This document shows, one piece after another, positions 1 through 56,006 of a stretch of DNA of 56,006 bases (position 1 is the first letter of the stretch; each line of letters opens with the position of its first letter). The position numbers were made by a program, and so were the translations under genes. The notes beneath the pieces were generated by a model, which was not told where the DNA came from, searched no databases, and saw only the letters and a program-made list of their open reading frames with translations. This stretch comes from Alphaproteobacteria bacterium. GTDB lineage: Bacteria; Pseudomonadota; Alphaproteobacteria; GCA-2731375. The DNA is taken from NCBI GenBank assembly GCA_029937535.1, contig JAPYPT010000003.1, positions 1-56,006 of the forward strand, given 5' to 3'.

Positions 1-364
1 GGGCGGGCCCGCAACTCAACACCAACGCCGCGCCGACCCCCTGTCCCACGCGGGCCAGCAGCAGCCAATGATAGGCCGGCGCCGTGGCGCAGGCGATAAA
101 GGCCAGGGCGGAGACGGCCAGACCAATCATGAAAATACGCTTGTGTCCGAACAGATCGCCCAGTTTGCCGAACGCCAGCATCAGCGAGGCATTGGTCAGC
201 ACATAGCAGACCACGACCCATTGAATAGCCGCGATGGGCACGCCAAAGGAAGACGTAATATCGGGAAAGGCAATGTTGACGGAGGTATCCAGGGGCACGA
301 TCACGGTGCCCATGCCGACGATCAACAACCCCCCAAGGGGGGTGCCTTTGGCTCGTATTTTCAA
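1..364 (-). CDS. DHA2-family MFS transporter, N-terminal part (runs off the window edge; not in ORF track)
   Basis: Manual translation from TTG at 364 (TTGA overlap with the upstream stop) gives MKIRAKGTPLGGLLIVGMGTVIVPLDTSVNIAFPDI...GKLGDLFGHKRIF...LLLARVGQGVG. This has the DHA2 motif D1 (LDxxxVNIAFP) and MFS motif A (GxLxDxxGxKR). Confidence 0.9.
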   Translation of the reverse strand, partial: MKIRAKGTPLGGLLIVGMGTVIVPLDTSVNIAFPDITSSFGVPIAAIQWVVVCYVLTNASLMLAFGKLGDLFGHKRIFMIGLAVSALAFIACATAPAYHWLLLARVGQGVGAALVLSCGPA

Positions 365-1611
365 TAGACGGCCCGCAACCCGGAGGTGCTGTTGGCGCCC
401 CTGGCCTGTTCAACGCAGCTGGCCAGGTCGGCCAGATATTCCTCACGCCCCGGGGCATGGAACATGGACAGCATGGCATGCATGCCCTTGGGGTTTTGCG
501 TCAGACCCGGCAGCCAGCCGCGCTGGCCCATGGCTTCCGCGACGGCGAAAATATCCAGTTCGGCAGGCTTGCGGGCAGCAAAGTTGATGATCGTCAGATC
601 CGGCTCGGCCAGCATGTGCAAGCCGTCAATGGCCTTGATCCCGGCCACATAGCCATCGGTCATGGCGGCCAGTTCGCCTGCGATTGCCGTATAGCCGTCC
701 ACGCCCAGATGATGCATGACCGCCCAGGCCGCCGCCACGGCGCCGCCCGCCCGGGTGCCCGACAGGGTTGCGGTGCTGAATTGACCGTTGGGCCATTGAT
801 CAAAATGGAACAGGCCCCGCTCCCGGTCCCCGGCAAAGCGATAAAACAAGGTCGAGGCCGGTTTGGGGCAAAAGCCGAATTTGTGCAGATCGGCGGAAAT
901 GGTGCGGACGCCGGGCACGGCGAAATCGAAGCCAGGTATGTCGCGGCCCAGGCGTTGAAAAAACGGCGCCACATAGCCGCCCACGCAGGCATCCACGTGG
1001 AGCCAGATATCGCGCTCAAGGGCCAGCGCGCCGAGCTCGGTTATGGGGTCTATGACGCCATGGGGAAAACATGGCGCTGAACCCGCCAGCATGATGGTGC
1101 CGTCATCGATGGCGGCGGCCATGGCCGCCACATCGGCGCGGCGGCCCGTGCCCGTATCCAGGCGGCGCACGTCAAGATCCATCACGTCGGCCGCCTTGTT
1201 GAAGGCCGCATGGGCCGAAAAAGGCGCGACAATATTAAAGGGTTCATGCAGCCGGGGTTGCGCGCGGGCCCAATCCCGGCAGGCCTTGACCGCCATGAAG
1301 ATGCTCTCGCTGCCGCCCGTGGAGAGATTGCCGACGGCGCCGTCCGGGGCCTGGAATAGATCCAAGCCCATCTCCACCACCTCGTCCTCCATGCGCTTGA
1401 GGCCGAAAAAGGCCCGCCGGCCGCCCAGTGCGTTCTCCGAAAAATACTTCATGAAGGCCTGACGGCCGACTTCATGGGCGCTGTCGCTGCCATGAAAGAC
1501 ATACAACGGCGCCCGGCCCCGGCGCCAGTCGATGTCGTCCCCCGACATCTGGTTCATCTCGGTTTCCAGGGCCGGCCAGTCGGCGCCCCTCTTGGGGAAA
1601 GCTTTACGCAT
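361..1611 (-). CDS. PLP-dependent group II decarboxylase / sphingosine-1-phosphate lyase-like protein
   Basis: Motifs STGGSESIFMA, HAAFNKAA, HVDACVGGY and the PLP lysine in SADLHKFGF; SPL-like N-terminus RGRAPLYVF. Confidence 0.85.
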   Translation of the reverse strand: MRKAFPKRGADWPALETEMNQMSGDDIDWRRGRAPLYVFHGSDSAHEVGRQAFMKYFSENALGGRRAFFGLKRMEDEVVEMGLDLFQAPDGAVGNLSTGGSESIFMAVKACRDWARAQPRLHEPFNIVAPFSAHAAFNKAADVMDLDVRRLDTGTGRRADVAAMAAAIDDGTIMLAGSAPCFPHGVIDPITELGALALERDIWLHVDACVGGYVAPFFQRLGRDIPGFDFAVPGVRTISADLHKFGFCPKPASTLFYRFAGDRERGLFHFDQWPNGQFSTATLSGTRAGGAVAAAWAVMHHLGVDGYTAIAGELAAMTDGYVAGIKAIDGLHMLAEPDLTIINFAARKPAELDIFAVAEAMGQRGWLPGLTQNPKGMHAMLSMFHAPGREEYLADLASCVEQARGANSTSGLRAVY

Positions 1612-1616
1612 GAGGT

Positions 1617-2378
1617 TCAGGCTCCCAGATACATGCCGCCGTTGATGTGGACCACCTGACCGGTGACAAAACGGCCCGCCAGACCGCAGAGCGCCCGGAC
1701 AAGAGCGGCGACTTCCTCCGGCTTGCCCTTGCGGCCGATCAGATTGTTGGCGCCGACGCCGGGGGGCAGTTTCCCGGCGGAGGCGCCGCGCACGGTATCG
1801 ATGACGCCGGGGACCACGCAGTTCACGGTAATGCCGGTACCCGCCACTTCCTGCGCCAACGACCGCGTCATGGCCGAAATGGCGCCCTTGGCGGTGGCGG
1901 CGTGCAGACGGTCCTTGACGCCGATATAGGCCGCGACGCCGCCGATGTTGATGATGCTGCCCCGGCCGGCATTGGTGATGTGGGGCACGGCGGCGCGGGC
2001 GCAGAGATAGCTGCCTTCCACCGTGACCGATTGGGCCTGGCGCCAGCGGGCCAAATCCAACTCCGCCAAAGGCGCCAGGGCGCGGAAGGAGGCATTGTTG
2101 ATCAAAATATTCAGGCCGCCATGGCGGGCCACGACCGCCGCCACCATGTCCCCCACCGCGTCTTCATCCGTGACATCGGCCATATGAACAAAGGCCTGGC
2201 CGCCCGCATCCACGATCCGGGCCGCCAATTCATTGGCCGCAGCATCGGAACTATGGGCATTGATACACACGGCCGCGCCCGCGTCGGCCAGGTCCAGACA
2301 GATCGCCCGGCCGATATTCAGGGCCCCGCCGGTGACCAGGGCGACCTGGCCCGCCAGCTCCTTCGTGGGCGTTACCAT
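1617..2378 (-). CDS. SDR-family oxidoreductase (atypical active site)
   Basis: TGGALNIG Rossmann motif, NNA motif and VNCVVPG. The YxxxK position reads HAATAK. Confidence 0.9.
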   Translation of the reverse strand: MVTPTKELAGQVALVTGGALNIGRAICLDLADAGAAVCINAHSSDAAANELAARIVDAGGQAFVHMADVTDEDAVGDMVAAVVARHGGLNILINNASFRALAPLAELDLARWRQAQSVTVEGSYLCARAAVPHITNAGRGSIINIGGVAAYIGVKDRLHAATAKGAISAMTRSLAQEVAGTGITVNCVVPGVIDTVRGASAGKLPPGVGANNLIGRKGKPEEVAALVRALCGLAGRFVTGQVVHINGGMYLGA

Positions 2379-2382
2379 TGGG

Positions 2383-3351
2383 CTATTCCAGGACCTCCAC
2401 GTTGATCACATTGGCGGGGTCCAGCTTGCCGTCAAAACAATCAACCACATTCTGCGCCGCGATTTGTCCCATGCGGAAGATGGATTCCTCCGTGACGCCG
2501 GCCGAATGGGGACTGACAATGATGTTGTCCAGTTCGAACAACGGATTGTCCGCCGTGGCCGGCTCCACCACGAAGGGGTCAATCCCGGCGCCGGCGATGA
2601 CGTTTGCTTTCAAGGCGTCATACAACGCCGCCTCTTCGATGATGCCGCCACGGGCGGTATTGACCACATAAGCGGTTTTTTTCATGGCGCCCAACTCGGC
2701 GGCGGCGACCATGCCGGTGGTCTCTTCATTCTTCATGCAATTGATGGAGAGGAAATCGATCTCTCCCAACAGGGCCCGCCAGTCATCCACGGGCGTGGCG
2801 CCGGCGGTGCGGATGCCGTCCTGCACCACGTAAGGGTCGTGCACCAGAACGTTCATCTCCATGGCGACGAGGCGGTTGACCAGACGCCGCCCGATCCTGC
2901 CGAAGCCCATGACCATGACCGTGCGCCCCGCCAGATCGAAGGCCGGTTGCTCAAAGCGGACGGCCCAATTGCCCTTGCGTGTTTCCCGGTCATAGAGAAA
3001 GGCCTGCTTGGCCAGGGCCAGCATGAAAAACACGGCGTGTTCAGCGACCGTCACCGAGTTGGCGATGCCGGCGACGGACAGGGGGATGCCCGCCTTGGTC
3101 AAGGCTGGAACATTGACTGCGTCATAACCGACGCCAAACCGGGAGAGAATTTTCAACTTGCTCGCCGCCTCGATCAGGCGCGGCGTAAAAGCCGCGCCGC
3201 CCGTGATGGCCGCATCGTAGTTGCCGATATGTTGAAAAATATTGTCTTCGCTCAGTTCGCTGAACTGCTCCACCTCGATGTCGTCCCGCCCGTCAAAAAC
3301 GGATTTTATGCCGTCGCTGATCGCCAGCTGCACCATCACACGCTTTTTCAT
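2383..3351 (-). CDS. D-isomer-specific 2-hydroxyacid dehydrogenase (SerA-like catalytic domain, no ACT domain)
   Basis: GFGRIG and the NTARGG (Arg), VEP (Glu), SPHSAG (His) triad; ATG 3351 follows a GGGAGAG RBS. Confidence 0.9.
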   Translation of the reverse strand: MKKRVMVQLAISDGIKSVFDGRDDIEVEQFSELSEDNIFQHIGNYDAAITGGAAFTPRLIEAASKLKILSRFGVGYDAVNVPALTKAGIPLSVAGIANSVTVAEHAVFFMLALAKQAFLYDRETRKGNWAVRFEQPAFDLAGRTVMVMGFGRIGRRLVNRLVAMEMNVLVHDPYVVQDGIRTAGATPVDDWRALLGEIDFLSINCMKNEETTGMVAAAELGAMKKTAYVVNTARGGIIEEAALYDALKANVIAGAGIDPFVVEPATADNPLFELDNIIVSPHSAGVTEESIFRMGQIAAQNVVDCFDGKLDPANVINVEVLE

Positions 3352-3438
3352 GCCGTATCTCTCCCGCATTCAAAATTTTGTTCATTGCCGCATATCTTAC
3401 CTGATCCCGGACAATTGCCCAGAGGGCCGTTTGGCCGT

Positions 3439-3478
3439 GGAGCATGTCACGATTCACATTAGAGCGGAATTGCTCTAA
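3439..3478 (+). repeat. Internally deleted copy of the intergenic double-hairpin element (subtype 2)
   Basis: GAGCATGT left end joined directly to CGATTCACATTAGAGCGGAATTGCTCTAA, which matches the right end of the copy at 36516-36620. Confidence 0.7.
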
Positions 3479-3545
3479 GCTTGCCGGCGCGGCCGATCCG
3501 TTGTCGAGGGAACGCCGCACCCGATACGGCATTGAACATATTGGT

Positions 3546-3971
3546 ATGACGGAAGCGCACGCCGAACGGCAAATCGTGATCGTAAACGACCTGACCGAGA
3601 TCACCACGGTCATCGGCGAGTTTGAAAGCTTTGCCGCGTCGTGCGCCGTGCCGCCCGACGTCATCAGCCGTTTCTGCCTGATATTCGATGAAATGCTGTC
3701 CAATATCATCTTCTATGGGTTCCCGGACCAGGGCCGCCATGAAATAGACATCGCGATGGCGCGCCAGGGCGCACGGCTTAGCGTGACCATCACCGATGAC
3801 GGCATACCGTTCGACCCCCTTGGTGCCGTGACGCCCAATATGGAGCTGCCCATCGAGGAGCGGGAAATCGCCGGCCTCGGCATTCACCTGGTCCGAAATT
3901 TGGTACACGGCGCCCGCTACCGCCGCGAAGACGGACGCAATATCATCACCCTGATCCAGGAATTGAATTAG
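3546..3971 (+). CDS. RsbW/SpoIIAB-like anti-sigma factor Ser/Thr kinase (HATPase_c_2)
   Basis: N-box DEMLSNIIFYG, G1 DDGIPFDP and G2 GLGIHLV. The ORF-track start at 3444 lies inside the repeat remnant, so ATG 3546 is preferred. Confidence 0.85.
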   Translation: MTEAHAERQIVIVNDLTEITTVIGEFESFAASCAVPPDVISRFCLIFDEMLSNIIFYGFPDQGRHEIDIAMARQGARLSVTITDDGIPFDPLGAVTPNMELPIEEREIAGLGIHLVRNLVHGARYRREDGRNIITLIQELN

Positions 3972-3980
3972 GACCGAGCC

Positions 3981-4889
3981 ATGGATATCAAGACGATAGA
4001 CGCCGGCGCCCTGCACGTCGCCTACGAGGAGCATGCACCGAAGGATGGCCCGGCAGATGGCCCGGCAGATGGCCCTGTGGTCATTTTGCTGCACGGCTTT
4101 CCCTACGACATCCGGGCCTATGACGAGGTGGCGCCGCGTCTGGCGGCGGCCGGTTGCCGGGTCATCGTGCCTTATTTGCGCGGCTATGGTCCGACACGAT
4201 TTCGTTCGGCGGATACGCCGCGCTCCGGCCAGCAGGCGGTGTTGGGCAACGACCTGCGGGCGCTGATGGACGCCCTGGCCATACGGTCCGCCGTGCTGGG
4301 CGGTTATGACTGGGGTGGACGGGCTGCCTGCATTGTCGCCGCCCTGTGGCCCGAGCGGGTCGCGGGACTGGTCAGCTGCAACGGCTATAACATCCAGAAT
4401 ATTGCCAGTTCGGGACGCCCGGCGCCGCCCGATATGGAGCACAAGTTCTGGTATCAATATTATTTTCATAGTGAGCGGGGCCGGGCCGGGCTGGAGGCGA
4501 ACCGCCATCCTTACTGCAAACTGTTATGGCGGCTCTGGTCCCCGAACTGGCAATTCGACGATGCCACCTATGACCGTTCGGCGGTCTCGTTCGAGAACCC
4601 GGATTTTGTCGAGGTGGTGATCCATTCATACCGCCATCGCTATGCCTTGGTGCCCGGCGACGAGGCGGTGGAGGAGATCGAGGCCCGCCTGGCCGAACGC
4701 CCGTTGATATCCGTGCCCACGGTGGCCATGGACGGCGGCGGAGACGGCGTCATCTCGCCAAATGGCTGCGCCGGACACGAACGCTTCTTCACCGGCCCCT
4801 ACCGGCGGGAGGTCGTCCCCAGCGTCGGCCATAATCTGCCCCAGGAAGCACCGGAAGAGTTTGCCCAAGCTATATTGTCTCTGATCTAA
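3981..4889 (+). CDS. Alpha/beta hydrolase, epoxide hydrolase/haloacetate dehalogenase-like
   Basis: HGFP oxyanion motif, Asp nucleophile in GYDWGG, Tyr-rich lid WYQYYF and catalytic His in GHNLPQE. Confidence 0.9.
   Translation: MDIKTIDAGALHVAYEEHAPKDGPADGPADGPVVILLHGFPYDIRAYDEVAPRLAAAGCRVIVPYLRGYGPTRFRSADTPRSGQQAVLGNDLRALMDALAIRSAVLGGYDWGGRAACIVAALWPERVAGLVSCNGYNIQNIASSGRPAPPDMEHKFWYQYYFHSERGRAGLEANRHPYCKLLWRLWSPNWQFDDATYDRSAVSFENPDFVEVVIHSYRHRYALVPGDEAVEEIEARLAERPLISVPTVAMDGGGDGVISPNGCAGHERFFTGPYRREVVPSVGHNLPQEAPEEFAQAILSLI
4044..4075 (+). repeat. 12-bp in-frame tandem repeat (GATGGCCCGGCA x2.7, encoding DGPADGPADGP)
   Basis: Read directly from the sequence. Confidence 0.9.
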
Positions 4890-4920
4890 CTCACGTCGTT
4901 ATTGCCCCTTGATATATTCG

Positions 4921-4939
4921 ATTGACGTACATCGTCAAT
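4921..4939. promoter_or_regulatory. Inverted repeat, probable HigA operator
   Basis: ATTGACG-TACAT-CGTCAAT has perfect 7-bp arms and lies 10 bp upstream of the higB ATG; type II TA operons are typically autoregulated through such palindromes. Confidence 0.65.
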
Positions 4940-4949
4940 TTTGCCACAC

Positions 4950-5237
4950 ATGATTGTCAGCTTCCGCGATAGACGGACGGAACGGTTTGCCAGAGGCGAA
5001 TTTGTCAAGGCGTTTCAAGGTTTCGCTGAGCAGGCGGGGCGGCGGTTGGCTATATTGCATGCCGCGACTTCGGTCGACGTTCTCCGCGCAATACGGAGCA
5101 ATCGGCTGGAGACATTGAGTGGTGATCGAAAAGGCCAATACAGTGTTCGCATCAACAGGCAATGGCGACTTTGCTTTGAATGGCCACAGGGCGCACCAGG
5201 TCCGTCCAATGTGGAAATTGCAGACTATCATCACTAG
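4950..5237 (+). CDS. higB: HigB-family (RelE/ParE superfamily) toxin
   Basis: MIVSFRDRRTERF...NRLETLSGDRKGQYSVRINRQWRLCFEW...VEIADYH, with toxin-first gene order. Confidence 0.92.
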   Translation: MIVSFRDRRTERFARGEFVKAFQGFAEQAGRRLAILHAATSVDVLRAIRSNRLETLSGDRKGQYSVRINRQWRLCFEWPQGAPGPSNVEIADYHH

Positions 5238-5350
5238 AGCATGTTATTTTTAAACATGCCCGGATTATTAATAAAAGATCAATTGAACCAATCACTTGGG
5301 TCGCGCCAAATTCGTCTTGGGTGACTCTGAATAATTGAAAATTGTTCTAA
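5234..5350 (+). mobile_element. MITE/RIME-like double-hairpin intergenic element, subtype 1 (copy A)
   Basis: TAGAGCATGTT...AACATGCCC...CCAATCACTTGGGTCGCGCCAAA...AATTGTTCTA is near-identical to copies at 8.9, 32.9 and 34.9 kb; flanked by TA on both sides. Confidence 0.85.
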
Positions 5351-5358
5351 ATAGGGAA

Positions 5359-5667
5359 ATGCCAATGCTACACCATGCCGTTCATCCTGGGGAAGTTCTG
5401 AGGGAAGAGCTCGCCGAAATTGGCGTATCGCCCACCGAATTGGCGCGGCAAATCGATGTGCCGCCCAATCGGATGAGTCAGATTATCAATGGTAAACGCG
5501 CGGTCACGGGCGATACCGCGCTTCGGCTTGGCCATTGGTTCAATACCGACCCCCAGTTCTGGATGAATCTTCAAACACAATATGAATTGCTGGCCGCACA
5601 GAAAATCGCGGGCAAGCGAATTCGAAAATTACCTACAGTAATGTCCACGGAGTCCGCCGACCTTTAG
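5359..5667 (+). CDS. higA: HigA-family antitoxin (HTH_XRE)
   Basis: HPGEVLREEL, ELARQIDVPPNRMSQIINGKRAVTGDTALRLG and FWMNLQ. The ORF-track start at 5335 lies within the repeat; ATG 5359 follows AGGGA. Confidence 0.92.
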   Translation: MPMLHHAVHPGEVLREELAEIGVSPTELARQIDVPPNRMSQIINGKRAVTGDTALRLGHWFNTDPQFWMNLQTQYELLAAQKIAGKRIRKLPTVMSTESADL

Positions 5668-5684
5668 GCCAATCTAAATATTGA

Positions 5685-7043
5685 TCAGGCTGCCTGACCA
5701 GCGGACATATCCCGATAGAGCGTACGCTGTGCCACGTGATCGAAGCCGAGGCGGCGGATATCATCGAAATAGAGGGGGATGAGTTCACCGCGTCCGGCGC
5801 GATGGGCCGCATCGGCCAGAATTTGATAGAACAAATCCCGCTGGGCATGGCTGCCGCCGATCAGGGGCAGATCATGGCGGATGGGCGAGATCAAGGCCAC
5901 CACGCGGTCATAATCTTCCCTTCGGTGGGCCAGCATGGCTTCACAAAGTGGAATGCCCGCGGCACGGTAGGCGGTGGCCAGGCCACCTTCGGCGGTGGCC
6001 GCGAAATCGCGAATATTATCCAGTAGTCGATCCGCCGCCTGGAATTGCCCGGTGGCCGCCAGGACCATCATGTCATGGGCCGAGGAGAACGGATTGGCAT
6101 GGTCGTCCGTGCGCCCGGCGCAGATCTCCCCCAAAATGCCCCAATGGTCGCCCACATCGACACCGCGCAGTTCCAACCGCAGCAAAAGCGAGGCGACATT
6201 CTGCAAATCGATCGTGGCGGCGGGCATGGCCTGGACCAGGGGCGACGTGGGATTTCGAACCTGGGCCGTGACCAGATCCAAGGCTCGGTCATTGTCGCCC
6301 TGCTCCAGCAGCATCAGGCACAGATGCCACCACAGATGATGCCCGATTTGGTTCGCCGCGCCCCAATTGCCGCTGAGGCCTTCCAGCCAGGCGGCGCCAT
6401 CATCGACACGACCCTGCATGGCGTGGACATGGGCCACCGCGTGGGTGCCCCAGACATCCGTTGGCTCAATCTCCACGGCGAGGCGGCCGCAACGTTCGGC
6501 ATGCTCATAATCGCCGGCTTCTTCGCTGGAAAAGGCCCGCACGGATTGGAAGCAGCCGAATTCAGCCGTGTCTTCCGACCAGGCCGGCACGGCGCGTTCG
6601 GCAATATCCCGCATCCAGCCGGCCCTGCCGTTCCAGAATAATTCAAACTGCACCAGGCGGTGGGCCAGCAATTCGGTGGGGTATTTGACCAGCATCGCCT
6701 CCAAAACCGTGGCCGCCTCCACCCCGCGGCCATTGACCGCCGCCGTCAGGCTATCAAAATAGGCCAGTTCCCGGTCATCGCAATTCTCCATCAACGGCGC
6801 GGCCTGGGCCAACAAGTCCTTGATCAGCGGCCAGAATGCCGTGGTGCGGGCGGTCTGCAAGATCCAGCCCTTGGCCAGTTTGGCCAGGATAAATTCAGGA
6901 TCCGCCGCCATTGCCGCGTCCAGAAGGGCAATGGCATCCGTGCGCCAGGTGATAAAACCGCGCATGCCGGCATCAAATGCCTTGGCCGCGTCGGCATTGT
7001 GGGTGTTGAGAACATGGCCACGGCAATCGAGATAATCTGGCAT
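5685..7043 (-). CDS. Tetratricopeptide repeat protein 38 (TTC38)-like protein
   Basis: Recognised TTC38-type signatures: WGTHAVAHVHAMQGR, HLWWHLCL, DLQNVASLLLRLEL and GGSHAQRDLF. Confidence 0.8.
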   Translation of the reverse strand: MPDYLDCRGHVLNTHNADAAKAFDAGMRGFITWRTDAIALLDAAMAADPEFILAKLAKGWILQTARTTAFWPLIKDLLAQAAPLMENCDDRELAYFDSLTAAVNGRGVEAATVLEAMLVKYPTELLAHRLVQFELFWNGRAGWMRDIAERAVPAWSEDTAEFGCFQSVRAFSSEEAGDYEHAERCGRLAVEIEPTDVWGTHAVAHVHAMQGRVDDGAAWLEGLSGNWGAANQIGHHLWWHLCLMLLEQGDNDRALDLVTAQVRNPTSPLVQAMPAATIDLQNVASLLLRLELRGVDVGDHWGILGEICAGRTDDHANPFSSAHDMMVLAATGQFQAADRLLDNIRDFAATAEGGLATAYRAAGIPLCEAMLAHRREDYDRVVALISPIRHDLPLIGGSHAQRDLFYQILADAAHRAGRGELIPLYFDDIRRLGFDHVAQRTLYRDMSAGQAA

Positions 7044-7207
7044 GGGAACTCCTATAATTTTGGCGGTGCGGAGACGTGGTCAAGATAGGCATCGGCACGG
7101 GGCAGCGCGTCGTGCAAAAACTGCCCCGGTTCTCTTAGCGAAAGCCCATCGTATTTACGGTTCAGTTTTAGAGTCGTTTTTGGATCTGGGTGTGTGCATG
7201 GTGGCCA

Positions 7208-8812
7208 CTACCCCGCCTTGTCCTCAAGAATCATCTCCGCGCCTTTTTCGGCGATCATGACCGTTGGCGCGTGGGTGTTGCCGGACACCAGGGTCGGCAT
7301 GATGGAGGCATCGATGACGCGCAGGCCTTCCAGGCCGCGCACCCGCAAGCGGTCGTCGACCACGGCGGCGACGTCGGCGTCGGGGCCCATGCGGCAGGTG
7401 CCGATGGGGTGGTAGACCGTGGAGCCGGTGGCGCGCGCGTAGGACAGCAATTCGTCATCGGACTGGACATCCGGTCCCGGCAGCATCTCGAAATCAACAT
7501 AGGGCGCTAGCGCCGGTTGGCTGGCGATGTCGCGGGCGATGCGCAGGCCGGCGATCAAGGCGGCGCGGTCGATCTCATCGGCCAGAAAATTGGGCCGGAT
7601 CGACGGTTCACTGCCCGCGCGCTGGTCGCGGATATGTATGGAACCCCGGCTTTCCGGGCGCAGTTGACAGGCCGCCAGGGTCATGCCCGGTTCGGCATCC
7701 AAGGTGCGGTCCTTGCCGCCCGAATGGCTGGCATGGGCGCCATGGAACTGTACATCCGGCGTCGCCAATTCCGGCCGGCTGCGGACAAAGCCATGCACGA
7801 TTCCGGCCGTATAGGTCAGCATGCCGCGCCGCGCGATGCCGTATTTCAGCACTTCCAGGGCCAGGCGCCAGCCCCGGCTCTGTTCGTTCAGCGTGGTGGC
7901 ATTGCGGACCCGCCAATTGATCCTCGTCATATAGTGATCGCGGTAATTCTCACCCACGCCGGGCAGCTCATGGCGGACTTCAATGCCAAGGTCCCGCAAC
8001 AATTCCGGCCGGCCGATGCCGGACAATTCCAACAACTGGGGCGATTGCACGGCCCCGGCGCTGAGAATGACCTCTCTGGTGGCGCGCGCCTGCCGGGTTT
8101 CCTCGCCCACTTTGTATTCCACGCCAACCACCCGCTTGCCTTCCATCAGCAGCCGGGCGGCGACCGCATTGGTCTCTACCCGCAGGTTGGCCCGATGGGA
8201 GGCCGGGGCCAGAAAGGCCCGCGCCGTGCTGTGGCGGCGGCCATTGCGCTGGGTCACTTGATAATAGCCGAAACCGTCCTGTTTCTCGCCGTTGTAATCG
8301 GGGTTGATGCCATGGCCCGCCTGACCTCCCGCCTCGATCATGGCGTCCAAAAGCTTGTTGAATTCCCGCATGTCGGCGACGTTCATGGGACCGCCGCCGC
8401 CGCGCAGTTCATTGCTGCCGCGCTCAAATTTCTCCGACTTTTTGAAGTACGGCAGGATCTGGTCGTATGACCAGCCCCGGTTGCCCATTTGAGCCCAGGT
8501 ATCATAGTCCTGGGCCTGGCCACGCACATACAGCATGCCGTTGATGGAGGAGGAACCGCCCAGGACCTTGCCCCGGGGAATGGGAATTTTCCGGTTCTCC
8601 GTGCCGTCCTCGGGCTCCGTCTCGAAACACCAGTTCACGGCCGGGTCGTTCAGGGTTTTGGTGAAGCCGACGGGCACATGGATCCAGATATTACGGTCCG
8701 GGCCGCCCGCTTCCAGCAACAGGGTCCGGGACAAGGGCGGCACGGTCAGGCGATTGGCCAGAACACAACCGGCGGAACCCGCCCCGATCACAATATAGTC
8801 GAATTCCACCAT
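7208..8812 (-). CDS. GMC-family FAD oxidoreductase (choline dehydrogenase-like)
   Basis: [37 protein letters not shown] and SGN; ATG 8812 follows GGGAGG. Confidence 0.93.
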
Positions 8813-8875
8813 TGCCGTTCCTCCCGCCGCCACTCAAGTTGGTTTTGCCGTCATTCTAACGCTATCCTAACCGGC

Positions 8876-8990
8876 AAGAGCAATTTTCAATTAACGGTGT
8901 CGTCCAAGACGTATTTGGCGCGACCCAAGTGATTGGTTCAATTGCTCTTTTCTTAAGAGTCCGAGCATGTTTAAAAAGAACATGCTCTAG
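8876..8990 (-). mobile_element. MITE/RIME-like double-hairpin intergenic element, subtype 1 (copy B, reverse orientation)
   Basis: Reverse complement reads CTAGAGCATGTTCTTTTTAAACATGCTCGGACTCTTAAGAAAAGAGCAATTGAACCAATCACTTGGGTCGCGCCAAATACGTCTTGG...AATTGCTCT; lies between divergent genes. Confidence 0.88.
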
Positions 8991-9012
8991 GAAATTATCG
9001 AAGGGCGGCGAT

Positions 9013-9641
9013 ATGACGGAGCAGACAAATCCATACCGGAACCCGGCGCTGTTGATCGTTGATATGCAGAACGATTTTGTCCGCCGGGATGCCCCGTTGG
9101 AGGTGCCCGATGCCCTTGGCACCGTCCCGGCCCACTTGGCCCTGATCGCGGCCTTCCGCGCCGCCCGGTGATCTATACCAAATTCCTGTCCCGCCAGAGC
9201 CCGAACCTAAGCTGGAACTGGTCGCCCGAGTGCGCGCCGCCCACCAAATGCTGCTGGCGCGGCCATGCCCGCCACTATCCGGATCTGAATTTGGAATTGG
9301 ACTGCACCGAGGTGATCGACGAACTTCGCCCCCACCCGGATGATCTGATCATCGAGAAATACGGCTATGGCGCCTTCCACGGCACCAATCTCGGGGACGA
9401 GTTGGTCAGAATGGATATCGGTTCATTGGTTATCACCGGCACGGTGAGCCAGATCTGCGTCGAGGAAACCGGGCGGGAAGCCTTCCACCATGGCTATCCC
9501 ACCACGCTTGTCTCGGACGCCGTCTCGTCGTTCGATAGAGAGCTGCATCGCGCCACCTTGCGCAATTTCGCCATGAAATTCGGTTGGGTCGAGAGCCATG
9601 ACGAGGTCATCGCGGCCATGGCCGGCGGCAACGTTGGCTGA
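9013..9641 (+). pseudogene. Cysteine hydrolase (isochorismatase family), frameshifted near 9165
   Basis: The first part (9013-9171) has ALLIVDMQNDF. The second part, in the -1 frame (9168-9641), has VIYT, IIEKYGYGAF and GTVSQICVEET. The Asp-Lys-Cys triad is split across two frames. Confidence 0.8.
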
Positions 9642-10419
9642 CGGCATCCGAAATGACGGCACCATGGCCGTCATTTCCGGCGCTGGCTCGCCCGTGGTGC
9701 TGGTACACGGGATGGGCCTGAACCTGGCGATGTGGCGCGGGCAACTGGCCCCGTTGGAGCAGCAATTCAAGGTGGTGCGCTACGATCTGCTGGGCCATGG
9801 CGCAAGCCAGGCGCGGCCGGGACCTTATGTCTTGGCCGATTTTGTTGATCAGTTGGCGCGGCTGCTGGATGGATTGGAGATTGAACGCTGCCATCTGGTC
9901 GGATTTTCCCTCGGCGGGCTGATCGCCCAGGCTTTCACGCTTGACCACCCCCTCCGCGTTGACCGCCTGGCGGTCCTCAATACCGGTTTTGACCGCGACG
10001 ACGGGGAGAGGGCGGGTATGATCGAACGGCTGCGGATTGCCTGGGAGGATGGTCACGCAGCGACGGTGGAGACGGCGCTGGCGCGCTGGTTCACGGCTGA
10101 ATTCACCAAGTGCCAGCCGAACCTCATCGATCAGGTGAGAGGCTGGATGCACGCCAATGATCCAGCGGTCTACCCAGAGGTCTACCGCGTGCTGGTCTAT
10201 GGCGATCGGGCCCTTGCCGCCGAATTGCCGGCGATCAGATGCCCTGCCCTGGTGCTGACCTGCGCCGGCGACAGTGGCAGTCCGCCGGCCATGGCCCAGC
10301 GCATGGCCCGGGCGATCCCCCACGCCCACCTCGCCATTGTGCCGGACCTGAAACATATGGGATTGCTGGAGGATCCGCCCGCCATCAATGATATTCTGCT
10401 GCCCTTCCTGGTCGGATGA
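9634..10419 (+). CDS. Alpha/beta hydrolase (PcaD/RutD-like)
   Basis: VHGMG, RYDLLGHG, Ser nucleophile in GFSLGG and KHMGLLE. Start uncertain: TTG 9634 (overlapping the upstream stop) or ATG 9664. Confidence 0.85.
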   Translation: MADGIRNDGTMAVISGAGSPVVLVHGMGLNLAMWRGQLAPLEQQFKVVRYDLLGHGASQARPGPYVLADFVDQLARLLDGLEIERCHLVGFSLGGLIAQAFTLDHPLRVDRLAVLNTGFDRDDGERAGMIERLRIAWEDGHAATVETALARWFTAEFTKCQPNLIDQVRGWMHANDPAVYPEVYRVLVYGDRALAAELPAIRCPALVLTCAGDSGSPPAMAQRMARAIPHAHLAIVPDLKHMGLLEDPPAINDILLPFLVG

Positions 10420-10528
10420 ACGCCGGCCGGATAAACGCATTTTGGTGGTTGGCGTGGAGCGGGCGGCATGACTATATTGCCGCAATGATCGAGATATGGA
10501 ATTTTGCCCAACGTCAGGAGATCCCCTC

Positions 10529-11704
10529 ATGAGAGAAGCCGTCATTGTTTCCACCGCCCGCACCCCGATCGGTAAAGCCTATCGCGGCGCCTTCAACGAC
10601 ACCGAAGGTCCGGCCTTGGCCGGCCATGCCATCAGACATGCGGTGGCCCGCGCCGGCATTGACCCAGGCGAGGTTGACGACGTGATCATCGGTTGCGCCC
10701 TGCAGCAAGGCACGACGGGCAACAACACGGCGCGGCAAAGCCTGCTGGCCGGCGGCCTGCCGGTGGGTGTCAGCGGCATGACCCTGGACCGGCAATGTTC
10801 TTCGGGCATGATGGCCATTGCCACCGCCGCCAAGCAGGTAATGGATGATGGCATGCCGATCTGCATCGGCGGTGGCGTTGAATCCATTTCCATGGTGCAG
10901 AACGGCAACATGAATGTACATGCCAACAAATCCGTCACGGACCAGTCCAAGAATATTTACATGGCCATGTTGAACACGGCGGAAACCGTGGCCGAGCGTT
11001 ATTCGGTCAGCCGCGACGATATGGATGCCTATGGCCTGCAAAGCCAGATGCGCACGGCGGCGGCGCAACAGGCCGGCAAGTTCGATGACGAAATCGTCGC
11101 CATGACGTCGATCAAAAAGGTCACCAACAAGGAGACCGGCGACATTACGGAAGAAGAAGTCACCTTGGACAAGGACGAAGGCAACCGTCCCTCGACCAAT
11201 CTGGAAGGCCTGGTTGGGCTGAAGCCGGTTTTTGACGGCGGCGTCATCACCGCCGGCAATGCCTCGCAGCTATCCGATGGCGCCTCGGCGGCCGTGGTCA
11301 TGGATGCGAAACTGGCCGAACAGCGCAATATCCAACCCCTCGGCATCTATCGTGGTTTGGCGGTTGCCGGTTGCGAACCCGACGAAATGGGCATCGGCCC
11401 GGTCTTCGCGGTTCCGAAGTTGTTGGAACGCAATGGCCTGACCGTCGACGACATCGGCCTGTGGGAGCTGAACGAAGCTTTCGCCGTGCAAGTGCTGTAT
11501 TGCCGCGACCGCCTTGGCATCCCCGACGAAAACCTGAACGTCAACGGCGGCGCCGTCTCCATCGGCCATCCCTACGGCATGAGCGGGGCCCGCATGGTCG
11601 GCCATGCCCTCATCGAAGGCAAACGCCGGGGCGCCAAATTTGTGGTTTGCACCATGTGCATTGGCGGCGGCATGGGCGCGGCCGGCCTGTTCGAGGTCGC
11701 ATAA
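10529..11704 (+). CDS. Acetyl-CoA C-acyltransferase (thiolase)
   Basis: [19 protein letters not shown] and CIGGGMG; AGGAG RBS before ATG 10529. Confidence 0.95.
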
Positions 11705-11736
11705 CCCAGAAGACAGTAAGGCCAAACAGAAACGCC

Positions 11737-11762
11737 GGGGCGTCCACGTAAATGGGCGCCCC
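11737..11762. terminator. GC hairpin between convergent genes
   Basis: GGGGCGTCCA-cgtaaa-TGGGCGCCCC downstream of the thiolase; no clear U-tract. Confidence 0.4.
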
Positions 11763-11817
11763 GATTGCGTCGAGCGGTATTATTCCAATTGAAGATAATC
11801 GAACGGCGACGGCCTTT

Positions 11818-11970
11818 TTAATCGCGTCGTTCGTCCGCCCCGCGGCGCTCTTTGGTGCGGCGGCTGCCCAGTCTACGTTCGCCCTCATTCGGCGCACCTA
11901 GGTCGCGCTGCCGGCGGTCGTTGCCACGGCGGTCCGATGTGCGCCGCGGCGAGCCTCTGTCAATTGCCAT
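11818..11970 (-). CDS. 50-aa Arg-rich microprotein with periodic (D/E)RR repeats (below the ORF-track cutoff)
   Basis: MAIDRGSPRRTSDRRGNDRRQRDLGAPNEGERRLGSRRTKERRGADERRD*; GGAG 6 nt upstream of the ATG; fills an otherwise empty intergenic gap. Confidence 0.65.
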   Translation of the reverse strand: MAIDRGSPRRTSDRRGNDRRQRDLGAPNEGERRLGSRRTKERRGADERRD

Positions 11971-12157
11971 GCATTACTCCAACATCTCGAAACATATATT
12001 GTGCCCAATTTGCCACGCCAGTTCAACGTCTGGGCGACGGACACGACCCACTTGGTTTTAGGATGCAAATATCATGCCAGTAATCTCAAGGTATATAAAT
12101 CAAAGGCTTAAGATTGGACCCCTGGCAAATGTGTAAAGAATTCCGACAGTTTGACCC

Positions 12158-13672
12158 CTATTGTGATTTCGGTATTCGCACCAATGCAATCAAAGGTAAA
12201 ACAGCCAGGCTCGCCAGCGTATAGGCCTTGAAAGCATTGATATAGCCGATCAAGGCAGCTTGCCGCCCTATTTCGCCGCTGAGGGCGGCCAGACCTTTGG
12301 CGTTGTCCGTGCTCCAGGCGCCCACGGACCAGGGCAAGGTCAGGATTTTATTATAGTCGGAGATCGCTTCGCTGATGCCGGCATAATTCGATGAAGTGGA
12401 AATTATCACCACGGTAATCGATAGGGAAATGAAGACGGCGCTGCCCAGATTTCGCAGCAAATGATAGACCGCTGAACCTTCCGCCAGGTGTTTGTTATCC
12501 AGGGTGGCGAAGGCGGCCACCGTCAATGGCACCCAGATAATGCCGATCGCCAGACCCTGCAGGAGAGAGTTGAAGCCGACGTCCATAATGGTGACATTAA
12601 TATCAAAGCTGGACATATGCAGGCCCGAGGCAACCTGCATCAAGAAGCCAATGGTCATGCCGATCCTGGGGTCCAGGCGCGAGATGAACATGGCGACGAA
12701 AAAGCCAAAAATGGCGCCCACGCCGCGCAAACCCAACAGCACCCCGATGACGCTGTCGGGATAGCCCAGCAATCCCTGAAGCATGGGCGGCAACAGCACC
12801 ATGGGCGTAAAATTCAACATACCGTAAATTCCGACGATGATCAGGCCGATCACGAAATTACGGTCCAGCAGCAGACGCGGGTTCAAGAACGGCTGCCGCG
12901 CGGTCAGGCTGTGAACAATGAACAGGTGGATGGCGATCAGCGCCAGCACCGCCTCGATGATAATCTCTGGGCTTTCGAACCAGTCATGGCGTTGGCCCCG
13001 GGACAGCATCAACTGCAAGGCAACAACGGCAACCGACAAGGTCAGGAACCCGGTCCAGTCCAGGGTCACGCCGCGTTGCCGCCCCTTGTCCGTAAGAAAC
13101 AGGGACAAGCCCACCAGGGCAATAACGCCAAAGGGCAGGAACATGAAGAACGCAGCCTGCCAGCCAAAATCTTCCGCCAGCCACCCCCCCAGCCGGGGCC
13201 CGATCCCGGGCCCGACGACCACCGCCATTCCGAACACCGATGTCGCCATGCTGTGTTGATGTCTGGGGAAACTATCCAAAACGATGGCCTGGCCCAATGG
13301 GATCAAGGGCGCGCCAAAAGTACCCTGGGCGATGCGGAATAACACCAGTACCGGTAAGTTGGTGGCCAGGCCGCAAAACATGGTCGCCACGGTAAAGCCC
13401 GCCATGCTGCCCAGCATGACCCGGCGCCGTCCGAACCGCGCCGCCAACCAGCCGGACATAGGCGTCATCACCGCCGTCGCCAGAATGTTGAATGTCATGA
13501 CCCAGGCAACTTCATCCTGGGTTGCCGACAAGGAGCCCTGCATTTGCGGCAGCACAACCGAGACGACCAGAATGGCCATGGCATATTGCGTCGTCGCCAG
13601 GGTGACTGAAAACAGAATGGCCCAACGGCGGAAGGTTGTGAGGGTGTTAGCGTCCTGGGTAATCGCGGTCAT
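12158..13672 (-). CDS. DHA2 (EmrB/QacA) MFS efflux transporter
   Basis: About 14 hydrophobic segments; GWLAARFGRRR motif A, FRIAQG motif B and GPGIGPRLGGW motif C. Confidence 0.92.
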   Translation of the reverse strand: MTAITQDANTLTTFRRWAILFSVTLATTQYAMAILVVSVVLPQMQGSLSATQDEVAWVMTFNILATAVMTPMSGWLAARFGRRRVMLGSMAGFTVATMFCGLATNLPVLVLFRIAQGTFGAPLIPLGQAIVLDSFPRHQHSMATSVFGMAVVVGPGIGPRLGGWLAEDFGWQAAFFMFLPFGVIALVGLSLFLTDKGRQRGVTLDWTGFLTLSVAVVALQLMLSRGQRHDWFESPEIIIEAVLALIAIHLFIVHSLTARQPFLNPRLLLDRNFVIGLIIVGIYGMLNFTPMVLLPPMLQGLLGYPDSVIGVLLGLRGVGAIFGFFVAMFISRLDPRIGMTIGFLMQVASGLHMSSFDINVTIMDVGFNSLLQGLAIGIIWVPLTVAAFATLDNKHLAEGSAVYHLLRNLGSAVFISLSITVVIISTSSNYAGISEAISDYNKILTLPWSVGAWSTDNAKGLAALSGEIGRQAALIGYINAFKAYTLASLAVLPLIALVRIPKSQ

Positions 13673-13788
13673 GGCTGGGCTAAAGCGCGCTCATGAATGC
13701 CCGGGCAATACCGGCACCCATCGAAGCATACCGCGTCACGCTGAAGCCGTGGCGACAAAATCGCGGGACTGTTCGTCAACTGGGAAAA

Positions 13789-13814
13789 CGGCCGGCAGAG
13801 TACCGGCACGGCCG
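13789..13814. terminator. Probable intrinsic terminator downstream of rpsU
   Basis: CGGCCG...CGGCCG stem flanked by A-tracts on both sides (13785-13788 and 13816-13820), about 25 bp after the rpsU stop. Confidence 0.5.
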
Positions 13815-13839
13815 CAAAAAGGAATTGAAAGGCTTGGCG

Positions 13840-14049
13840 TTAAAGCAAGCCTTCCTTCTGAGCCCGCTTGCGGGCCAATTTACGCGCCCGGCGCACCGCC
13901 TCGGCCTTTTCACGGGCCCGGCGTTCCGACGGCTTTTCAAAATACTTCCGCATTTTCATTTCGCGGAAGACACCTTCGCGCTGCAATTTCTTTTTCAGGG
14001 CCCGAAGCGCCTGATCAACATTATTGTCGCGAACACTGACCTGTACCAG
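13840..14049 (-). CDS. rpsU: 30S ribosomal protein S21 (not in ORF track; CTG start)
   Basis: Manual translation (L/M)[68 protein letters not shown]; GGAG 7 nt before CTG; in-frame TGA 5 codons upstream. Confidence 0.95.
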
Positions 14050-14481
14050 TGGTCTTCTCCTTCAATTTCCGCGGAATTCAGCCCCTTAGAAGCCGAATTC
14101 CGATGATCCAATGATCATTCAAATAACAATTCAAAAGCCCGAAAAGCTAGGCGTGTATAACCATTCGCCAAGCATTACCAGCCGATTACCATCGTATATA
14201 GACCAAAGATGTTCGGATGTGAAGCACCGAAAACAGCCCAACAATTCGTCAATAGCTGGGTGTTAGGCTGCCGGATCGCAACCTGCGCCACGGAGACCAC
14301 GCCGTCATGTTCAAATTCATGATGTCTCTTCTAATTTGCCTGATAATCCCGCCTCTGCCGCTTTTGGCCGATGGCAAGAGCGACGGTCTGACGGCGGAAC
14401 AGGCGCATTTTTGCCATTTGAGTTTCCCATGACTTTGCCCGTAAGCTGAGTGAGGTCCCGTCCGCAGCTAAGAAAAATACC

Positions 14482-15702
14482 GTGCCCCTGCTTTTACTCG
14501 CCGTCGTCGCCATGTTGATCCAGCAGACCATGGCGACCGTGGCCAAAACCGCCATTCCGGTACTGTTTCCCACCATCGCCATCGCCCTGGGCACCGCGTC
14601 CGAGGCGGTCTTGGTGTATACCTGGGTATTCGCTTGTGTCGGCGTGCTGGTCATGGCCGGGTGCGGCACATTCATCATTCGTTTCGGCGCCCTCCGCATG
14701 AGCCAGTTGGGCGGCGTGCTCATGGCGCTGGGCCTCGGTCTGGCCGCCCTGGCGGGCCTCGATTATTGGACCGGAATTGTGATGCTGGCGTTGGGGGCGG
14801 TGCTGATCAGCGCGGGTTCGACGTCCGCCACGCCGGCCAGCTCGGAAATTCTGGCCCGATATGCACCCCCAAGAATGGCGCCGTTCATCTTTTCCATCAA
14901 ACAGACCGGGGTGCCCGCGGGCATCGCCATCGCCGGTGCCCTGGTGCTGCCCCTGTCGGTCTGGATCGGCTGGCAGGCCGCCGTGCTGGTCACCGCGGGC
15001 GTTTGCCTGGTGATCGCAATCGGGCTGGAACCCTGCCGCGCGAAATTCGACAAGGACCGGAACCCACGTCAAAAACTGGCCTTTGGCGATGTCAGGGAGA
15101 CGGTGCGCATCGTGTTGCGGGAGCCTGACTTGCGCGGCATGGCCATGGCGGCCTTCGTATTTGTCGGCCTGCAGGCGATCTTTACCAATTTCACGGTGGT
15201 CTATCTGTATGAGGAACTGCACTACGGGGTGGTGGAGGCGGGCGCGGTTCTGGGCCTGACCACCCTGGTCGCGGTGCCGGCGCGGATATTTTGGGGGCTT
15301 GTCGCCTCGACCATACTGCCGGCCCGCCCTTTACTGGGCATCCTGGCGGCGGTCATGGCGGTGGCGACCGCCGCCATGGGCGCGTTCTCTCCGGCCTGGG
15401 CGCAGTGGCAGGTTTCCGCCGTCTGTGTCGTCATCGCCATGACCGCATTGTCCTGGCATGGCGTTCTGCTGTCGGAAGTGGCCCGCCTCGCCCCCGACGG
15501 CGCGGTCGGGCGTTTGACCGGCGGGGTCTTGGCGTTCGGTACCGCCGGCCAGGTCGCCTCGCCCCTGCTGTTTGGCGCCTTGTACTTCCCCTTCGGCTAT
15601 CAGGCCGCTTATCTGGCCATTGGCTTGCCGGCGGCGGTCGTTGCCGTGGTGATGCTGCGCCAGCACCGCAACGCAACGCCGGCCAAGAGGACATCACCGT
15701 AA
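14482..15702 (+). CDS. MFS transporter
   Basis: About 12 hydrophobic segments; IRFGALR loop and FSIKQTGVPAG. Confidence 0.88.
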   Translation: MPLLLLAVVAMLIQQTMATVAKTAIPVLFPTIAIALGTASEAVLVYTWVFACVGVLVMAGCGTFIIRFGALRMSQLGGVLMALGLGLAALAGLDYWTGIVMLALGAVLISAGSTSATPASSEILARYAPPRMAPFIFSIKQTGVPAGIAIAGALVLPLSVWIGWQAAVLVTAGVCLVIAIGLEPCRAKFDKDRNPRQKLAFGDVRETVRIVLREPDLRGMAMAAFVFVGLQAIFTNFTVVYLYEELHYGVVEAGAVLGLTTLVAVPARIFWGLVASTILPARPLLGILAAVMAVATAAMGAFSPAWAQWQVSAVCVVIAMTALSWHGVLLSEVARLAPDGAVGRLTGGVLAFGTAGQVASPLLFGALYFPFGYQAAYLAIGLPAAVVAVVMLRQHRNATPAKRTSP

Positions 15703-16758
15703 GCCGGGCAGGACCTGTTGCTCAAGCAGCTCCATGGCGCGGGGGGCGTCGGGGTTTTGCGATAGGGCGAGGCGGCCGCCGATGACGATCTTGTCCAGGC
15801 CGAGGCCGGCCAGGGCATGCAGTTTCTCCAGACATTGCTCCGGTGTGCCGACCACCGCGAAATGGTCGATGAAGCTTTCGGTCAGGGTGCCGGCCTGGCG
15901 CGAATCCGCCTGGGTATGTTTGTTCATGTCGTAGTTGCTGACCAGGGTATGCAGGGCGGCCCGCGCCGCCTCGGACCACGGCCCCATGGTGCGCCCATGC
16001 ATGACATTGAAGCGGGCGAAGGTGGTCAGGCCGCCGCGGACCAGATCCCGGGCGGCGGCAATATCGTCGTGGCAGGCCAGGTTGATATAGGCGCCGTAGG
16101 CCACGCCATCGGGTTCCAAACCGGCCGCCCGCCGCGCCTGACGGGCCACCTCGATACCCCAGGCCAGACGGTCCGGATCGGCGCCCAGGGTGAACATCAC
16201 CCGCTCCGCATGGCAGGCCCCGATGCCGATGACCCGCGGCCCGGTCGCCGCCACTTCCACCGGGACTTTCTCGGTGCCGGCGATCCAGGCGATGCGGCTC
16301 TCGGTGGGTGCATCGTGCAGATGCAAATCGGACATGGGCGGGGCCACGTCGAGAGGAATATCGATCTCGTCGAACGGTACCGCCTCGCCCCGCAAATAAG
16401 CTTGCAGATGCCGCATGTAGGTTTCGAAATGCCCGACCCTGCCCGGCGCCCGGCCCAGATGCGCCAGGGCGCTGTCGCCCCGGCCAATACCCAGCACGGC
16501 GCGGCCCTCCGCCACCCGCTGCACCGAGGCGATTGCGGTGGCCGTCGCCGCCGCATGGCGGGTCACCGAATTGGTCACGGCCGTGGCCAGGCCGATGCGT
16601 TCGGTCACCGTCGCCGCCATGGCCAGCGAGACATATGGATCGCCCGACAAATTCTGTGAATCCACCACGGCCAGTCCGTCCCAGCCGTTTTCCTCCACCG
16701 TGCGGGCCAGCTTGACGATGCCGCGCGGCGAGGCCGCGCCCGTTGTCCAGACTTCCAT
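15694..16758 (-). CDS. Luciferase-like monooxygenase (LLM) family oxidoreductase
   Basis: GWDGLAVVD, ATVTERIGLATAVTN, GRAVLGIGRGDS, VAATGPR and VVGTPEQC. Confidence 0.9.
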   Translation of the reverse strand: MEVWTTGAASPRGIVKLARTVEENGWDGLAVVDSQNLSGDPYVSLAMAATVTERIGLATAVTNSVTRHAAATATAIASVQRVAEGRAVLGIGRGDSALAHLGRAPGRVGHFETYMRHLQAYLRGEAVPFDEIDIPLDVAPPMSDLHLHDAPTESRIAWIAGTEKVPVEVAATGPRVIGIGACHAERVMFTLGADPDRLAWGIEVARQARRAAGLEPDGVAYGAYINLACHDDIAAARDLVRGGLTTFARFNVMHGRTMGPWSEAARAALHTLVSNYDMNKHTQADSRQAGTLTESFIDHFAVVGTPEQCLEKLHALAGLGLDKIVIGGRLALSQNPDAPRAMELLEQQVLPGLR

Positions 16759-16761
16759 TAG

Positions 16762-18207
16762 CTATAGCTCCTGCAAAAGATCGCCCCGGGCCCAAGTGGC
16801 GTGGAAACCCTCGGGCACACGGACCGGCAGGACCAGCTTGCAAACCGGACCAGCGCCGAAGTTCCGGGCGTCGATAATATGGACTTCCGATTGTTGTGCC
16901 GCGCCATTGCGGACGAAGGATATGACATAGCCATGGTCCTCGGCGGTGGCATCGTCGGCGGGTGCGAAGGGCGCCTCGCTGTAGGTATAGCCCTCTCCCT
17001 CGGAATAGTATTCCGAGGCGCCGGTATCCAGGTTGAACTTGATCAGGCCGGGGAAATTGATCACCGGGTGGTGATTGATCTTGGCGCAATAGGCATATTT
17101 CATATGCGTGCCCATGGCGGAATTATTCCAGGTCGGAAATTCCCCGTTCCATTTATCGTCCAGCATGCCCTCCTTGGTGGCGCCGGTCTTTAGGTTGGCG
17201 GACCAGAAATACAGGCGCGCGTCCAGGCCGTGGCGGCCCATGATCGTGGTGATGGAGGATAGGTCGGGATTACCTTGTGCGTCATGGTGCGGGTGAATGC
17301 GGCAACCGGTCATGTGCAGCCAGTCACCGTCCTCCCAGGCATTGATGGTATGCAGGATGTAGCAGGGTTCGAACTCGTACCAGCGGATCTCATCCGCCGC
17401 GCCGTGCCGGGGGATGACGCCGAAACGGGTGGGCCAGGTATCCTCGAACTTCAGCTTCACGCGGCCGTTTCGGTAGGCCTCCTCGTCCCAGATCAGGGGC
17501 AGGTCGTGGAGGATGGTATGTTTGCGGCTGATCCACATATCGTGGGGCATGCGGGGGCCGGGCAGCTCCACCGGCGTGAAGGCGGTCAACCCGCCCGCGC
17601 TGTCGAGCACGCCTTGATGCATGTAGGGAAAATCGCGGTTGTAGTCGAAAAAGACGAAATCGCCGGTGCTTTCATCGGTCTTGCAATGGGCCGAGATCTT
17701 CGTTGTCCGCTGGCCGTTGAAGTCCGCTTGCCCCAAGGCATCAAGGGTGAGGGGATCCACCAGGTAGGGATCGCCGGCGATGTACCAGGTGGCGACCAGC
17801 TTGCCCGCATGCATGACGACATCCGTGTTCGCGGTGTCTTTCAGGGGCATCTCCGGCCGATCCGCCCGGCGTGGGTCCAACATGCCGCCCCAAAGGGCCG
17901 TGCGGGCGGTGGTCTCTTCCCTGAAGCAGTCGGTCTGGATCCATTTGTTCCGGTACGTCGCCCGGCCGTCCTTGAAATGCACGCCGTGCAGCATGCCGTC
18001 GCCGTCATAGCGGTGATATTTCCCCAAGGGCCGATGCTGGTTGTTCGGGCCGTTGCGCACATAGACGCCATTCAGATCGGTGGGCATCTCGCCAATCACC
18101 GTCATCTCCTCGAAGGCCACGACCCGTTCCTCCTGGATCGGGGCATAGTTGCCTTCAAGGTATTTGTTGACCGGATAGATCGGTTTGCGTTTGGCCGTGC
18201 CGTTCAT
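16762..18207 (-). CDS. Carotenoid oxygenase (RPE65/CCO/lignostilbene dioxygenase) family protein
   Basis: GVYVRNGPN and DGDGMLH; all four Fe-ligand histidines present (SAHCK, PHDM, LHTINAWE, GFHATW). Confidence 0.92.
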   Translation of the reverse strand: MNGTAKRKPIYPVNKYLEGNYAPIQEERVVAFEEMTVIGEMPTDLNGVYVRNGPNNQHRPLGKYHRYDGDGMLHGVHFKDGRATYRNKWIQTDCFREETTARTALWGGMLDPRRADRPEMPLKDTANTDVVMHAGKLVATWYIAGDPYLVDPLTLDALGQADFNGQRTTKISAHCKTDESTGDFVFFDYNRDFPYMHQGVLDSAGGLTAFTPVELPGPRMPHDMWISRKHTILHDLPLIWDEEAYRNGRVKLKFEDTWPTRFGVIPRHGAADEIRWYEFEPCYILHTINAWEDGDWLHMTGCRIHPHHDAQGNPDLSSITTIMGRHGLDARLYFWSANLKTGATKEGMLDDKWNGEFPTWNNSAMGTHMKYAYCAKINHHPVINFPGLIKFNLDTGASEYYSEGEGYTYSEAPFAPADDATAEDHGYVISFVRNGAAQQSEVHIIDARNFGAGPVCKLVLPVRVPEGFHATWARGDLLQEL

Positions 18208-18313
18208 TTTCCGAACCCTTTACATCCCTACGCACATTTGCGAGGCCGTGGTTTGCGTTGACCGGGCGTCAGTCTATACTCGGTCTCACGGCAATGGGAG
18301 CGGAGAAACCACC

Positions 18314-19999
18314 ATGACAGATCAAATCATGCCCACCTACCGGGCTTTGGCGCATGACGTCAAAAATTTGGGCATCGATTGTGTATTCGGTCTGATGAGC
18401 GATGATACGGCCATGTTCGCGACCGAGCTTGATGTCATCGGCGTGGATTTTCACGGCGCGCGGCACGAGAACAGCGCCGTCGCCATGGCGGAAGGTTATG
18501 CCGCGACCACGGGCCGGTTGGGCATCGCCATCATCGGTCGGGGCCCCGCCGCCGCCAATGGACTGCATGCGACCGTCATGGCCGGGCGCACGGGCTCAAG
18601 GGTCCTGATCATTTATGGCGAGGCGCCGGTGGGCGGGGGCGCGATCAATACCATCGGCCCCGATTACAAGGAATTCAATTCCCGCGGCGTGATGACCGCG
18701 GCCGGGCTGCAGGCCTTTTTCCCAACCTCGCCGCGGGGCGCCCGCGCCGCCCTGGCCGATGCCGTTCGGGCGGCCATGGGGGGGCATGCCGTCACCCTGC
18801 ATCTGCCGACCGATGTGCAGTTATCGGATATTTCAATCAATCCCAATGATCCCGCCCCGGTCTTGCCGGAGCCCTTGGCCCCGGCCCCGGCGCGGCCCCA
18901 AACCGTGGCCATGGTGGCGGACCTGCTGGCCAACAGCCAGCGCCCCTTGATTATGGCCGGCCAGGGCGCCCATTACGCGGGCGCCGGGCCGGTGCTCGAG
19001 GCGTTGGCGGAGAAGACCGGCGCTCTGCTCGCCACCTCGGCCCGCGGCAAGGATATGTTTCGCTCCAACCCCAATAACCTGGGCATCATCGGTTCCTTTT
19101 CCCATTCCCTGGCCCGGCGGTATGTTGAACAGGCCGATTGCGTGCTGGTTTTCGGCGCCGGTTTGAATTTTCTGACCATGAGTTTTGGCGCCTCCCTGCC
19201 CGCCGTGCCGCTGATCCATGTGGACCGGGCGCGCGGCAGCATAGGGCGCTGGACCGAAGCCGACGTAGCCGTGGTCGGCGATGCCAGGTTGGTGGCGGAG
19301 CAGATATTGGCGGCGGTGGCGGACCGGACAGAAAGCGAAAAGCCGTTTCACGATGCGGCCATACGCCAAGACATCGCGGCCTTTGATATCGCCCAGGACT
19401 TTCAACCCGCCCATACCGCGCGGACCGTCGATCCGCGTTCCCTTGGTCTGGAGCTGGACCGCCTGTTGCCGGCCAATCGCAACCTGGTTTATGACGCCGG
19501 CAACTTCCTCGGCGTCGTGCCCTATCTTTCGGCGCCTGGACCCGGTCATTTCAAGCTGACCAACGAGTTCGCCTCCATCGGTCTTGGTTTCGGCACCGCC
19601 CTGGGCGTTGCCAAGGCCCGGCCGGACGCCACCACGGTGCTGTTCATCGGCGACGGCGGTTTTGTCATGACCATGAGCGAACTTGAAACGGCGGCGCGGG
19701 AAGACCTGCCGTTGGTGGTTATCGTGATGAATGATTGCGCTTATGGCGCCGAATTGCATCTACTGAGGGCGCATCAGCAACCCGTGGCGAAATCTCTGTT
19801 TCCCGACGTTGATTTTGCCCCCATCGCGGCCGCTTTTGGCTTCGAGGTGGCGACCATACGCTCATTGGATGATTTGGCCGCGGCGGCGGAGATGCTGCGG
19901 GATCCTTCCGGCCCGGTTTTTCTTGATTGCAAAATCAATGCCGAAATCGCCGCCCCCTTCATGGGTGAATTCGCCGAATTTGAAAACCGCAATCGCTAG
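18314..19999 (+). CDS. Thiamine diphosphate-dependent enzyme (acetolactate-synthase-like superfamily)
   Basis: Catalytic Glu in ARHENSAVAMAEGY; ThDP motif GDGGF...MNDCAYG; GGAG RBS before ATG 18314. Confidence 0.9.
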   Translation: MTDQIMPTYRALAHDVKNLGIDCVFGLMSDDTAMFATELDVIGVDFHGARHENSAVAMAEGYAATTGRLGIAIIGRGPAAANGLHATVMAGRTGSRVLIIYGEAPVGGGAINTIGPDYKEFNSRGVMTAAGLQAFFPTSPRGARAALADAVRAAMGGHAVTLHLPTDVQLSDISINPNDPAPVLPEPLAPAPARPQTVAMVADLLANSQRPLIMAGQGAHYAGAGPVLEALAEKTGALLATSARGKDMFRSNPNNLGIIGSFSHSLARRYVEQADCVLVFGAGLNFLTMSFGASLPAVPLIHVDRARGSIGRWTEADVAVVGDARLVAEQILAAVADRTESEKPFHDAAIRQDIAAFDIAQDFQPAHTARTVDPRSLGLELDRLLPANRNLVYDAGNFLGVVPYLSAPGPGHFKLTNEFASIGLGFGTALGVAKARPDATTVLFIGDGGFVMTMSELETAAREDLPLVVIVMNDCAYGAELHLLRAHQQPVAKSLFPDVDFAPIAAAFGFEVATIRSLDDLAAAAEMLRDPSGPVFLDCKINAEIAAPFMGEFAEFENRNR

Positions 20000-20301
20000 C
20001 AGAATAGCGCCGCGCCGAACCGGCGTACAAACTCTGCGAATAATTGCTGGCGAAATCCGGCATGAGCTGAATTTTTTGTCATAAATTTATTACGTTGCGA
20101 TTCCCGGCATACCAGCCAGGCCATAAATTTTGCCTGGATTTCTAGAATTTCACATAAGTATTTGCAATCAGTAGCTTATTTCTTGCCAAAACTATTTTTG
20201 GAATGCGTCTAATTCTAATTCCATTATGAATTTTCTTATGTTATAAATAAGTTACATTAAGATTATTGCCTGAGTAGATTTCTTTGTAAAGAGGATTTGG
20301 C

Positions 20302-21186
20302 ATGGCCCATTTAGACACCATTGAAGCGCAACAGGCCGGACGGCGCTTTATCAAGCGGGCCATGAAGGCGCCCTTGTTGGAGCGGGAGCACGAGCGGGAC
20401 TTGGCCCGCCGTTGGCGCGATCAACAAGATGAGGCCGCGTTGCATGAACTGGTCAACGCCTATGTTCGTCTGGTGGTGGCGACGGCGGCGCGGTTCCGGA
20501 ATTATAGTTTACCCATGGGCGATCTGATCCAGGAGGGCACGGTCGGCCTGATGCAGGCCGCCGAGCGCTTCGATCCGGAACGCGAGGTACGTTTTTCCAC
20601 TTACGCCAGCTGGTGGATCAGGGCCGCGATCCAGGATTACATATTGCGTAATTGGTCCATTGTGCGGACCGGCACCACGGCGGCGCAGAAAACGCTGTTC
20701 TTTAATATCCGGCGATTGCGGGCTCAGTTGGCGGACCGCCCCGACGGGCCGTTGAACGCCAAGGGCCATACCAAGATCGCCGATGCCTTAAAGGTTCCCG
20801 TCGCCGATGTCCGCGCCATGGAAGGCCGTCTGTCAGGCGCCGACCGCTCCCTGAACGCCGTTATCAACGGTGATGGCGAGAGCGAATGGCAAGATCTATT
20901 GGTTGACGAACGGCCGGGACCCGAAGAGATCGTCCGCAGTCAATTCGATTCAAACACCCGCGCCAAATGGTTGAACGAGGCTGTGTCTCAGTTGAATGAC
21001 CGGGAGCAAATCATCATCCGCCAGCGCCGCCTACGCGAAACCGGCATGACCCTGGAATCGTTGGGACGCGAACTCGGCATATCGAAGGAACGGGTGCGGC
21101 AAATTGAATGCCAGGCGCTGGTCAAGCTCCGCGCCACGCTGTGGGAACGCGGCGGCGATCCTGGAGATATTGGGCTCTATGGATGA
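20302..21186 (+). CDS. rpoH: RNA polymerase sigma-32 family factor (RpoH2-like)
   Basis: DLIQEG, FDPEREVRFSTYASWWIRAAIQDYILRNWSIV, RpoH box TTAAQKTLFFNIRR and region 4 GISKERVRQIE. Confidence 0.9.
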   Translation: MAHLDTIEAQQAGRRFIKRAMKAPLLEREHERDLARRWRDQQDEAALHELVNAYVRLVVATAARFRNYSLPMGDLIQEGTVGLMQAAERFDPEREVRFSTYASWWIRAAIQDYILRNWSIVRTGTTAAQKTLFFNIRRLRAQLADRPDGPLNAKGHTKIADALKVPVADVRAMEGRLSGADRSLNAVINGDGESEWQDLLVDERPGPEEIVRSQFDSNTRAKWLNEAVSQLNDREQIIIRQRRLRETGMTLESLGRELGISKERVRQIECQALVKLRATLWERGGDPGDIGLYG

Positions 21187-21246
21187 TTTGCGGTCGGCGC
21201 TTGTTGTCCGCGACATGGCCTGACCCGGCCGCGCCAAAAATCTGGT

Positions 21247-21291
21247 AATTCCCGCAATTCCCACAATTCCCGCAATTCCCGCAATTCCAGT
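21247..21291. repeat. 9-bp tandem repeat (AATTCCCGC x about 5) between rpoH and glnE
   Basis: aattcccgc aattcccac aattcccgc aattcccgc aattccagt. Confidence 0.85.
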
Positions 21292-21361
21292 TGTCGCGGA
21301 CAAATTGTGACGGCTATTATGGCGGGTGAACTCCCAGATCGTTTTGGTGCGTGGCGCTTTC

Positions 21362-24343
21362 ATGTCGAGACCGGGCTTTCCCTATCCGGAAGATTTTACC
21401 GCGACGGCCCATGACGAGGCCCGGGCCGCCGCTGTTCTGAGTGAACTTCGCCAAGCAGGCGATGGAGCCGACGGCACGGATACACAGCCGCTGGCGGCGG
21501 TCCCGTGGGACGATCCCACCGCAACCGGCCTGCTACGCGCGGTCTTTGGCAACAGTCCGTTCCTGGGGCGGGTGGCGCAAGCAGACCCGGATTTTCTGCC
21601 CCGGCTTTTTCGCAACGATCCGGCGCAAAATCTCTCCGACATCCTAACCGCGCTGGACTTGGCATTGGCTGATGCCGGCGAGATGAACCAGGCAATGGCG
21701 CACCTGCGTTTGGCCCGGCGACGGGTGGCGATCCTGGTGGCCATTGCCGATATCTCCGGCGCCTGGGATTTGGAACGGGTCACGGATGCGCTATCGCGGT
21801 TCGCGGACAAGGCGGTCGGAGGCGCCGTGCGCTGGCTGCTAGGCGATGCGGCACGGCGTGGCGACCTGGATCTGGCGGATGAACGGCGGCCGGAGCGTGG
21901 TTCGGGCCTGGTGGTGCTGGGCATGGGCAAGCTGGGCGCCAACGAGCTGAATTATTCCTCCGACGTGGACCTGATCGCACTCTACGACGACGAGGCCACG
22001 CCCTATGTGGGCAAGCGCACGGCTCAGGACTGTTTCATCCGACTGATCCGCGACCTGGTCAAAATGCTGCAGCTGCCCACCCGGGACGGCTATGTCCTGC
22101 GCACCGATTTACGCCTGCGCCCCGATCCCGGCGTCACCCCGGTTGTCGTGGCCATGGGCGCGGCGGAGCAATATTACGAAAGCCTGGGGCAAAACTGGGA
22201 ACGCGCCGCCATGATCAAGGCGCGCCCGGTCGCGGGCGACCTCGATGCCGGCGCCCGGTTTCTCGAGCGCTTGCAGCCTTTCATCTGGCGCCGCAATCTG
22301 GATTATGCCGCGATTGCCGATATCCACTCCATCATGCGCAAGATCCACAGCCACGAAGGCGATGGCGACGTCGCGGTCGAGGGCCACAATATCAAGCTGG
22401 GCCGTGGCGGCATTCGGGATATCGAGTTTTTCGCCCAGACCCAACAGCTAATCGCCGGCGGACGGGAACCCGGCTTGCGCCTTGCCGCCACCGTGGCGGC
22501 CTTGAACGCCCTGGCCACGGGCGGCTGGATCGACGGTATCGCCGCGGCGGAACTCACCGAGGCGTATGAATTTTTGCGTCAATTGGAACATCGCCTGCAA
22601 ATGGTGGCCGACGAACAGACCCAAACCATGCCCAAGACGGCATCCGGCGTGGACCACATCGCCGCCTTCATGGGTTATGCGCAAGCGGCGGATTTTCGGG
22701 CCGAGTTGCTGCGCCATCTGGGCCGGGTGCGTCATCATCATGGCCTTTTGTTCGATGCCGCGCCGGACCGCCTGGGCGATGGCAACATGATCTTCACCGG
22801 TACGGACGACGACCCCGATACCCTGGAGATGCTGACCGGCATGGGGTTCGAAGCCGCCCAGGGCGCCTCCCAGACGGTACGGAACTGGCATCACGGCCGT
22901 TACCGCGCCATGCGCTCGGTCCGGGCGCGGGAGTTGTTGACCGCGCTGACGCCGGCCTTGCTGCAGGCCTTTGCCGATACCGCCTCTCCCAACGCCACCC
23001 TGGGCCGCTTCGACCGCTTTCTATCCAACCTGCCCACCGGCGTGCAGCTTTTTTCCATGCTGAAGGCGCGGCCGCAATTGTTGAAGCTACTGGCCGAGAT
23101 CATGGGCAGCGCGCCGCGCCTGGCCAATTATCTGGCGGAAAATTCCACCGTCGTCGACGCCATGATCAGCGCCGAATTCCTTGCCGCGCCGCCGACTTTA
23201 CGGACCTTGCAAGCCGAATTCGGGGCGGCGATGGACACGGCTGTCGATTTTCAGGATGTCCTGGATTTGACCCGGCGCCATGTCAAGGAGCGCAAATTCC
23301 AAATCGGCGTGCAAATTCTGGGCGCGACCATCGATGCCGACCGTTCCGGCGCCGGCTATGCCGATCTGGCGGAGGCCGCCCTGGCGTCCCTGCTGCCCCA
23401 GGTCAGCGCCGCCTTCGCCGAACAGGAGCGTCACGGCGTCATAGCGGGTGGCGCCATGGTCATTCTGGCCATGGGCAAGCTGGGCAGCCGCGAATTGACC
23501 GCGGAATCCGATCTGGACCTGATTTTTGTCTACGATTATCCCGACCCCGACGCGGTCTCGGATGGTCAGCGGTCCCTGCCGGCACAGCAGTATTTTTCCC
23601 GTCTGAGCCAACGTCTGATTAACGCCATGACCGTGCCCACGGCCGAGGGTAAATTGTATGAAGTGGACATGCGGTTGCGCCCCTCGGGCAATTCGGGACC
23701 GGTGGCGACCCGCTTTGACGGCTTTGGCGACTATCAGCGCAACGAGGCCTGGACCTGGGAACACATGGCCCTGACACGGGCCCGGGTCATCGCGGGCCAG
23801 GAAGATTTGGTGGACCGGGTGCGTGGCACCATCGGGTCGGTTTTGCGCCAGCCCCGCGAGCGAGAGGCGATCGCGGGGGATGTGATGGCCATGCGGCAAC
23901 GGCTGGTCAAGCAGGCGGGGGCCGCCAATAGCAATCCGTGGGAGTTAAAAATGGTCCGTGGCGGGCTGTTGGATATCGAATTTATCGCGCAGTTTCTACA
24001 ACTCCTGCACGGCGGGGCGGGAGACGGCGAAGCCGGAGGTCCGTTGCATCCCAATACCTGTACGGCGCTGTCCAGGCTGGCCCGGGCCGGTTATCTGAGC
24101 CGGGAGCGGGCAGATGAACTAATTTCCGCATCGGGGCTGTATCGTGACCTGATGGCATTGTTCCGGGTTGCGGTGAGTGGCGATTTTGATCCGTCCACGG
24201 CGCCGCGGGGCCTGGTAAAGGCCATGCTGGGGGTCACCGAAACAGCCAGTCTGGAACAATTGGAAGCGCGTTTGCGGGCAACACAGGCCGGCATCCATGT
24301 GGCTTTTCAAGAGATTGTCGAAGGGGCGGCGAAAGCTGTGTAA
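21362..24343 (+). CDS. glnE: Bifunctional glutamine synthetase adenylyltransferase/deadenylase
   Basis: Two nucleotidyltransferase domains (GMGKLGANELNYSSDVDL and AMGKLGSRELTAESDLDL), DLRLRP/DMRLRP, WERAAMIKAR and WEHMALTRAR. Confidence 0.95.
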   Translation: MSRPGFPYPEDFTATAHDEARAAAVLSELRQAGDGADGTDTQPLAAVPWDDPTATGLLRAVFGNSPFLGRVAQADPDFLPRLFRNDPAQNLSDILTALDLALADAGEMNQAMAHLRLARRRVAILVAIADISGAWDLERVTDALSRFADKAVGGAVRWLLGDAARRGDLDLADERRPERGSGLVVLGMGKLGANELNYSSDVDLIALYDDEATPYVGKRTAQDCFIRLIRDLVKMLQLPTRDGYVLRTDLRLRPDPGVTPVVVAMGAAEQYYESLGQNWERAAMIKARPVAGDLDAGARFLERLQPFIWRRNLDYAAIADIHSIMRKIHSHEGDGDVAVEGHNIKLGRGGIRDIEFFAQTQQLIAGGREPGLRLAATVAALNALATGGWIDGIAAAELTEAYEFLRQLEHRLQMVADEQTQTMPKTASGVDHIAAFMGYAQAADFRAELLRHLGRVRHHHGLLFDAAPDRLGDGNMIFTGTDDDPDTLEMLTGMGFEAAQGASQTVRNWHHGRYRAMRSVRARELLTALTPALLQAFADTASPNATLGRFDRFLSNLPTGVQLFSMLKARPQLLKLLAEIMGSAPRLANYLAENSTVVDAMISAEFLAAPPTLRTLQAEFGAAMDTAVDFQDVLDLTRRHVKERKFQIGVQILGATIDADRSGAGYADLAEAALASLLPQVSAAFAEQERHGVIAGGAMVILAMGKLGSRELTAESDLDLIFVYDYPDPDAVSDGQRSLPAQQYFSRLSQRLINAMTVPTAEGKLYEVDMRLRPSGNSGPVATRFDGFGDYQRNEAWTWEHMALTRARVIAGQEDLVDRVRGTIGSVLRQPREREAIAGDVMAMRQRLVKQAGAANSNPWELKMVRGGLLDIEFIAQFLQLLHGGAGDGEAGGPLHPNTCTALSRLARAGYLSRERADELISASGLYRDLMALFRVAVSGDFDPSTAPRGLVKAMLGVTETASLEQLEARLRATQAGIHVAFQEIVEGAAKAV

Positions 24344-24383
24344 CATGGGGCCACAAAAGGCTGAAATGCTGGAGGCTGATCGC

Positions 24384-25568
24384 ATGGAAGAGAATTTAGG
24401 CGCCTATATCACACACGACGCCGTGGCCCTGGCGCCAACGGGTGACGGTCCCTTGTCGGGCCTCAACTTTGCGGTCAAGGATCTCTATGACATCGCCGGA
24501 CACACAACGGGTGCGGGCAGTCCCGACTGGCTGGCCAGCCACGGCCCGGCAAAAACCACCGCCTCCGCCGTAACCAAGCTGTTGGCGGCGGGCGCGCGCA
24601 TGGTGGCCAAGGCGCAGACCGACGAAATGGCATTTTCCATTACCGGGCAGAACGCCCACTACGGCACGCCGGTAAACGCCAATGCGCCCGGGCGTATTCC
24701 CGGTGGATCGTCATCGGGTTCGGCGGCGGCGGTGGCGGGCGGTTTGGTGGATTTCGCCCTGGGCTCGGATACCGGGGGGTCGGTGCGCATGCCGGCTGGT
24801 TTTTGCGGCATTCATGGCATCCGCACGACCCAGGACCGCATCCCCGTCGACGGCGTACATCCCCTGGCGCCCTGTTTCGACACCATCGGCTGGTTCGCCC
24901 GTGGCGGCGCGTTGATGGAGGCCGTGGGGCAGGTTCTGCTGCCTGATTTCGCAACCGGCGCCAAGCCAACAAGGCTGCTGGTTGCGCGCGACTGCTTCGC
25001 GTTACTGCCGGAACGGGCGGCAAATGCACTGGCGGACGCGGTTGACCGTGTCGCCGGACATTTCGACCGCCGGGAGGATGTACGGGTCAACAACAGCGGC
25101 GGAGCGACAGACGGCCCCGACCAATGGATGCCCCATTTCCGCAACCTGCAAATGACTGACATTTGGCGCAGCCACGGCGCCTGGATCGAACAGACGAAGC
25201 CGGCTTTTGGCCCCGGCGTCGTGGATCGTTTTGCCATGAGCGCCACCATCACGGCCCCAGCGGCGGCGGCAAGCAGTCAGGTGCGCGACCGGGTCCGCCA
25301 GCGTATGGCAGCCCTGCTGGAGGGTCATGCCGTGCTGTGTCTGCCAACCGCGCCCGGCATTGCCCCCCTGCGCGAGACGCCGGAGTCGGAGTTAGATGAT
25401 TTTCGCTGGCGCAGCATGGGCCTGACCTGCGTGGCCGGCCTGTCCGGTTGCCCGCAGATCAGCCTGCCCCTGGCCAGTCTGGAAAATTGCCCCCTGGGTT
25501 TGTCCCTGATGGCGGCGCGGGGTGGTGATGAAACCCTGTTGCGCTTGGCGGCGGCGATCGCACCCTAG
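24384..25568 (+). CDS. Amidase-signature family amidase
   Basis: FAVKD (Lys), GGSSSGS and GSDTGGSVRMPA; GGAGG RBS before ATG 24384; the stop TAG is also the first bases of the repeat element. Confidence 0.92.
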   Translation: MEENLGAYITHDAVALAPTGDGPLSGLNFAVKDLYDIAGHTTGAGSPDWLASHGPAKTTASAVTKLLAAGARMVAKAQTDEMAFSITGQNAHYGTPVNANAPGRIPGGSSSGSAAAVAGGLVDFALGSDTGGSVRMPAGFCGIHGIRTTQDRIPVDGVHPLAPCFDTIGWFARGGALMEAVGQVLLPDFATGAKPTRLLVARDCFALLPERAANALADAVDRVAGHFDRREDVRVNNSGGATDGPDQWMPHFRNLQMTDIWRSHGAWIEQTKPAFGPGVVDRFAMSATITAPAAAASSQVRDRVRQRMAALLEGHAVLCLPTAPGIAPLRETPESELDDFRWRSMGLTCVAGLSGCPQISLPLASLENCPLGLSLMAARGGDETLLRLAAAIAP

Positions 25569-25669
25569 AGCATGTCCTCTTTAAACATGCCCGGATTCTT
25601 AGGAAAAGAGCAGTTTTTCCAATCACTTAGAATCACTTCGTGATTCACATTGGATTGGAACTGCTCTAC
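25565..25669 (+). mobile_element. MITE/RIME-like double-hairpin element, subtype 2 (copy C)
   Basis: CTAGAGCATGT...ACATGCCCGGATTCTTAGGAAAAGAGCAGTTTTTCCAATCACTTAGAATCACTTCGTGATTCACATTGGATTGGAACTGCTCTA. Confidence 0.85.
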
Positions 25670-25678
25670 TACGGAACC

Positions 25679-27007
25679 ATGGCAGCATCAGATGGCATTG
25701 TCACACCAGCACTAACCCGTCCCGCAATGGGCCAGGTACGGGTACGCACCCTGTTGTCGATTCGTTGGCTGGCGATCGCGGGCCAAATGGCGACGCTGCT
25801 GGTGGTCGATGCCTTTCTGGATTTTGAATTGCCCATGATCCCGGCCATGGTGACCATCGGCGCCTCGGCGGTCGTGAATGTCTGGATCATTGCCCGGCAT
25901 CGGTTAAGCGACTGGCACCACGACCGGGCCGCCGCCGGATACCTGGCCTTTGATATCGCACAGCTGGCGGCCTTGCTGTATCTCACGGGCGGTCTGGACA
26001 ATCCCTTTGCCTTGCTGTTTTTGGTGCCGGTAACAATTTCCGCCACCATCCTCAGCCTGCGCAGCACGATCTATCTGGCTCTGTTGGCATTGATCTGTGT
26101 CAGCCTGTTGGCAATCCTGCATCTTCCGCTGCCCTGGCCGGAACCGGGTTTCCGCTTGCCACCGCTATATGCGGCGGCGATCTGGCTATCCCTGGTGTTA
26201 GGGACTGTGTTTCTGATGTTTTATGCCTGGCGGGTGGCGGAGGAAGCCCGGCGCATGTCCGATGCCCTGGCCGCCACCCAGGAAACCCTGTCAAGGGAGC
26301 AGGAAATGTCGGCCCTGGGCAGCCTGGCGGCGGCCGCGGCGCACGAATTGGGCACCCCCTTGGGCACCATCGCGCTGATTGCGAAGGAATTGCTGCACGA
26401 TCAGCCGGCGGGCGGTGAGATCCATACGGATCTGGAGGTTCTGAACGGCGAGGTCGCGCGCTGCCGGGAGATTTTGGCCGGTCTGGCCCGCAACCCATCC
26501 GCCGGCGCCGATCCGGCGGTCTCGCGCATGGCCTTCGATGTTCTGATCAAAGATGCGGCGCGGCAATACGGTGATGACGAAATCTCGGTGCAGGTGTCGG
26601 CAAAGGCCGTGACCACCGCGCCACAGGTAAACCGCAGCCCGGAACTGATCCAAGGTCTGGGCAATTTGATCGAAAACGCCACGGACTTCGCCGTCAGTCG
26701 GGTTGATCTGGAATTTAATTGGGATGAGGCGCTGGTTGAACTATCGATCGGAGACGATGGCCCCGGCTTTTCGCCCAATATTCTTGGCCTGCTGGGCGAT
26801 CCATACATCTCCACCCGGCCTGATTCCGGCCGCATGGGCCTGGGCGTCTTTATATCCAAAACCTTGCTGGAACGTACCGGAGCCAGCCTGCATTTTTTCA
26901 ACCGCAAGCAGGGCCAGGGCGCAACGGTTGTCATTCGCTGGCCAAGGCACATAATAGACCTTGCCGAAGACCAATCCATGGGGAGCACGGAAAATGACGG
27001 CGGATAA
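25679..27007 (+). CDS. regB: RegB/PrrB/ActS redox sensor histidine kinase
   Basis: Quinone-binding GGLDNPF, H-box AAAAAHELGTPL, redox Cys in ARCREIL and GMGLGVFI. Confidence 0.93.
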   Translation: MAASDGIVTPALTRPAMGQVRVRTLLSIRWLAIAGQMATLLVVDAFLDFELPMIPAMVTIGASAVVNVWIIARHRLSDWHHDRAAAGYLAFDIAQLAALLYLTGGLDNPFALLFLVPVTISATILSLRSTIYLALLALICVSLLAILHLPLPWPEPGFRLPPLYAAAIWLSLVLGTVFLMFYAWRVAEEARRMSDALAATQETLSREQEMSALGSLAAAAAHELGTPLGTIALIAKELLHDQPAGGEIHTDLEVLNGEVARCREILAGLARNPSAGADPAVSRMAFDVLIKDAARQYGDDEISVQVSAKAVTTAPQVNRSPELIQGLGNLIENATDFAVSRVDLEFNWDEALVELSIGDDGPGFSPNILGLLGDPYISTRPDSGRMGLGVFISKTLLERTGASLHFFNRKQGQGATVVIRWPRHIIDLAEDQSMGSTENDGG

Positions 27008-27551
27008 CGCGGATGGAGGGGAGGCGGCGCGGTCTCTTTTGCTGGTTGACGATGACAAAATCTGGCTACAGCGCCTAGCCACCGCCATGGACCGGCGCGG
27101 TTTCGATGTGACCATGGCGGCCTCCGTGCAGGAGGCCACCGAACTGGCCCGCAAGGTCGCCCCGGACTATGCCGTGATCGATTTGCGCCTGGAAGACGGC
27201 AGCGGCCTGGATGTGGTCGGCATCCTGCGCGAGGTGCGGCCGGATGGACGTATCGTCATGCTGACGGGATATGGCAACATCGCCACGGCGGTGGCGGCGG
27301 TGAAACTGGGCGCGGTGGACTATCTGTCCAAACCGGCGGATGCCGACGCGATCGAAGCCGCGCTGTTGACCAAGGAAGGTGAGGTCCCCGACCCGCCCGA
27401 GCGGCCCATGTCGGCCGACCGGGTGCGCTGGGAACACATACAACGGGTCTACGAGCTGTGCGGCCGCAATGTCTCTGAAACCGCGCGCCGCCTGAACATG
27501 CATCGGCGCACCTTACAACGCATCCTGGCCAAGCATTCCCCCCGCGAATAG
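26994..27551 (+). CDS. regA: RegA/PrrA/ActR response regulator
   Basis: Receiver domain plus the conserved tail MSADRVRWEHIQRVYELCGRNVSETARRLNMHRRTLQRILAK. Confidence 0.96.
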   Translation: MTADNADGGEAARSLLLVDDDKIWLQRLATAMDRRGFDVTMAASVQEATELARKVAPDYAVIDLRLEDGSGLDVVGILREVRPDGRIVMLTGYGNIATAVAAVKLGAVDYLSKPADADAIEAALLTKEGEVPDPPERPMSADRVRWEHIQRVYELCGRNVSETARRLNMHRRTLQRILAKHSPRE

Positions 27552-27562
27552 GACCAAACGGC

Positions 27563-29119
27563 ATGACCGAATATGCGGAGCAGCCCAGGCCCAAACGTGT
27601 TGCCTTGTGCGGCGTCATCTTGGAAAGCAATGGCTTTTCCCCCATCGCGGAGGCGGAGAATTTCCGCGAAGCGCTGTATGTCACGGGCGACGAGATGGTG
27701 GTGGAGGCGCGCAAGCCGACCTCCGTCCTGCCGCGCGAAATGGCCGCCTTTGTCCAGACCATGGACGCCACGGGGCCGTGGACGCCGGTGCCTCTGCTGC
27801 TCACGGGCTGCCCGCCATGGGGACCGGTCGAGGGCGGTTTCTTCACCGCCTGCGTGGACCGGATCGTTGCTGGTTTGCAGCAAGCCGGGGACCTGGACGG
27901 CGTCTACATTGCCAATCATGGCGCCATGGTGGCGACCGACGACGGGGACCCGGACGGCACCATGATGGCCGCAATCCGGGATACGGTGGGCGAAGACGTC
28001 GCCGTGATCGCCACCTTGGATCTGCATGCAAATATTTCTGAAATCATGGCGGCCGCCACGGATGCCATCATCGGCTACCAGACCAATCCCCATGTGGATC
28101 AGGTCCAGCGCGGCGAGGAGGCTGCGTTGTTGATGCGGCAAATGTTTGCCGGCATGCGCCCGGCCCAGGCCCTTGTCCGCCTCCCCCTGGTGCCGCCCTC
28201 CACCACGTTGCTGACGGCGGCCGGGCCCTATGGCGATTTGATCGACTATGGCCAACGGCGCGGCCGGGAGGCAGCGGGCGAGATCGTCAATGTCTCGGTC
28301 TTTGGAAATTTCGCCTTTTCGGACACGGCAAAAAACGGCCTTTCCGTGGTCGTCACCGCCCGCGAGGACCAGGACAAAGCCGACAGCCTGGCCACCGAGA
28401 TTGCCGTCCGGGCCTGGGACAACCGCGCCGCCTTTACCCGGGACCTGACATCACTTGAGGACGCCGTGGCGCTGGCCGGCGCTGTCGCCGATGATCGCAG
28501 ACGCATGCCGGTTATTCTCTCCGATGCGGGCGATAATCCCGGTGGTGGCGGCGAGGGGCGAACGACCTGGTTGCTGGCGGCCCTGGTGGCGGCACGGGCG
28601 GAAGAGGTTTATTACGGCGCCTTCTTTGACCGGGAGCTGGCCCTGGAAGCGCACGATCTGGGCGAAGGCGCTGAATTCAACGCCGTCTTCAACCGCGCCG
28701 GCGACACCGAATTCTCCAAACGCCTGGAGGCCGGGGCGGAGGTGTTGAAGCTGCACGACGGTAGCGTGGTGGGCCGTCTGGGCATTTACAAGAACCGCCA
28801 GCTCAAATTGGGCCCCTGCGCGGCGCTGCGGATTGGCGGGGCCACCGGCATCACGGTGATTATTATCAGCGCCCGTCACCAGACCGCCGATCCGGTATTT
28901 TTCGAAATGTTTGGCCTGGATATCGCCCAGGCGCGCACGGTTTGCGTTAAGTCCCGGGGCCACTTCAGGGCTGGTTTCGCGCCCTGGTTTCCGCCCGAAC
29001 AGGTCTTCGAAATCGATACCCCGGGCCTAACCTCCCCCATCCTCAGCCGCTTTAACTGGCGCAATCTGCCCCGCCCCGTCTACCCCCTGGACCGGGACAC
29101 CACCTGGACGCCGTCGTAG
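27563..29119 (+). CDS. M81-family metallopeptidase (MlrC-like)
   Basis: ESNGFSP, NHGAM, TLDLHAN, YQTNPHVD, DAGDNPGGG and VKSRGHFRAGF. Confidence 0.9.
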   Translation: MTEYAEQPRPKRVALCGVILESNGFSPIAEAENFREALYVTGDEMVVEARKPTSVLPREMAAFVQTMDATGPWTPVPLLLTGCPPWGPVEGGFFTACVDRIVAGLQQAGDLDGVYIANHGAMVATDDGDPDGTMMAAIRDTVGEDVAVIATLDLHANISEIMAAATDAIIGYQTNPHVDQVQRGEEAALLMRQMFAGMRPAQALVRLPLVPPSTTLLTAAGPYGDLIDYGQRRGREAAGEIVNVSVFGNFAFSDTAKNGLSVVVTAREDQDKADSLATEIAVRAWDNRAAFTRDLTSLEDAVALAGAVADDRRRMPVILSDAGDNPGGGGEGRTTWLLAALVAARAEEVYYGAFFDRELALEAHDLGEGAEFNAVFNRAGDTEFSKRLEAGAEVLKLHDGSVVGRLGIYKNRQLKLGPCAALRIGGATGITVIIISARHQTADPVFFEMFGLDIAQARTVCVKSRGHFRAGFAPWFPPEQVFEIDTPGLTSPILSRFNWRNLPRPVYPLDRDTTWTPS

Positions 29120-29171
29120 CCTCGTCCCCGAGCACCGAAGTGCGTGCCGGTTACTGGATTGAAGAGGCAAT

Positions 29172-30050
29172 ATGAGAGAGTTGAATTCCCATCAACGCGG
29201 ATTGTTGATGACGGCCGTTGGGGTCCTTGTCCTGACCCCCGATGCGCTGGTTGTACGCCTGGTGGAAACCGACCATTGGACATTGTTGTTCTGGCGCAGC
29301 CTGTTCGCGGCCGCCTGCCTGTTCGCGATCAACGGCCTTATTGCAAAAAAGAACCCTCTCGCGGCCATCGCCGATCTGTTCAGGAATGGTTTGTTTTGCG
29401 CCCTAATGTTTGCCGGCAGCAATGTCTGTTTTGTCATCTCCATCAAACACACGGCCGCGGCAAACACCCTTGTCATCCTGGCCGCCATGCCTTTCATGGC
29501 GGCTATTCTGACACTCATCTGGATGCGTAAAAATCTTGCGCTGCGAACATGGATAACCATCGTGGCCGCCATGGCGGGCATTGCCGTGGTGTTTTGGGGC
29601 CGCCTTGGCGACGGCAATATTTTTGGCGATGTCTTCGCGCTTTTCTGTGCGCTGTTCATGGCGGCGACGTTGGTGGCCATAAGCATCAACCCCAGGATCA
29701 ATTCCCTCGTCGCCGTCGCTGTCGGCTCCGTCCTGGCGGCCCTGTTCGCCCTGGCCATGGGCGCCGACCCCGTGGCCCCATCATCGGGCGACTTTGCGTA
29801 TCTTGCCCTCAATGGGGTGATCATCGTGCCTGTCGCCATGGGCCTTATCACCTACGGCCCGAAACTGATTTCCGCGCCGGAGGTCAGTTTGATCATGTTG
29901 CTTGAAACCGTTTTGGGGCCCTTATGGGTCTGGCTGGTGTTGAGCGAACAGCCGCCGCAACAAACCTTTATTGGCGGCACCCTCGTGGTCGCGGCCATCT
30001 TGGTCAATTCATGGTTGGGTTTTCGATCGGCGCGGCCCGGTAAGATTTAG
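29172..30050 (+). CDS. DMT/EamA-family transporter
   Basis: About 10 hydrophobic helices; ISAPEVSLIMLLETVLGPLWVWL. Confidence 0.9.
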   Translation: MRELNSHQRGLLMTAVGVLVLTPDALVVRLVETDHWTLLFWRSLFAAACLFAINGLIAKKNPLAAIADLFRNGLFCALMFAGSNVCFVISIKHTAAANTLVILAAMPFMAAILTLIWMRKNLALRTWITIVAAMAGIAVVFWGRLGDGNIFGDVFALFCALFMAATLVAISINPRINSLVAVAVGSVLAALFALAMGADPVAPSSGDFAYLALNGVIIVPVAMGLITYGPKLISAPEVSLIMLLETVLGPLWVWLVLSEQPPQQTFIGGTLVVAAILVNSWLGFRSARPGKI

Positions 30051-30051
30051 A

Positions 30052-31218
30052 TCAAACCGGTGCGAAAATCGTTTGTTTGTCCTTCACGCCCTTAAAGGCG
30101 TGGGCGCCCATGTTGCGATGGGGGGCATCGATCAGATCCGCGAATTCCGCCGACATCAGAATTTCCTCACCGAGATCCCCGCACAGCTTTTCCATGCGGC
30201 TGGCCAAGTTTACAGCAGGGCCAATCACCGTGAAATCCAGCCGTTTCTTGGCCCCAATATTGCCGTAGAGAACACCGCCCACATGGAGCGCCATGCCGCA
30301 GCGGATTTCGGGCTGGCCGGCGGCCGCGCGCTCCTTGTTGAGTTCGCCTAGACCCACCTGGGCTGCCTGGGATGCAGCTAGCGCGCGCCCGGCCGACACC
30401 TCCTCGCTGACGCCTGGATCCTGGGCGAATATGGCGAGGACGGCATCACCCATGAATTTCAGGACCTCACCTTCATGTTCCTGCACCGCCCCGGTGACGA
30501 CATCAAAATAGTCATTCAACAGCGCCAGCAAGTCATCGCTTTCTAGTCTATTGGAAATATCCGTGAAGCCGCGCAGATCGCAGAACAGGACGGCGCAGGG
30601 GATGGTCTCTCCCATACCACGCTTGACCGTTCCCTCGAGCACCCGCTGCCCCGCCTTTTCGCCAACATAGGTTTCAAGAAACGTGCGCGCCGTGCGGCGC
30701 AGGGTCTGGATCTCCAGTATCATGGCCAGCATGGGCATCAGTGAGTTCAAGAAGGCGATATTATCGTCGCTGAAGCCGTCGGCCAATTTCGTCGCGAAGG
30801 TCATGGCCTTGGTCGTACCATCGGAAAACGGCGCCGCGAGCGCAAGATAGTCGCGCATGCCCGCGGCCCGCAGATCGGGCAAAATAGTGAATTCGCCGTC
30901 CTCCGGCTCCAGGCTGATTAGGTGGCGGATCGGGCCGCCACCGTCGTAGATGACTTTCAACGGACTATTTGCCAGCATTTGGTAATTTTCCGGCTGCATC
31001 TGCCAAAGTCGTTCCATTGGTTCCATGCCGGGCTCCCACAAAACGCTGGAAGTATCCAGGATGGGGTGGAGCAATGGCACGGCCGTGGTGATACGCGCGA
31101 TCGGTACGCCGGCGGCGATCAAGCGCCGGCCCAATTCGGCAACCAACGCCGCACGATCACCGGTCAAACGGGCGTCACCGGCCAGCCAGTCCCGTATGGT
31201 GGATGGGGTTTCGGTCAT
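30052..31218 (-). CDS. Class III adenylate/guanylate cyclase
   Basis: FCDLRGFT, LKFMGDAVLA (Lys, adenylyl-type) and RLDFTVIGPAVNLASR. Confidence 0.92.
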   Translation of the reverse strand: MTETPSTIRDWLAGDARLTGDRAALVAELGRRLIAAGVPIARITTAVPLLHPILDTSSVLWEPGMEPMERLWQMQPENYQMLANSPLKVIYDGGGPIRHLISLEPEDGEFTILPDLRAAGMRDYLALAAPFSDGTTKAMTFATKLADGFSDDNIAFLNSLMPMLAMILEIQTLRRTARTFLETYVGEKAGQRVLEGTVKRGMGETIPCAVLFCDLRGFTDISNRLESDDLLALLNDYFDVVTGAVQEHEGEVLKFMGDAVLAIFAQDPGVSEEVSAGRALAASQAAQVGLGELNKERAAAGQPEIRCGMALHVGGVLYGNIGAKKRLDFTVIGPAVNLASRMEKLCGDLGEEILMSAEFADLIDAPHRNMGAHAFKGVKDKQTIFAPV

Positions 31219-31366
31219 TTTTACCTCTTCATCCGGCCCCGGCGTCAGACAGGCCGGCCATAATCAATTCCTCTGCTTACGGCGCCATGTTAACCTGAGT
31301 TTACCCGTGTAAAGTTGATAGTTGGGCGTTTTTCGGCATGCCCATGAACTGAAAGTAAGGGTCGGA

Positions 31367-32917
31367 TTGGCGACGGAAAGCATCGAGGCGCTGCGCGCGC
31401 GCTATGGTCCCATGTATCGATGGATCGTCGCCCTGACGGGGATGACCGCCGCCATGACGATGATCTTGTCATCGACCATGGTGAACGTGGCCGTGCCGAC
31501 CATCATGGGAACCTTCGGCGTTGGGCAAAGCGAAGCGCAATGGATGTCGACGGCCTTCCTTGCGGCGATGACGGCCAGCCAACTGCTGGGCGCCTGGGTC
31601 ACCTCGATACTTGGTCCGCGCGGCGGGTATCTCGCCGCGGTGGCGCTGTTTATCGTCGGCTCCCTGGTCGGCGCCTGGGCCCCGAATATCGATATCCTGA
31701 TTTTCTCGCGGGTCCTGCAGGGCCTGGCCGCCGGTGTCGTGCAGCCGATCGCGATGGTAACCATATTCCGTGTTTTCCCAGCCCGGCAACGTGGCCTGGC
31801 GCTGGCGATCTATGGCATGGGCATCATGTTGGCGCCGATCATGGGACCGGTGGTCGGCGGCATCACGATCGATGCTACCTCGTGGCGGTTTTTGTTTTTT
31901 ATTCCCCTGCCCATCGCCGGTCTCGCGATCCTGCTGGGTACCCTGTTCATGCCGGAACGCGAAGAGGGTGACGTCCGCCTGCCGTTTGACTGGATTGGAT
32001 ACGCCCTGGTCGCCAGTGCCATCGTCTGCTCAATGACGGCCATCGCCAACGGCCAGCGCGACGGCTGGGCGTCGGACAAAATCGTCTTTTTGGGTTTGGC
32101 CGGTATGGGCCTTTCCGCCGCCTTTGTTATTTCCCAGCTGCGCTCGACGGCGCCAATCCTCGATTTCTCGGTCTTCCGCCATCGACAATTCGCCGCCGCC
32201 GCGGCGCTTGGTTTTGTCTTTGGCGCCGGTAATTTCGCCTCCACCTACATCATCCCCGTCTTCGTCCAGACCGTGCAGAACTTCACCCCAACGGATTCGG
32301 GCATGGTGACGGCGCCGGCGGGATTTGTCGTGATGCTGTTCTTTCCCATCGCCGGGCGCATGGTGGATGCCTTTCCCGCCCATTATCTGGCCATGGTGGG
32401 CCTGCTGCTGTTTGCGCTGGGCGCGATGCTGTTGCATCTGACCGACGTCAACACGGCGTTTAACACCTTGGCGTTCTATGTGATCATCGGGCGCATCGGC
32501 CAAAGCATCATGTTGCCGGCCATCAATGTCTCCGCCCTGGGCGCCCTGCCGCCCGACAAGCTTAACAACGGGTCGGGCACGATCAATTTTATCCGTCTGA
32601 TGGGCGGGGCCTTCGGCGTGAACCTGCTAGTCGTCTTCATGGAGCAGCGAACGGAGTTTCATGCCGCCGCCTTGACCGCGACGCAGTCCCCCGACAACGA
32701 CGCCAGCCGTGAATTGCTGGGCCGGATCGCCGATCTCCTCTCCCAGGGGGGCGCCTCGGAAGCGCTACTGCAACCGGGTTCGCTGTATTTCCTGAGTCAA
32801 GTGATCCAGGCCCAGGCCAATACACTGGGTTTCAAGGACGGGTTTTTGATTATTGCCGTGGTCTTCGTCTGCGCCTTGGTGCCGGCGCTATTGCTCGGCG
32901 AAGCAAAAAAGAAATAG
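31367..32917 (+). CDS. DHA2 (EmrB/QacA) MFS efflux transporter
   Basis: STMVNVAVP, SRVLQG, APIMGPVVGG and about 14 hydrophobic segments; start uncertain (TTG 31322 or 31367). Confidence 0.9.
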   Translation: MATESIEALRARYGPMYRWIVALTGMTAAMTMILSSTMVNVAVPTIMGTFGVGQSEAQWMSTAFLAAMTASQLLGAWVTSILGPRGGYLAAVALFIVGSLVGAWAPNIDILIFSRVLQGLAAGVVQPIAMVTIFRVFPARQRGLALAIYGMGIMLAPIMGPVVGGITIDATSWRFLFFIPLPIAGLAILLGTLFMPEREEGDVRLPFDWIGYALVASAIVCSMTAIANGQRDGWASDKIVFLGLAGMGLSAAFVISQLRSTAPILDFSVFRHRQFAAAAALGFVFGAGNFASTYIIPVFVQTVQNFTPTDSGMVTAPAGFVVMLFFPIAGRMVDAFPAHYLAMVGLLLFALGAMLLHLTDVNTAFNTLAFYVIIGRIGQSIMLPAINVSALGALPPDKLNNGSGTINFIRLMGGAFGVNLLVVFMEQRTEFHAAALTATQSPDNDASRELLGRIADLLSQGGASEALLQPGSLYFLSQVIQAQANTLGFKDGFLIIAVVFVCALVPALLLGEAKKK

Positions 32918-32926
32918 CGGCCCCCG

Positions 32927-33043
32927 CCAGAGCATGTTCATTTAAAACATGCTCGGACTCTTAAAAAAAGAGCAATTGAACCAATCACTTGGGTCGCGCC
33001 AAATACGTCTTGGGCTCACCCAATTAATTGAAAATTGCTCTAT
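32927..33043 (+). mobile_element. MITE/RIME-like double-hairpin element, subtype 1 (copy D), between convergent MFS and leuB
   Basis: CAGAGCATGTT...AACATGCTCGGACTCTTAAAAAAAGAGCAATTGAACCAATCACTTGGGTCGCGCCAAATACGTCTTGGG...AAAATTGCTCTA. Confidence 0.88.
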
Positions 33044-33055
33044 AAGTACATGAAA

Positions 33056-34168
33056 TCAGGCCGCCAACTTATCCAATTCACGCTGCAGGCTTTCGCCCAT
33101 AACGGTGGTGGATACCTTGGCCTTGCCCGGCTGCATGATATCGGCCGTACGTAGGCCGCCGGCCAACACGTTTTCCACCGCCTGTTCGATCAGATCGGCG
33201 TCCTCGCTCAGATCGAAGGAATAACGCAGGCTCATGGCGAAACTCAGCAGTGTGGCGATGGGATTGGCCAATGATTGTCCGGCGATGTCCGGCGCGGTGC
33301 CGTGTACCGGCTCGTACAGCGCCTTGCGCGCGCCCGTGGCGTCCACGGCGCCCAATGAAGCCGACGGCAGCATGCCAAGAGAGCCGGTCAACATGGCGGC
33401 GGTGTCCGACAGCATATCGCCGAACAGGTTATCGGTGACGATGACATCGAATTGTTTCGGATCGCGCACCAATTGCATGGAGCAATTGTCCGCGTACATG
33501 TGGCTTAATTCCACATCCGAAAAGGATTCCGCATGCAGCTTGGTAACCTCGTCCCGCCATAGCACGCCGGATTCCATGACATTGGCCTTTTCCACCGAGC
33601 AGACCTTGTTGCCGCGCTTGCGCGCCAGCTCGAACGCCAGCACGGCGACCCGGCGGATTTCCGAGGTGGTGTAGGTTTGGGTGTTGAAGCCCCGGCGCTG
33701 GCCGTCGGGCAGGGTTTCGATACCGCGCGGCTCGCCAAAATAGACCCCGCCGGTCAATTCCCGAATGATCAGGATATCCAGACCCGAGATGATTTCCGGC
33801 TTCAGTGTAGAGGCATCGACCAGGGCATCGAAGCATATGGCCGGGCGCAGATTGGCGAACAGATCCATTTCCTTGCGCAGCCGCAGTAAACCGCGTTCGG
33901 GCTTCTGCTCGAACGGCAGATCGTCCCACTTGGGCCCGCCCACGGCGCCCAGGAGCACGGCATCCGCAGACATGGCGTCGGCCATGGTTTCGTCCGTCAG
34001 CGGCGTGCCGTCGGCATCGATGGCGGCGCCCCCGACCTTACCTTCGGAAATATCGAAACTGACGGCGCGGCGGCGATCCATCCAATCGATTATCCCGCGC
34101 ACTTCACGCATTACTTCCGGTCCGATGCCGTCGCCCGGCAGGATCAACAAACTTTTGTTGGAGGCCAT
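33056..34168 (-). CDS. leuB: 3-isopropylmalate dehydrogenase
   Basis: [25 protein letters not shown] and [14 protein letters not shown]. Confidence 0.97.
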
Positions 34169-34218
34169 ATTTAGTTTACTCACTCTGCTTGAAGGGGTTC
34201 GGAAAAAATTCGAGGTTC

Positions 34219-34842
34219 TTATTCCGCGGCATTGCCGTAAAGCCAGGGTTGCCCGGCTTTTTGCCCTGCCTCGAAGCTGTCGATGCGGTCCTTGCGCTGT
34301 ATGGTCTGGCCAATATCATCCAGACCTTCCAGCAGGCATTGCTTGCGGAATGGATCCATTTCAAAATTTACAACGCCGCCGTCGGGGCCGGTGATTTCCT
34401 GACTTTCGAGATTCACGGTCAGGGTGGCGTTGGCGCCGCGGTCCGCGTCATCGAACAGCAATTCCAACTGCTCCGGCGTCACCTTGATGGGCAGAATGCC
34501 GTTCTTGAAGCAATTGTTGTAAAAAATATCGGCGAAGGATGTTGAGATCACGCATTTGATGCCAAAATCCAAAATCGCCCAGGGCGCATGTTCGCGGGAG
34601 GAGCCGCAGCCGAAATTATCCCCGGCCACCAATATCTGAGCTTCGCGGTAGGCCGGCTTGTTCAGCACGAAATCTTCTTTTTCGCTGCCGTCCTCGTTGT
34701 AGCGCATCTCGGCGAACAGGTTCTTGCCCAGACCGGCCCGTTGGATGGTCTTTAGATACTGCTTGGGAATAATCTTGTCGGTATCGATGTTGATACCGCG
34801 CATGGGAGCGGCCACACCGCTGACGGTTTTAAACTTTTCCAT
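34219..34842 (-). CDS. leuD: 3-isopropylmalate dehydratase small subunit
   Basis: [23 protein letters not shown] and [13 protein letters not shown]. Confidence 0.97.
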
Positions 34843-34856
34843 TTGCCAATCCTCCT

Positions 34857-34973
34857 CTAGAGCATGTTCTTATTAAACATGCTCGGACTCTTATGAAAAG
34901 AGCAATTGAACCAATTACTTGGGTCGCGGCAAATACGTCTTGGGCGACACCGGTTAATTGAAAATTGCTCTAA
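34857..34973 (+). mobile_element. MITE/RIME-like double-hairpin element, subtype 1 (copy E), between leuC and leuD
   Basis: CTAGAGCATGTT...AACATGCTCGGACTCTTATGAAAAGAGCAATT...GGTCGCGGCAAATACGTCTTGGGCGAC...AATTGCTCTA; TA on both flanks; abuts the leuD RBS. Confidence 0.9.
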
Positions 34974-34980
34974 ACCAACT

Positions 34981-36384
34981 CTATGCCATTTCGCGCACGT
35001 CGGTCAGATGACCGGCGATGGCGGCGGCGGCGGCCATGGCGGGGCTGACCAGATGGGTGCGCCCGCCGAAGCCCTGACGGCTCTCGAAATTCCGGTTCGA
35101 GGTCGAGGCACAGCGTTCACCCGGCTCCAACCGGTCGGCATTCATCGCCAGGCACATGGAACAGCCCGCATCGCGCCATTCGAAACCGGCCTCGATCAGG
35201 ATCTTGTCCAGGCCCTCTTCCTCGGCCTGATGCTTGACCAGGCCCGAGCCCGGGACCACCATCGCCAGCACGCCATCGGCGACCTTGCGCCCCTTGGCGA
35301 CGGCGGCGGCGGCGCGGATATCCTCGATCCGGCCATTGGTGCAGGAGCCGATGAAGGCCTTGTCGATGGTGACATCCCGCATGGCCATGCCCGGCTCCAG
35401 CCCCATGTATTCGAGCGAGCGTTCCCAGGCGGCGCGTTGATCGTCGTCGCGGGCCTGATCCAGGGTTGGTACGTTGCCGGTAATATCGGCGACGTTCTCC
35501 GGGCTGGTGCCCCAGGTAACCTGCGGGATCAGCTCCGAGACATCCAACGAGACATCGATGTCAAAGACCGCATCGGCGTCGGTGTGGAAGGTTTTCCAAT
35601 AATTCACCGCCGCCTCGTACTGGCCTGTCTTGGGGCCCATGGCACGGCCCTTCATATATTCAAAGGTGGTCTCGTCGGCCGCGATCAGGCCGCCCCGGGC
35701 GCCGCCCTCGATGGACATGTTGCAGACCGTCATGCGTCCTTCCATGGACAGGGCGCGGATCGCATCGCCGGTGTACTCCACGACGCAGCCGGTGCCGCCC
35801 GCGGTGCCGATCTTGCGGATGATGGCCAGGATCAGGTCCTTGGCGGTGCAGCCCACGGGCAGCGCGCCGGTGACATTGATCCGCATATTCTTGGAACGCT
35901 GCTGGATCAGGGTCTGGGTGGCCAGGACGTGCTCGACTTCGGATGTGCCGATACCAAAAGCCAGGGCGCCAAAGGCGCCATGGGTCGCGGTGTGGCTGTC
36001 GCCGCAGACGATGACCATACCCGGCTGGGTGAAGCCTTGTTCCGGGCCGATGATATGGACGATGCCTTGGCGGGGATCATCGACGGCAAAATACGGCACA
36101 TCGAATTCGGCGATATTGCGCTCCAGGGTCTCGACCTGCAGCTTGCTCTCCGGCTCCTGGATGCCCTGATCCCGGTTGATGGTGGGAATGTTGTGGTCGG
36201 CCACGGCCAGGGTGGCATCCAGGCGGCGCACCTTGCGGCCGGCGGCGCGCAAGCCCTCGAAAGCTTGCGGCGAGGTCACCTCATGCACCAGATGACGATC
36301 CACATAAATTATGCAGGCGCCGTCGTCCTGTTGATCGACCAGATGTGCGTCCCAGATCTTATCGTAAAGCGTTTTACCGGCCAT
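34981..36384 (-). CDS. leuC: 3-isopropylmalate dehydratase large subunit
   Basis: [22 protein letters not shown] and Fe-S cysteines in [10 protein letters not shown] and GCSMCLAMN. Confidence 0.97.
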
Positions 36385-36515
36385 AACTCAGCGGCTCCCC
36401 CAATCCAATCCGACCAAACCGTCCGGATTTGTTCAGATGTGGGCTCCGCCAAAATGCGATGGGCCCAGCAAACCTCATAAAGAACAGGCGCGAGTGGCCT
36501 CGCCAATCCGCCTTG

Positions 36516-36620
36516 CTAGAGCATTTCCGAGTAGGAAATGCTCCGATTCTTAAGATTAGAGCAATTTTTCCAATCACTTTGAATCGCTTCGCGATTCACA
36601 TCAGATCGGAATTGCTCTAG
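36516..36620 (+). mobile_element. MITE/RIME-like double-hairpin element, subtype 2 (copy F), between rplS and leuC
   Basis: CTAGAGCATTTCC-gagta-GGAAATGCTC...TAGAGCAATT...GAATCGCTTCGCGATTC...AATTGCTCTAG. Confidence 0.88.
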
Positions 36621-36625
36621 AAAAT

Positions 36626-37015
36626 CTACGCGCCCTTGGTCTTGACGACGCGGCGATGGTCCTGTTTTTCGGCGATACGGGCCCGTTTGCCCCTGAGGCC
36701 GCGCAGGTAATACAGCTTGGCCCGGCGGACCCGGCCTCGGCGGATTACCTCGATGCTATCGATGCGTGGCGAATGCATGGGAAAAACCCGCTCCACCCCT
36801 TCGCCGTAGGAGATCTTCCGTACCGTGAAGGAGGAGTTGATCCCGGACCGCTTGATCGCGATGCAGACCCCTTCAAAGGCCTGTACCCGCTCCCGCGTGC
36901 CCTCGATCACCTTGACATTGACGCGCAAGCTGTCGCCAGGGGCGAATGCGGGCACTTCATATTCGGCCTTACGGGCCTGCAGTTGGCCCATTTCGAACTT
37001 CTGTAACAAATTCAT
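36626..37015 (-). CDS. rplS: 50S ribosomal protein L19
   Basis: [26 protein letters not shown] and [12 protein letters not shown]. Confidence 0.97.
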
Positions 37016-37019
37016 CGCT

Positions 37020-37775
37020 CTAACCCCGCGATTTAGCGGCGCGGAGGTACCGGTCCCAAAGGTCCGGCCGCCGCGCCTTGGTCAATTCCTCGGCCCGCGC
37101 CAAGCGCCAGGCCCTGATCTTCTCGTGGTGACCAGAGGTTAAAACCTCCGGCACCTCCCGCCCTTCCCAAACCTGGGGCCGGGTGTATTGGGGATATTCC
37201 AATAACCCTTGGGCAAAACTTTCTTCCTCCAGCGCCGCTGCGTCGCCGATGACACCGGGCAATAACCGCACCACCGCATCCAACAACACCAGCGCCGCCG
37301 TCTCGCCGCCCGACAAGACATAATCGCCGACGCTGACTTCCTCTATACCGCGCCCCTCCAAGGCCCTTTGATCGACCCCTTCAAAGCGCCCGCAAATCAG
37401 CACCAGGCCGTCCCGGTCCGCCAATTCCCGCGCCAGCGCCTGATCCAACCGCCGCCCCCGTGGGCTTAGGTATATGACCGGGCCGGCATTTTCACCCGTC
37501 CCATTCTCAGCCGTCTCCGTCCGCACATGATCGACCGCCGCGGCCAAAATGTCGGGCCGCATGACCATGCCGGGACCGCCGCCGAATGGGGCATCGTCCA
37601 CGGAGCGGTGTTTATCGCGCGCAAAGTCGCGAATGTCTACCGTTTCCAGTCGCCAAATGCCGCTTTTTAAGGCTTTTCCCGCCAAACTTTGACCCAATGG
37701 GCCAGGAAACATCTCCGGGAACAAGGTCAGGACCGTCGCGGCCCAGGAATTCGCCTTATTTTTCTCCGCTGTCAT
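37020..37775 (-). CDS. trmD: tRNA (guanine37-N1)-methyltransferase
   Basis: [39 protein letters not shown] and LEYPQYTRP; several in-frame ATGs between 37775 and 37832. Confidence 0.96.
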
Positions 37776-38334
37776 TGTTGTCATTGCCGTCATTGCCGTT
37801 TGCGCCGCTGTCGCCGCCATCACTGCTGTCATGATCGGCGGGGTCCGCGATCACCACCCGCCCATGCGCCAGATCAATTTCCGGAACCGCCCCACGCTCG
37901 AATGGCACCATGATGGTCTCGTTCGAACCCTTGGGCTGTACTTCCAGCAGATCGCCAGCGCCAAAATCATGCATCGCCTTGACCCGGCCGAATTTTTCCC
38001 CGCCGGGCAATTCAACCGCCAAACCGATCAGATCGGCATGGTAATATTCTTCGTCCCCGACCGCCAGTTCCGGCAATTCCCCGCGCTCTACATAAAGCTT
38101 GGTGCCTTTCAGGCGCTCGGCATCGTTGCGGTTATTGATACCTGGAAGCGCCGCCAACAGGCCGCCCTTTGTCGGCCCCCGCAATGTCAATTCCACAACT
38201 GTGCCGCCGCCATCCCGCAACGGGCCGTAGGCAACCAAATCGTCCGGTGCTTCGGTATAGCTGCGCACCTTGACCAAGCCCTTGATGCCATGGGCGGCGA
38301 CAATCTCGCCCAATAACAGGCGTCCGTCTGCCAT
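37756..38334 (-). CDS. rimM: Ribosome maturation factor RimM with a low-complexity C-terminal tail
   Basis: [25 protein letters not shown] and FGAGDLLEV; located between rpsP and trmD. Confidence 0.95.
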
Positions 38335-38360
38335 GCCCCGCACCGCGCCCAGCCAGGGCT

Positions 38361-38891
38361 TTATGCGTCCGCCGTGTCCTCGGTGGCGGCTTCCTCCGGC
38401 GCGGCGTCTTCAGCCGGAGCCTCTTCAGCCGGAGCCTCTTCGGCCGGAGCTTCTTCAGCCGGAGCTTCTTCAGCTGGAGCTTCTTCAGCCGGTGCCTCTT
38501 CAGCCGGTGCCTCTTCAGCCGGTGCCTCTTCAGCCGGTGCTTCGGCTGCCGCTTTTGCGGCTTCCGCCGCGGCGGCCAGGCGTTCCTGTGCCTTGGCCTT
38601 GGGCTTGGCTTTTTCCGGGTTGCTGCGTTGTGCCGGCATGGGGATGATTTCCGCCGTGCCGAGGAATTTCGCGACCCGGTCCGTCGGCTTGGCGCCCTGG
38701 CTCAGCCAATAGCGGATGCGCTCGTCCTTCAGCACTACGCGGCCTTCATTGTCCTTGGCCAACAGCGGATCATAGGTGCCCAGACGCTCGATATAGCGGC
38801 CATCGCGGGGCATGCGGCTGTCCGCCACGACAATACGATAATGCGGCCGTTTTTTTGCCCCGCCGCGGGCCAGTCTGATTTTCAATGACAT
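38361..38891 (-). CDS. rpsP: 30S ribosomal protein S16 with a long acidic tail
   Basis: [40 protein letters not shown]. Confidence 0.97.
38406..38540 (-). repeat. 15-bp tandem repeat x9 encoding the EEAPA tail of S16
   Basis: Nine units of approximately TCTTCAGCCGG(A/T)GC with only synonymous variation and no spacers. Confidence 0.92.
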
Positions 38892-38959
38892 AACAGTTTT
38901 CCTATTTCCTACTGAATTCCATATGCGGTCGTATTTAAATTTTCGCGGGCTGGCACAGG

Positions 38960-40339
38960 CTACCGGGGCGGCAGCATGCCGCCCATGCCCTGCATTTGCC
39001 CGCCCAGGCCCGGCAAGCCGCGCATCATGCCTTTTTTGCCCATCTTGGAGACCTTTTTCATCATCCCCGACATTTGTTTGAACTGCTTTAACAGGCGGTT
39101 GACTTCCTGCACCGAAGTTCCGGAGCCGGCCGCAATGCGTTTCTTGCGGGAGGCATGGATCACTTTCGGCTTCAGGCGTTCTTCCTGGGTCATGGACAGA
39201 ATGATGGCTTCCTGACGTTTGATAATCTTGGTATCGATTTTGGCTTCGGCCATTTGTTTCTTTATCTTGCCGACGCCGGGCAACATGGCCATCAGGCCAT
39301 CCAGGCCGCCCATCTTGGAAATCTGCCGCAGCTGATCCAGCAGGTCGTTCATGTCGAACTGGCCCTTTTGGATCTTTTTCGCCAGCTTTTCCGCTTCCTG
39401 CTCGTCAATGTTCTCGGTGGCTTTTTCGACCAGGCTGACGACATCGCCCATGCCAAGGATGCGGGAGGCGATGCGGTCGGGATGAAAGGTCTCCAGCTCG
39501 TCCAGCTTTTCGCCGACACCCAACAGCTTGATCGGGCAGCCGGTCACGGCCCGCATGGACAAGGCCGCGCCGCCACGGCCATCGCCGTCCACGCGGGTCA
39601 GGACAATGCCGGTCAGGTCTAGGCGCTTGCCGAATTGCTCGGCCACATTGACCGCGTCCTGGCCGGTCAGGCTGTCGGCCACCAGCAGGGTTTCCACGGG
39701 CTGGGCGACGCCATGGATGGCCTGAACTTCGGCCATCAGGGCCTCGTCCACATGCATGCGTCCGGCGGTATCCAGCAGGATGATGTCGTAACCTTGCAGG
39801 CGGGCAGCCTGCATGGCTCGCTTGGCGATATCGTTGGGGTTCTGGCCCTCGACAATGGGCAGGGTGGGCACGTTGATCTGTTCGCCCAGCACCTTGAGTT
39901 GTTCCATGGCCGCCGGCCGCCGGGTATCGAGCGAGGCCATCATGACCTTCTTTTTATCCCGCTCCACCAGGCGCTTGGCCAGCTTGGCCGTGGTTGTGGT
40001 CTTGCCCGAACCCTGCAGGCCGACCAGCATGATCGGCGCGGGAGGCACGGCGTTCAGGTTGATCTCCACCGCCTCCGAGCCCAGGGTTTGGACCAGGGTG
40101 TCGTTGACGATCTTGACCACCATCTGGCCCGGCGTGACGCTTTTTACGACCTCTTCCCCGACCGCGCGTTCGCGCACCTGGGCGATGAAATCGCGGGCCA
40201 CGGGCAGGGCGACATCAGCCTCCAACAGGGCCTGGCGCACCTCGCGCAGGGCCGCATCGACATCCCCCTCGCTCAGCGCCCCGCGCCGGGTAAGTTTGTC
40301 GAATACCGTCCCGAGACGGTCTGTCAGGCTATCGAACAT
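38960..40339 (-). CDS. ffh: Signal recognition particle protein Ffh
   Basis: [26 protein letters not shown] and Met-rich M domain. Confidence 0.97.
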
Positions 40340-40477
40340 CAGCCGTTACCGTTCCACCAAATGCCGTGATTGGGCCCACGGGTTAAATGTCTTTAATGCA
40401 CGCAATAACCGGGCCGCACGCCCAATATATGCGCAAGCCTCGATCGCGGCGGTTTTTAGGCGCAACGGGGGTAGGTG

Positions 40478-41074
40478 TCAAGCGCGCGGTCGGCCTTGCG
40501 CGCGCTCCCAGTCCCGCCAATCAACGACACCGTGGTTCTGTACTTCCCCGACCGCCGCTGGCCCCGCGTGCCCACAGAATACGACAAGGTTTGAACAATC
40601 CCATCTGGCGTTGGGGACGAGAATGCCAGAGACGTCACCGGGCTCGGATGAACCGATGAAATTGGCGACTTCGGCAATTTCCTGGCATCGTGGGTACTCA
40701 CCCTGCCGATCCTGATAGGAAAGCTGACCGAACCGGTCGATATCGAGACCCAAACCGGCGAGATCATTGATTTCCGAAAGATCGAGCACGCCATCGATCC
40801 TCATCTGCAGTTCATGCAAGGTATAGCGTATTTTCGAGGGAAAGACAGGCTGCCCGCGTTTGAGATGAAAATACATCTCGGCAATCGCTCCGTCGCGCGC
40901 CATCGCGGTGTAAAGCACATCAAATGTACCGTCGTCCCACCGGTTTCCCGCAGCTGAACAAAGGCAGCGGTCCCGTCCCTCTCTGACCACCCGCCATAGG
41001 CGCCCGTCGAAGGGACATACCGGCAGCGATTCTAGAGCATCAATAAGCCGAATGTCGCGCGGGCTGAGCGCCAT
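40478..41074 (-). CDS. RES-domain toxin (MbcT/ParT-like)
   Basis: WRVVR, GNRWD, VLYTA, AIAEMY and ILVPNARW; ATG 41074 is 2 bp downstream of the antitoxin stop. Confidence 0.85.
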   Translation of the reverse strand: MALSPRDIRLIDALESLPVCPFDGRLWRVVREGRDRCLCSAAGNRWDDGTFDVLYTAMARDGAIAEMYFHLKRGQPVFPSKIRYTLHELQMRIDGVLDLSEINDLAGLGLDIDRFGQLSYQDRQGEYPRCQEIAEVANFIGSSEPGDVSGILVPNARWDCSNLVVFCGHAGPAAVGEVQNHGVVDWRDWERAQGRPRA

Positions 41075-41076
41075 TG

Positions 41077-41421
41077 CTACAAATAGCCATCGGAGTCCAA
41101 GCGATCGAGCACACGAAGCACTTCGATTGTCCGCTCCGCATTTATGAGGTCGATTGCACGCTCGCCGTCCAACTGCGGGTGACGGGCATGCAGCCAAGTG
41201 CGGATTTCCTCACTTGTATAGTAATCTTGCAGGCGTCCCACGACGTAATGAAGATCAGATAGGATCATTTCCTTGCGCGGTTGCGGTTTGATGATCCCGG
41301 TCCGCCAACGCGAAACCGTCGCTTTGGATACATCCGTGATATTTGCGATGTCCGTGCCGCGCAAACCGCCCAGATTTTCCAGATCTTCGATATTTCTTGC
41401 AATGGATGTCAAAACGCTCAT
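41077..41421 (-). CDS. Xre/MbcA/ParS-family antitoxin (HTH plus DUF2384-like C-terminus)
   Basis: HTH DIANITDVSKATVSRW; C-terminal WLHARHPQLDGERAIDLI. Confidence 0.85.
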   Translation of the reverse strand: MSVLTSIARNIEDLENLGGLRGTDIANITDVSKATVSRWRTGIIKPQPRKEMILSDLHYVVGRLQDYYTSEEIRTWLHARHPQLDGERAIDLINAERTIEVLRVLDRLDSDGYL

Positions 41422-41493
41422 GGCGGATCTTTCCTGAACAGCGCGCATTTAGGTTTCATTTTCAAATATAGTGAAACCCGAATGCGATATCAA

Positions 41494-42420
41494 TCAATTC
41501 TCCACCGTCGGGCGCACCTGCTCCATGAACAAGGTCATGGATTCTTCCAGTTGCGTGAGACTGCCGCAGCCGTTGAAGTTTAGTTGGAACTGATCCAGGC
41601 CGGCCTCGTCGCGGTATTTGGCGATATCGCTGGCCACATCCTCCGCGCTGCCGTGTCCCGTCAGCCTGTTGCCGTCGGGGCCGTGGGGGTCCTTGCCGGT
41701 GATCGCCGAGAAATTGACGCGGAAGCTCATGCGGATCTGCGGCGGCACCGTGCGTCCGATTTTGTCGCAGGCGGCCTCCAGATTGGCTTTGTGGGTGATC
41801 AGGTCGTCGAGCTTGGTGGGCACCGGCTGCCAGATAGTGGCGAATTCCGCCGCCCGGCGCAGGGCCGCCTTGGAAGAGCCGCCGATCCAGATCGGGGGAT
41901 GGGGTTGCTGGATGGGTTTCGGGGAACAATGCATATCCTCGAACTGATGATAGGCGCCCTGAAACGAGACCGGATCGGGGGCCCAGCAGGCCTGACAGAC
42001 CTTGATATATTCATCCGTCCTGGCGCCCCGGTCACCGTGGCTGACGGCAAGGGCGGCGAACTCGCTTTCCAGCCAGCCGGCGCCGAGGCCGAGGATAACG
42101 CGGCCATTGGAAAATTGGTCCAGGGTCGCCACGGTCTTGGCGACCAGAACCGGGTTGCGGTAGGGCATGATCAGGACCGAGGTGGCCAGCCTGATACGCT
42201 CGGTCCGGGCGGCGAGATAGGCCATGGTGGTCAAGGGTTCGTAGACGTTGCCCCATGACGCCACCATCTCCTCGTTGCCCTTGACGATCAGGTGGTCGTT
42301 CAACAGCACGGCGTCAAAACCAAGCGCCTCGGCCCGCTGGGCCGCCGTCACAATGGCCTCCGGCGTGGCGGGAAAGCCCAGATAGTCGGCATTGGGAATG
42401 CGGAAGGAAAACTGCATCAT
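41494..42420 (-). CDS. LLM-class oxidoreductase, probably F420-dependent Rv2161c-like
   Basis: GFDAVLLNDH, EPLTTMAYLAARTERIRLATSVL, ATLDQFSNGR, GAGWLESEF and PPIWIGG. Confidence 0.9.
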   Translation of the reverse strand: MMQFSFRIPNADYLGFPATPEAIVTAAQRAEALGFDAVLLNDHLIVKGNEEMVASWGNVYEPLTTMAYLAARTERIRLATSVLIMPYRNPVLVAKTVATLDQFSNGRVILGLGAGWLESEFAALAVSHGDRGARTDEYIKVCQACWAPDPVSFQGAYHQFEDMHCSPKPIQQPHPPIWIGGSSKAALRRAAEFATIWQPVPTKLDDLITHKANLEAACDKIGRTVPPQIRMSFRVNFSAITGKDPHGPDGNRLTGHGSAEDVASDIAKYRDEAGLDQFQLNFNGCGSLTQLEESMTLFMEQVRPTVEN

Positions 42421-42466
42421 TTATCCTCGAACCTATTTATCCTCGAGCCTATTTGTCTTCGAACTT
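42419..42466 (-). repeat. 16-bp tandem triplication spanning the SDR stop and the LLM RBS/start
   Basis: + strand ATTTATCCTCGAACCT / ATTTATCCTCGAGCCT / ATTTGTCTTCGAACTT. Confidence 0.85.
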
Positions 42467-43246
42467 TGGCGCGCTGGCGCTGCCGCCGCCGTCCACGGCA
42501 ATACGCTGGCCGTTGACATAGCTGTTGGTTTCGGAGACCAGAAAGCGCACCACGTTGGCGATGTCGTCGGGCTGGCAGACATGGCCAAAGGGCATATGGG
42601 CATCCAGCAGGCGCAGATCATCGATGCCCGAGCGGGCCTTGACCAGGCGGCGGCCCATGTCGGTCTCCACCAGTGGCGGGGCGACGATGTTGGTGCGGAT
42701 ATTATTTTTGTGTTCTTCCTTGGCCAGGGTAAAGGCCAGGGCCTCCATGGCCGCCTTGCCCATATTATAGGGTGCGCCGAAGGCGCCGTAGCTATCCGTG
42801 GCGACGGAGGAAATCATCACGATATCGCCCCTGTCCTGTTCGCGCATCATGGGCACCACCAGTTTCGACAGATAATGCGGACCAAAGGCATGCACCCGGA
42901 CCACGCGCTCCATCTCGGCCGGCTCCGTATCGGCAACGGACTGGCCCCGGCTGGCGATGCCGGCATTGTTAACCAGGATGCCGATGGGACCCATCTCGCG
43001 CCCAACATCGGCGACCATGGCCGTCACCTGTTCCAGATCCTCGACGGAGGCCTGAAAGGCTTGCGCCCTGCGCCCCAGGGCCTGAATTTCTGCCACCGCT
43101 TCCCCCGCCGACTCGCCGTCGCGCCGGTAGTTCACGGCGATATCGGCGCCATCCTTGGCCAGGGCCACGGCGATGGCGCGGCCAATGCCCCGGCCCGCGC
43201 CCGTAATCAGGGCGATGCGTCCTTCCAATGACATACTTGTCTCCAA
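42449..43246 (-). CDS. SDR-family oxidoreductase
   Basis: TGAGRGIG, NNAG and YNMGK (YxxxK). Confidence 0.93.
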   Translation of the reverse strand: METSMSLEGRIALITGAGRGIGRAIAVALAKDGADIAVNYRRDGESAGEAVAEIQALGRRAQAFQASVEDLEQVTAMVADVGREMGPIGILVNNAGIASRGQSVADTEPAEMERVVRVHAFGPHYLSKLVVPMMREQDRGDIVMISSVATDSYGAFGAPYNMGKAAMEALAFTLAKEEHKNNIRTNIVAPPLVETDMGRRLVKARSGIDDLRLLDAHMPFGHVCQPDDIANVVRFLVSETNSYVNGQRIAVDGGGSASAPKFEDK

Positions 43247-43349
43247 ATTTGGTTTCTGGTCTGATTGAGCGCCAAGATATCAGTCTCCTTGCCGGATGAG
43301 TAGGGATCAGTGATATCATTTTCCAGTATTGCACCAGGAGACACCGAAC

Positions 43350-44294
43350 ATGGGGAATACTGATATTCGGATCGAACGGCTGGGCCGGAATCTTGGCGCG
43401 CACGTGCACGGCGCGGATCTGTCCAAGCCGTTGGCGGATGCGGATTTCGCGATCATTCATGATGCCTTGGCGGAACATGAAATGCTGCTGTTCCGCGATC
43501 AGGATATCGATCCGTCGGCGCAACTCGCATTTGGCCGCCGCTTTGGTCCACCGTCGGTACATCCGTTTTCACCAAATATGGCGGAGATGCCGGAACTGAT
43601 CGTTTTGGACAATCACCACGCCAACCCGCCGCGTCTGACCGATATCTGGCATAGCGATGAAACCTTCCGCGCGGAGCCGCCCCTGGCGACGATCCTGCGC
43701 TCGACCATCACCCCGAAGCTAGGCGGCGACACCATGTTTGCCAGCATGTCGGCGGCCCATGACGGCTTGAGCGATCAATTACAGCAATTCCTGTCCGGCC
43801 TTGAGGCCATTCATGATTTCACGCCGTTCCGCACCTTGCTGGCCAGTGATGAGGACGGCCATCGCCGCCTGCGGGAACTGGAAGTTCAATTCCCCCTGCA
43901 ACCCCATCCCGTTGTCCGTGTGCATCCCGTTAGCGGCCGAAAGGTCATCTTCGTCAATCCACAATTCACAATTGGCATCAAGGGCATGGCGGAGGAGGAA
44001 AGCCGGCCCCTGCTGGCCATGCTGTTCGACCTGGCGAAAGTGCCGGAATATCAATACCGCCTGCACTGGAAAACCAACACCCTGGCGATCTGGGATAACC
44101 GGGCGGTGCAGCATTACGCCATTCACGACTATCACCCGCAGCGGCGCCGCATGGAGCGCATTACCATCAGTGGCGACAAACCGTTTGGCATCGACCATGG
44201 CCGGCAGATAACTTTGATCCCGCGCCAGCCCGTTGACAGTGAAACCCCGCCCGAAACCGATCGCGAGCCGGTCCGCCAAGTTGACCGCGGCTGA
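43350..44294 (+). CDS. TauD/TfdA-family Fe(II)/2-oxoglutarate dioxygenase
   Basis: WHSD (HxD), GGDTMF, HPVVRVHP, WDNRAVQHYA and RRMER. Confidence 0.93.
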   Translation: MGNTDIRIERLGRNLGAHVHGADLSKPLADADFAIIHDALAEHEMLLFRDQDIDPSAQLAFGRRFGPPSVHPFSPNMAEMPELIVLDNHHANPPRLTDIWHSDETFRAEPPLATILRSTITPKLGGDTMFASMSAAHDGLSDQLQQFLSGLEAIHDFTPFRTLLASDEDGHRRLRELEVQFPLQPHPVVRVHPVSGRKVIFVNPQFTIGIKGMAEEESRPLLAMLFDLAKVPEYQYRLHWKTNTLAIWDNRAVQHYAIHDYHPQRRRMERITISGDKPFGIDHGRQITLIPRQPVDSETPPETDREPVRQVDRG

Positions 44295-44340
44295 TGCTGG
44301 GGCCGCACGAGTGGTTTGAAAATTGGAGGCACGACACACC

Positions 44341-45444
44341 ATGACACCGCCCACGGATAGTTCCGAACCAAACGCCGGCTCCACGGATGGCTTGGTCTTT
44401 GTCGCCTGCGGCTTGGCGGCCGGATCGTCCGGCCATGAAAACCCCGAACGCCGGGAGGTCGTCTGCAACGGCAAGCACGTGAGAACCATTGATATCCACG
44501 CCCATTGCGCGGTGCCCGAGGCGCTGGCCCTGATGGGTCATGAGCTGGCCGGGCCGGGGTTGCGAGCCGACCTGGACATGGCGCGCGAGATCGATGTACG
44601 CATCAAGACCATGGACGAACAGGGTATCGACATGGAGGCCTTGAGCATCAACCCCAATTGGTACGGGGTCGGGGATCGGGATCTTGCGGCGCAAATCATC
44701 CAGCTTCAAAATCAGGCGTTGGCCCAGGCGTGCGCGGACAATTCCGACCGTTTCGTGGCCTTCGCCTCCGTCGCCTTGCAGTTTCCCGATCTCGCCGTTG
44801 AACAGCTTGAAGCGGGCGTGAAGGACTACGGGCTGCGCGGCGTGGCCATCGGCGGCAATGTCGCCGGCGACGAGCTCGCCGACCGGAAATTCGATCCATT
44901 CTGGGCCAAGGTCGAGCAGTTGGGCGTGCTTGCCTTCATCCATCCACAAGGCGATGGGGCTCCGGCGCAGTTGGCCTCGCGGTTCAAGGGCAACGGCTAT
45001 CTCAGCAACGTCATCGGCAATCCACTCGAAACCACCATTGCCCTCTCCCATTTGATATTCGAGGGCACCCTGGACAGATACCCGGGCCTGAAAATCTGCG
45101 CGGCTCATGCGGGCGGCTTCCTGCCCTCCTACGCCGGCCGTTTCGATCGCGGCGGCCCGGTGCGCCCCGATCTATCCCCCGGCGGGCCCCATGGCGCCAT
45201 CAACAAGGCGCCGTCGGAATACCTCAAGCAATTATACTTCGACACCATGGTCTTCCGGCCCGAAGGCGTGCGCCATTTGGTGGCGGAGGTTGGCGCCGGC
45301 CAGCTCATGGTGGGGACCGACTATCCCTATCCCTGGACGACGACGGCCATCGATCTGATCCTTGAAACACCGGACTTGAGTGATGCCGACAAGATCGCGA
45401 TCCTTGGCGGCACGGCCGCACGGTTGCTTGGCATCACACATTAA
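44341..45444 (+). CDS. Amidohydrolase-2 family protein (ACMSD-like decarboxylase/hydrolase fold)
   Basis: DIHAH (HxH), FIHP, AAHAGGFLP and GTDYPY. Confidence 0.9.
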   Translation: MTPPTDSSEPNAGSTDGLVFVACGLAAGSSGHENPERREVVCNGKHVRTIDIHAHCAVPEALALMGHELAGPGLRADLDMAREIDVRIKTMDEQGIDMEALSINPNWYGVGDRDLAAQIIQLQNQALAQACADNSDRFVAFASVALQFPDLAVEQLEAGVKDYGLRGVAIGGNVAGDELADRKFDPFWAKVEQLGVLAFIHPQGDGAPAQLASRFKGNGYLSNVIGNPLETTIALSHLIFEGTLDRYPGLKICAAHAGGFLPSYAGRFDRGGPVRPDLSPGGPHGAINKAPSEYLKQLYFDTMVFRPEGVRHLVAEVGAGQLMVGTDYPYPWTTTAIDLILETPDLSDADKIAILGGTAARLLGITH

Positions 45445-45472
45445 AGAGTGCCTCGAAAATGAAGGACCATCC

Positions 45473-46486
45473 ATGGGCGTGAGCGAATGGCGGGAAGCGG
45501 CTGGTTCGGGTCTTGGTGTCTCGTTCGAGGGTGGCGAGGCGGCGGCTGATCTGTCCGGCCTGGCCCGCCGGGCCGATAACGCCGGCGCCGATACGATGTG
45601 GCTGGCCAATCATCTGTTTCAGCGCGATCCCGTGGTGCAGGCGGCGATGGCGCTGTCCGCCACGGACAAGATCTCCGCCGCCCTGATGGCGATCTCTCCC
45701 TACGCGGTCCACCCCGTGCAGGCGGCCATGGCGGCGGCAACCCTGAACGAGCATTTTCCCAATCGAACCATATTGTGCCTGGGCGCCGGCGCGCCGGGCG
45801 ATATGGATGCCGCCGGCCTGGCCCGGCCCCGACCGCTCGCCACGCTGACGGAAAGCATCGATATCGCCAGGTCCTTGTTGGCCGGCGAAACCGTGCAGCA
45901 CCAGGGCGAACGCTTCACCGTTCGTGGCCGCGCGCTGGAAACCGGACCGCAGGAGGTGCCCATCGTCTTGGCGGCCACGGGGCAGGGGATGCTGGGGCTG
46001 GCCGGACGCCGGGCCGATGGCGTGTTGCTGTCGGCGGCAACCTCCGTGGAGTTCGTGCGCTGGTCGCTGGCCCAGGTGACGGAAGCCGCTGAAGGTAATG
46101 GCGGGCGCCGGGTGCGCCGGATCGGCCTGGTCTTCGCTTCGGTCGATGCGGATGAGGGCAGGGCCTACGGGCGTTTGAAACGCTTGCTGGCCTTCATTCT
46201 GCGCGGCGCCCACCATCGGGAAAATCTGGCAATGGGCGGCGCCGGGCTGGATCAGGGGGCGCTGTATGACGCCGTGGGGAAAGGTGATTGGGACCGCGCG
46301 GAGGCCCTTGTCAGTGACGAGGTGGTGGCCCGCCACACCGCCAGCGGCACGCCGGCGCAGGTGCGGGCCCGGCTGCATGACTATCACGGCGCCGGTTTGG
46401 ATGAAGTGGTGATCGCCGGGATGCGGGGCGAGGCGATGCTGACCGAGACCCTTGCCGCAACTCTGGCAAAAGAACCGGACCAATAA
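45473..46486 (+). CDS. LLM-class flavin-dependent oxidoreductase (Mer-like)
   Basis: RDPVVQAAMAL, HPVQAAMAAATL, LGAG, AATGQGMLGLAGRRADG and SGTPAQV. Confidence 0.87.
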   Translation: MGVSEWREAAGSGLGVSFEGGEAAADLSGLARRADNAGADTMWLANHLFQRDPVVQAAMALSATDKISAALMAISPYAVHPVQAAMAAATLNEHFPNRTILCLGAGAPGDMDAAGLARPRPLATLTESIDIARSLLAGETVQHQGERFTVRGRALETGPQEVPIVLAATGQGMLGLAGRRADGVLLSAATSVEFVRWSLAQVTEAAEGNGGRRVRRIGLVFASVDADEGRAYGRLKRLLAFILRGAHHRENLAMGGAGLDQGALYDAVGKGDWDRAEALVSDEVVARHTASGTPAQVRARLHDYHGAGLDEVVIAGMRGEAMLTETLAATLAKEPDQ

Positions 46487-46515
46487 CCAACTAAAATGAT
46501 TGAGGAGTTGTGGCG

Positions 46516-47526
46516 ATGATCGTGAGTGTTGGCTTTCCCACGGGGATGGAGGGTCTTACTTACCCGATCCCGTTTTCGGAACCCGAGGCCCTGTTGGCCA
46601 TTGCCCAGCATGCTGAGGCCTTGGGTTACCATTCGATCTGGGGCAACGACCACATGACCACCCAGCACTATGTGCAGGAAGAGTTCGGCCGGCCCCCGCG
46701 TTTTTGGGAAATATTGATGACCTATGCCTGGCTGGCCTCGCAAACCCGTAACCTGCGTTTCGGCACCGGCATTCTGGTGTTGCCCATGCGGCGGGATATC
46801 GTGGTCACCGCCAAGCAATTGGTCACCCTCGATCATCTGAGCGGCGGGCGGTTGGAACTGGGTGTCGGTGTCGGCGCTTATCGCGAGGAGTTCGAGGCCC
46901 TGTTGCCTGACGACGGCCACCATCGCGGAGGGATCGTCGAGGAAGGGGTGCGCGCCTTGCGCCTGTTGTTCACGGAGGAGCGGGCGAGCTTCGAGGGTGA
47001 GTTTTACCGCTTCCGCGACGTGGCGCTGTTTCCCAAGCCCTTGCAAGAAAATCTGCCGATTTATTTTGGCGGCAACAATGTCAATCAGTTGCGGCGGACA
47101 GCAGCGCTGGGCGATGGCTGGCTGCCCGCCGGCCTGCCCCTGGACCGGATCACCGCCGATATCGTCCACCTGCGCGAACTGTGTGACGAAGCGGGCCGGG
47201 ATTTTTCCAAGATCGCGGTGGCGCCACAATATATCGCCCTGGTCGATCATGATCACGACCGCGCGGTCGAACGCTTCAACCAATCGCAGATGCACAAACA
47301 TCTGGTCTCCCTGACCACCTCCACATTGAAGGAACAGGCCGGCATCTCCATGGTCGATGCCAATCTGGTCGGCACGCCGGGGGAAGTGGTGGAAAAGTGC
47401 CTGGCCCTGAAGGCGGCCGGCGTTACCCATCTTCTGGGTCTGTATTTCGCGGTCAACACGGTGCCTGAGTTGCTGGAGCAGATGACCCTGTTCGCCCAGG
47501 AAGTTGTGCCCTATCTCTCGGAATAG
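46516..47526 (+). CDS. LLM-class oxidoreductase, probably F420-dependent
   Basis: GYHSIWGNDH, LRFGTGILVLP, TLDHLSGGRLELGVGVG and PIYFGG. Confidence 0.9.
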   Translation: MIVSVGFPTGMEGLTYPIPFSEPEALLAIAQHAEALGYHSIWGNDHMTTQHYVQEEFGRPPRFWEILMTYAWLASQTRNLRFGTGILVLPMRRDIVVTAKQLVTLDHLSGGRLELGVGVGAYREEFEALLPDDGHHRGGIVEEGVRALRLLFTEERASFEGEFYRFRDVALFPKPLQENLPIYFGGNNVNQLRRTAALGDGWLPAGLPLDRITADIVHLRELCDEAGRDFSKIAVAPQYIALVDHDHDRAVERFNQSQMHKHLVSLTTSTLKEQAGISMVDANLVGTPGEVVEKCLALKAAGVTHLLGLYFAVNTVPELLEQMTLFAQEVVPYLSE

Positions 47527-47544
47527 CCACGGAGGAGCAAGACA

Positions 47545-48714
47545 TTGGACGTCGAGAAACTGAGGGCGGAGACACCTGGTATAGCCGAGGGTATCCATTT
47601 GCTCGCCGCCGGTTCCGCCCTAATGCCGCAACCCGTTATTGATGCGGTGATCGATCATACCAAGCTGGAGGGGCGGCTGGGTGGCTATGAGGCGAAAGCG
47701 CAAATGGCGGAAAAACTGGATGGTGTCTACGACGTGGTTGCGGCGCTTATTGGAGCGGAGCGCCGGGAAATTGCCCTGATGGAAAACGCGACTGTGGCTT
47801 GGTGTCACGCTTTTTACGCCCTGCCCCTGGCGCCCGGCGCGCGCATTCTGACGTGCGAGGCGGAATACGCCGCCAATTATGTGGCCTTTCTTCAGCGGGC
47901 AAAAAAAGACAATCTTGTCATTGATGTAATACCGAACGATGCCAGCGGCGCGCTTGACCCAGGCGCCCTTGAAGCCATGATCGATGATCGCGTCGGCCTG
48001 ATCGCGACAACCTGGATTCCCACCAATGGTGGCCTGGTCAATCCGGCCGCCGCAGTCGGTCGCGTCGCCAGGAAACATAACATCCCCTATTTGCTGGATG
48101 CCTGCCAGGCGGTGGGACAGATGCCCGTGGATGTTGGCGCGCTGGGGTGTGATTTCCTGTCGGCGACGGGCCGCAAGTTTCTGCGCGGACCCAGGGGATC
48201 GGGGTTTTTGTATGTGGCGAAAAAATGGCTGGCGGATTTGGAGCCGGTCATGATCGACCACTTCGCCGCACCCTGGGTCGCCAGGGACCGCTATCAACTT
48301 CGCGATGACGCCCGGCGCTTTGAAAGCTGGGAGAATTCATATGCCTTGCGCGCCGGTTTGGGCGCGGCGGTGGAAATCGCGACGGCACTTGGGCTGGCGG
48401 CCATTCAAGACCGGACATGGGGTCTGGCGGCCACCTGCCGGGACATGCTGAAGGAGCTTCCAGGAGCAAAAATCAGAGATATCGGCACGGAGCAATGCGC
48501 CATCGTGAGCTTCACCATTGACGGGTTGGAGCCACGGCAAACCGTCGCCGACCTGTTGCGACAGGGCATTGCCATCGGCGCCTCCAGTCCCGCCAGCACC
48601 CGACTTGACGCCGAGGCCCGCGACCTGCCCGAGCTCTTGCGCCTCGCTCCCCATTACTACAATACCGAACAGGAATTGAAGCAGCTCATCCAGGCCTTGC
48701 GGGGCCTCGGATAG
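47545..48714 (+). CDS. Class V aminotransferase-fold PLP enzyme
   Basis: LLDACQAVGQ and SATGRKFLRGPRGSGFLY (PLP Lys); no persulfide-forming Cys motif. Confidence 0.88.
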   Translation: MDVEKLRAETPGIAEGIHLLAAGSALMPQPVIDAVIDHTKLEGRLGGYEAKAQMAEKLDGVYDVVAALIGAERREIALMENATVAWCHAFYALPLAPGARILTCEAEYAANYVAFLQRAKKDNLVIDVIPNDASGALDPGALEAMIDDRVGLIATTWIPTNGGLVNPAAAVGRVARKHNIPYLLDACQAVGQMPVDVGALGCDFLSATGRKFLRGPRGSGFLYVAKKWLADLEPVMIDHFAAPWVARDRYQLRDDARRFESWENSYALRAGLGAAVEIATALGLAAIQDRTWGLAATCRDMLKELPGAKIRDIGTEQCAIVSFTIDGLEPRQTVADLLRQGIAIGASSPASTRLDAEARDLPELLRLAPHYYNTEQELKQLIQALRGLG

Positions 48715-48797
48715 CTCCCTCGGCGGGGCTGGGCACTCCCGGCTTGTCCATGCTAGCGTTGCGGCAAGCCAAGGGATATCCGCCGGAGGGTCGGTGA

Positions 48798-49652
48798 TTG
48801 CAGTTCTGTAGAGCACATAGTCTTGACGAGGCGCTTGAGTTATTGGGCCAATGGGGCGGGGACGGCTGTCTTCTCGCCGGCGGCACGGACGTGATGGTGC
48901 AATATAATAGCGGCGCGATCACGCCGGGCGCCTTCATCCATATTGAGGGGATCGAACCGCTGTCGGCGATCTCGATCAATGGCCGGACCACCCTCGGCGC
49001 GCTCAACACCCACGCTAAACTTGCGGCCGATGGGGATATTGCCTCCCGCCACCCGGCGGTGGCCCGCGCCGCGCGCCTGGTGGGCGGGTGGCAAACCCAG
49101 ACGGTTGGGACCGTGGGGGGCAATCTTTGCAATGGCTCGCCGGCGGCCGACCTGGCGCCGCCGCTGCTGATTGCCGACGCCCACGTTACCTTGACCTCGC
49201 TGAATGGCGAGCGCCGCCTGCCGCTGGATGATTTTTTTATCGACCGTCGCGCCACCGCCCGCCGTCCCGACGAACTGCTGACACTGATCGACCTGGATCC
49301 GGTGCCGCCCCGTGGCGGTGAACACTATGTCAAGCTGGGCCGGCGGGGCGCCATGGATGTGGCCATCGTCGGTCTCGCCGCCCGCCTTGGTCTGGGTGAC
49401 GATGGCAATATTGCATTTGCACGGGTCGCGGTCTGTTCGGTGACGGCGACACCGCGGCGGATACGGGAGGTCGAGGCCGCGCTGGTGGGCGTCCCCCTGG
49501 AGGCCGGCGCCTTCGCGGCGGCGGGCCAGGCGCTGGTCGCGGCCGTATCGCCCATCGATGACGCGCGGGCCACGGCCTCCTATCGCCGGCGGGTTCTGCC
49601 CGGCCTGCTGGAACGGGCGGTATTGCGCTGTGGCGAGGACATCCGGCCATGA
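48798..49652 (+). CDS. Molybdenum hydroxylase FAD-binding subunit (CoxM/XdhA-like)
   Basis: LAGGTD and GTVGGNLCNGSPAADL. Confidence 0.9.
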   Translation: MQFCRAHSLDEALELLGQWGGDGCLLAGGTDVMVQYNSGAITPGAFIHIEGIEPLSAISINGRTTLGALNTHAKLAADGDIASRHPAVARAARLVGGWQTQTVGTVGGNLCNGSPAADLAPPLLIADAHVTLTSLNGERRLPLDDFFIDRRATARRPDELLTLIDLDPVPPRGGEHYVKLGRRGAMDVAIVGLAARLGLGDDGNIAFARVAVCSVTATPRRIREVEAALVGVPLEAGAFAAAGQALVAAVSPIDDARATASYRRRVLPGLLERAVLRCGEDIRP

Positions 49653-50131
49653 CCGATGATCAATCCGTGCCTGTCCGCTTCACGGTGAACGGCAGGGAAC
49701 AGGAGCTCCAGGTCGGAGCCGGCGAGACCCTGCTGCGGACATTGCGGGATCGATTGTACCTGACCGGCGCCAAGGAAGGCTGCCTTGAAGGCGAATGCGG
49801 GGCCTGCACGGTGCTGGTCGATGGCGCGCCGGTGGATTCCTGCATTCTGGCCACCGCCGCCATGGAGGGCCGTGAGGTCCGCACCGTCGAAGGGCTATCC
49901 CAGGTTGACCAAATCAGCCCCCTGCAGCAGGCCTTCCTCGATCATGCGGCGGTGCAATGCGGCTTCTGTATTCCGGGTATCCTGATGACCCTCACCGCGT
50001 TGCTTGAGAGGCAGCCGTCGCCAACCCGCGAGGGGATCGAAACGGCGCTGGCGGGCAATATCTGCCGCTGCACCGGGTACCGGCAGATTGTCGAAGCGGC
50101 CATGGCTGTCGCGGCGGAGGAGACTTCATGA
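49649..50131 (+). CDS. Molybdenum hydroxylase 2Fe-2S subunit (CoxS-like)
   Basis: GCLEGECGACTV, QCGFCIPG and CRCTGY. Confidence 0.95.
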   Translation: MTDDQSVPVRFTVNGREQELQVGAGETLLRTLRDRLYLTGAKEGCLEGECGACTVLVDGAPVDSCILATAAMEGREVRTVEGLSQVDQISPLQQAFLDHAAVQCGFCIPGILMTLTALLERQPSPTREGIETALAGNICRCTGYRQIVEAAMAVAAEETS

Positions 50132-52413
50132 CCGCCGTGGGAACAAGCGTCGTGAGGAGCGATGGCGAGGCCAAGGTGCGGGGCGACGCTATCTTTGGCG
50201 TCGATCTCGCCGTGCACGGCATGCTCCATGCCCGATTGCTGCGGGCTCCGGTTCCGGCCGGGTTCATCCGCCGTATCGACACCAGCCGGGCGGCGGCCAG
50301 CCCCGGCGTCCACGACGTCGTGACCGGGGCCGACGTTCGAAACGACCGCACCGGCATCGTCGTCTCCGATTCTCCGTTGTTCGCGGCGGACTACATCACC
50401 TACGAGGGCGAGCCGATCGCGGCGGTGGTGGCCGATACACCGGAGCTGGCGGAGGCCGCAATTCGGAAGATCGAGCTTGAAATAGACGAAACGGCCCCGG
50501 TGGCGACACCGGAACAGGCGTTGTCGCCAGGGTCCCGGCTGGTCCATCCCGCATGGGCCGAATTCGACATCGCCGGCGGGGCTGAGTTCGCCCGCGGCGG
50601 CAACATCGCGGCCGAGATCCTGTCGGACCCCGGCGACATCGATGCGGCATTCGCGGGCGCCGATCATGTGGTGGAGGATTCTTACCGGGCGCCGAGGCAA
50701 TATCAGGCGTATCTGGAGCCCAAAATGGCCTTGGCCACCTATGAGGCCGGACGCTACACGATCCAGGTCTCGCACCAGTATCCGTTCCGGATTCGCGACC
50801 GTCTGGCCCAGGTTCTCGACGTACCAAAATCAGCCATCCGCGTCGTTGGGCACCACATCGGCGGTGGTTTCGGCGCCAAGCTTGACCTTGGTCTGGAACC
50901 CTATGCCGCCGTGTTGGCCCGGCGCACGGGGCGGCCGATCAAAATGGTCAACACCGCGTCCGAAGAACGGCTGACGGCGCCCTGCCGGGATAATGCGACG
51001 GTGAAGATCCGTTCCGCCGTAGGGCGCGACGGCACGATCCTGGCCCAGGATGTGGACGTGGTCTACGACAGCGGCGCCTACGCCAACAATGGGCCCGCCT
51101 TGGTCAGCATTCCCATGTTCATGTATGGCTCGATCTACCGCGTCGGTACGGTGCGGATCCGCTCCCGCATGGCCTATACCAACACGGCGCCGACCGGCGC
51201 CTTCCGGGGCGTCAGCGGACCCTATCTGGTGTTCGCCGCCGAGCGGCACATGGATCACATCGCCAATGAGCTTGGCCGCGACCGGCGGGAGTACCGCCTG
51301 GCCTCGCTGGCCGCTGACGGCCACAAAATGCGCAACGGCCAGGCCCTGGAACAGCTTTCCATCCTGCGCGAGGCCTTCGATCTGGTGGAAGAACACGTGC
51401 CATGGGCTGGAAGTGGCCAGGGCCAACAAAGCAACGGAAAGCTGCGGGGCATCGGGATCGCGGCGGCCGTCTGGCTGACCAATCCCGCCCCTGGGCAGGC
51501 CACGGTGAAACTGAACGAGGACGGCACGCTGACGGTGGTGACCGCCGCCACCGACAGCGGCTCGGGCGCCGTGTTTACGGGCCTGCGGCAGATCGCCGCC
51601 GAATGCCTGGGGCTTGCCGCCGATCAGGTCACCATCACCATGCCCGACACCGATGTCGCGGGCTTCGATGCCGGCTCCCAAGGCAGCCGCACGACCCATG
51701 TAGCGGGCCGCGCCGTCCTTGATGCGACCACTGAAGTCCGAAAACGGGTGCTCGAAAAAGCCGCCTCGATGCTGGAGGCGGCGAGCGAGGATCTGGTGAT
51801 CGAGGATGGCGACATTCATGTGGCCGGCGTCCCGGACATGCGGGTGAGTATAAGCCAGGTCGCCATGGCTGCGACCTTTGGCCAGGGTCCGATCGTCGGA
51901 ACCGGTTCATACACCACGCCGCCGCCGCCCCATGATCCAGCATGCACGACGGGGATGCTGTTCTCCACCTGGCCGACGCCCACCTACCATGTTCACTACG
52001 CCGAAGTTGAGGTCGACCCGGTCACCGGCCAGGTCAGCGTAGAGCGTTATGTGATCGCCCAGGAAGTAGGCCGGGCGATCAACCCCGATGCCATCATGGG
52101 CCAGGTCCAGGGCGGCGTCGCGCAAGGGCTTGGCTATGCCCTGTGGGAACGGATGGATATCGAAGACGCCAGATATGTACAGCGCAATTTCGAGACCCAT
52201 GGACTGCCGCTGGCCTGCGACATGCCAGAGGTCGAAGCCATCCTGATGGAACACCCCGAGGCCGCTGGCCCCTATGGCGCCAAGGGTGCGGCCGAGCCAC
52301 CCATCGTGCCCGTGGCCGCCGTGATCGCCAACGCGGTGTCGGATGCCATTGGCGCGCCCATCGATACCATACCCATCACGCCCGAGGCCGTCCTCGAGGC
52401 GCTCGAGCGATGA
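50128..52413 (+). CDS. Xanthine dehydrogenase-family molybdopterin subunit (CoxL-like, not CO dehydrogenase)
   Basis: GGGFGAK, GAFRG, QGGVAQGLG and catalytic Glu in GAKGAAEPP. Confidence 0.93.
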   Translation: MTAVGTSVVRSDGEAKVRGDAIFGVDLAVHGMLHARLLRAPVPAGFIRRIDTSRAAASPGVHDVVTGADVRNDRTGIVVSDSPLFAADYITYEGEPIAAVVADTPELAEAAIRKIELEIDETAPVATPEQALSPGSRLVHPAWAEFDIAGGAEFARGGNIAAEILSDPGDIDAAFAGADHVVEDSYRAPRQYQAYLEPKMALATYEAGRYTIQVSHQYPFRIRDRLAQVLDVPKSAIRVVGHHIGGGFGAKLDLGLEPYAAVLARRTGRPIKMVNTASEERLTAPCRDNATVKIRSAVGRDGTILAQDVDVVYDSGAYANNGPALVSIPMFMYGSIYRVGTVRIRSRMAYTNTAPTGAFRGVSGPYLVFAAERHMDHIANELGRDRREYRLASLAADGHKMRNGQALEQLSILREAFDLVEEHVPWAGSGQGQQSNGKLRGIGIAAAVWLTNPAPGQATVKLNEDGTLTVVTAATDSGSGAVFTGLRQIAAECLGLAADQVTITMPDTDVAGFDAGSQGSRTTHVAGRAVLDATTEVRKRVLEKAASMLEAASEDLVIEDGDIHVAGVPDMRVSISQVAMAATFGQGPIVGTGSYTTPPPPHDPACTTGMLFSTWPTPTYHVHYAEVEVDPVTGQVSVERYVIAQEVGRAINPDAIMGQVQGGVAQGLGYALWERMDIEDARYVQRNFETHGLPLACDMPEVEAILMEHPEAAGPYGAKGAAEPPIVPVAAVIANAVSDAIGAPIDTIPITPEAVLEALER

Positions 52414-52434
52414 AAAACATATAGGTAAGCCGTC

Positions 52435-53424
52435 ATGAGTGCTGAACATCCCATTGGCTTGGTTCTCGGCAGCGCCGTCGCGCCGGAGCAGATACAACAA
52501 TCGGCGGCGGCGGCGGAGGCCTGCGGTTTCGATGAAATCTGGCTGGCCGAGGACTATTTTTTTACCGGCGGCATCTCCGGCGCGTCCCTGGTGCTGGGCG
52601 CCACATCGCATATTACGGTCGGTCTCGGGGTGGTCTCGGCCGTGGCCCGTCACCCGGCTTTACTGGCCATGGAAATCGCCACCCTGAGCCGTGTGCACAA
52701 GGACCGTCTTATCGCCGGCATCGGCCTCGGCGTGCCGGCCTGGGTGCGCCAGATGGGCCTGCATCCCGCCTCGCCCCTGGGCGCGCTGCGCGAATGCGTG
52801 ACCGCCACCAAATCGCTTTTGCGGGGCGAGACCATGGATGTACGGGGCGACGTATTTACCTTCAACGACGTCACCCTGGTCTACCCGGAGACCGGCGCGC
52901 CGACGCCGGTGCGCATGGGCGTGATCGGCCCGAAGATGCTGCAGCTATCGGGCGAGGTGGCCGATGGCTCGGTCCTCTCGGTTTCCGCCGGGCACGACTA
53001 CGTACGCTGGGCCAAGGCGCGCATTGACGAAGGTCGGGAGAAGGCTGGGCGCACCGATGCCCATCCGATCACCGTGTTCGCCATCTATGCGGTGGATGAC
53101 GACGGCGACGCGGCGCGGGCCTCGGCCCGGTCCCGATTGGCATTCTACCGGCAGAACGGATCGAACGGTCTGACCGACGTTTACGGTATCTCCGATGAGC
53201 TGAACGATCTGGTCAAGCGCGGCGGCTTTGAGGCGGTGCTGGACGGGATGCCGGACGCTTGGGTGGAGGATCTGACCATCGCCGGCACGCCGGAAGAATG
53301 CGCGGCGAAGATTTCAGGGTTCTACGCGGCGGGCGCCGACGCGGTGGCCCTGTTCCCCGTGGCCACGGACCGAATTGACGAGATCGTCCGGCTGACCGCG
53401 GATCAGGTCCTGCCCCGGCTCTAA
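52435..53424 (+). CDS. LLM-class flavin-dependent oxidoreductase (Mer-like)
   Basis: GFDEIWLAED, RHPALLAMEIATL, GIGLG, GPKMLQLSGEVADG and AGTPEEC. Confidence 0.9.
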   Translation: MSAEHPIGLVLGSAVAPEQIQQSAAAAEACGFDEIWLAEDYFFTGGISGASLVLGATSHITVGLGVVSAVARHPALLAMEIATLSRVHKDRLIAGIGLGVPAWVRQMGLHPASPLGALRECVTATKSLLRGETMDVRGDVFTFNDVTLVYPETGAPTPVRMGVIGPKMLQLSGEVADGSVLSVSAGHDYVRWAKARIDEGREKAGRTDAHPITVFAIYAVDDDGDAARASARSRLAFYRQNGSNGLTDVYGISDELNDLVKRGGFEAVLDGMPDAWVEDLTIAGTPEECAAKISGFYAAGADAVALFPVATDRIDEIVRLTADQVLPRL

Positions 53425-53454
53425 ATACGATCAACGCAGCGGCGAGGTTGGAAA

Positions 53455-54504
53455 ATGCGTTTTGGAATTCAATTTTTCCCCGATGTCGGGCCGGAGGTGA
53501 AGTCGGCGCAAGATTACTGGCGGGAAGCCCTGCATCTGGTCTCCCTTTGCGACGAACTTGGTTTCGATAATGTCCGTACGGTGGAACATTATTTCCATCC
53601 CTACGGCGGCTATAGCCCGAACCCGATTGTCTTTCTGGCCGCCGCCGCCATGCGCACGGCAAAGGCGCGTTTGATTACCGGCGCGGTGTTGCCGGTGTTC
53701 AACAACCCGCTGAAGCTCGCGGCCGAGATCGCCATGCTGGATGCGATCAGCGGGGGCCGATTGGACGTCGGCTTTGCCCGGGCGTTCCTGCCACATGAGT
53801 TTGCCCATTTCAAAGTGTCATTGGATGAAAGCCGCGCCCGTTTCGATGAAGGCGTGGAACAGGTGCGCTTGTTGCTGGAAAATGAAAGCGCCAGCCACGA
53901 TGGTGAATTTCATGCCTTTGAAAACGTCACCTCCCTGCCCCGCCCGACCCAGCAACCGCGCCCGCCCTTCTGGATTGCCGCCCTGGCGACACCGCAAAGT
54001 TTCGAAGGCGCCGGCCGCGCCGGGCACGGCATCATGGCGATCCCCATGGCGGGGGCCATGATGGCGGATTTGATTGGCCTATACCGTGAAAATTGGCGGG
54101 CCGCCGGCCATCCCGGAGACGGCCAGGTTATGTTGGCGTTTCATATGCTCTGCCACGCCGACGGGGGCCGGGCGGCGCGGATCGCACGCGATCCTCTCAA
54201 TCGATATTTGAAGTCCCTGGTGGATGGCGCGTCCCATTGGTTGGGAGGCTCCAATTCCGCCGATTATCCCGGCTACGACAAGATCATCGCCTCCCTGAAC
54301 GCGGAAACCTTCGATACCCAGGTCGAAAAGGGCGCCGCCTGGGTCGGAGAACCCGCCGCGATCATCGACACCATCAAGCGTTATGAGAAAATGGTCGGTG
54401 GCTTTGAAATCGCCTCCCTGCAGGTAAACTTCAACACCGTCGCCGTGGAAGACGCCGAAGCCTCGATGCGGCTATTTTCCGAGACGGTCATGCCTGGGTT
54501 TTAG
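53455..54504 (+). CDS. LLM-class monooxygenase (bacterial luciferase-like)
   Basis: GFDNVRTVEHYF, NPLKLAAEIAMLDAISGGRLDVGFARAF and PRPTQQPRPPFW. Confidence 0.9.
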   Translation: MRFGIQFFPDVGPEVKSAQDYWREALHLVSLCDELGFDNVRTVEHYFHPYGGYSPNPIVFLAAAAMRTAKARLITGAVLPVFNNPLKLAAEIAMLDAISGGRLDVGFARAFLPHEFAHFKVSLDESRARFDEGVEQVRLLLENESASHDGEFHAFENVTSLPRPTQQPRPPFWIAALATPQSFEGAGRAGHGIMAIPMAGAMMADLIGLYRENWRAAGHPGDGQVMLAFHMLCHADGGRAARIARDPLNRYLKSLVDGASHWLGGSNSADYPGYDKIIASLNAETFDTQVEKGAAWVGEPAAIIDTIKRYEKMVGGFEIASLQVNFNTVAVEDAEASMRLFSETVMPGF

Positions 54505-54921
54505 CGTATTTTCATCACTGGATCGGAAATCTCCCGTGATATCGGCGCCAAAAGCAAGAGGCGGACCGTGCGGCCTTCCTTCATTAAGATGGTAGCGTCC
54601 CCTTTTTTTATCCTTCGGCGGGCCTACCCGTACCCGGTAAAATCGATACCAGGCCAAAAGCGGCCAAATAGATCACCAACACCACGGCAGCCAAAAATGC
54701 CGAATATTATTCTCATGGGCCGGCCCTCTGGGCTGCCTCAGGAAATTGGCGATCATATTAAGTGACGGTTCGCCATTTTAAGGTGGCGGTATTGAGAATT
54801 ATTGTACCTACGCTGAACCCCGCCAACAGAGCTCGCACGACGTTTTCATCAAACATCTTGCCCGCGACTTTCGATTGCATGTTAGAATCGGCATACAATT
54901 GTCAAAGCTGAAGGAGGTGAT

Positions 54922-55911
54922 ATGCCGACCGATGGAACGACGGCTATTTCTTGCCCGATTTGTGCCAACGCGGATGCCGAGGTAGGGGCGTCAGGCCTGG
55001 GCGACTATCGGCTCTTCAGGTGCCCCCAGTGTGGTGATTTCGGGCTTGCCGCCACAGCCCTTACACTTCTACCTAAATACCTTGAGGACTGGAACGATGC
55101 CGCCGCAGTTCTCTCGTACTTCGTCAATCGAATGCCAGGGTCACCACCTCACGACGTGCCAATACTGAATTCCGATGACATCAAGAACATCGTCGTCAAC
55201 GGAAGCCTGCCGACGCCTGCAGCTCAAGCCGATAATCTACTTCGCTGGATCGGCGACAATGTGCCTGGGCCGGGGGAAACCGTTTCGATTGAGCCCAAAA
55301 TCATGGCCGCCGTAGTGGGCGCAAAATCAGGCAAGGGAGTGCAGTACATCCTTGAGGGACTTGAAGAAAATGGTCTTATTCAAGGTGCGATCATAAAAAC
55401 GTTTAGTGGGCAATCAGGCGGACACGTCACGCCGTCTTTTGCCGGTTGGGGATGGATTGAAGAATTACAGCGTGGCGCCGCAACGGGCAACATGGCTTTC
55501 ATGGCTATGCAATATGGCGAAGAAGCGCTCGACAATTTTGTGCGAGATCATTTCGCTCCGGCAGTCGCGGAAACAGGTTTCCACCTCCAAAGACTGGATG
55601 ACGTGCCGAAGGCCGGCCTGATTGACGACCGATTGCGGGTTGAAATCCAATCCTGCCGGTTCCTTATTGCCGATCTGAGCCACGCCAACAACGGAGCCTA
55701 TTGGGAGGCTGGCTATGCTGAAGGCCTGGGCAAGCCGGAAATTTACACCTGTGAGCAGTCAGCGTTCGATCAGAACAAAACCCACTTTGACACCAATCAC
55801 CATCTGACGGTGATCTGGTCCTATGACGATCCGGAGAAGGCGGCGGACAATCTGAAAGCAACTATACGAGCAACACTGCCCGACGCCGCCCGACAAACCG
55901 CAGAAGTCTGA
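54922..55911 (+). CDS. Hypothetical protein: N-terminal Zn ribbon plus C-terminal nucleoside 2-deoxyribosyltransferase-like domain
   Basis: CPIC...CPQC; C-terminal FMAMQY...IDDRLRVEIQSCRFLIADLSHANNGAYWEAGYAEGLGKP...HFD matches the NDT/Rcl-like pattern; AAGGAGG RBS. Confidence 0.75.
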   Translation: MPTDGTTAISCPICANADAEVGASGLGDYRLFRCPQCGDFGLAATALTLLPKYLEDWNDAAAVLSYFVNRMPGSPPHDVPILNSDDIKNIVVNGSLPTPAAQADNLLRWIGDNVPGPGETVSIEPKIMAAVVGAKSGKGVQYILEGLEENGLIQGAIIKTFSGQSGGHVTPSFAGWGWIEELQRGAATGNMAFMAMQYGEEALDNFVRDHFAPAVAETGFHLQRLDDVPKAGLIDDRLRVEIQSCRFLIADLSHANNGAYWEAGYAEGLGKPEIYTCEQSAFDQNKTHFDTNHHLTVIWSYDDPEKAADNLKATIRATLPDAARQTAEV

Positions 55912-56006
55912 TTGCTGATCTTCTAATATTCGAAGGGACCTTAGCCATGCGTCTAATTTCCATGGTCAGGGTTAGATCCTCCGTCTTCAGACGGACAGCT
56001 TCAGCA

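Follow-up and report, generated by a model that had tools for sequence, protein, structure and literature searches.

A genus-restricted family of transposase-less, TA-bounded repeats in marine Alphaproteobacteria and its putative IS630-family parents

Seven copies in one window and the family to which they belong

The window, that is the whole stretch of DNA analysed here (56,006 nt), carries among its genes a toxin-antitoxin pair, an amidase gene and the leuCDB operon, and seven copies of one short repeat were located between or at the ends of its genes (Table 1), all of them where the initial annotation had placed them. Of the six full copies, four (A, C, E and F) have TA on both sides, as had also been noted. 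In copy A the duplicated TA and the first G of the element together form the TAG (5235-5237) at which higB stops, and in copy C the TA plus the G of the element likewise closes the 449-codon amidase frame. Copy C combines a left hairpin of the GAGCATGTC type with a right hairpin of subfamily 1b (GAGCAGTT...GAATCAC/GTGATTC...AACTGCTC). The remnants at the copy T site differ between G016, G005 and G014, which suggests that this TA site is old and has been hit repeatedly.

Table 1. Repeat copies in the window, with coordinates counted from TA to TA
Copy	Coordinates	Strand	Form	Location	Altered or extended flank	Orthologous site in related species
T	3440..3477	+	internally deleted relic; first 9 nt of the left end (GAGCATGTC) fused to a subfamily-1 right arm, of which the last 27 nt remain, plus TA		left TA lost	only ~8 nt (TCGCCCTA) retained in G016; other relics in G005 and G014
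A	5235..5349	+	116-nt subfamily	between higB (HigB-like toxin) and higA (HTH_3 antitoxin)		empty in G016, where higB ends TGA, 15 nt before higA
B	8876..8989	-	116-nt subfamily	divergent spacer, GMC oxidoreductase gene / isochorismatase-family gene	right-hand TA decayed to TT	empty in G014, G018 and G016
C	25566..25668	+	chimaeric 104-nt form	at an amidase gene's TAG stop codon; upstream of a histidine kinase gene		empty in G016, G005 and G018; gene terminus there ...CCC TAG
D	32928..33042	+	116-nt subfamily	between convergent MFS transporter gene and leuB	left TA decayed to CA	empty in G016
E	34858..34972	+	116-nt subfamily	leuC-leuD spacer of the minus-strand leuCDB operon, orientation opposite to these genes		missing from the spacer in 11/11 sister species examined; contig break there in G016
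F	36517..36619	+	subfamily 1a (104 nt); left hairpin GAGCATTTCC/GGAAATGCTC		CTAG on either side	empty in G016

A total of 208 copies, 138 of them full length, were found in the 5.58-Mb assembly with nhmmer, so the hundreds of copies that had been extrapolated from the window do exist, the window being ~3.4 times denser in copies than the genome average. The copies are AT-rich, intergenic and TA-bounded, and 137 of the 138 full-length ones lie outside the gene calls, which are approximate. They belong to three subfamilies of 104 to 116 nt, with terminal inverted repeats that agree at 13/14 nt in the subfamily 1 consensus (TAGAGCA(T/A)TTCCGA) and at ~14/21 nt in the consensus sequences of subfamilies 3 and 5. 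Each element consists of a left hairpin, a CCAATCACTT linker and a GAGCAATT/AATTGCTC closing stem around alternative cores; this architecture had been described correctly from the window, but the two cores reported there become three genome-wide. The folding z-score is about -6, and the elements carry 1-3 GANTC sites. The median distance from a copy to its subfamily consensus is ~8% and no two copies are identical; there is no sign of current activity, and in the source genome the family appears old and is probably inactive. A swarm of other GAGCA-ended hairpin families occurs beside the family described here. A recurrent CACACTACACGAC junction was considered as the inner part of an autonomous element and rejected, as it belongs to a second, unrelated MITE of ~130 bp inserted into the elements.

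The hosts, labelled 'Rhodospirillaceae', are marine Alphaproteobacteria that have not been cultured, and species of the genus carry from 0 to at least 150 copies each. A covariance model gave no match in 300 alphaproteobacterial genomes outside the genus, and blastn with two consensus sequences gave none in 72,556 plasmids. The repeats are thus transposase-less MITEs restricted to one genus, in keeping with the modular, lineage-specific family that had been proposed.

Target sites and candidate parent insertion sequences

Each of the seven window sites has an empty counterpart in related species, in G016, the closest relative, for six of them and in 11 others for site E. At site F, G016 reads CCTTGC-TC-GGAAATTTAC (TC followed by GGAAAT), and the window reads CCTTGC-TA-element-TA-GAAAATCTAC (the second TA followed by GAAAAT), i.e. 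one dinucleotide against TA-element-TA, an exact 2-bp duplication. Within the source genome, one copy (C463:3612) is nested within another at cacat-TA-gatcgg and has TA on both sides, and 15 element-TA-element abutments were counted. The TA is a true target duplication, and the filled and empty pair at site F together with the nested copy bears out the earlier assignment to MITEs that duplicate TA. In 111 of 126 copies the left TA follows a C, which is already there in the empty sites of relatives; the base after the right TA is mostly G or A, the right tetramer being CTAG in 53 copies and CTAA in 29. Contact with a stop codon is seen in ~39% of copies. Together with the sibling GAGCA-ended hairpins, the family supplies the TAG stop codon of ~80 genes and accounts for 13% of all CTAG sites.

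No transposase is encoded in the window, as had been stated, the IS630, IS4/5 and Y1 matches of the genome all lying on other contigs. A search for a transposase gene bounded by the same termini succeeded in sister species: six complete elements of 1041-1064 bp in G013, G014, G016 and G032 encode IS630-family transposases (NF033545 profile, 138-148 bits, cut-off 100), and all six are flanked c-TA...TA-g. Their ends, TA-GAGCATTTCCGA and TA-GAGCGTTTTCAATT, match the MITE ends. One end pair, TAGAGCATTTCCGAC / TAGAGCGTTTCCGAC, agrees with the subfamily-1 ends at 14/14 nt on the left and 12/14 on the right, and the other, TAGAGCGTTTTCAATTT / TAGAGCATTTTCACTG, resembles the right end of subfamilies 3 and 5, TAGAGCAATTTTCAATTAATC; L125 and L128 carry TAGAGCATTTCCGAC, and L126 carries TAGAGCGTTTTCAATTT. 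Since the transposase stop codon is only 14 nt from the tip, the matched ends are the insertion sequence's own. The sequence common to insertion sequence and MITE is confined to the terminal 12-27 nt, and MITEs usually share only short terminal sequence with their parent. Of these elements the source genome retains only a defunct 3' fragment (C96), ending ...AATTGAAAACGCTCTAG, and no intact cognate transposase was found in its assembly, which is 96% complete. The two IS630 copies that are intact there (C93 and C57) were rejected as parents on their ends, TA-GTGCTCC and TA-GTGTATTG. Across species, MITE load and present-day insertion sequence content do not track each other. Judged from these ends, the putative parent is the ~1.05-kb IS630-family group of the sister species, relatives of ISRm2011-2 of Sinorhizobium, which agrees with the IS630/Tc1-mariner type of enzyme suggested initially.

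Origin and spread of the elements

The repeats are very probably MITEs derived from, and moved in trans by, IS630 elements of the ISRm2011-2 group, a reading built on their MITE anatomy, TA duplication, C-TA-R preference, presence and absence among species, end identity with IS630 elements and restriction to one genus. Mobilisation by an IS630-type transposase is what the shared ends suggest, and cut-and-paste chemistry would be expected from established knowledge of IS630/Tc1-mariner elements. The transposase would recognise the short terminal inverted repeats, TA-GAGCA(T/A)TTCCGA..., or in the right arm of the other subfamilies TA-GAGCAATTTTCAATT..., and the element would be cut out and pasted into a TA, preferably within CTAG or CTAA, with duplication of the TA. 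As the element begins with G and ends with C, insertion would rebuild TAG on both strands and make a new CTAG at its own borders, which would explain why many copies lie exactly on stop codons, how short operon spacers are filled without harm, and how elements pile up end to end and nest into a mosaic. The hairpins may then be the palindromic legacy of two inverted transposase-binding ends, and the stem 'covariation' may reflect different founder (master) sequences matched to transposase variants and not an RNA fold.

The strongest competing explanation is that the elements are functional RNA modules or have turned into them (stem-loops that stabilise 3' ends, attenuators or terminators, or small RNAs), with mobility serving only for dispersal and the hairpins kept by selection on transcripts, as the structural selection postulated from the window would imply. 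The three compensatory changes on which that claim was built are real: among 72 copies, pair 10-22 is GC in 45 and UA in 23, pair 12-20 is UA in 40 and CG in 24, and pair 49-109 is AU in 61 and GC in 10, and 92% of cells are paired against 30-50% in slid controls. Such double changes keep pairing between subfamilies and the folding is strong, as a functional RNA would have it, but within individual copies one-sided stem changes outnumber compensatory ones by ~6 to 1 (329 cells against 54), 31 of the 54 compensatory cells stem from two shared events, and the wobble-preserving share (~36%) is near a rough neutral estimate of about one third. The covariation thus arises from a handful of subfamily-founding events and exists at the subfamily level only, and the predominance of one-sided changes in the stems of individual copies makes an RNA gene unlikely. 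Divergence is slightly lower in stems (0.07) than at unpaired positions (0.10-0.12), which a transcript function would predict. The same holds for the frequent contact with stop codons, for the TTTTCTT that can be read after hairpin 2 of subfamilies 3 and 5 in the commoner orientation, and for a 2:1 bias in orientation with respect to co-directional genes on either side (58 vs 27, p ~0.001; 28:8 in subfamily 1), which plain selfish insertion leaves unaccounted for. Against this, copies occur in both orientations and in every spacer type at background proportions, a scan of four copies for consensus promoters and terminators found nothing inside the elements, and a strong terminator would be harmful at copy E (leuC-leuD) and copy A (higB/higA). 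In addition, Rfam at gathering thresholds returned no match for the element, and sister species dispense with it at all seven sites. Taken together, these data make a primary RNA function improbable, and conservation as a folded RNA is not upheld.

Other transposases fit the observations far less well than the IS630 type. IS427/IS711-like elements of the IS5 family insert at YTAR and duplicate TA, which would suit the C-TA-R target, and the association of Bru-RS with IS711 in Brucella would lend such a source a precedent. However, no DUF4096-type IS427 transposase was found in the genome, its four DDE_Tnp_1 matches are unrelated (ends were read for C150 only, an incomplete element with no GAGCA terminus), and the MITE ends match IS630-family elements instead, so that an IS5-family origin is very hard to sustain. 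Equally remote is a spread as single-stranded DNA of REP/REPIN-like palindromes by a Y1 (HUH) transposase of the RAYT/TIRYT type. The hairpin modules do form dimers and clusters like REPs and BIMEs, and the genome does encode one Y1 transposase; the GTAG or CGTC tag by which REP/REPIN elements are defined (PMC3733652) is, however, absent. The Y1 gene (C399), contrary to the expectation of a RAYT flanked by the same termini, is bordered by an unrelated repeat (CGGCGACGTAATACC...) and has no GAGCA hairpins, and a 2-bp target duplication with terminal inverted repeats identical to IS630 ends belongs to DDE transposons.

GANTC is the methylation site of CcrM, the alphaproteobacterial cell-cycle methylase, of which the host encodes an orthologue. 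Of 16 upstream ends of the insertion sequence group, drawn from several orders, 15 have a GANTC whose position, counted from the flanking TA, is exactly nt 23-27, namely 8/8 ends from the marine genus and 7/8 plasmid ends (Sinorhizobium, Brucella anthropi, Hoeflea, Paracoccus, Polymorphobacter and Microvirga). Any of the four bases (A, C, T or G) is found at its centre, the downstream ends lack it, and the consensus right arms of the MITE subfamilies have it at an unchanged distance. By analogy with Dam, which controls IS10 and Tn5, one may tentatively suppose, though we consider it doubtful, that the ISRm2011-2 group and the MITEs derived from it are gated by CcrM methylation. If true, full methylation would silence the transposase promoter or end, and the hemimethylation that accompanies passage of the replication fork would license transposition. 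Alternatively, TGANTC may simply be a protein-binding box specific to the upstream end. In the MITE copies no post-insertion selection on GANTC was detected, divergence being 0.06-0.13 at its fixed positions and 0.08-0.09 elsewhere.

Significance and comparison with known repeats

The family itself is new, within the known class of selfish DNA that MITEs represent. Together with the sibling GAGCA-ended hairpins it explains, for annotation, hundreds of intergenic repeats, and these break the present metagenome assembly at many contig ends. End identity allows a parent insertion sequence to be named here, as it does for few other bacterial MITE families. The family also presents a CTAG-targeting element that makes its own new targets and thereby builds mosaics, and it warns that stem covariation among repeat copies need not signal a functional RNA. 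The GANTC at the parent end suggests a connection of transposition with the alphaproteobacterial cell cycle that is simple and can be tested.

The likeness to the RIME repeats of rhizobia and to Bru-RS1 and Bru-RS2 of Brucella, drawn in the initial annotation, is probably one of analogy only. These repeats and the CIR elements of Caulobacter and Brucella, which were noted for their GANTC sites (PMC2229807), are likewise ~100-bp AT-rich palindromic intergenic repeats, but the present hosts are not rhizobia, and the comparison, made through alphaproteobacterial genomes outside the genus (0/300 model matches) and plasmids (0/72,556), gave no detectable relation in sequence. Correia/NEMIS elements of Neisseria resemble the family in architecture: they measure 100-155 bp, have TA at both ends and vary in length by internal blocks, and they are found beside genes with which they may be co-transcribed (PMC2229807). 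They differ in having 24-26-bp terminal repeats, IHF sites, promoter functions and no identified transposase, and their hosts are unrelated.

The insertion sequences of the sister species fall with the ISRm2011-2 / ISRm10-1 group of Sinorhizobium meliloti and other Alphaproteobacteria, with which they share the length (1041-1064 bp against 1057 bp including both TAs), a two-frame transposase gene, TA-GAGC termini and the upstream-end GANTC at nt 23-27. Their transposases are 45-58% identical to plasmid-encoded relatives in named Alphaproteobacteria and ~46% identical to that of ISRm2011-2. That group consists of full insertion sequences, whereas the family described here is a transposase-less derivative; to our knowledge no MITE family has been assigned to it, and our literature search returned none.

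A close parallel is RUP of Streptococcus pneumoniae, which, in the account of Oggioni & Claverys 1999 as given in PMC2229807, is a ~107-bp non-coding element with about 100 or more intergenic copies, subtypes and a strong fold; it inserts at TA, and its short terminal repeats match an IS630-family element, IS630-Spn1, thought to move it in trans. Sequence and host are unrelated (Firmicutes against marine Alphaproteobacteria), and the present family lacks its cognate insertion sequence in the source genome. It further differs from RUP in its two hairpin modules with exchangeable cores, in its place within a swarm of sibling GAGCA-ended hairpin families, and in its clear preference for CTAG and stop codons.

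Structure, subfamilies and companion repeats

The initial annotation had described seven copies of a double-hairpin repeat (A to F and the truncated copy T), and direct reading and alignment bore this description out. The left hairpin comprises 9-10 bp (GAGCATGTT/AACATGCTC, in copy F instead GAGCATTTCC/GGAAATGCTC), the linker contains TCTTAAGA and terminates in CCAATCACTT, and the long second hairpin has a closing stem GAGCAATT/AATTGCTC with alternative cores within it. By itself, CCAATCACTT occurs 7 times at no more than one mismatch against 2.8 expected. Whole elements gave folding z-scores of -5.5 to -6.7 relative to shuffles, and an Rfam search of the elements returned no match. Iterated nhmmer searches of the assembly carrying the window (G000; 5.58 Mb, 534 contigs, 60.4% G+C, the window being contig C455) recovered 208 family copies, 138 of them full length. 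Besides three main subfamilies, numerous deletion derivatives, chimaeras and solo hairpins were present, and a stand-alone mini-element (CTAGAGCATTTCCAATTCGGAAATGCTCTAG) consists only of two 10-nt terminal repeats and a 5-nt loop, with CTAG on both sides.

Locations of the repeats and related features, and sizes of the main subfamilies (C numbers other than the window are contigs of G000)
Feature	Location	Length	Copies	Remarks
Copy A	window 5235-5349 (+)			between higB and higA (gene pair, window 4941-5664)
Copy C	window 25566-25668 (+)
Copy E	window 34858-34972 (+)			leuC-leuD spacer of leuCDB operon, window 33056-36384; orientation opposite to genes
Copy F	window 36517-36619 (+)
Copy T	window 3440-3477 (+)	~38-40 nt		relic of internal deletion
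Subfamily 1		104 nt	56	variants 1a and 1b, two double changes apart
Subfamily 3		104 nt	36
Subfamily 5		116 nt	37	core 12 nt longer
Mini-element	C128:5244-5274; C315:17399-17428	27 nt
Nested copy	C463:3612
Sibling hairpins	e.g. C93:32167-32270; C150:18380-18470
Unrelated MITE	e.g. C331:1733-1860; C355:946-1073; C449:10643-10770	~130 bp
Y1 gene	C399:1700-2600			RAYT/TIRYT-like
CcrM orthologue	C374/C462

The ends TA-GAGCA...TGCTC-TA also bound several other abundant hairpin families in this genome. One example of these siblings, with ends TA-GAGCAA...TTGCTC-TA, is TAGAGCAACCCGCATTCAATTGGATTCAATTGAATGCGGATAAGTTGCTCTA, after which comes a TA-GCGCATG...CATGCGC-TA hairpin. Such siblings occur in great numbers and lie at many contig ends, and the assembly is fragmented because they often terminate contigs. 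A second, unrelated MITE (ends CACACTACACGACA...) was found inside at least 12 family copies, at one fixed spot after GATT/AATT of the right arm, with further occurrences outside family copies. At the TA upstream of (A/G)GCTTGCCGGCG occupied by copy T, the relic differs by species: 38 nt in the window, a piece of the right arm in G005, the end of a GCGCATG-type hairpin in G014 and some 8 nt in G016 (all sister species). This site is either a repeatedly hit TA or an ancient insertion decaying differently in each species.

Target site and gene context

Stretches of 13 kb and 8 kb from the window served as queries against sister genomes, and the fetched sites were aligned. The proposed insertional origin of the copies held, all seven window sites being empty in related species, six of them in G016, the closest. 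Site E falls at a contig break in G016, and its copy is absent from the leuC-leuD spacer in 11 of 11 other species checked; this spacer is short (about 15-60 nt) in 11 sister species. At site F the exact empty site, CCTTGC-TC-GGAAATTTAC in G016 versus CCTTGC-TA-[element]-TA-GAAAATCTAC in the window, shows a 2-bp duplication. Copy C has the TAG stop codon of an amidase gene as its target. In the copy nested within another copy, the single TA of the host is now on both sides, and element-TA-element junctions number 15.

Among 126 copies, 55 were flanked by TA on both sides and 113 on at least one; C preceded the left TA in 111, and the base after the right TA was mostly G or A, the right tetramer being CTAG in 53 and CTAA in 29. 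Because this C is already there in the empty sites of relatives, it is part of the target, which reads C-TA-R. G000 strongly avoids CTAG (2,649 sites, 0.13 of the expectation from base composition), and 356 of these sites are element junctions. TAG stop codons fused to a GAGCA end number 81. Contact with the stop codon of a frame at least 80 codons long was seen for about 39% of full copies, roughly double the off-frame control. By rough gene calls, some 35% of stop codons are TAG, an unusually large share for a bacterium. Copy A provides the stop codon of the toxin gene higB: the gap to the antitoxin gene higA is 127 nt in the window and 15 nt in G016, where higB has TGA, and the window reads TA-element-TA-A, so that the old higB TAA became TAG.

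With gene calls from an approximate codon-usage caller made for this analysis, the spacers holding copies were co-directional (85), divergent (23) and convergent (16), matching background proportions, and copies often took up the greater part of a short spacer. Where the spacer was co-directional, 58 copies ran against gene direction versus 27 with it (p ~0.001), a bias carried by subfamilies 1 (28:8) and 3 (19:7). Simple promoter and terminator scans of four copies found nothing inside.

Parent insertion sequence and the GANTC at its upstream end

The two IS630-family copies of G000 were rejected as parent, their ends differing from those of the family, as was its sole Y1 gene, bracketed by an unrelated repeat (GGCGACGTAAT.../...ATTACGTCGCC); no IS427-type transposase gene was found in this genome. 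The IS630 DDE domain was searched for across the whole genus, and TA-flanked inverted ends were then looked for; this yielded six complete elements of 1041-1064 bp in four sister species (G013, G014, G016 and G032), all flanked c-TA...TA-g, with ends starting TA-GAGC (TA-GACC in one case). They code for IS630-family transposases (NF033545, 138 and 148 bits against a cut-off of 100), and since 14 nt separate the stop codon from the element tip, the GAGC repeats are ends of the IS itself. The ends of L125/L128, two of these IS630-family loci, are TAGAGCATTTCCGAC and TAGAGCGTTTCCGAC, and those of the subfamily-1 MITE TAGAGCATTTCCGA and TAGAGCAATTCCGA; L126, from G016, has TAGAGCGTTTTCAATTT and TAGAGCATTTTCACTG, which are similar to the right end of subfamilies 3 and 5 (TAGAGCAATTTTCAATTAATC) and to that of a further G000 MITE family, whose end reads TAGAGCATTTTCAATGCAGTCTGAAC. 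Both kinds of end begin at TA, so the comparison involves no sliding; the 12-14-nt identity is far beyond chance. G000 itself retains only a 3' remnant (protein 87% identical to L126, ending AATTGAAAACGCTCTAG) and a 29-residue scrap. In tblastn against plasmids, the genus transposases group with ISRm2011-2, ISRm10-1 and relatives at 45-58% identity, in Rhizobium, Brucella anthropi, Hoeflea, Paracoccus and other hosts, and ISRm2011-2 has the same size and TA-GAGC ends.

In 8 of 8 GAGC/GACC-ended IS copies of the genus, the end lying upstream of the transposase gene carries GANTC at precisely nt 23-27, where nt 1 is the T of the flanking TA. The central base is, in order, A, C, A, A, T, G, A and T, and downstream ends never have the site. 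Seven of eight named plasmid relatives (ISRm2011-2, ISRm10-1 and those of Brucella anthropi, Hoeflea, Paracoccus, Polymorphobacter and Microvirga) share it, the exception being ISMno11 with GAAAC, which brings the tally to 15 of 16 ISRm2011-2-like upstream ends from several orders (loci L125-L128, L137-L139 and L151 in the genus; L167, L168 and L170-L174 on plasmids). The MITE consensus right arms compared carry GANTC at nt 23-27 as well; subfamily 5 is polymorphic there and its majority consensus lacks the site, and individual MITE copies retain it no better than other positions. The cell-cycle methylase CcrM has GANTC as its site, and a clear orthologue is encoded in G000 (E = 1e-95 to Caulobacter CcrM, 6PBD). 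Dam acts as a methylation switch in IS10/Tn5, and by analogy the upstream GANTC could be such a switch, or else a box for an upstream-end-specific protein; none of the papers searched names ISRm2011-2 along with GANTC or CcrM. This regularity and the identified parent IS group are the added value of the finding.

Pairing, age and relation to known repeats

The stems had been described as covarying and under structural selection. Across 72 copies, pairing in the two helices that every subfamily has is 92%, falling to 30-50% when the partner is slid, and 9 of 19 pairs have double changes. These changes are real, and they separate subfamilies (pair 10-22, GC 45 / UA 23; pair 12-20, UA 40 / CG 24; pair 49-109, AU 61 / GC 10). 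Within subfamilies, 329 stem cells show one-sided changes versus 54 double, of which two shared events account for 31; a G-T/G-U pair is kept in 36% of one-sided changes, about the value for transitions alone by rough estimate, and stems are less diverged than unpaired positions by only 1.4-1.8 times. The subfamily-1 left hairpin is simply the 10-nt terminal repeat folded back on itself, and hairpin 2 is two inward-facing arms, each like the IS upstream end; the pairing is therefore best read as palindromic transposase-binding ends inherited from few founders, not as an RNA fold kept at each locus. No two copies in G000 are identical, nearest neighbours have 2-3 differences at best, and the median distance from consensus is about 8%. 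Because the copies are diverged and there is no intact cognate transposase, the family looks old and is probably inactive in G000.

When one genome for each species was scanned with a pattern, the only matches were in metagenome-assembled genomes of uncultured marine Alphaproteobacteria. Many of these bear the label 'Rhodospirillaceae bacterium', and their sources are the deep ocean, Saanich Inlet, the Caspian Sea, Antarctic waters and the Arabian Sea. With a covariance model built from 72 copies, numbers were very uneven among the genus's 21 species: three reached at least 150 copies (counting stopped at 150 per genome), others had 127, 139, 101, 96 and 85, two had one each and one had none. 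The model had no match in 300 genomes of 253 other alphaproteobacterial genera, including two of the same family (under stricter filters), and blastn of two consensus sequences had none in 72,556 plasmids; the suggested likeness to rhizobial RIME and Brucella Bru-RS is therefore one of analogy, not kinship. Among described elements, the nearest analogue is RUP of Streptococcus pneumoniae (107 bp, about 108 copies, TA target, ends like IS630-Spn1; PMC2229807). The finding is real and well explained, the kind of element being already known and the family itself new.

Follow-up and report, generated by a model that had tools for sequence, protein, structure and literature searches.

Two of the closest described parallels to the locus reported here come from Chloroflexota. 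In the SAR202 group, expansions of FMN/F420-dependent luciferase-like (LLM) paralogs were proposed to oxidise recalcitrant marine DOM, a proposal centred on Baeyer-Villiger chemistry (Landry et al. 2017, PMC5395668). Reductive uric-acid clusters of Chloroflexota provide the second parallel, with a predicted F420-dependent 'luciferase family' isoxanthine reductase encoded beside XdhD/XdhA-type enzymes (bioRxiv 10.1101/2025.05.19.654654).

Here, a window of 56,006 nucleotides (the whole stretch of DNA analysed), located on contig JAPYPT010000003.1 of assembly GCA_029937535.1 from an uncultured marine alphaproteobacterium of the GCA-2731375 lineage, was found to carry a 13-kb run of twelve oxidative-enzyme genes, ten of them co-directional on the plus strand and two, the LLM0-SDR pair, divergent on the minus strand. 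The likeness to SAR202 lies in a marine heterotroph that combines many deeply diverged LLM paralogs with SDRs and 'purine dehydrogenases/oxidases', and in a reading as a toolkit rather than as single pathways (PMC5395668). In contrast to SAR202, the host falls in a family of Alphaproteobacteria, its genome encodes F420 biosynthesis and Fno, many of its LLMs fall in TIGR03619, and the parts are physically fused in one array. With the uric-acid clusters, the locus shares an XDH-family molybdoenzyme genetically coupled to a PF00296 protein, a putative F420H2 ring reductase, predicted in both cases (bioRxiv 10.1101/2025.05.19.654654); it differs from them in having no SsnA, HyuA or YgeW/X/Y, and in a three-subunit FAD-FeS-Mo hydroxylase of another clade in an aerobic-type marine alphaproteobacterium.

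The existence of the array was confirmed by the identical gene order of at least ten other metagenome assemblies (GCA_0299359xx records and Logan SRR216074xx), and it is therefore not an assembly chimera. Together with Pfam and NCBIfam assignments, gene calls from independent assemblies, which yield the same coordinates, bear out the inventory given in an earlier note (twelve genes, their order, and gaps of at most 83 bp), as well as its count of five LLMs in the array and a sixth at 15694-16758 in the window. Each array gene could be assigned by Pfam and, as that note had also stated, there is no flavin reductase, transporter, regulator or cof gene among them; nor was a ring-opening enzyme, a CoA ligase or a hydratase found. 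The gaps along the plus strand are, in order, 46, 28, 29, 18, 83, -4, -4, 21 and 30 bp, leaving room for a ribosome-binding site only and none for individual promoters, and a search between TauD and LLM4 revealed no terminator-like intergenic hairpin. Judging from spacing alone, the array is probably co-transcribed. Its left boundary is a toxin-antitoxin pair (40478-41421) outside the enzyme array, comprising a RES toxin (40478-41074, minus strand; Pfam RES and gene calls) and an Xre-type antitoxin (41077-41421, minus strand; gene calls). This pair represents an indel between ffh and LLM0: in two sister species, G005 and G018, the region has shrunk to only about 90 bp beside ffh and LLM0 comes directly after ffh, within the order leuBDC-trmD-rimM-rpsP-ffh-LLM0-SDR/TauD, followed by other genes.

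Comparison by blastn with 20 sister species revealed that the array is a mosaic of five or six smaller modules joined end to end, which are fused in one species only. Module A (LLM0, SDR and TauD) was found in 5 of these species, module B (an ACMSD-like enzyme) in about 13, module C (LLM1 and LLM2) in about 13, the island-type gene for a class-V PLP enzyme in 3, module D (the molybdenum hydroxylase and LLM3) in 6, and module E (LLM4) in 3. Across the 20 species, no match crossed any module junction, no modules were adjacent to each other, and no intermediate stage of fusion was found. G003 and G005 have A, B, C, the PLP gene and D, each at a separate locus, spread in the 40-contig G003 assembly over contigs C6, C1 and C2. 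Thus, the gene-order conservation considered in the earlier note holds for the sub-modules and fails for the full array, and its 'multi-step pathway' is unlikely to be a single obligate one, because only sub-modules are conserved and their phyletic distributions differ. The other term it offered, a substrate-range toolkit, agrees better with these data. The explanation we favour, with a probability of roughly 0.55, is a genuine array of one species in which pre-existing accessory modules were joined behind the resident LLM0-SDR/TauD at ffh. As each module is inherited on its own in the sister species, the joined set is best taken for a co-regulated toolkit acting on related recalcitrant N/S organics rather than an obligate linear pathway.

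A neutral pile-up, in which rearrangement of a flexible genome brought unrelated genes together without any functional or regulatory link, appears unlikely. In its favour, the genome has about 102 LLMs (ca. 2% of host genes), 31 TauD-type dioxygenases and 20 Mo-hydroxylase large subunits, and an LLM is found no more than 5 kb from a Mo subunit in 6 cases against 4.3 expected, a proximity so near chance that adjacency alone says little in this genome. The confinement of the array to one species and the mobility of its modules also favour it: several transposases flank the LLM1-LLM2-PLP module in ERZ28669063, and the context of module D differs species by species. Against this, at least five LLMs fell within 13.1 kb in only 0.35% of 20,000 random placements (ca. 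102 LLM ORFs), the ten plus-strand genes are co-directional with spacers too short to hold separate promoters, the module junctions are free of pseudogenes and of IS or MITE copies, catalytic motifs are unbroken in each array enzyme checked, and the arrangement is stable across the assemblies mentioned above. The array LLMs are not recent duplicates of one another or of other paralogs, as none has a paralog more than 40% identical to it.

Within the array, the best-supported functional unit, as predicted from sequence, is module D, composed of an FAD-binding medium subunit of an XDH-family molybdenum hydroxylase (48798-49652, plus strand; FAD_binding_5 and CO_deh_flav_C), a small subunit with two [2Fe-2S] clusters and eight Cys (49649-50131, plus; Fer2 and Fer2_2), a molybdopterin large subunit (50128-52413, plus; Ald_Xan_dh_C, MoCoBD_1 and MoCoBD_2), and the Mer-like oxidoreductase LLM3 (52435-53424, plus), a conserved partner of the hydroxylase. 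The same domain set occurs in the three-subunit enzymes 4-hydroxybenzoyl-CoA reductase (1rm6), 6-hydroxypseudooxynicotine dehydrogenase (7dqx) and quinoline 2-oxidoreductase (1t3q), which likewise have two [2Fe-2S] clusters, an FAD subunit and the C-terminal catalytic Glu motif (here AKGAAE, with GGGFG also found). However, the array hydroxylase matches them at only 226-285 bits, about half any equivalog cut-off, and its FAD subunit (284 aa) has no 4Fe-4S insertion such as the extra loop of 4-hydroxybenzoyl-CoA reductase. The Mo subunit scores under all NCBIfam equivalog cut-offs (best, 4-hydroxybenzoyl-CoA reductase alpha, 451 vs 994), placing it by sequence in an uncharacterised XDH-family clade. 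To our knowledge, the 1rm6, 7dqx and 1t3q systems lack a conserved LLM partner. Here, an LLM3-like gene lies directly 3' of the Mo gene in all 6 sister species with module D, with Mo subunits 80-82% identical within the genus, and 7 distant MAG loci (48-53% Mo identity) show the same adjacency. In other genomes, a ring or N-compound theme is repeated in the surroundings of the modules: isochorismatase, Bmp/PnrA-type ABC transporter and IclR regulator genes flank the 49% version, and hydantoinase and DUF917 (S-Me-THD-like) genes flank the 69% Acidobacteria version. An enoyl-CoA hydratase gene is found 3' of LLM3 in G003, G007 and G010; hints of CoA thioesters derive from sister species, not from the array itself.

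In module A, LLM0 (41494-42420, minus strand), a luciferase-like oxidoreductase of TIGR03619, annotated as F420-dependent (236.7 bits, cut-off 166.9), and a classical SDR (42449-43246, minus; adh_short and adh_short_C2) with TGxxxGxG and YxxxK motifs and orthologs 89-92% identical, remain together with TauD in the five sister species. TauD (43350-44294, plus; PF02668, 220 bits), an Fe(II)/2-oxoglutarate dioxygenase, opens the plus-strand array. It scores 285.7 against the taurine dioxygenase model, under the cut-off of 313, and matches E. coli TauD (1gqw) at 245 bits, sharing its Fe ligands (H99, D101, H255), 2-oxoglutarate ligands (T126, R266) and sulfonate ligands (H70, R270); unlike in that enzyme, the taurine amine-binding residues are altered (Y73 to S, N95 to T with an insertion, S158 gapped). 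The enzyme is one of some 31 paralogs. The module B product (44341-45444, plus; Amidohydro_2, PF04909, 134 bits) is an ACMSD-like metal-dependent decarboxylase or hydrolase with HxH, His, His and Asp motifs, best matched in the PDB by human ACMSD (137 bits). In about 13 sister species its ortholog stands alone at a locus elsewhere, and the one of G003 follows a cupin and an XDH trio other than that of module D.

Module C consists of the Mer-like LLM1 (45473-46486, plus) and the TIGR03619 member LLM2 (46516-47526, plus; 195 bits, cut-off 166.9), which are invariably paired, the LLM2 orthologs (86-90% identical) lying directly 3' of LLM1. Linked to this pair is the class-V PLP enzyme (47545-48714, plus; Aminotran_5, 181 bits), under the cut-offs of the EgtE and SufS models. 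The alignment has Ala at the catalytic Cys of SufS, so a lyase or transaminase type is suggested rather than a desulfurase; the PLP Lys is retained. Homologs with at least 79% identity invariably adjoin an LLM1/LLM2-type pair; those with at most 74% stand alone. In G010 and JGI contigs, the island-type PLP gene adjoins another Mo hydroxylase and an LLM1'/LLM2' pair. The array ends with LLM4 (53455-54504, plus), which is solitary in its three sister species (flanked in G017 by an amidase and an Amidohydro_1 gene). Its full-length match to RslO1 of rishirilide biosynthesis (PDB 7BIP, 318 bits), described by its authors as an FMN-dependent LLM (PMC8093152), marks it as clearly a luciferase-like monooxygenase of the FMN type. 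RslO1 belongs to a polyketide cluster with its own flavin reductase; the LLM4 array, in contrast, looks catabolic and has no reductase nearby.

The LLMs had been likened in the earlier note to RutA, SsuD and DszA, yet none belongs to the RutA, SsuD, SfnG or DszA-like families, with scores far under the cut-offs. Its suggestion of F420-type LLMs, for which missing biosynthesis would have been fatal, fared better: HMM typing assigned LLM0 and LLM2 to TIGR03619 and LLM1 and LLM3 to Mer-like enzymes, and cofC, cofD, cofE, fbiC and fno were all found in the genome (cofD-cofC-fbiC on contig C395; cofE-fno on contig C12, in a row with a TIGR03619 LLM). This gene set indicates that the host makes coenzyme F420, and most luciferase-like enzymes of the array probably use it. 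The surprise voiced over F420 in an alphaproteobacterium is diminished, since this is documented: the review PMC8498797 relates trace F420 in Paracoccus and Oligotropha (Ney et al. 2017), likewise with biosynthesis genes and Fno. That account concerns traces in two species, whereas cofE is universal in the host family (33/33 genomes), with 39-147 first-look LLM candidates per genome; counts above 31 were found in cofE-positive genomes only.

It is rather unlikely that the array LLMs are instead two-component FMNH2-dependent monooxygenases fed by stand-alone flavin reductases, with F420 uninvolved. The genome search for such reductases returned four (PF01613), all encoded outside the array. This possibility is also in keeping with LLM4, with the top PDB matches of LLM0, which are FMN enzymes or LLMs with an unstated cofactor (3rao, 8cbb, 7bip, SfnG), and with LLM1 and LLM3 scoring under all curated F420-family cut-offs; LLM0 and LLM2 are equally close to FMN-dependent (SfnG, LuxA-like) and F420-dependent enzymes. 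However, among 61 relatives TIGR03619 exceeded its cut-off in 36 of 39 cofE-positive and 0 of 22 cofE-negative genomes, and the host itself has such an LLM beside fno and cofE. The best HMM matches of LLM1 are all F420 families, and its PDB matches are almost all F420-dependent (chiefly Mer, plus Fgd1); those of LLM3 are F420-dependent too (Mer, Fgd1, fHMAD, Adf), each with one unnamed luciferase-family entry besides, and no FMN-dependent PDB structure matched either at E < 1e-8. Moreover, cofE is present in 11/11 genomes with this Mo clade, nine of which have an adjoining LLM3-like gene.

Least probable is the main reading of the earlier note, a dedicated pathway of twelve enzymes acting sequentially on one N/S heterocycle or organosulfonate, which draws on the tight co-directional packing, on complementary chemistries (hydroxylase, decarboxylase, PLP enzyme, oxygenases) and on pairings that repeat with non-orthologous parts (the island-type PLP gene with another Mo hydroxylase, a module B ortholog with another XDH trio), but is opposed by modules that vary in presence and are never adjacent among the sister species, by their separate loci in G003 and G005, and by an array with no transporter, regulator or ring-opening enzyme.

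Under the favoured reading of a joined, co-regulated set of modules, the FAD-FeS-Mo enzyme would use water to hydroxylate an activated aromatic or heteroaromatic ring, which may be present as a carboxylate or CoA thioester. LLM3, as a Mer-like hydride transferase, might next draw on F420H2, supplied from NADPH via Fno, whose gene lies outside the array, to reduce that ring once hydroxylated, or a bond beside it. A ring carboxylate could be removed by the ACMSD-like enzyme, and LLM1/LLM2 with the cysteine-less PLP enzyme may process an amine or amino-acid-like side product. TauD would target a sulfonate-type substituent, with LLM0 and SDR alongside, and LLM4 would act as an FMNH2-dependent oxygenase drawing FMNH2 from one of the four stand-alone flavin reductases. 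With so many LLM, TauD-type and Mo-hydroxylase paralogs in the genome, the array resembles the co-regulated toolkit of a degrader rich in paralogs.

The island was delineated by ORF listing and HMM scans (Pfam, NCBIfam), with starts fixed by the gene calls of independent assemblies. Two minus-strand genes, LLM0 (41494-42420) and an SDR gene (42449-43246), diverge from ten plus-strand genes: TauD (43350-44294), Amidohydro_2 (44341-45444), LLM1 (45473-46486), LLM2 (46516-47526), a class-V PLP enzyme (47545-48714), the FAD (48798-49652), FeS (49649-50131) and Mo (50128-52413) subunits of an XDH-family hydroxylase, LLM3 (52435-53424) and LLM4 (53455-54504). Every gene named in the earlier note was thus found, and its description of a tightly packed co-directional row was accurate, as plus-strand genes are separated by 18-83 bp or overlap by 4 bp. 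Its count of luciferase-like oxidoreductases (LLMs) also stood, with five in the island and a sixth in the window at 15694-16758, as did the absence from the island of any flavin reductase, transporter, regulator or cof gene, all twelve genes having a Pfam assignment and none being of these kinds. The plus-strand genes are presumably co-transcribed; promoter and terminator scans gave nothing over shuffled background.

On its left, the island is flanked by leuBDC-trmD-rimM-rpsP-ffh, followed by a RES-Xre toxin-antitoxin pair. Separating ffh from LLM0, this pair (40478-41421) is an indel of roughly 1 kb: the genome carrying the window (G000) and sister genomes G016, G020 and G011 have it, and G005 (contig C119) and G018 (contig C214) lack it, with only about 90 bp beside ffh still aligning. 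On the right, a low-GC gene (54922-55911; 329 aa, GC 0.55) precedes the contig end. It has no Pfam family over cut-off, only a sub-threshold match to Nuc_deoxyrib_tr (nucleoside 2-deoxyribosyltransferase), and weak homologs in only two sister species. The last 55 bp of the window (55952-56006) recur unchanged where contigs C348 and C418 start, which indicates a fork in the assembly graph and leaves the sequence beyond this gene ambiguous. An assembly chimera can be dismissed for the array itself, since at least 10 further metagenome assemblies show the twelve genes in identical order.

A blastn search with positions 40400-56006 against 20 other species of the genus recovered the island as separate modules, with no match crossing any module junction. 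Module A (LLM0-SDR/TauD) occurs in five sister species, LLM0-SDR being found alone in two more; module B (Amidohydro_2) stands alone in about 13; module C (LLM1-LLM2) is found in about 13, module D (FAD-FeS-Mo-LLM3) in six, and module E (LLM4) alone in three. The island-type PLP gene was detected in three sister species, beside LLM1-LLM2 in G003 and G005 and beside a paralogous cassette in G010. Even in G003, assembled in 40 contigs, the modules are spread over contigs C6, C1 and C2. Conservation of gene order, to which the earlier note had attached weight, therefore holds for sub-modules A to E, which recur, and fails for the whole array, which occurs in none of the 20 sister species. At the syntenic locus of G005 and G018, ffh-LLM0-SDR/TauD is followed by genes that sit on another contig in G000; on this synteny, module A is the resident, and the roughly 10 kb downstream of TauD (modules B to E) are an addition specific to this species. 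By blastn, G000 has a single copy of every module.

The modules are mobile, and the context of module D differs in each species. A cupin-LLM1-LLM2-PLP arrangement was observed on two contigs of ENA ERZ28669063 (ctg187 and ctg432) with transposase genes of the IS66, DDE_Tnp_1, Transposase_mut and rve types around it; mobile DNA thus seems to carry this module. As regards joining by a MITE or insertion sequence, no copy of the window's MITE lies within 41-56 kb and the island contains no transposase. An integron-like cassette array is unlikely, as the 18-83-bp spacers hold only ribosome-binding-site-like sequence.

The earlier note had proposed a multi-step pathway or a substrate-range toolkit. 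The differing phyletic patterns of the modules, whose parts blastn finds at separate loci in the 20 sister species, argue against one obligate pathway. The recurrence of the same pairings with non-orthologous parts nonetheless suggests a real functional affinity among Mo hydroxylases, Mer-like and TIGR03619 LLMs, the PLP enzyme and the decarboxylase. Chance accumulation of paralogs has to be weighed in a genome such as G000 (5.58 Mb, 534 contigs). With the island LLMs as seed, an iterated HMM retrieves about 102 LLM ORFs from it, and at least 32 LLMs of the genome are of TIGR03619 type; the genome also has about 31 TauD-family dioxygenases, some 20 XDH-type Mo large subunits, about 14 FeS subunits and 13 Amidohydro_2-like matches. 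Over the whole genome, proximity of an LLM to a Mo subunit (5 kb or less) is no commoner than expected, with 6 cases observed and 4.3 expected; mere adjacency in this organism is thus weak evidence, and conservation across genomes is what counts. No contig other than the island's has more than two LLMs, and at least five LLMs in 13.1 kb were obtained in 0.35% of 20,000 random-placement trials. Recent tandem duplication is ruled out, the nearest paralogs of the island LLMs being 33-40% identical.

HMM typing, which the earlier note had named as a check on its F420-type LLMs, succeeded for two of the proteins: LLM0 (236.7 bits) and LLM2 (195 bits) pass the TIGR03619 cut-off of 166.9, with PDB neighbours that are a mixture of FMN- and F420-dependent enzymes. 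It failed for LLM1 and LLM3, which fall below every curated cut-off, including those of Mer (NF002619: 156.4 and 169.4 bits, respectively, versus 276; TIGR03555: 125 and 152 versus 348.7), and are Mer-like by fold and nearest neighbours only. At E < 1e-8, the solved structures related to them belong to F420-dependent enzymes, mostly Mer, apart from one unnamed luciferase-family entry, and no FMN-dependent enzyme is among them. LLM4 is of FMN type (318 bits against RslO1, 7BIP), and four stand-alone PF01613 flavin reductases are encoded elsewhere in G000. The suggestion of RutA-, SsuD- or DszA-type LLMs cleaving C-N or C-S bonds did not survive: no island LLM exceeds such a cut-off, and Rut, Ssu, Sfn and Dsz identities are ruled out by best scores far below threshold (RutA 72.7/498, SsuD 80.7/518, SfnG 107.7/383, NtaA/DmoA 81/279.7).

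The earlier note held that absence of F420 biosynthesis would refute its F420 part. No such refutation follows, for G000 possesses cofC, cofD, cofE, fbiC and fno. Contig C395 (2-4186) carries cofD-cofC-fbiC (TIGR01819, 293.6 bits; TIGR03552, 138 versus a cut-off of 105; TIGR03551, 508 bits), fbiC encoding an 823-aa CofG/CofH fusion protein. Contig C12 (27-3616) carries cofE-fno (TIGR01916, 260 bits; TIGR01915, 206 versus 150), followed directly by a TIGR03619 LLM and then by a divergent TIGR03559 LLM. As both contigs begin inside or at F420 genes, cofD-cofC-fbiC and cofE-fno may be neighbours on the chromosome. Fgd, another candidate reducer of F420, gave no match in G000, in a search whose control also matched nothing; fno is present instead. 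The profile was extended to 61 relative genomes, 33 from the host family and 28 from other families. cofE is present in 33/33 family genomes, each with 39-147 first-look LLM candidates, and in 6/28 of the others; no cofE-negative genome of this set has as many as 31. TIGR03619 proteins over cut-off were found in 36 of the 39 cofE-positive and none of the 22 cofE-negative relatives (4/7 versus 0/22 at family level). Taken with the typing, LLM0 to LLM3 probably use F420, with a likelihood that we would place at roughly two in three. F420 had been considered notable in an alphaproteobacterium; it is already known in this class (PMC8498797), its role in Proteobacteria being an open question (PMC8498797).

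The Mo trio is an XDH-family three-subunit hydroxylase, with Ald_Xan_dh_C and two MoCo-binding domains, a FAD_binding_5 medium subunit, eight Cys forming two [2Fe-2S] motifs in the small subunit, GGGFG and the AKGAAE Glu. It lies below every curated equivalog cut-off tried (XdhA/PucD, 4-HBCR, CoxL, PaoC, glyceraldehyde DH), the best scores of the Mo subunit being 451.6 versus 994.6 for 4-HBCR alpha and 441 versus 780 for XdhA. Its nearest solved structures are 4-hydroxybenzoyl-CoA reductase, 6-hydroxypseudooxynicotine dehydrogenase and quinoline oxidoreductase. Identity with the first of these is ruled out by the sub-cut-off score; the FAD subunit has 284 aa and no 4Fe-4S insertion. Within the genus, the four genes of module D stay linked where Mo identity is 80-82%. 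Farther afield, seven alphaproteobacterial MAG loci have Mo genes of just 48-53% identity, each of them still followed by an LLM3-like gene (37-44%), at about 3 nt where the spacing is readable. All 11 carrier genomes of island Mo homologs have cofE, Acidobacteria and Gaiellaceae MAGs included. An Acidobacteria MAG (JACZST010000002.1, locus L048) encodes a FAD-FeS-Mo set 62-70% identical (Mo 69%) and an LLM3 homolog at 72%; such close homologs suggest that module D may have been transferred across phyla.

PLP homologs of at least 79% identity all adjoin an LLM1-type and LLM2-type pair, in five different arrangements, and those of 74% or less stand alone. The PLP gene was rejected as anchor of a conserved neighbourhood, since homologs of about 70% (Marinomonas, Cohaesibacter and others) occur alone in unrelated contexts. 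In the paralogous cassette, found in G010 (contig C53, 3565-10610) and in three JGI metagenomes (3300022888, 3300024261, 3300024259; L043-L045), the order is PLP(83%)-Mo(34%)-FAD-FeS-LLM1'(48%)-LLM2'(43%), the hydroxylase and LLMs not being orthologs of those of the island; its neighbours are a class-I/II aminotransferase and a Peripla_BP_5 ABC transporter. A cysteine desulfurase (SufS/NifS/IscS) is ruled out by a low SufS score (159.7 versus 475) and by the missing catalytic Cys: where the SufS-like protein of G000 has it (QHCAEP), the island enzyme has Ala. Hercynylcysteine sulfoxide lyase (EgtE) is likewise ruled out by its score (175.2 versus 400). Stand-alone homologs of 72-73% identity adjoin SBP_bac_1-type ABC transporter genes in ERZ26222911 (L068), where a full LysR-ABC-PLP row is found, and in GCA_947497475.1 (L030); these neighbours hint at an imported amine or amino acid as the substrate of this enzyme family.

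The island TauD, which belongs to the broader TauD/TfdA family (PF02668), scores 285.7 against the taurine dioxygenase equivalog (cut-off 313). Aligned to E. coli TauD, it keeps the Fe, 2OG and sulfonate ligands and lacks Y73, N95 and S158, which we take, as we do the other ligand roles, from TauD structures to be amine-binding. It is likely to act on a sulfonate, but not on taurine. The Amidohydro_2 protein shows the features of an ACMSD-type decarboxylase (PF04909, 134 bits), with metal and catalytic residues in HAH at 59, IHPQ at 206, AHAGG at 261 and GTDYP at 331, and has no NCBIfam equivalog match. In G003 (contig C1, 4700-9973; L062), its ortholog (80%) follows a different XDH trio (28% Mo identity) and a cupin, a hydroxylase-decarboxylase pairing that resembles known heteroaromatic-acid pathways.

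Neighbours in relatives suggest, at most, N-heterocyclic, cyclic-amide or (hetero)aroyl-CoA compounds as substrates, a class that, like any order of reactions, we infer from gene context. A 49% version of module D is surrounded by an isochorismatase, a Bmp/PnrA-type ABC transporter and an IclR regulator, and the Acidobacteria version by hydantoinase A, DUF917 (S-Me-THD-like), an M24 peptidase, PALP and an SDR. In G003, G007 and G010, LLM3 is closely followed by an enoyl-CoA hydratase, and a CoA ligase or 4HBT thioesterase is close by. LLM4 of G017 sits between an amidase and an Amidohydro_1 gene. The island differs from the F420 variant of the reductive urate (2,8-dioxopurine) cluster, whose SsnA, HyuA and YgeW/X/Y are absent among its twelve genes. 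The array is real and is no new category of system. Clusters of Mo hydroxylases with accessory oxidoreductases are already known. The literature searched yielded no description of a species-specific fusion of these five modules, of the LLM1-LLM2-PLP trio, of a Mo hydroxylase and Mer-like LLM cassette restricted to F420 producers, or of an alphaproteobacterial family with universal cofE and such LLM numbers.

The proposed hydroxylase and LLM step is reminiscent of Chloroflexota, in which a luciferase-family reductase, putatively F420-dependent and located next to XDH-type enzymes, was proposed to reduce isoxanthine (bioRxiv 10.1101/2025.05.19.654654), and the wider LLM pattern resembles the SAR202 LLM expansions (PMC5395668). 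A bolder reading, which we consider improbable, is that the Mo hydroxylase and LLM3 form a closed F420 loop and that F420 is the family's central hydride currency in the catabolism of recalcitrant organic matter. The hydroxylase would hand the two electrons of its substrate to F420 via the FAD subunit, and LLM3 would then use that F420H2 to reduce the freshly hydroxylated ring, resulting in a redox-neutral hydroxylation and dearomatisation step. Were this true, this family of marine Alphaproteobacteria would be the proteobacterial counterpart of SAR202.

The genus offers a clear case of how a marine degrader rich in paralogs builds an operon by fusing accessory modules; this is relevant to the bacterial breakdown of recalcitrant dissolved organic nitrogen and sulfur compounds, and it is a possible source of new deazaflavin biocatalysts. 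The locus and its relatives provide concrete, cloneable candidates for addressing the role of F420 in Proteobacteria, namely the four-gene Mo hydroxylase and Mer-like LLM cassette, so far found only in cofE genomes, and secondly the LLM1-LLM2-PLP trio.
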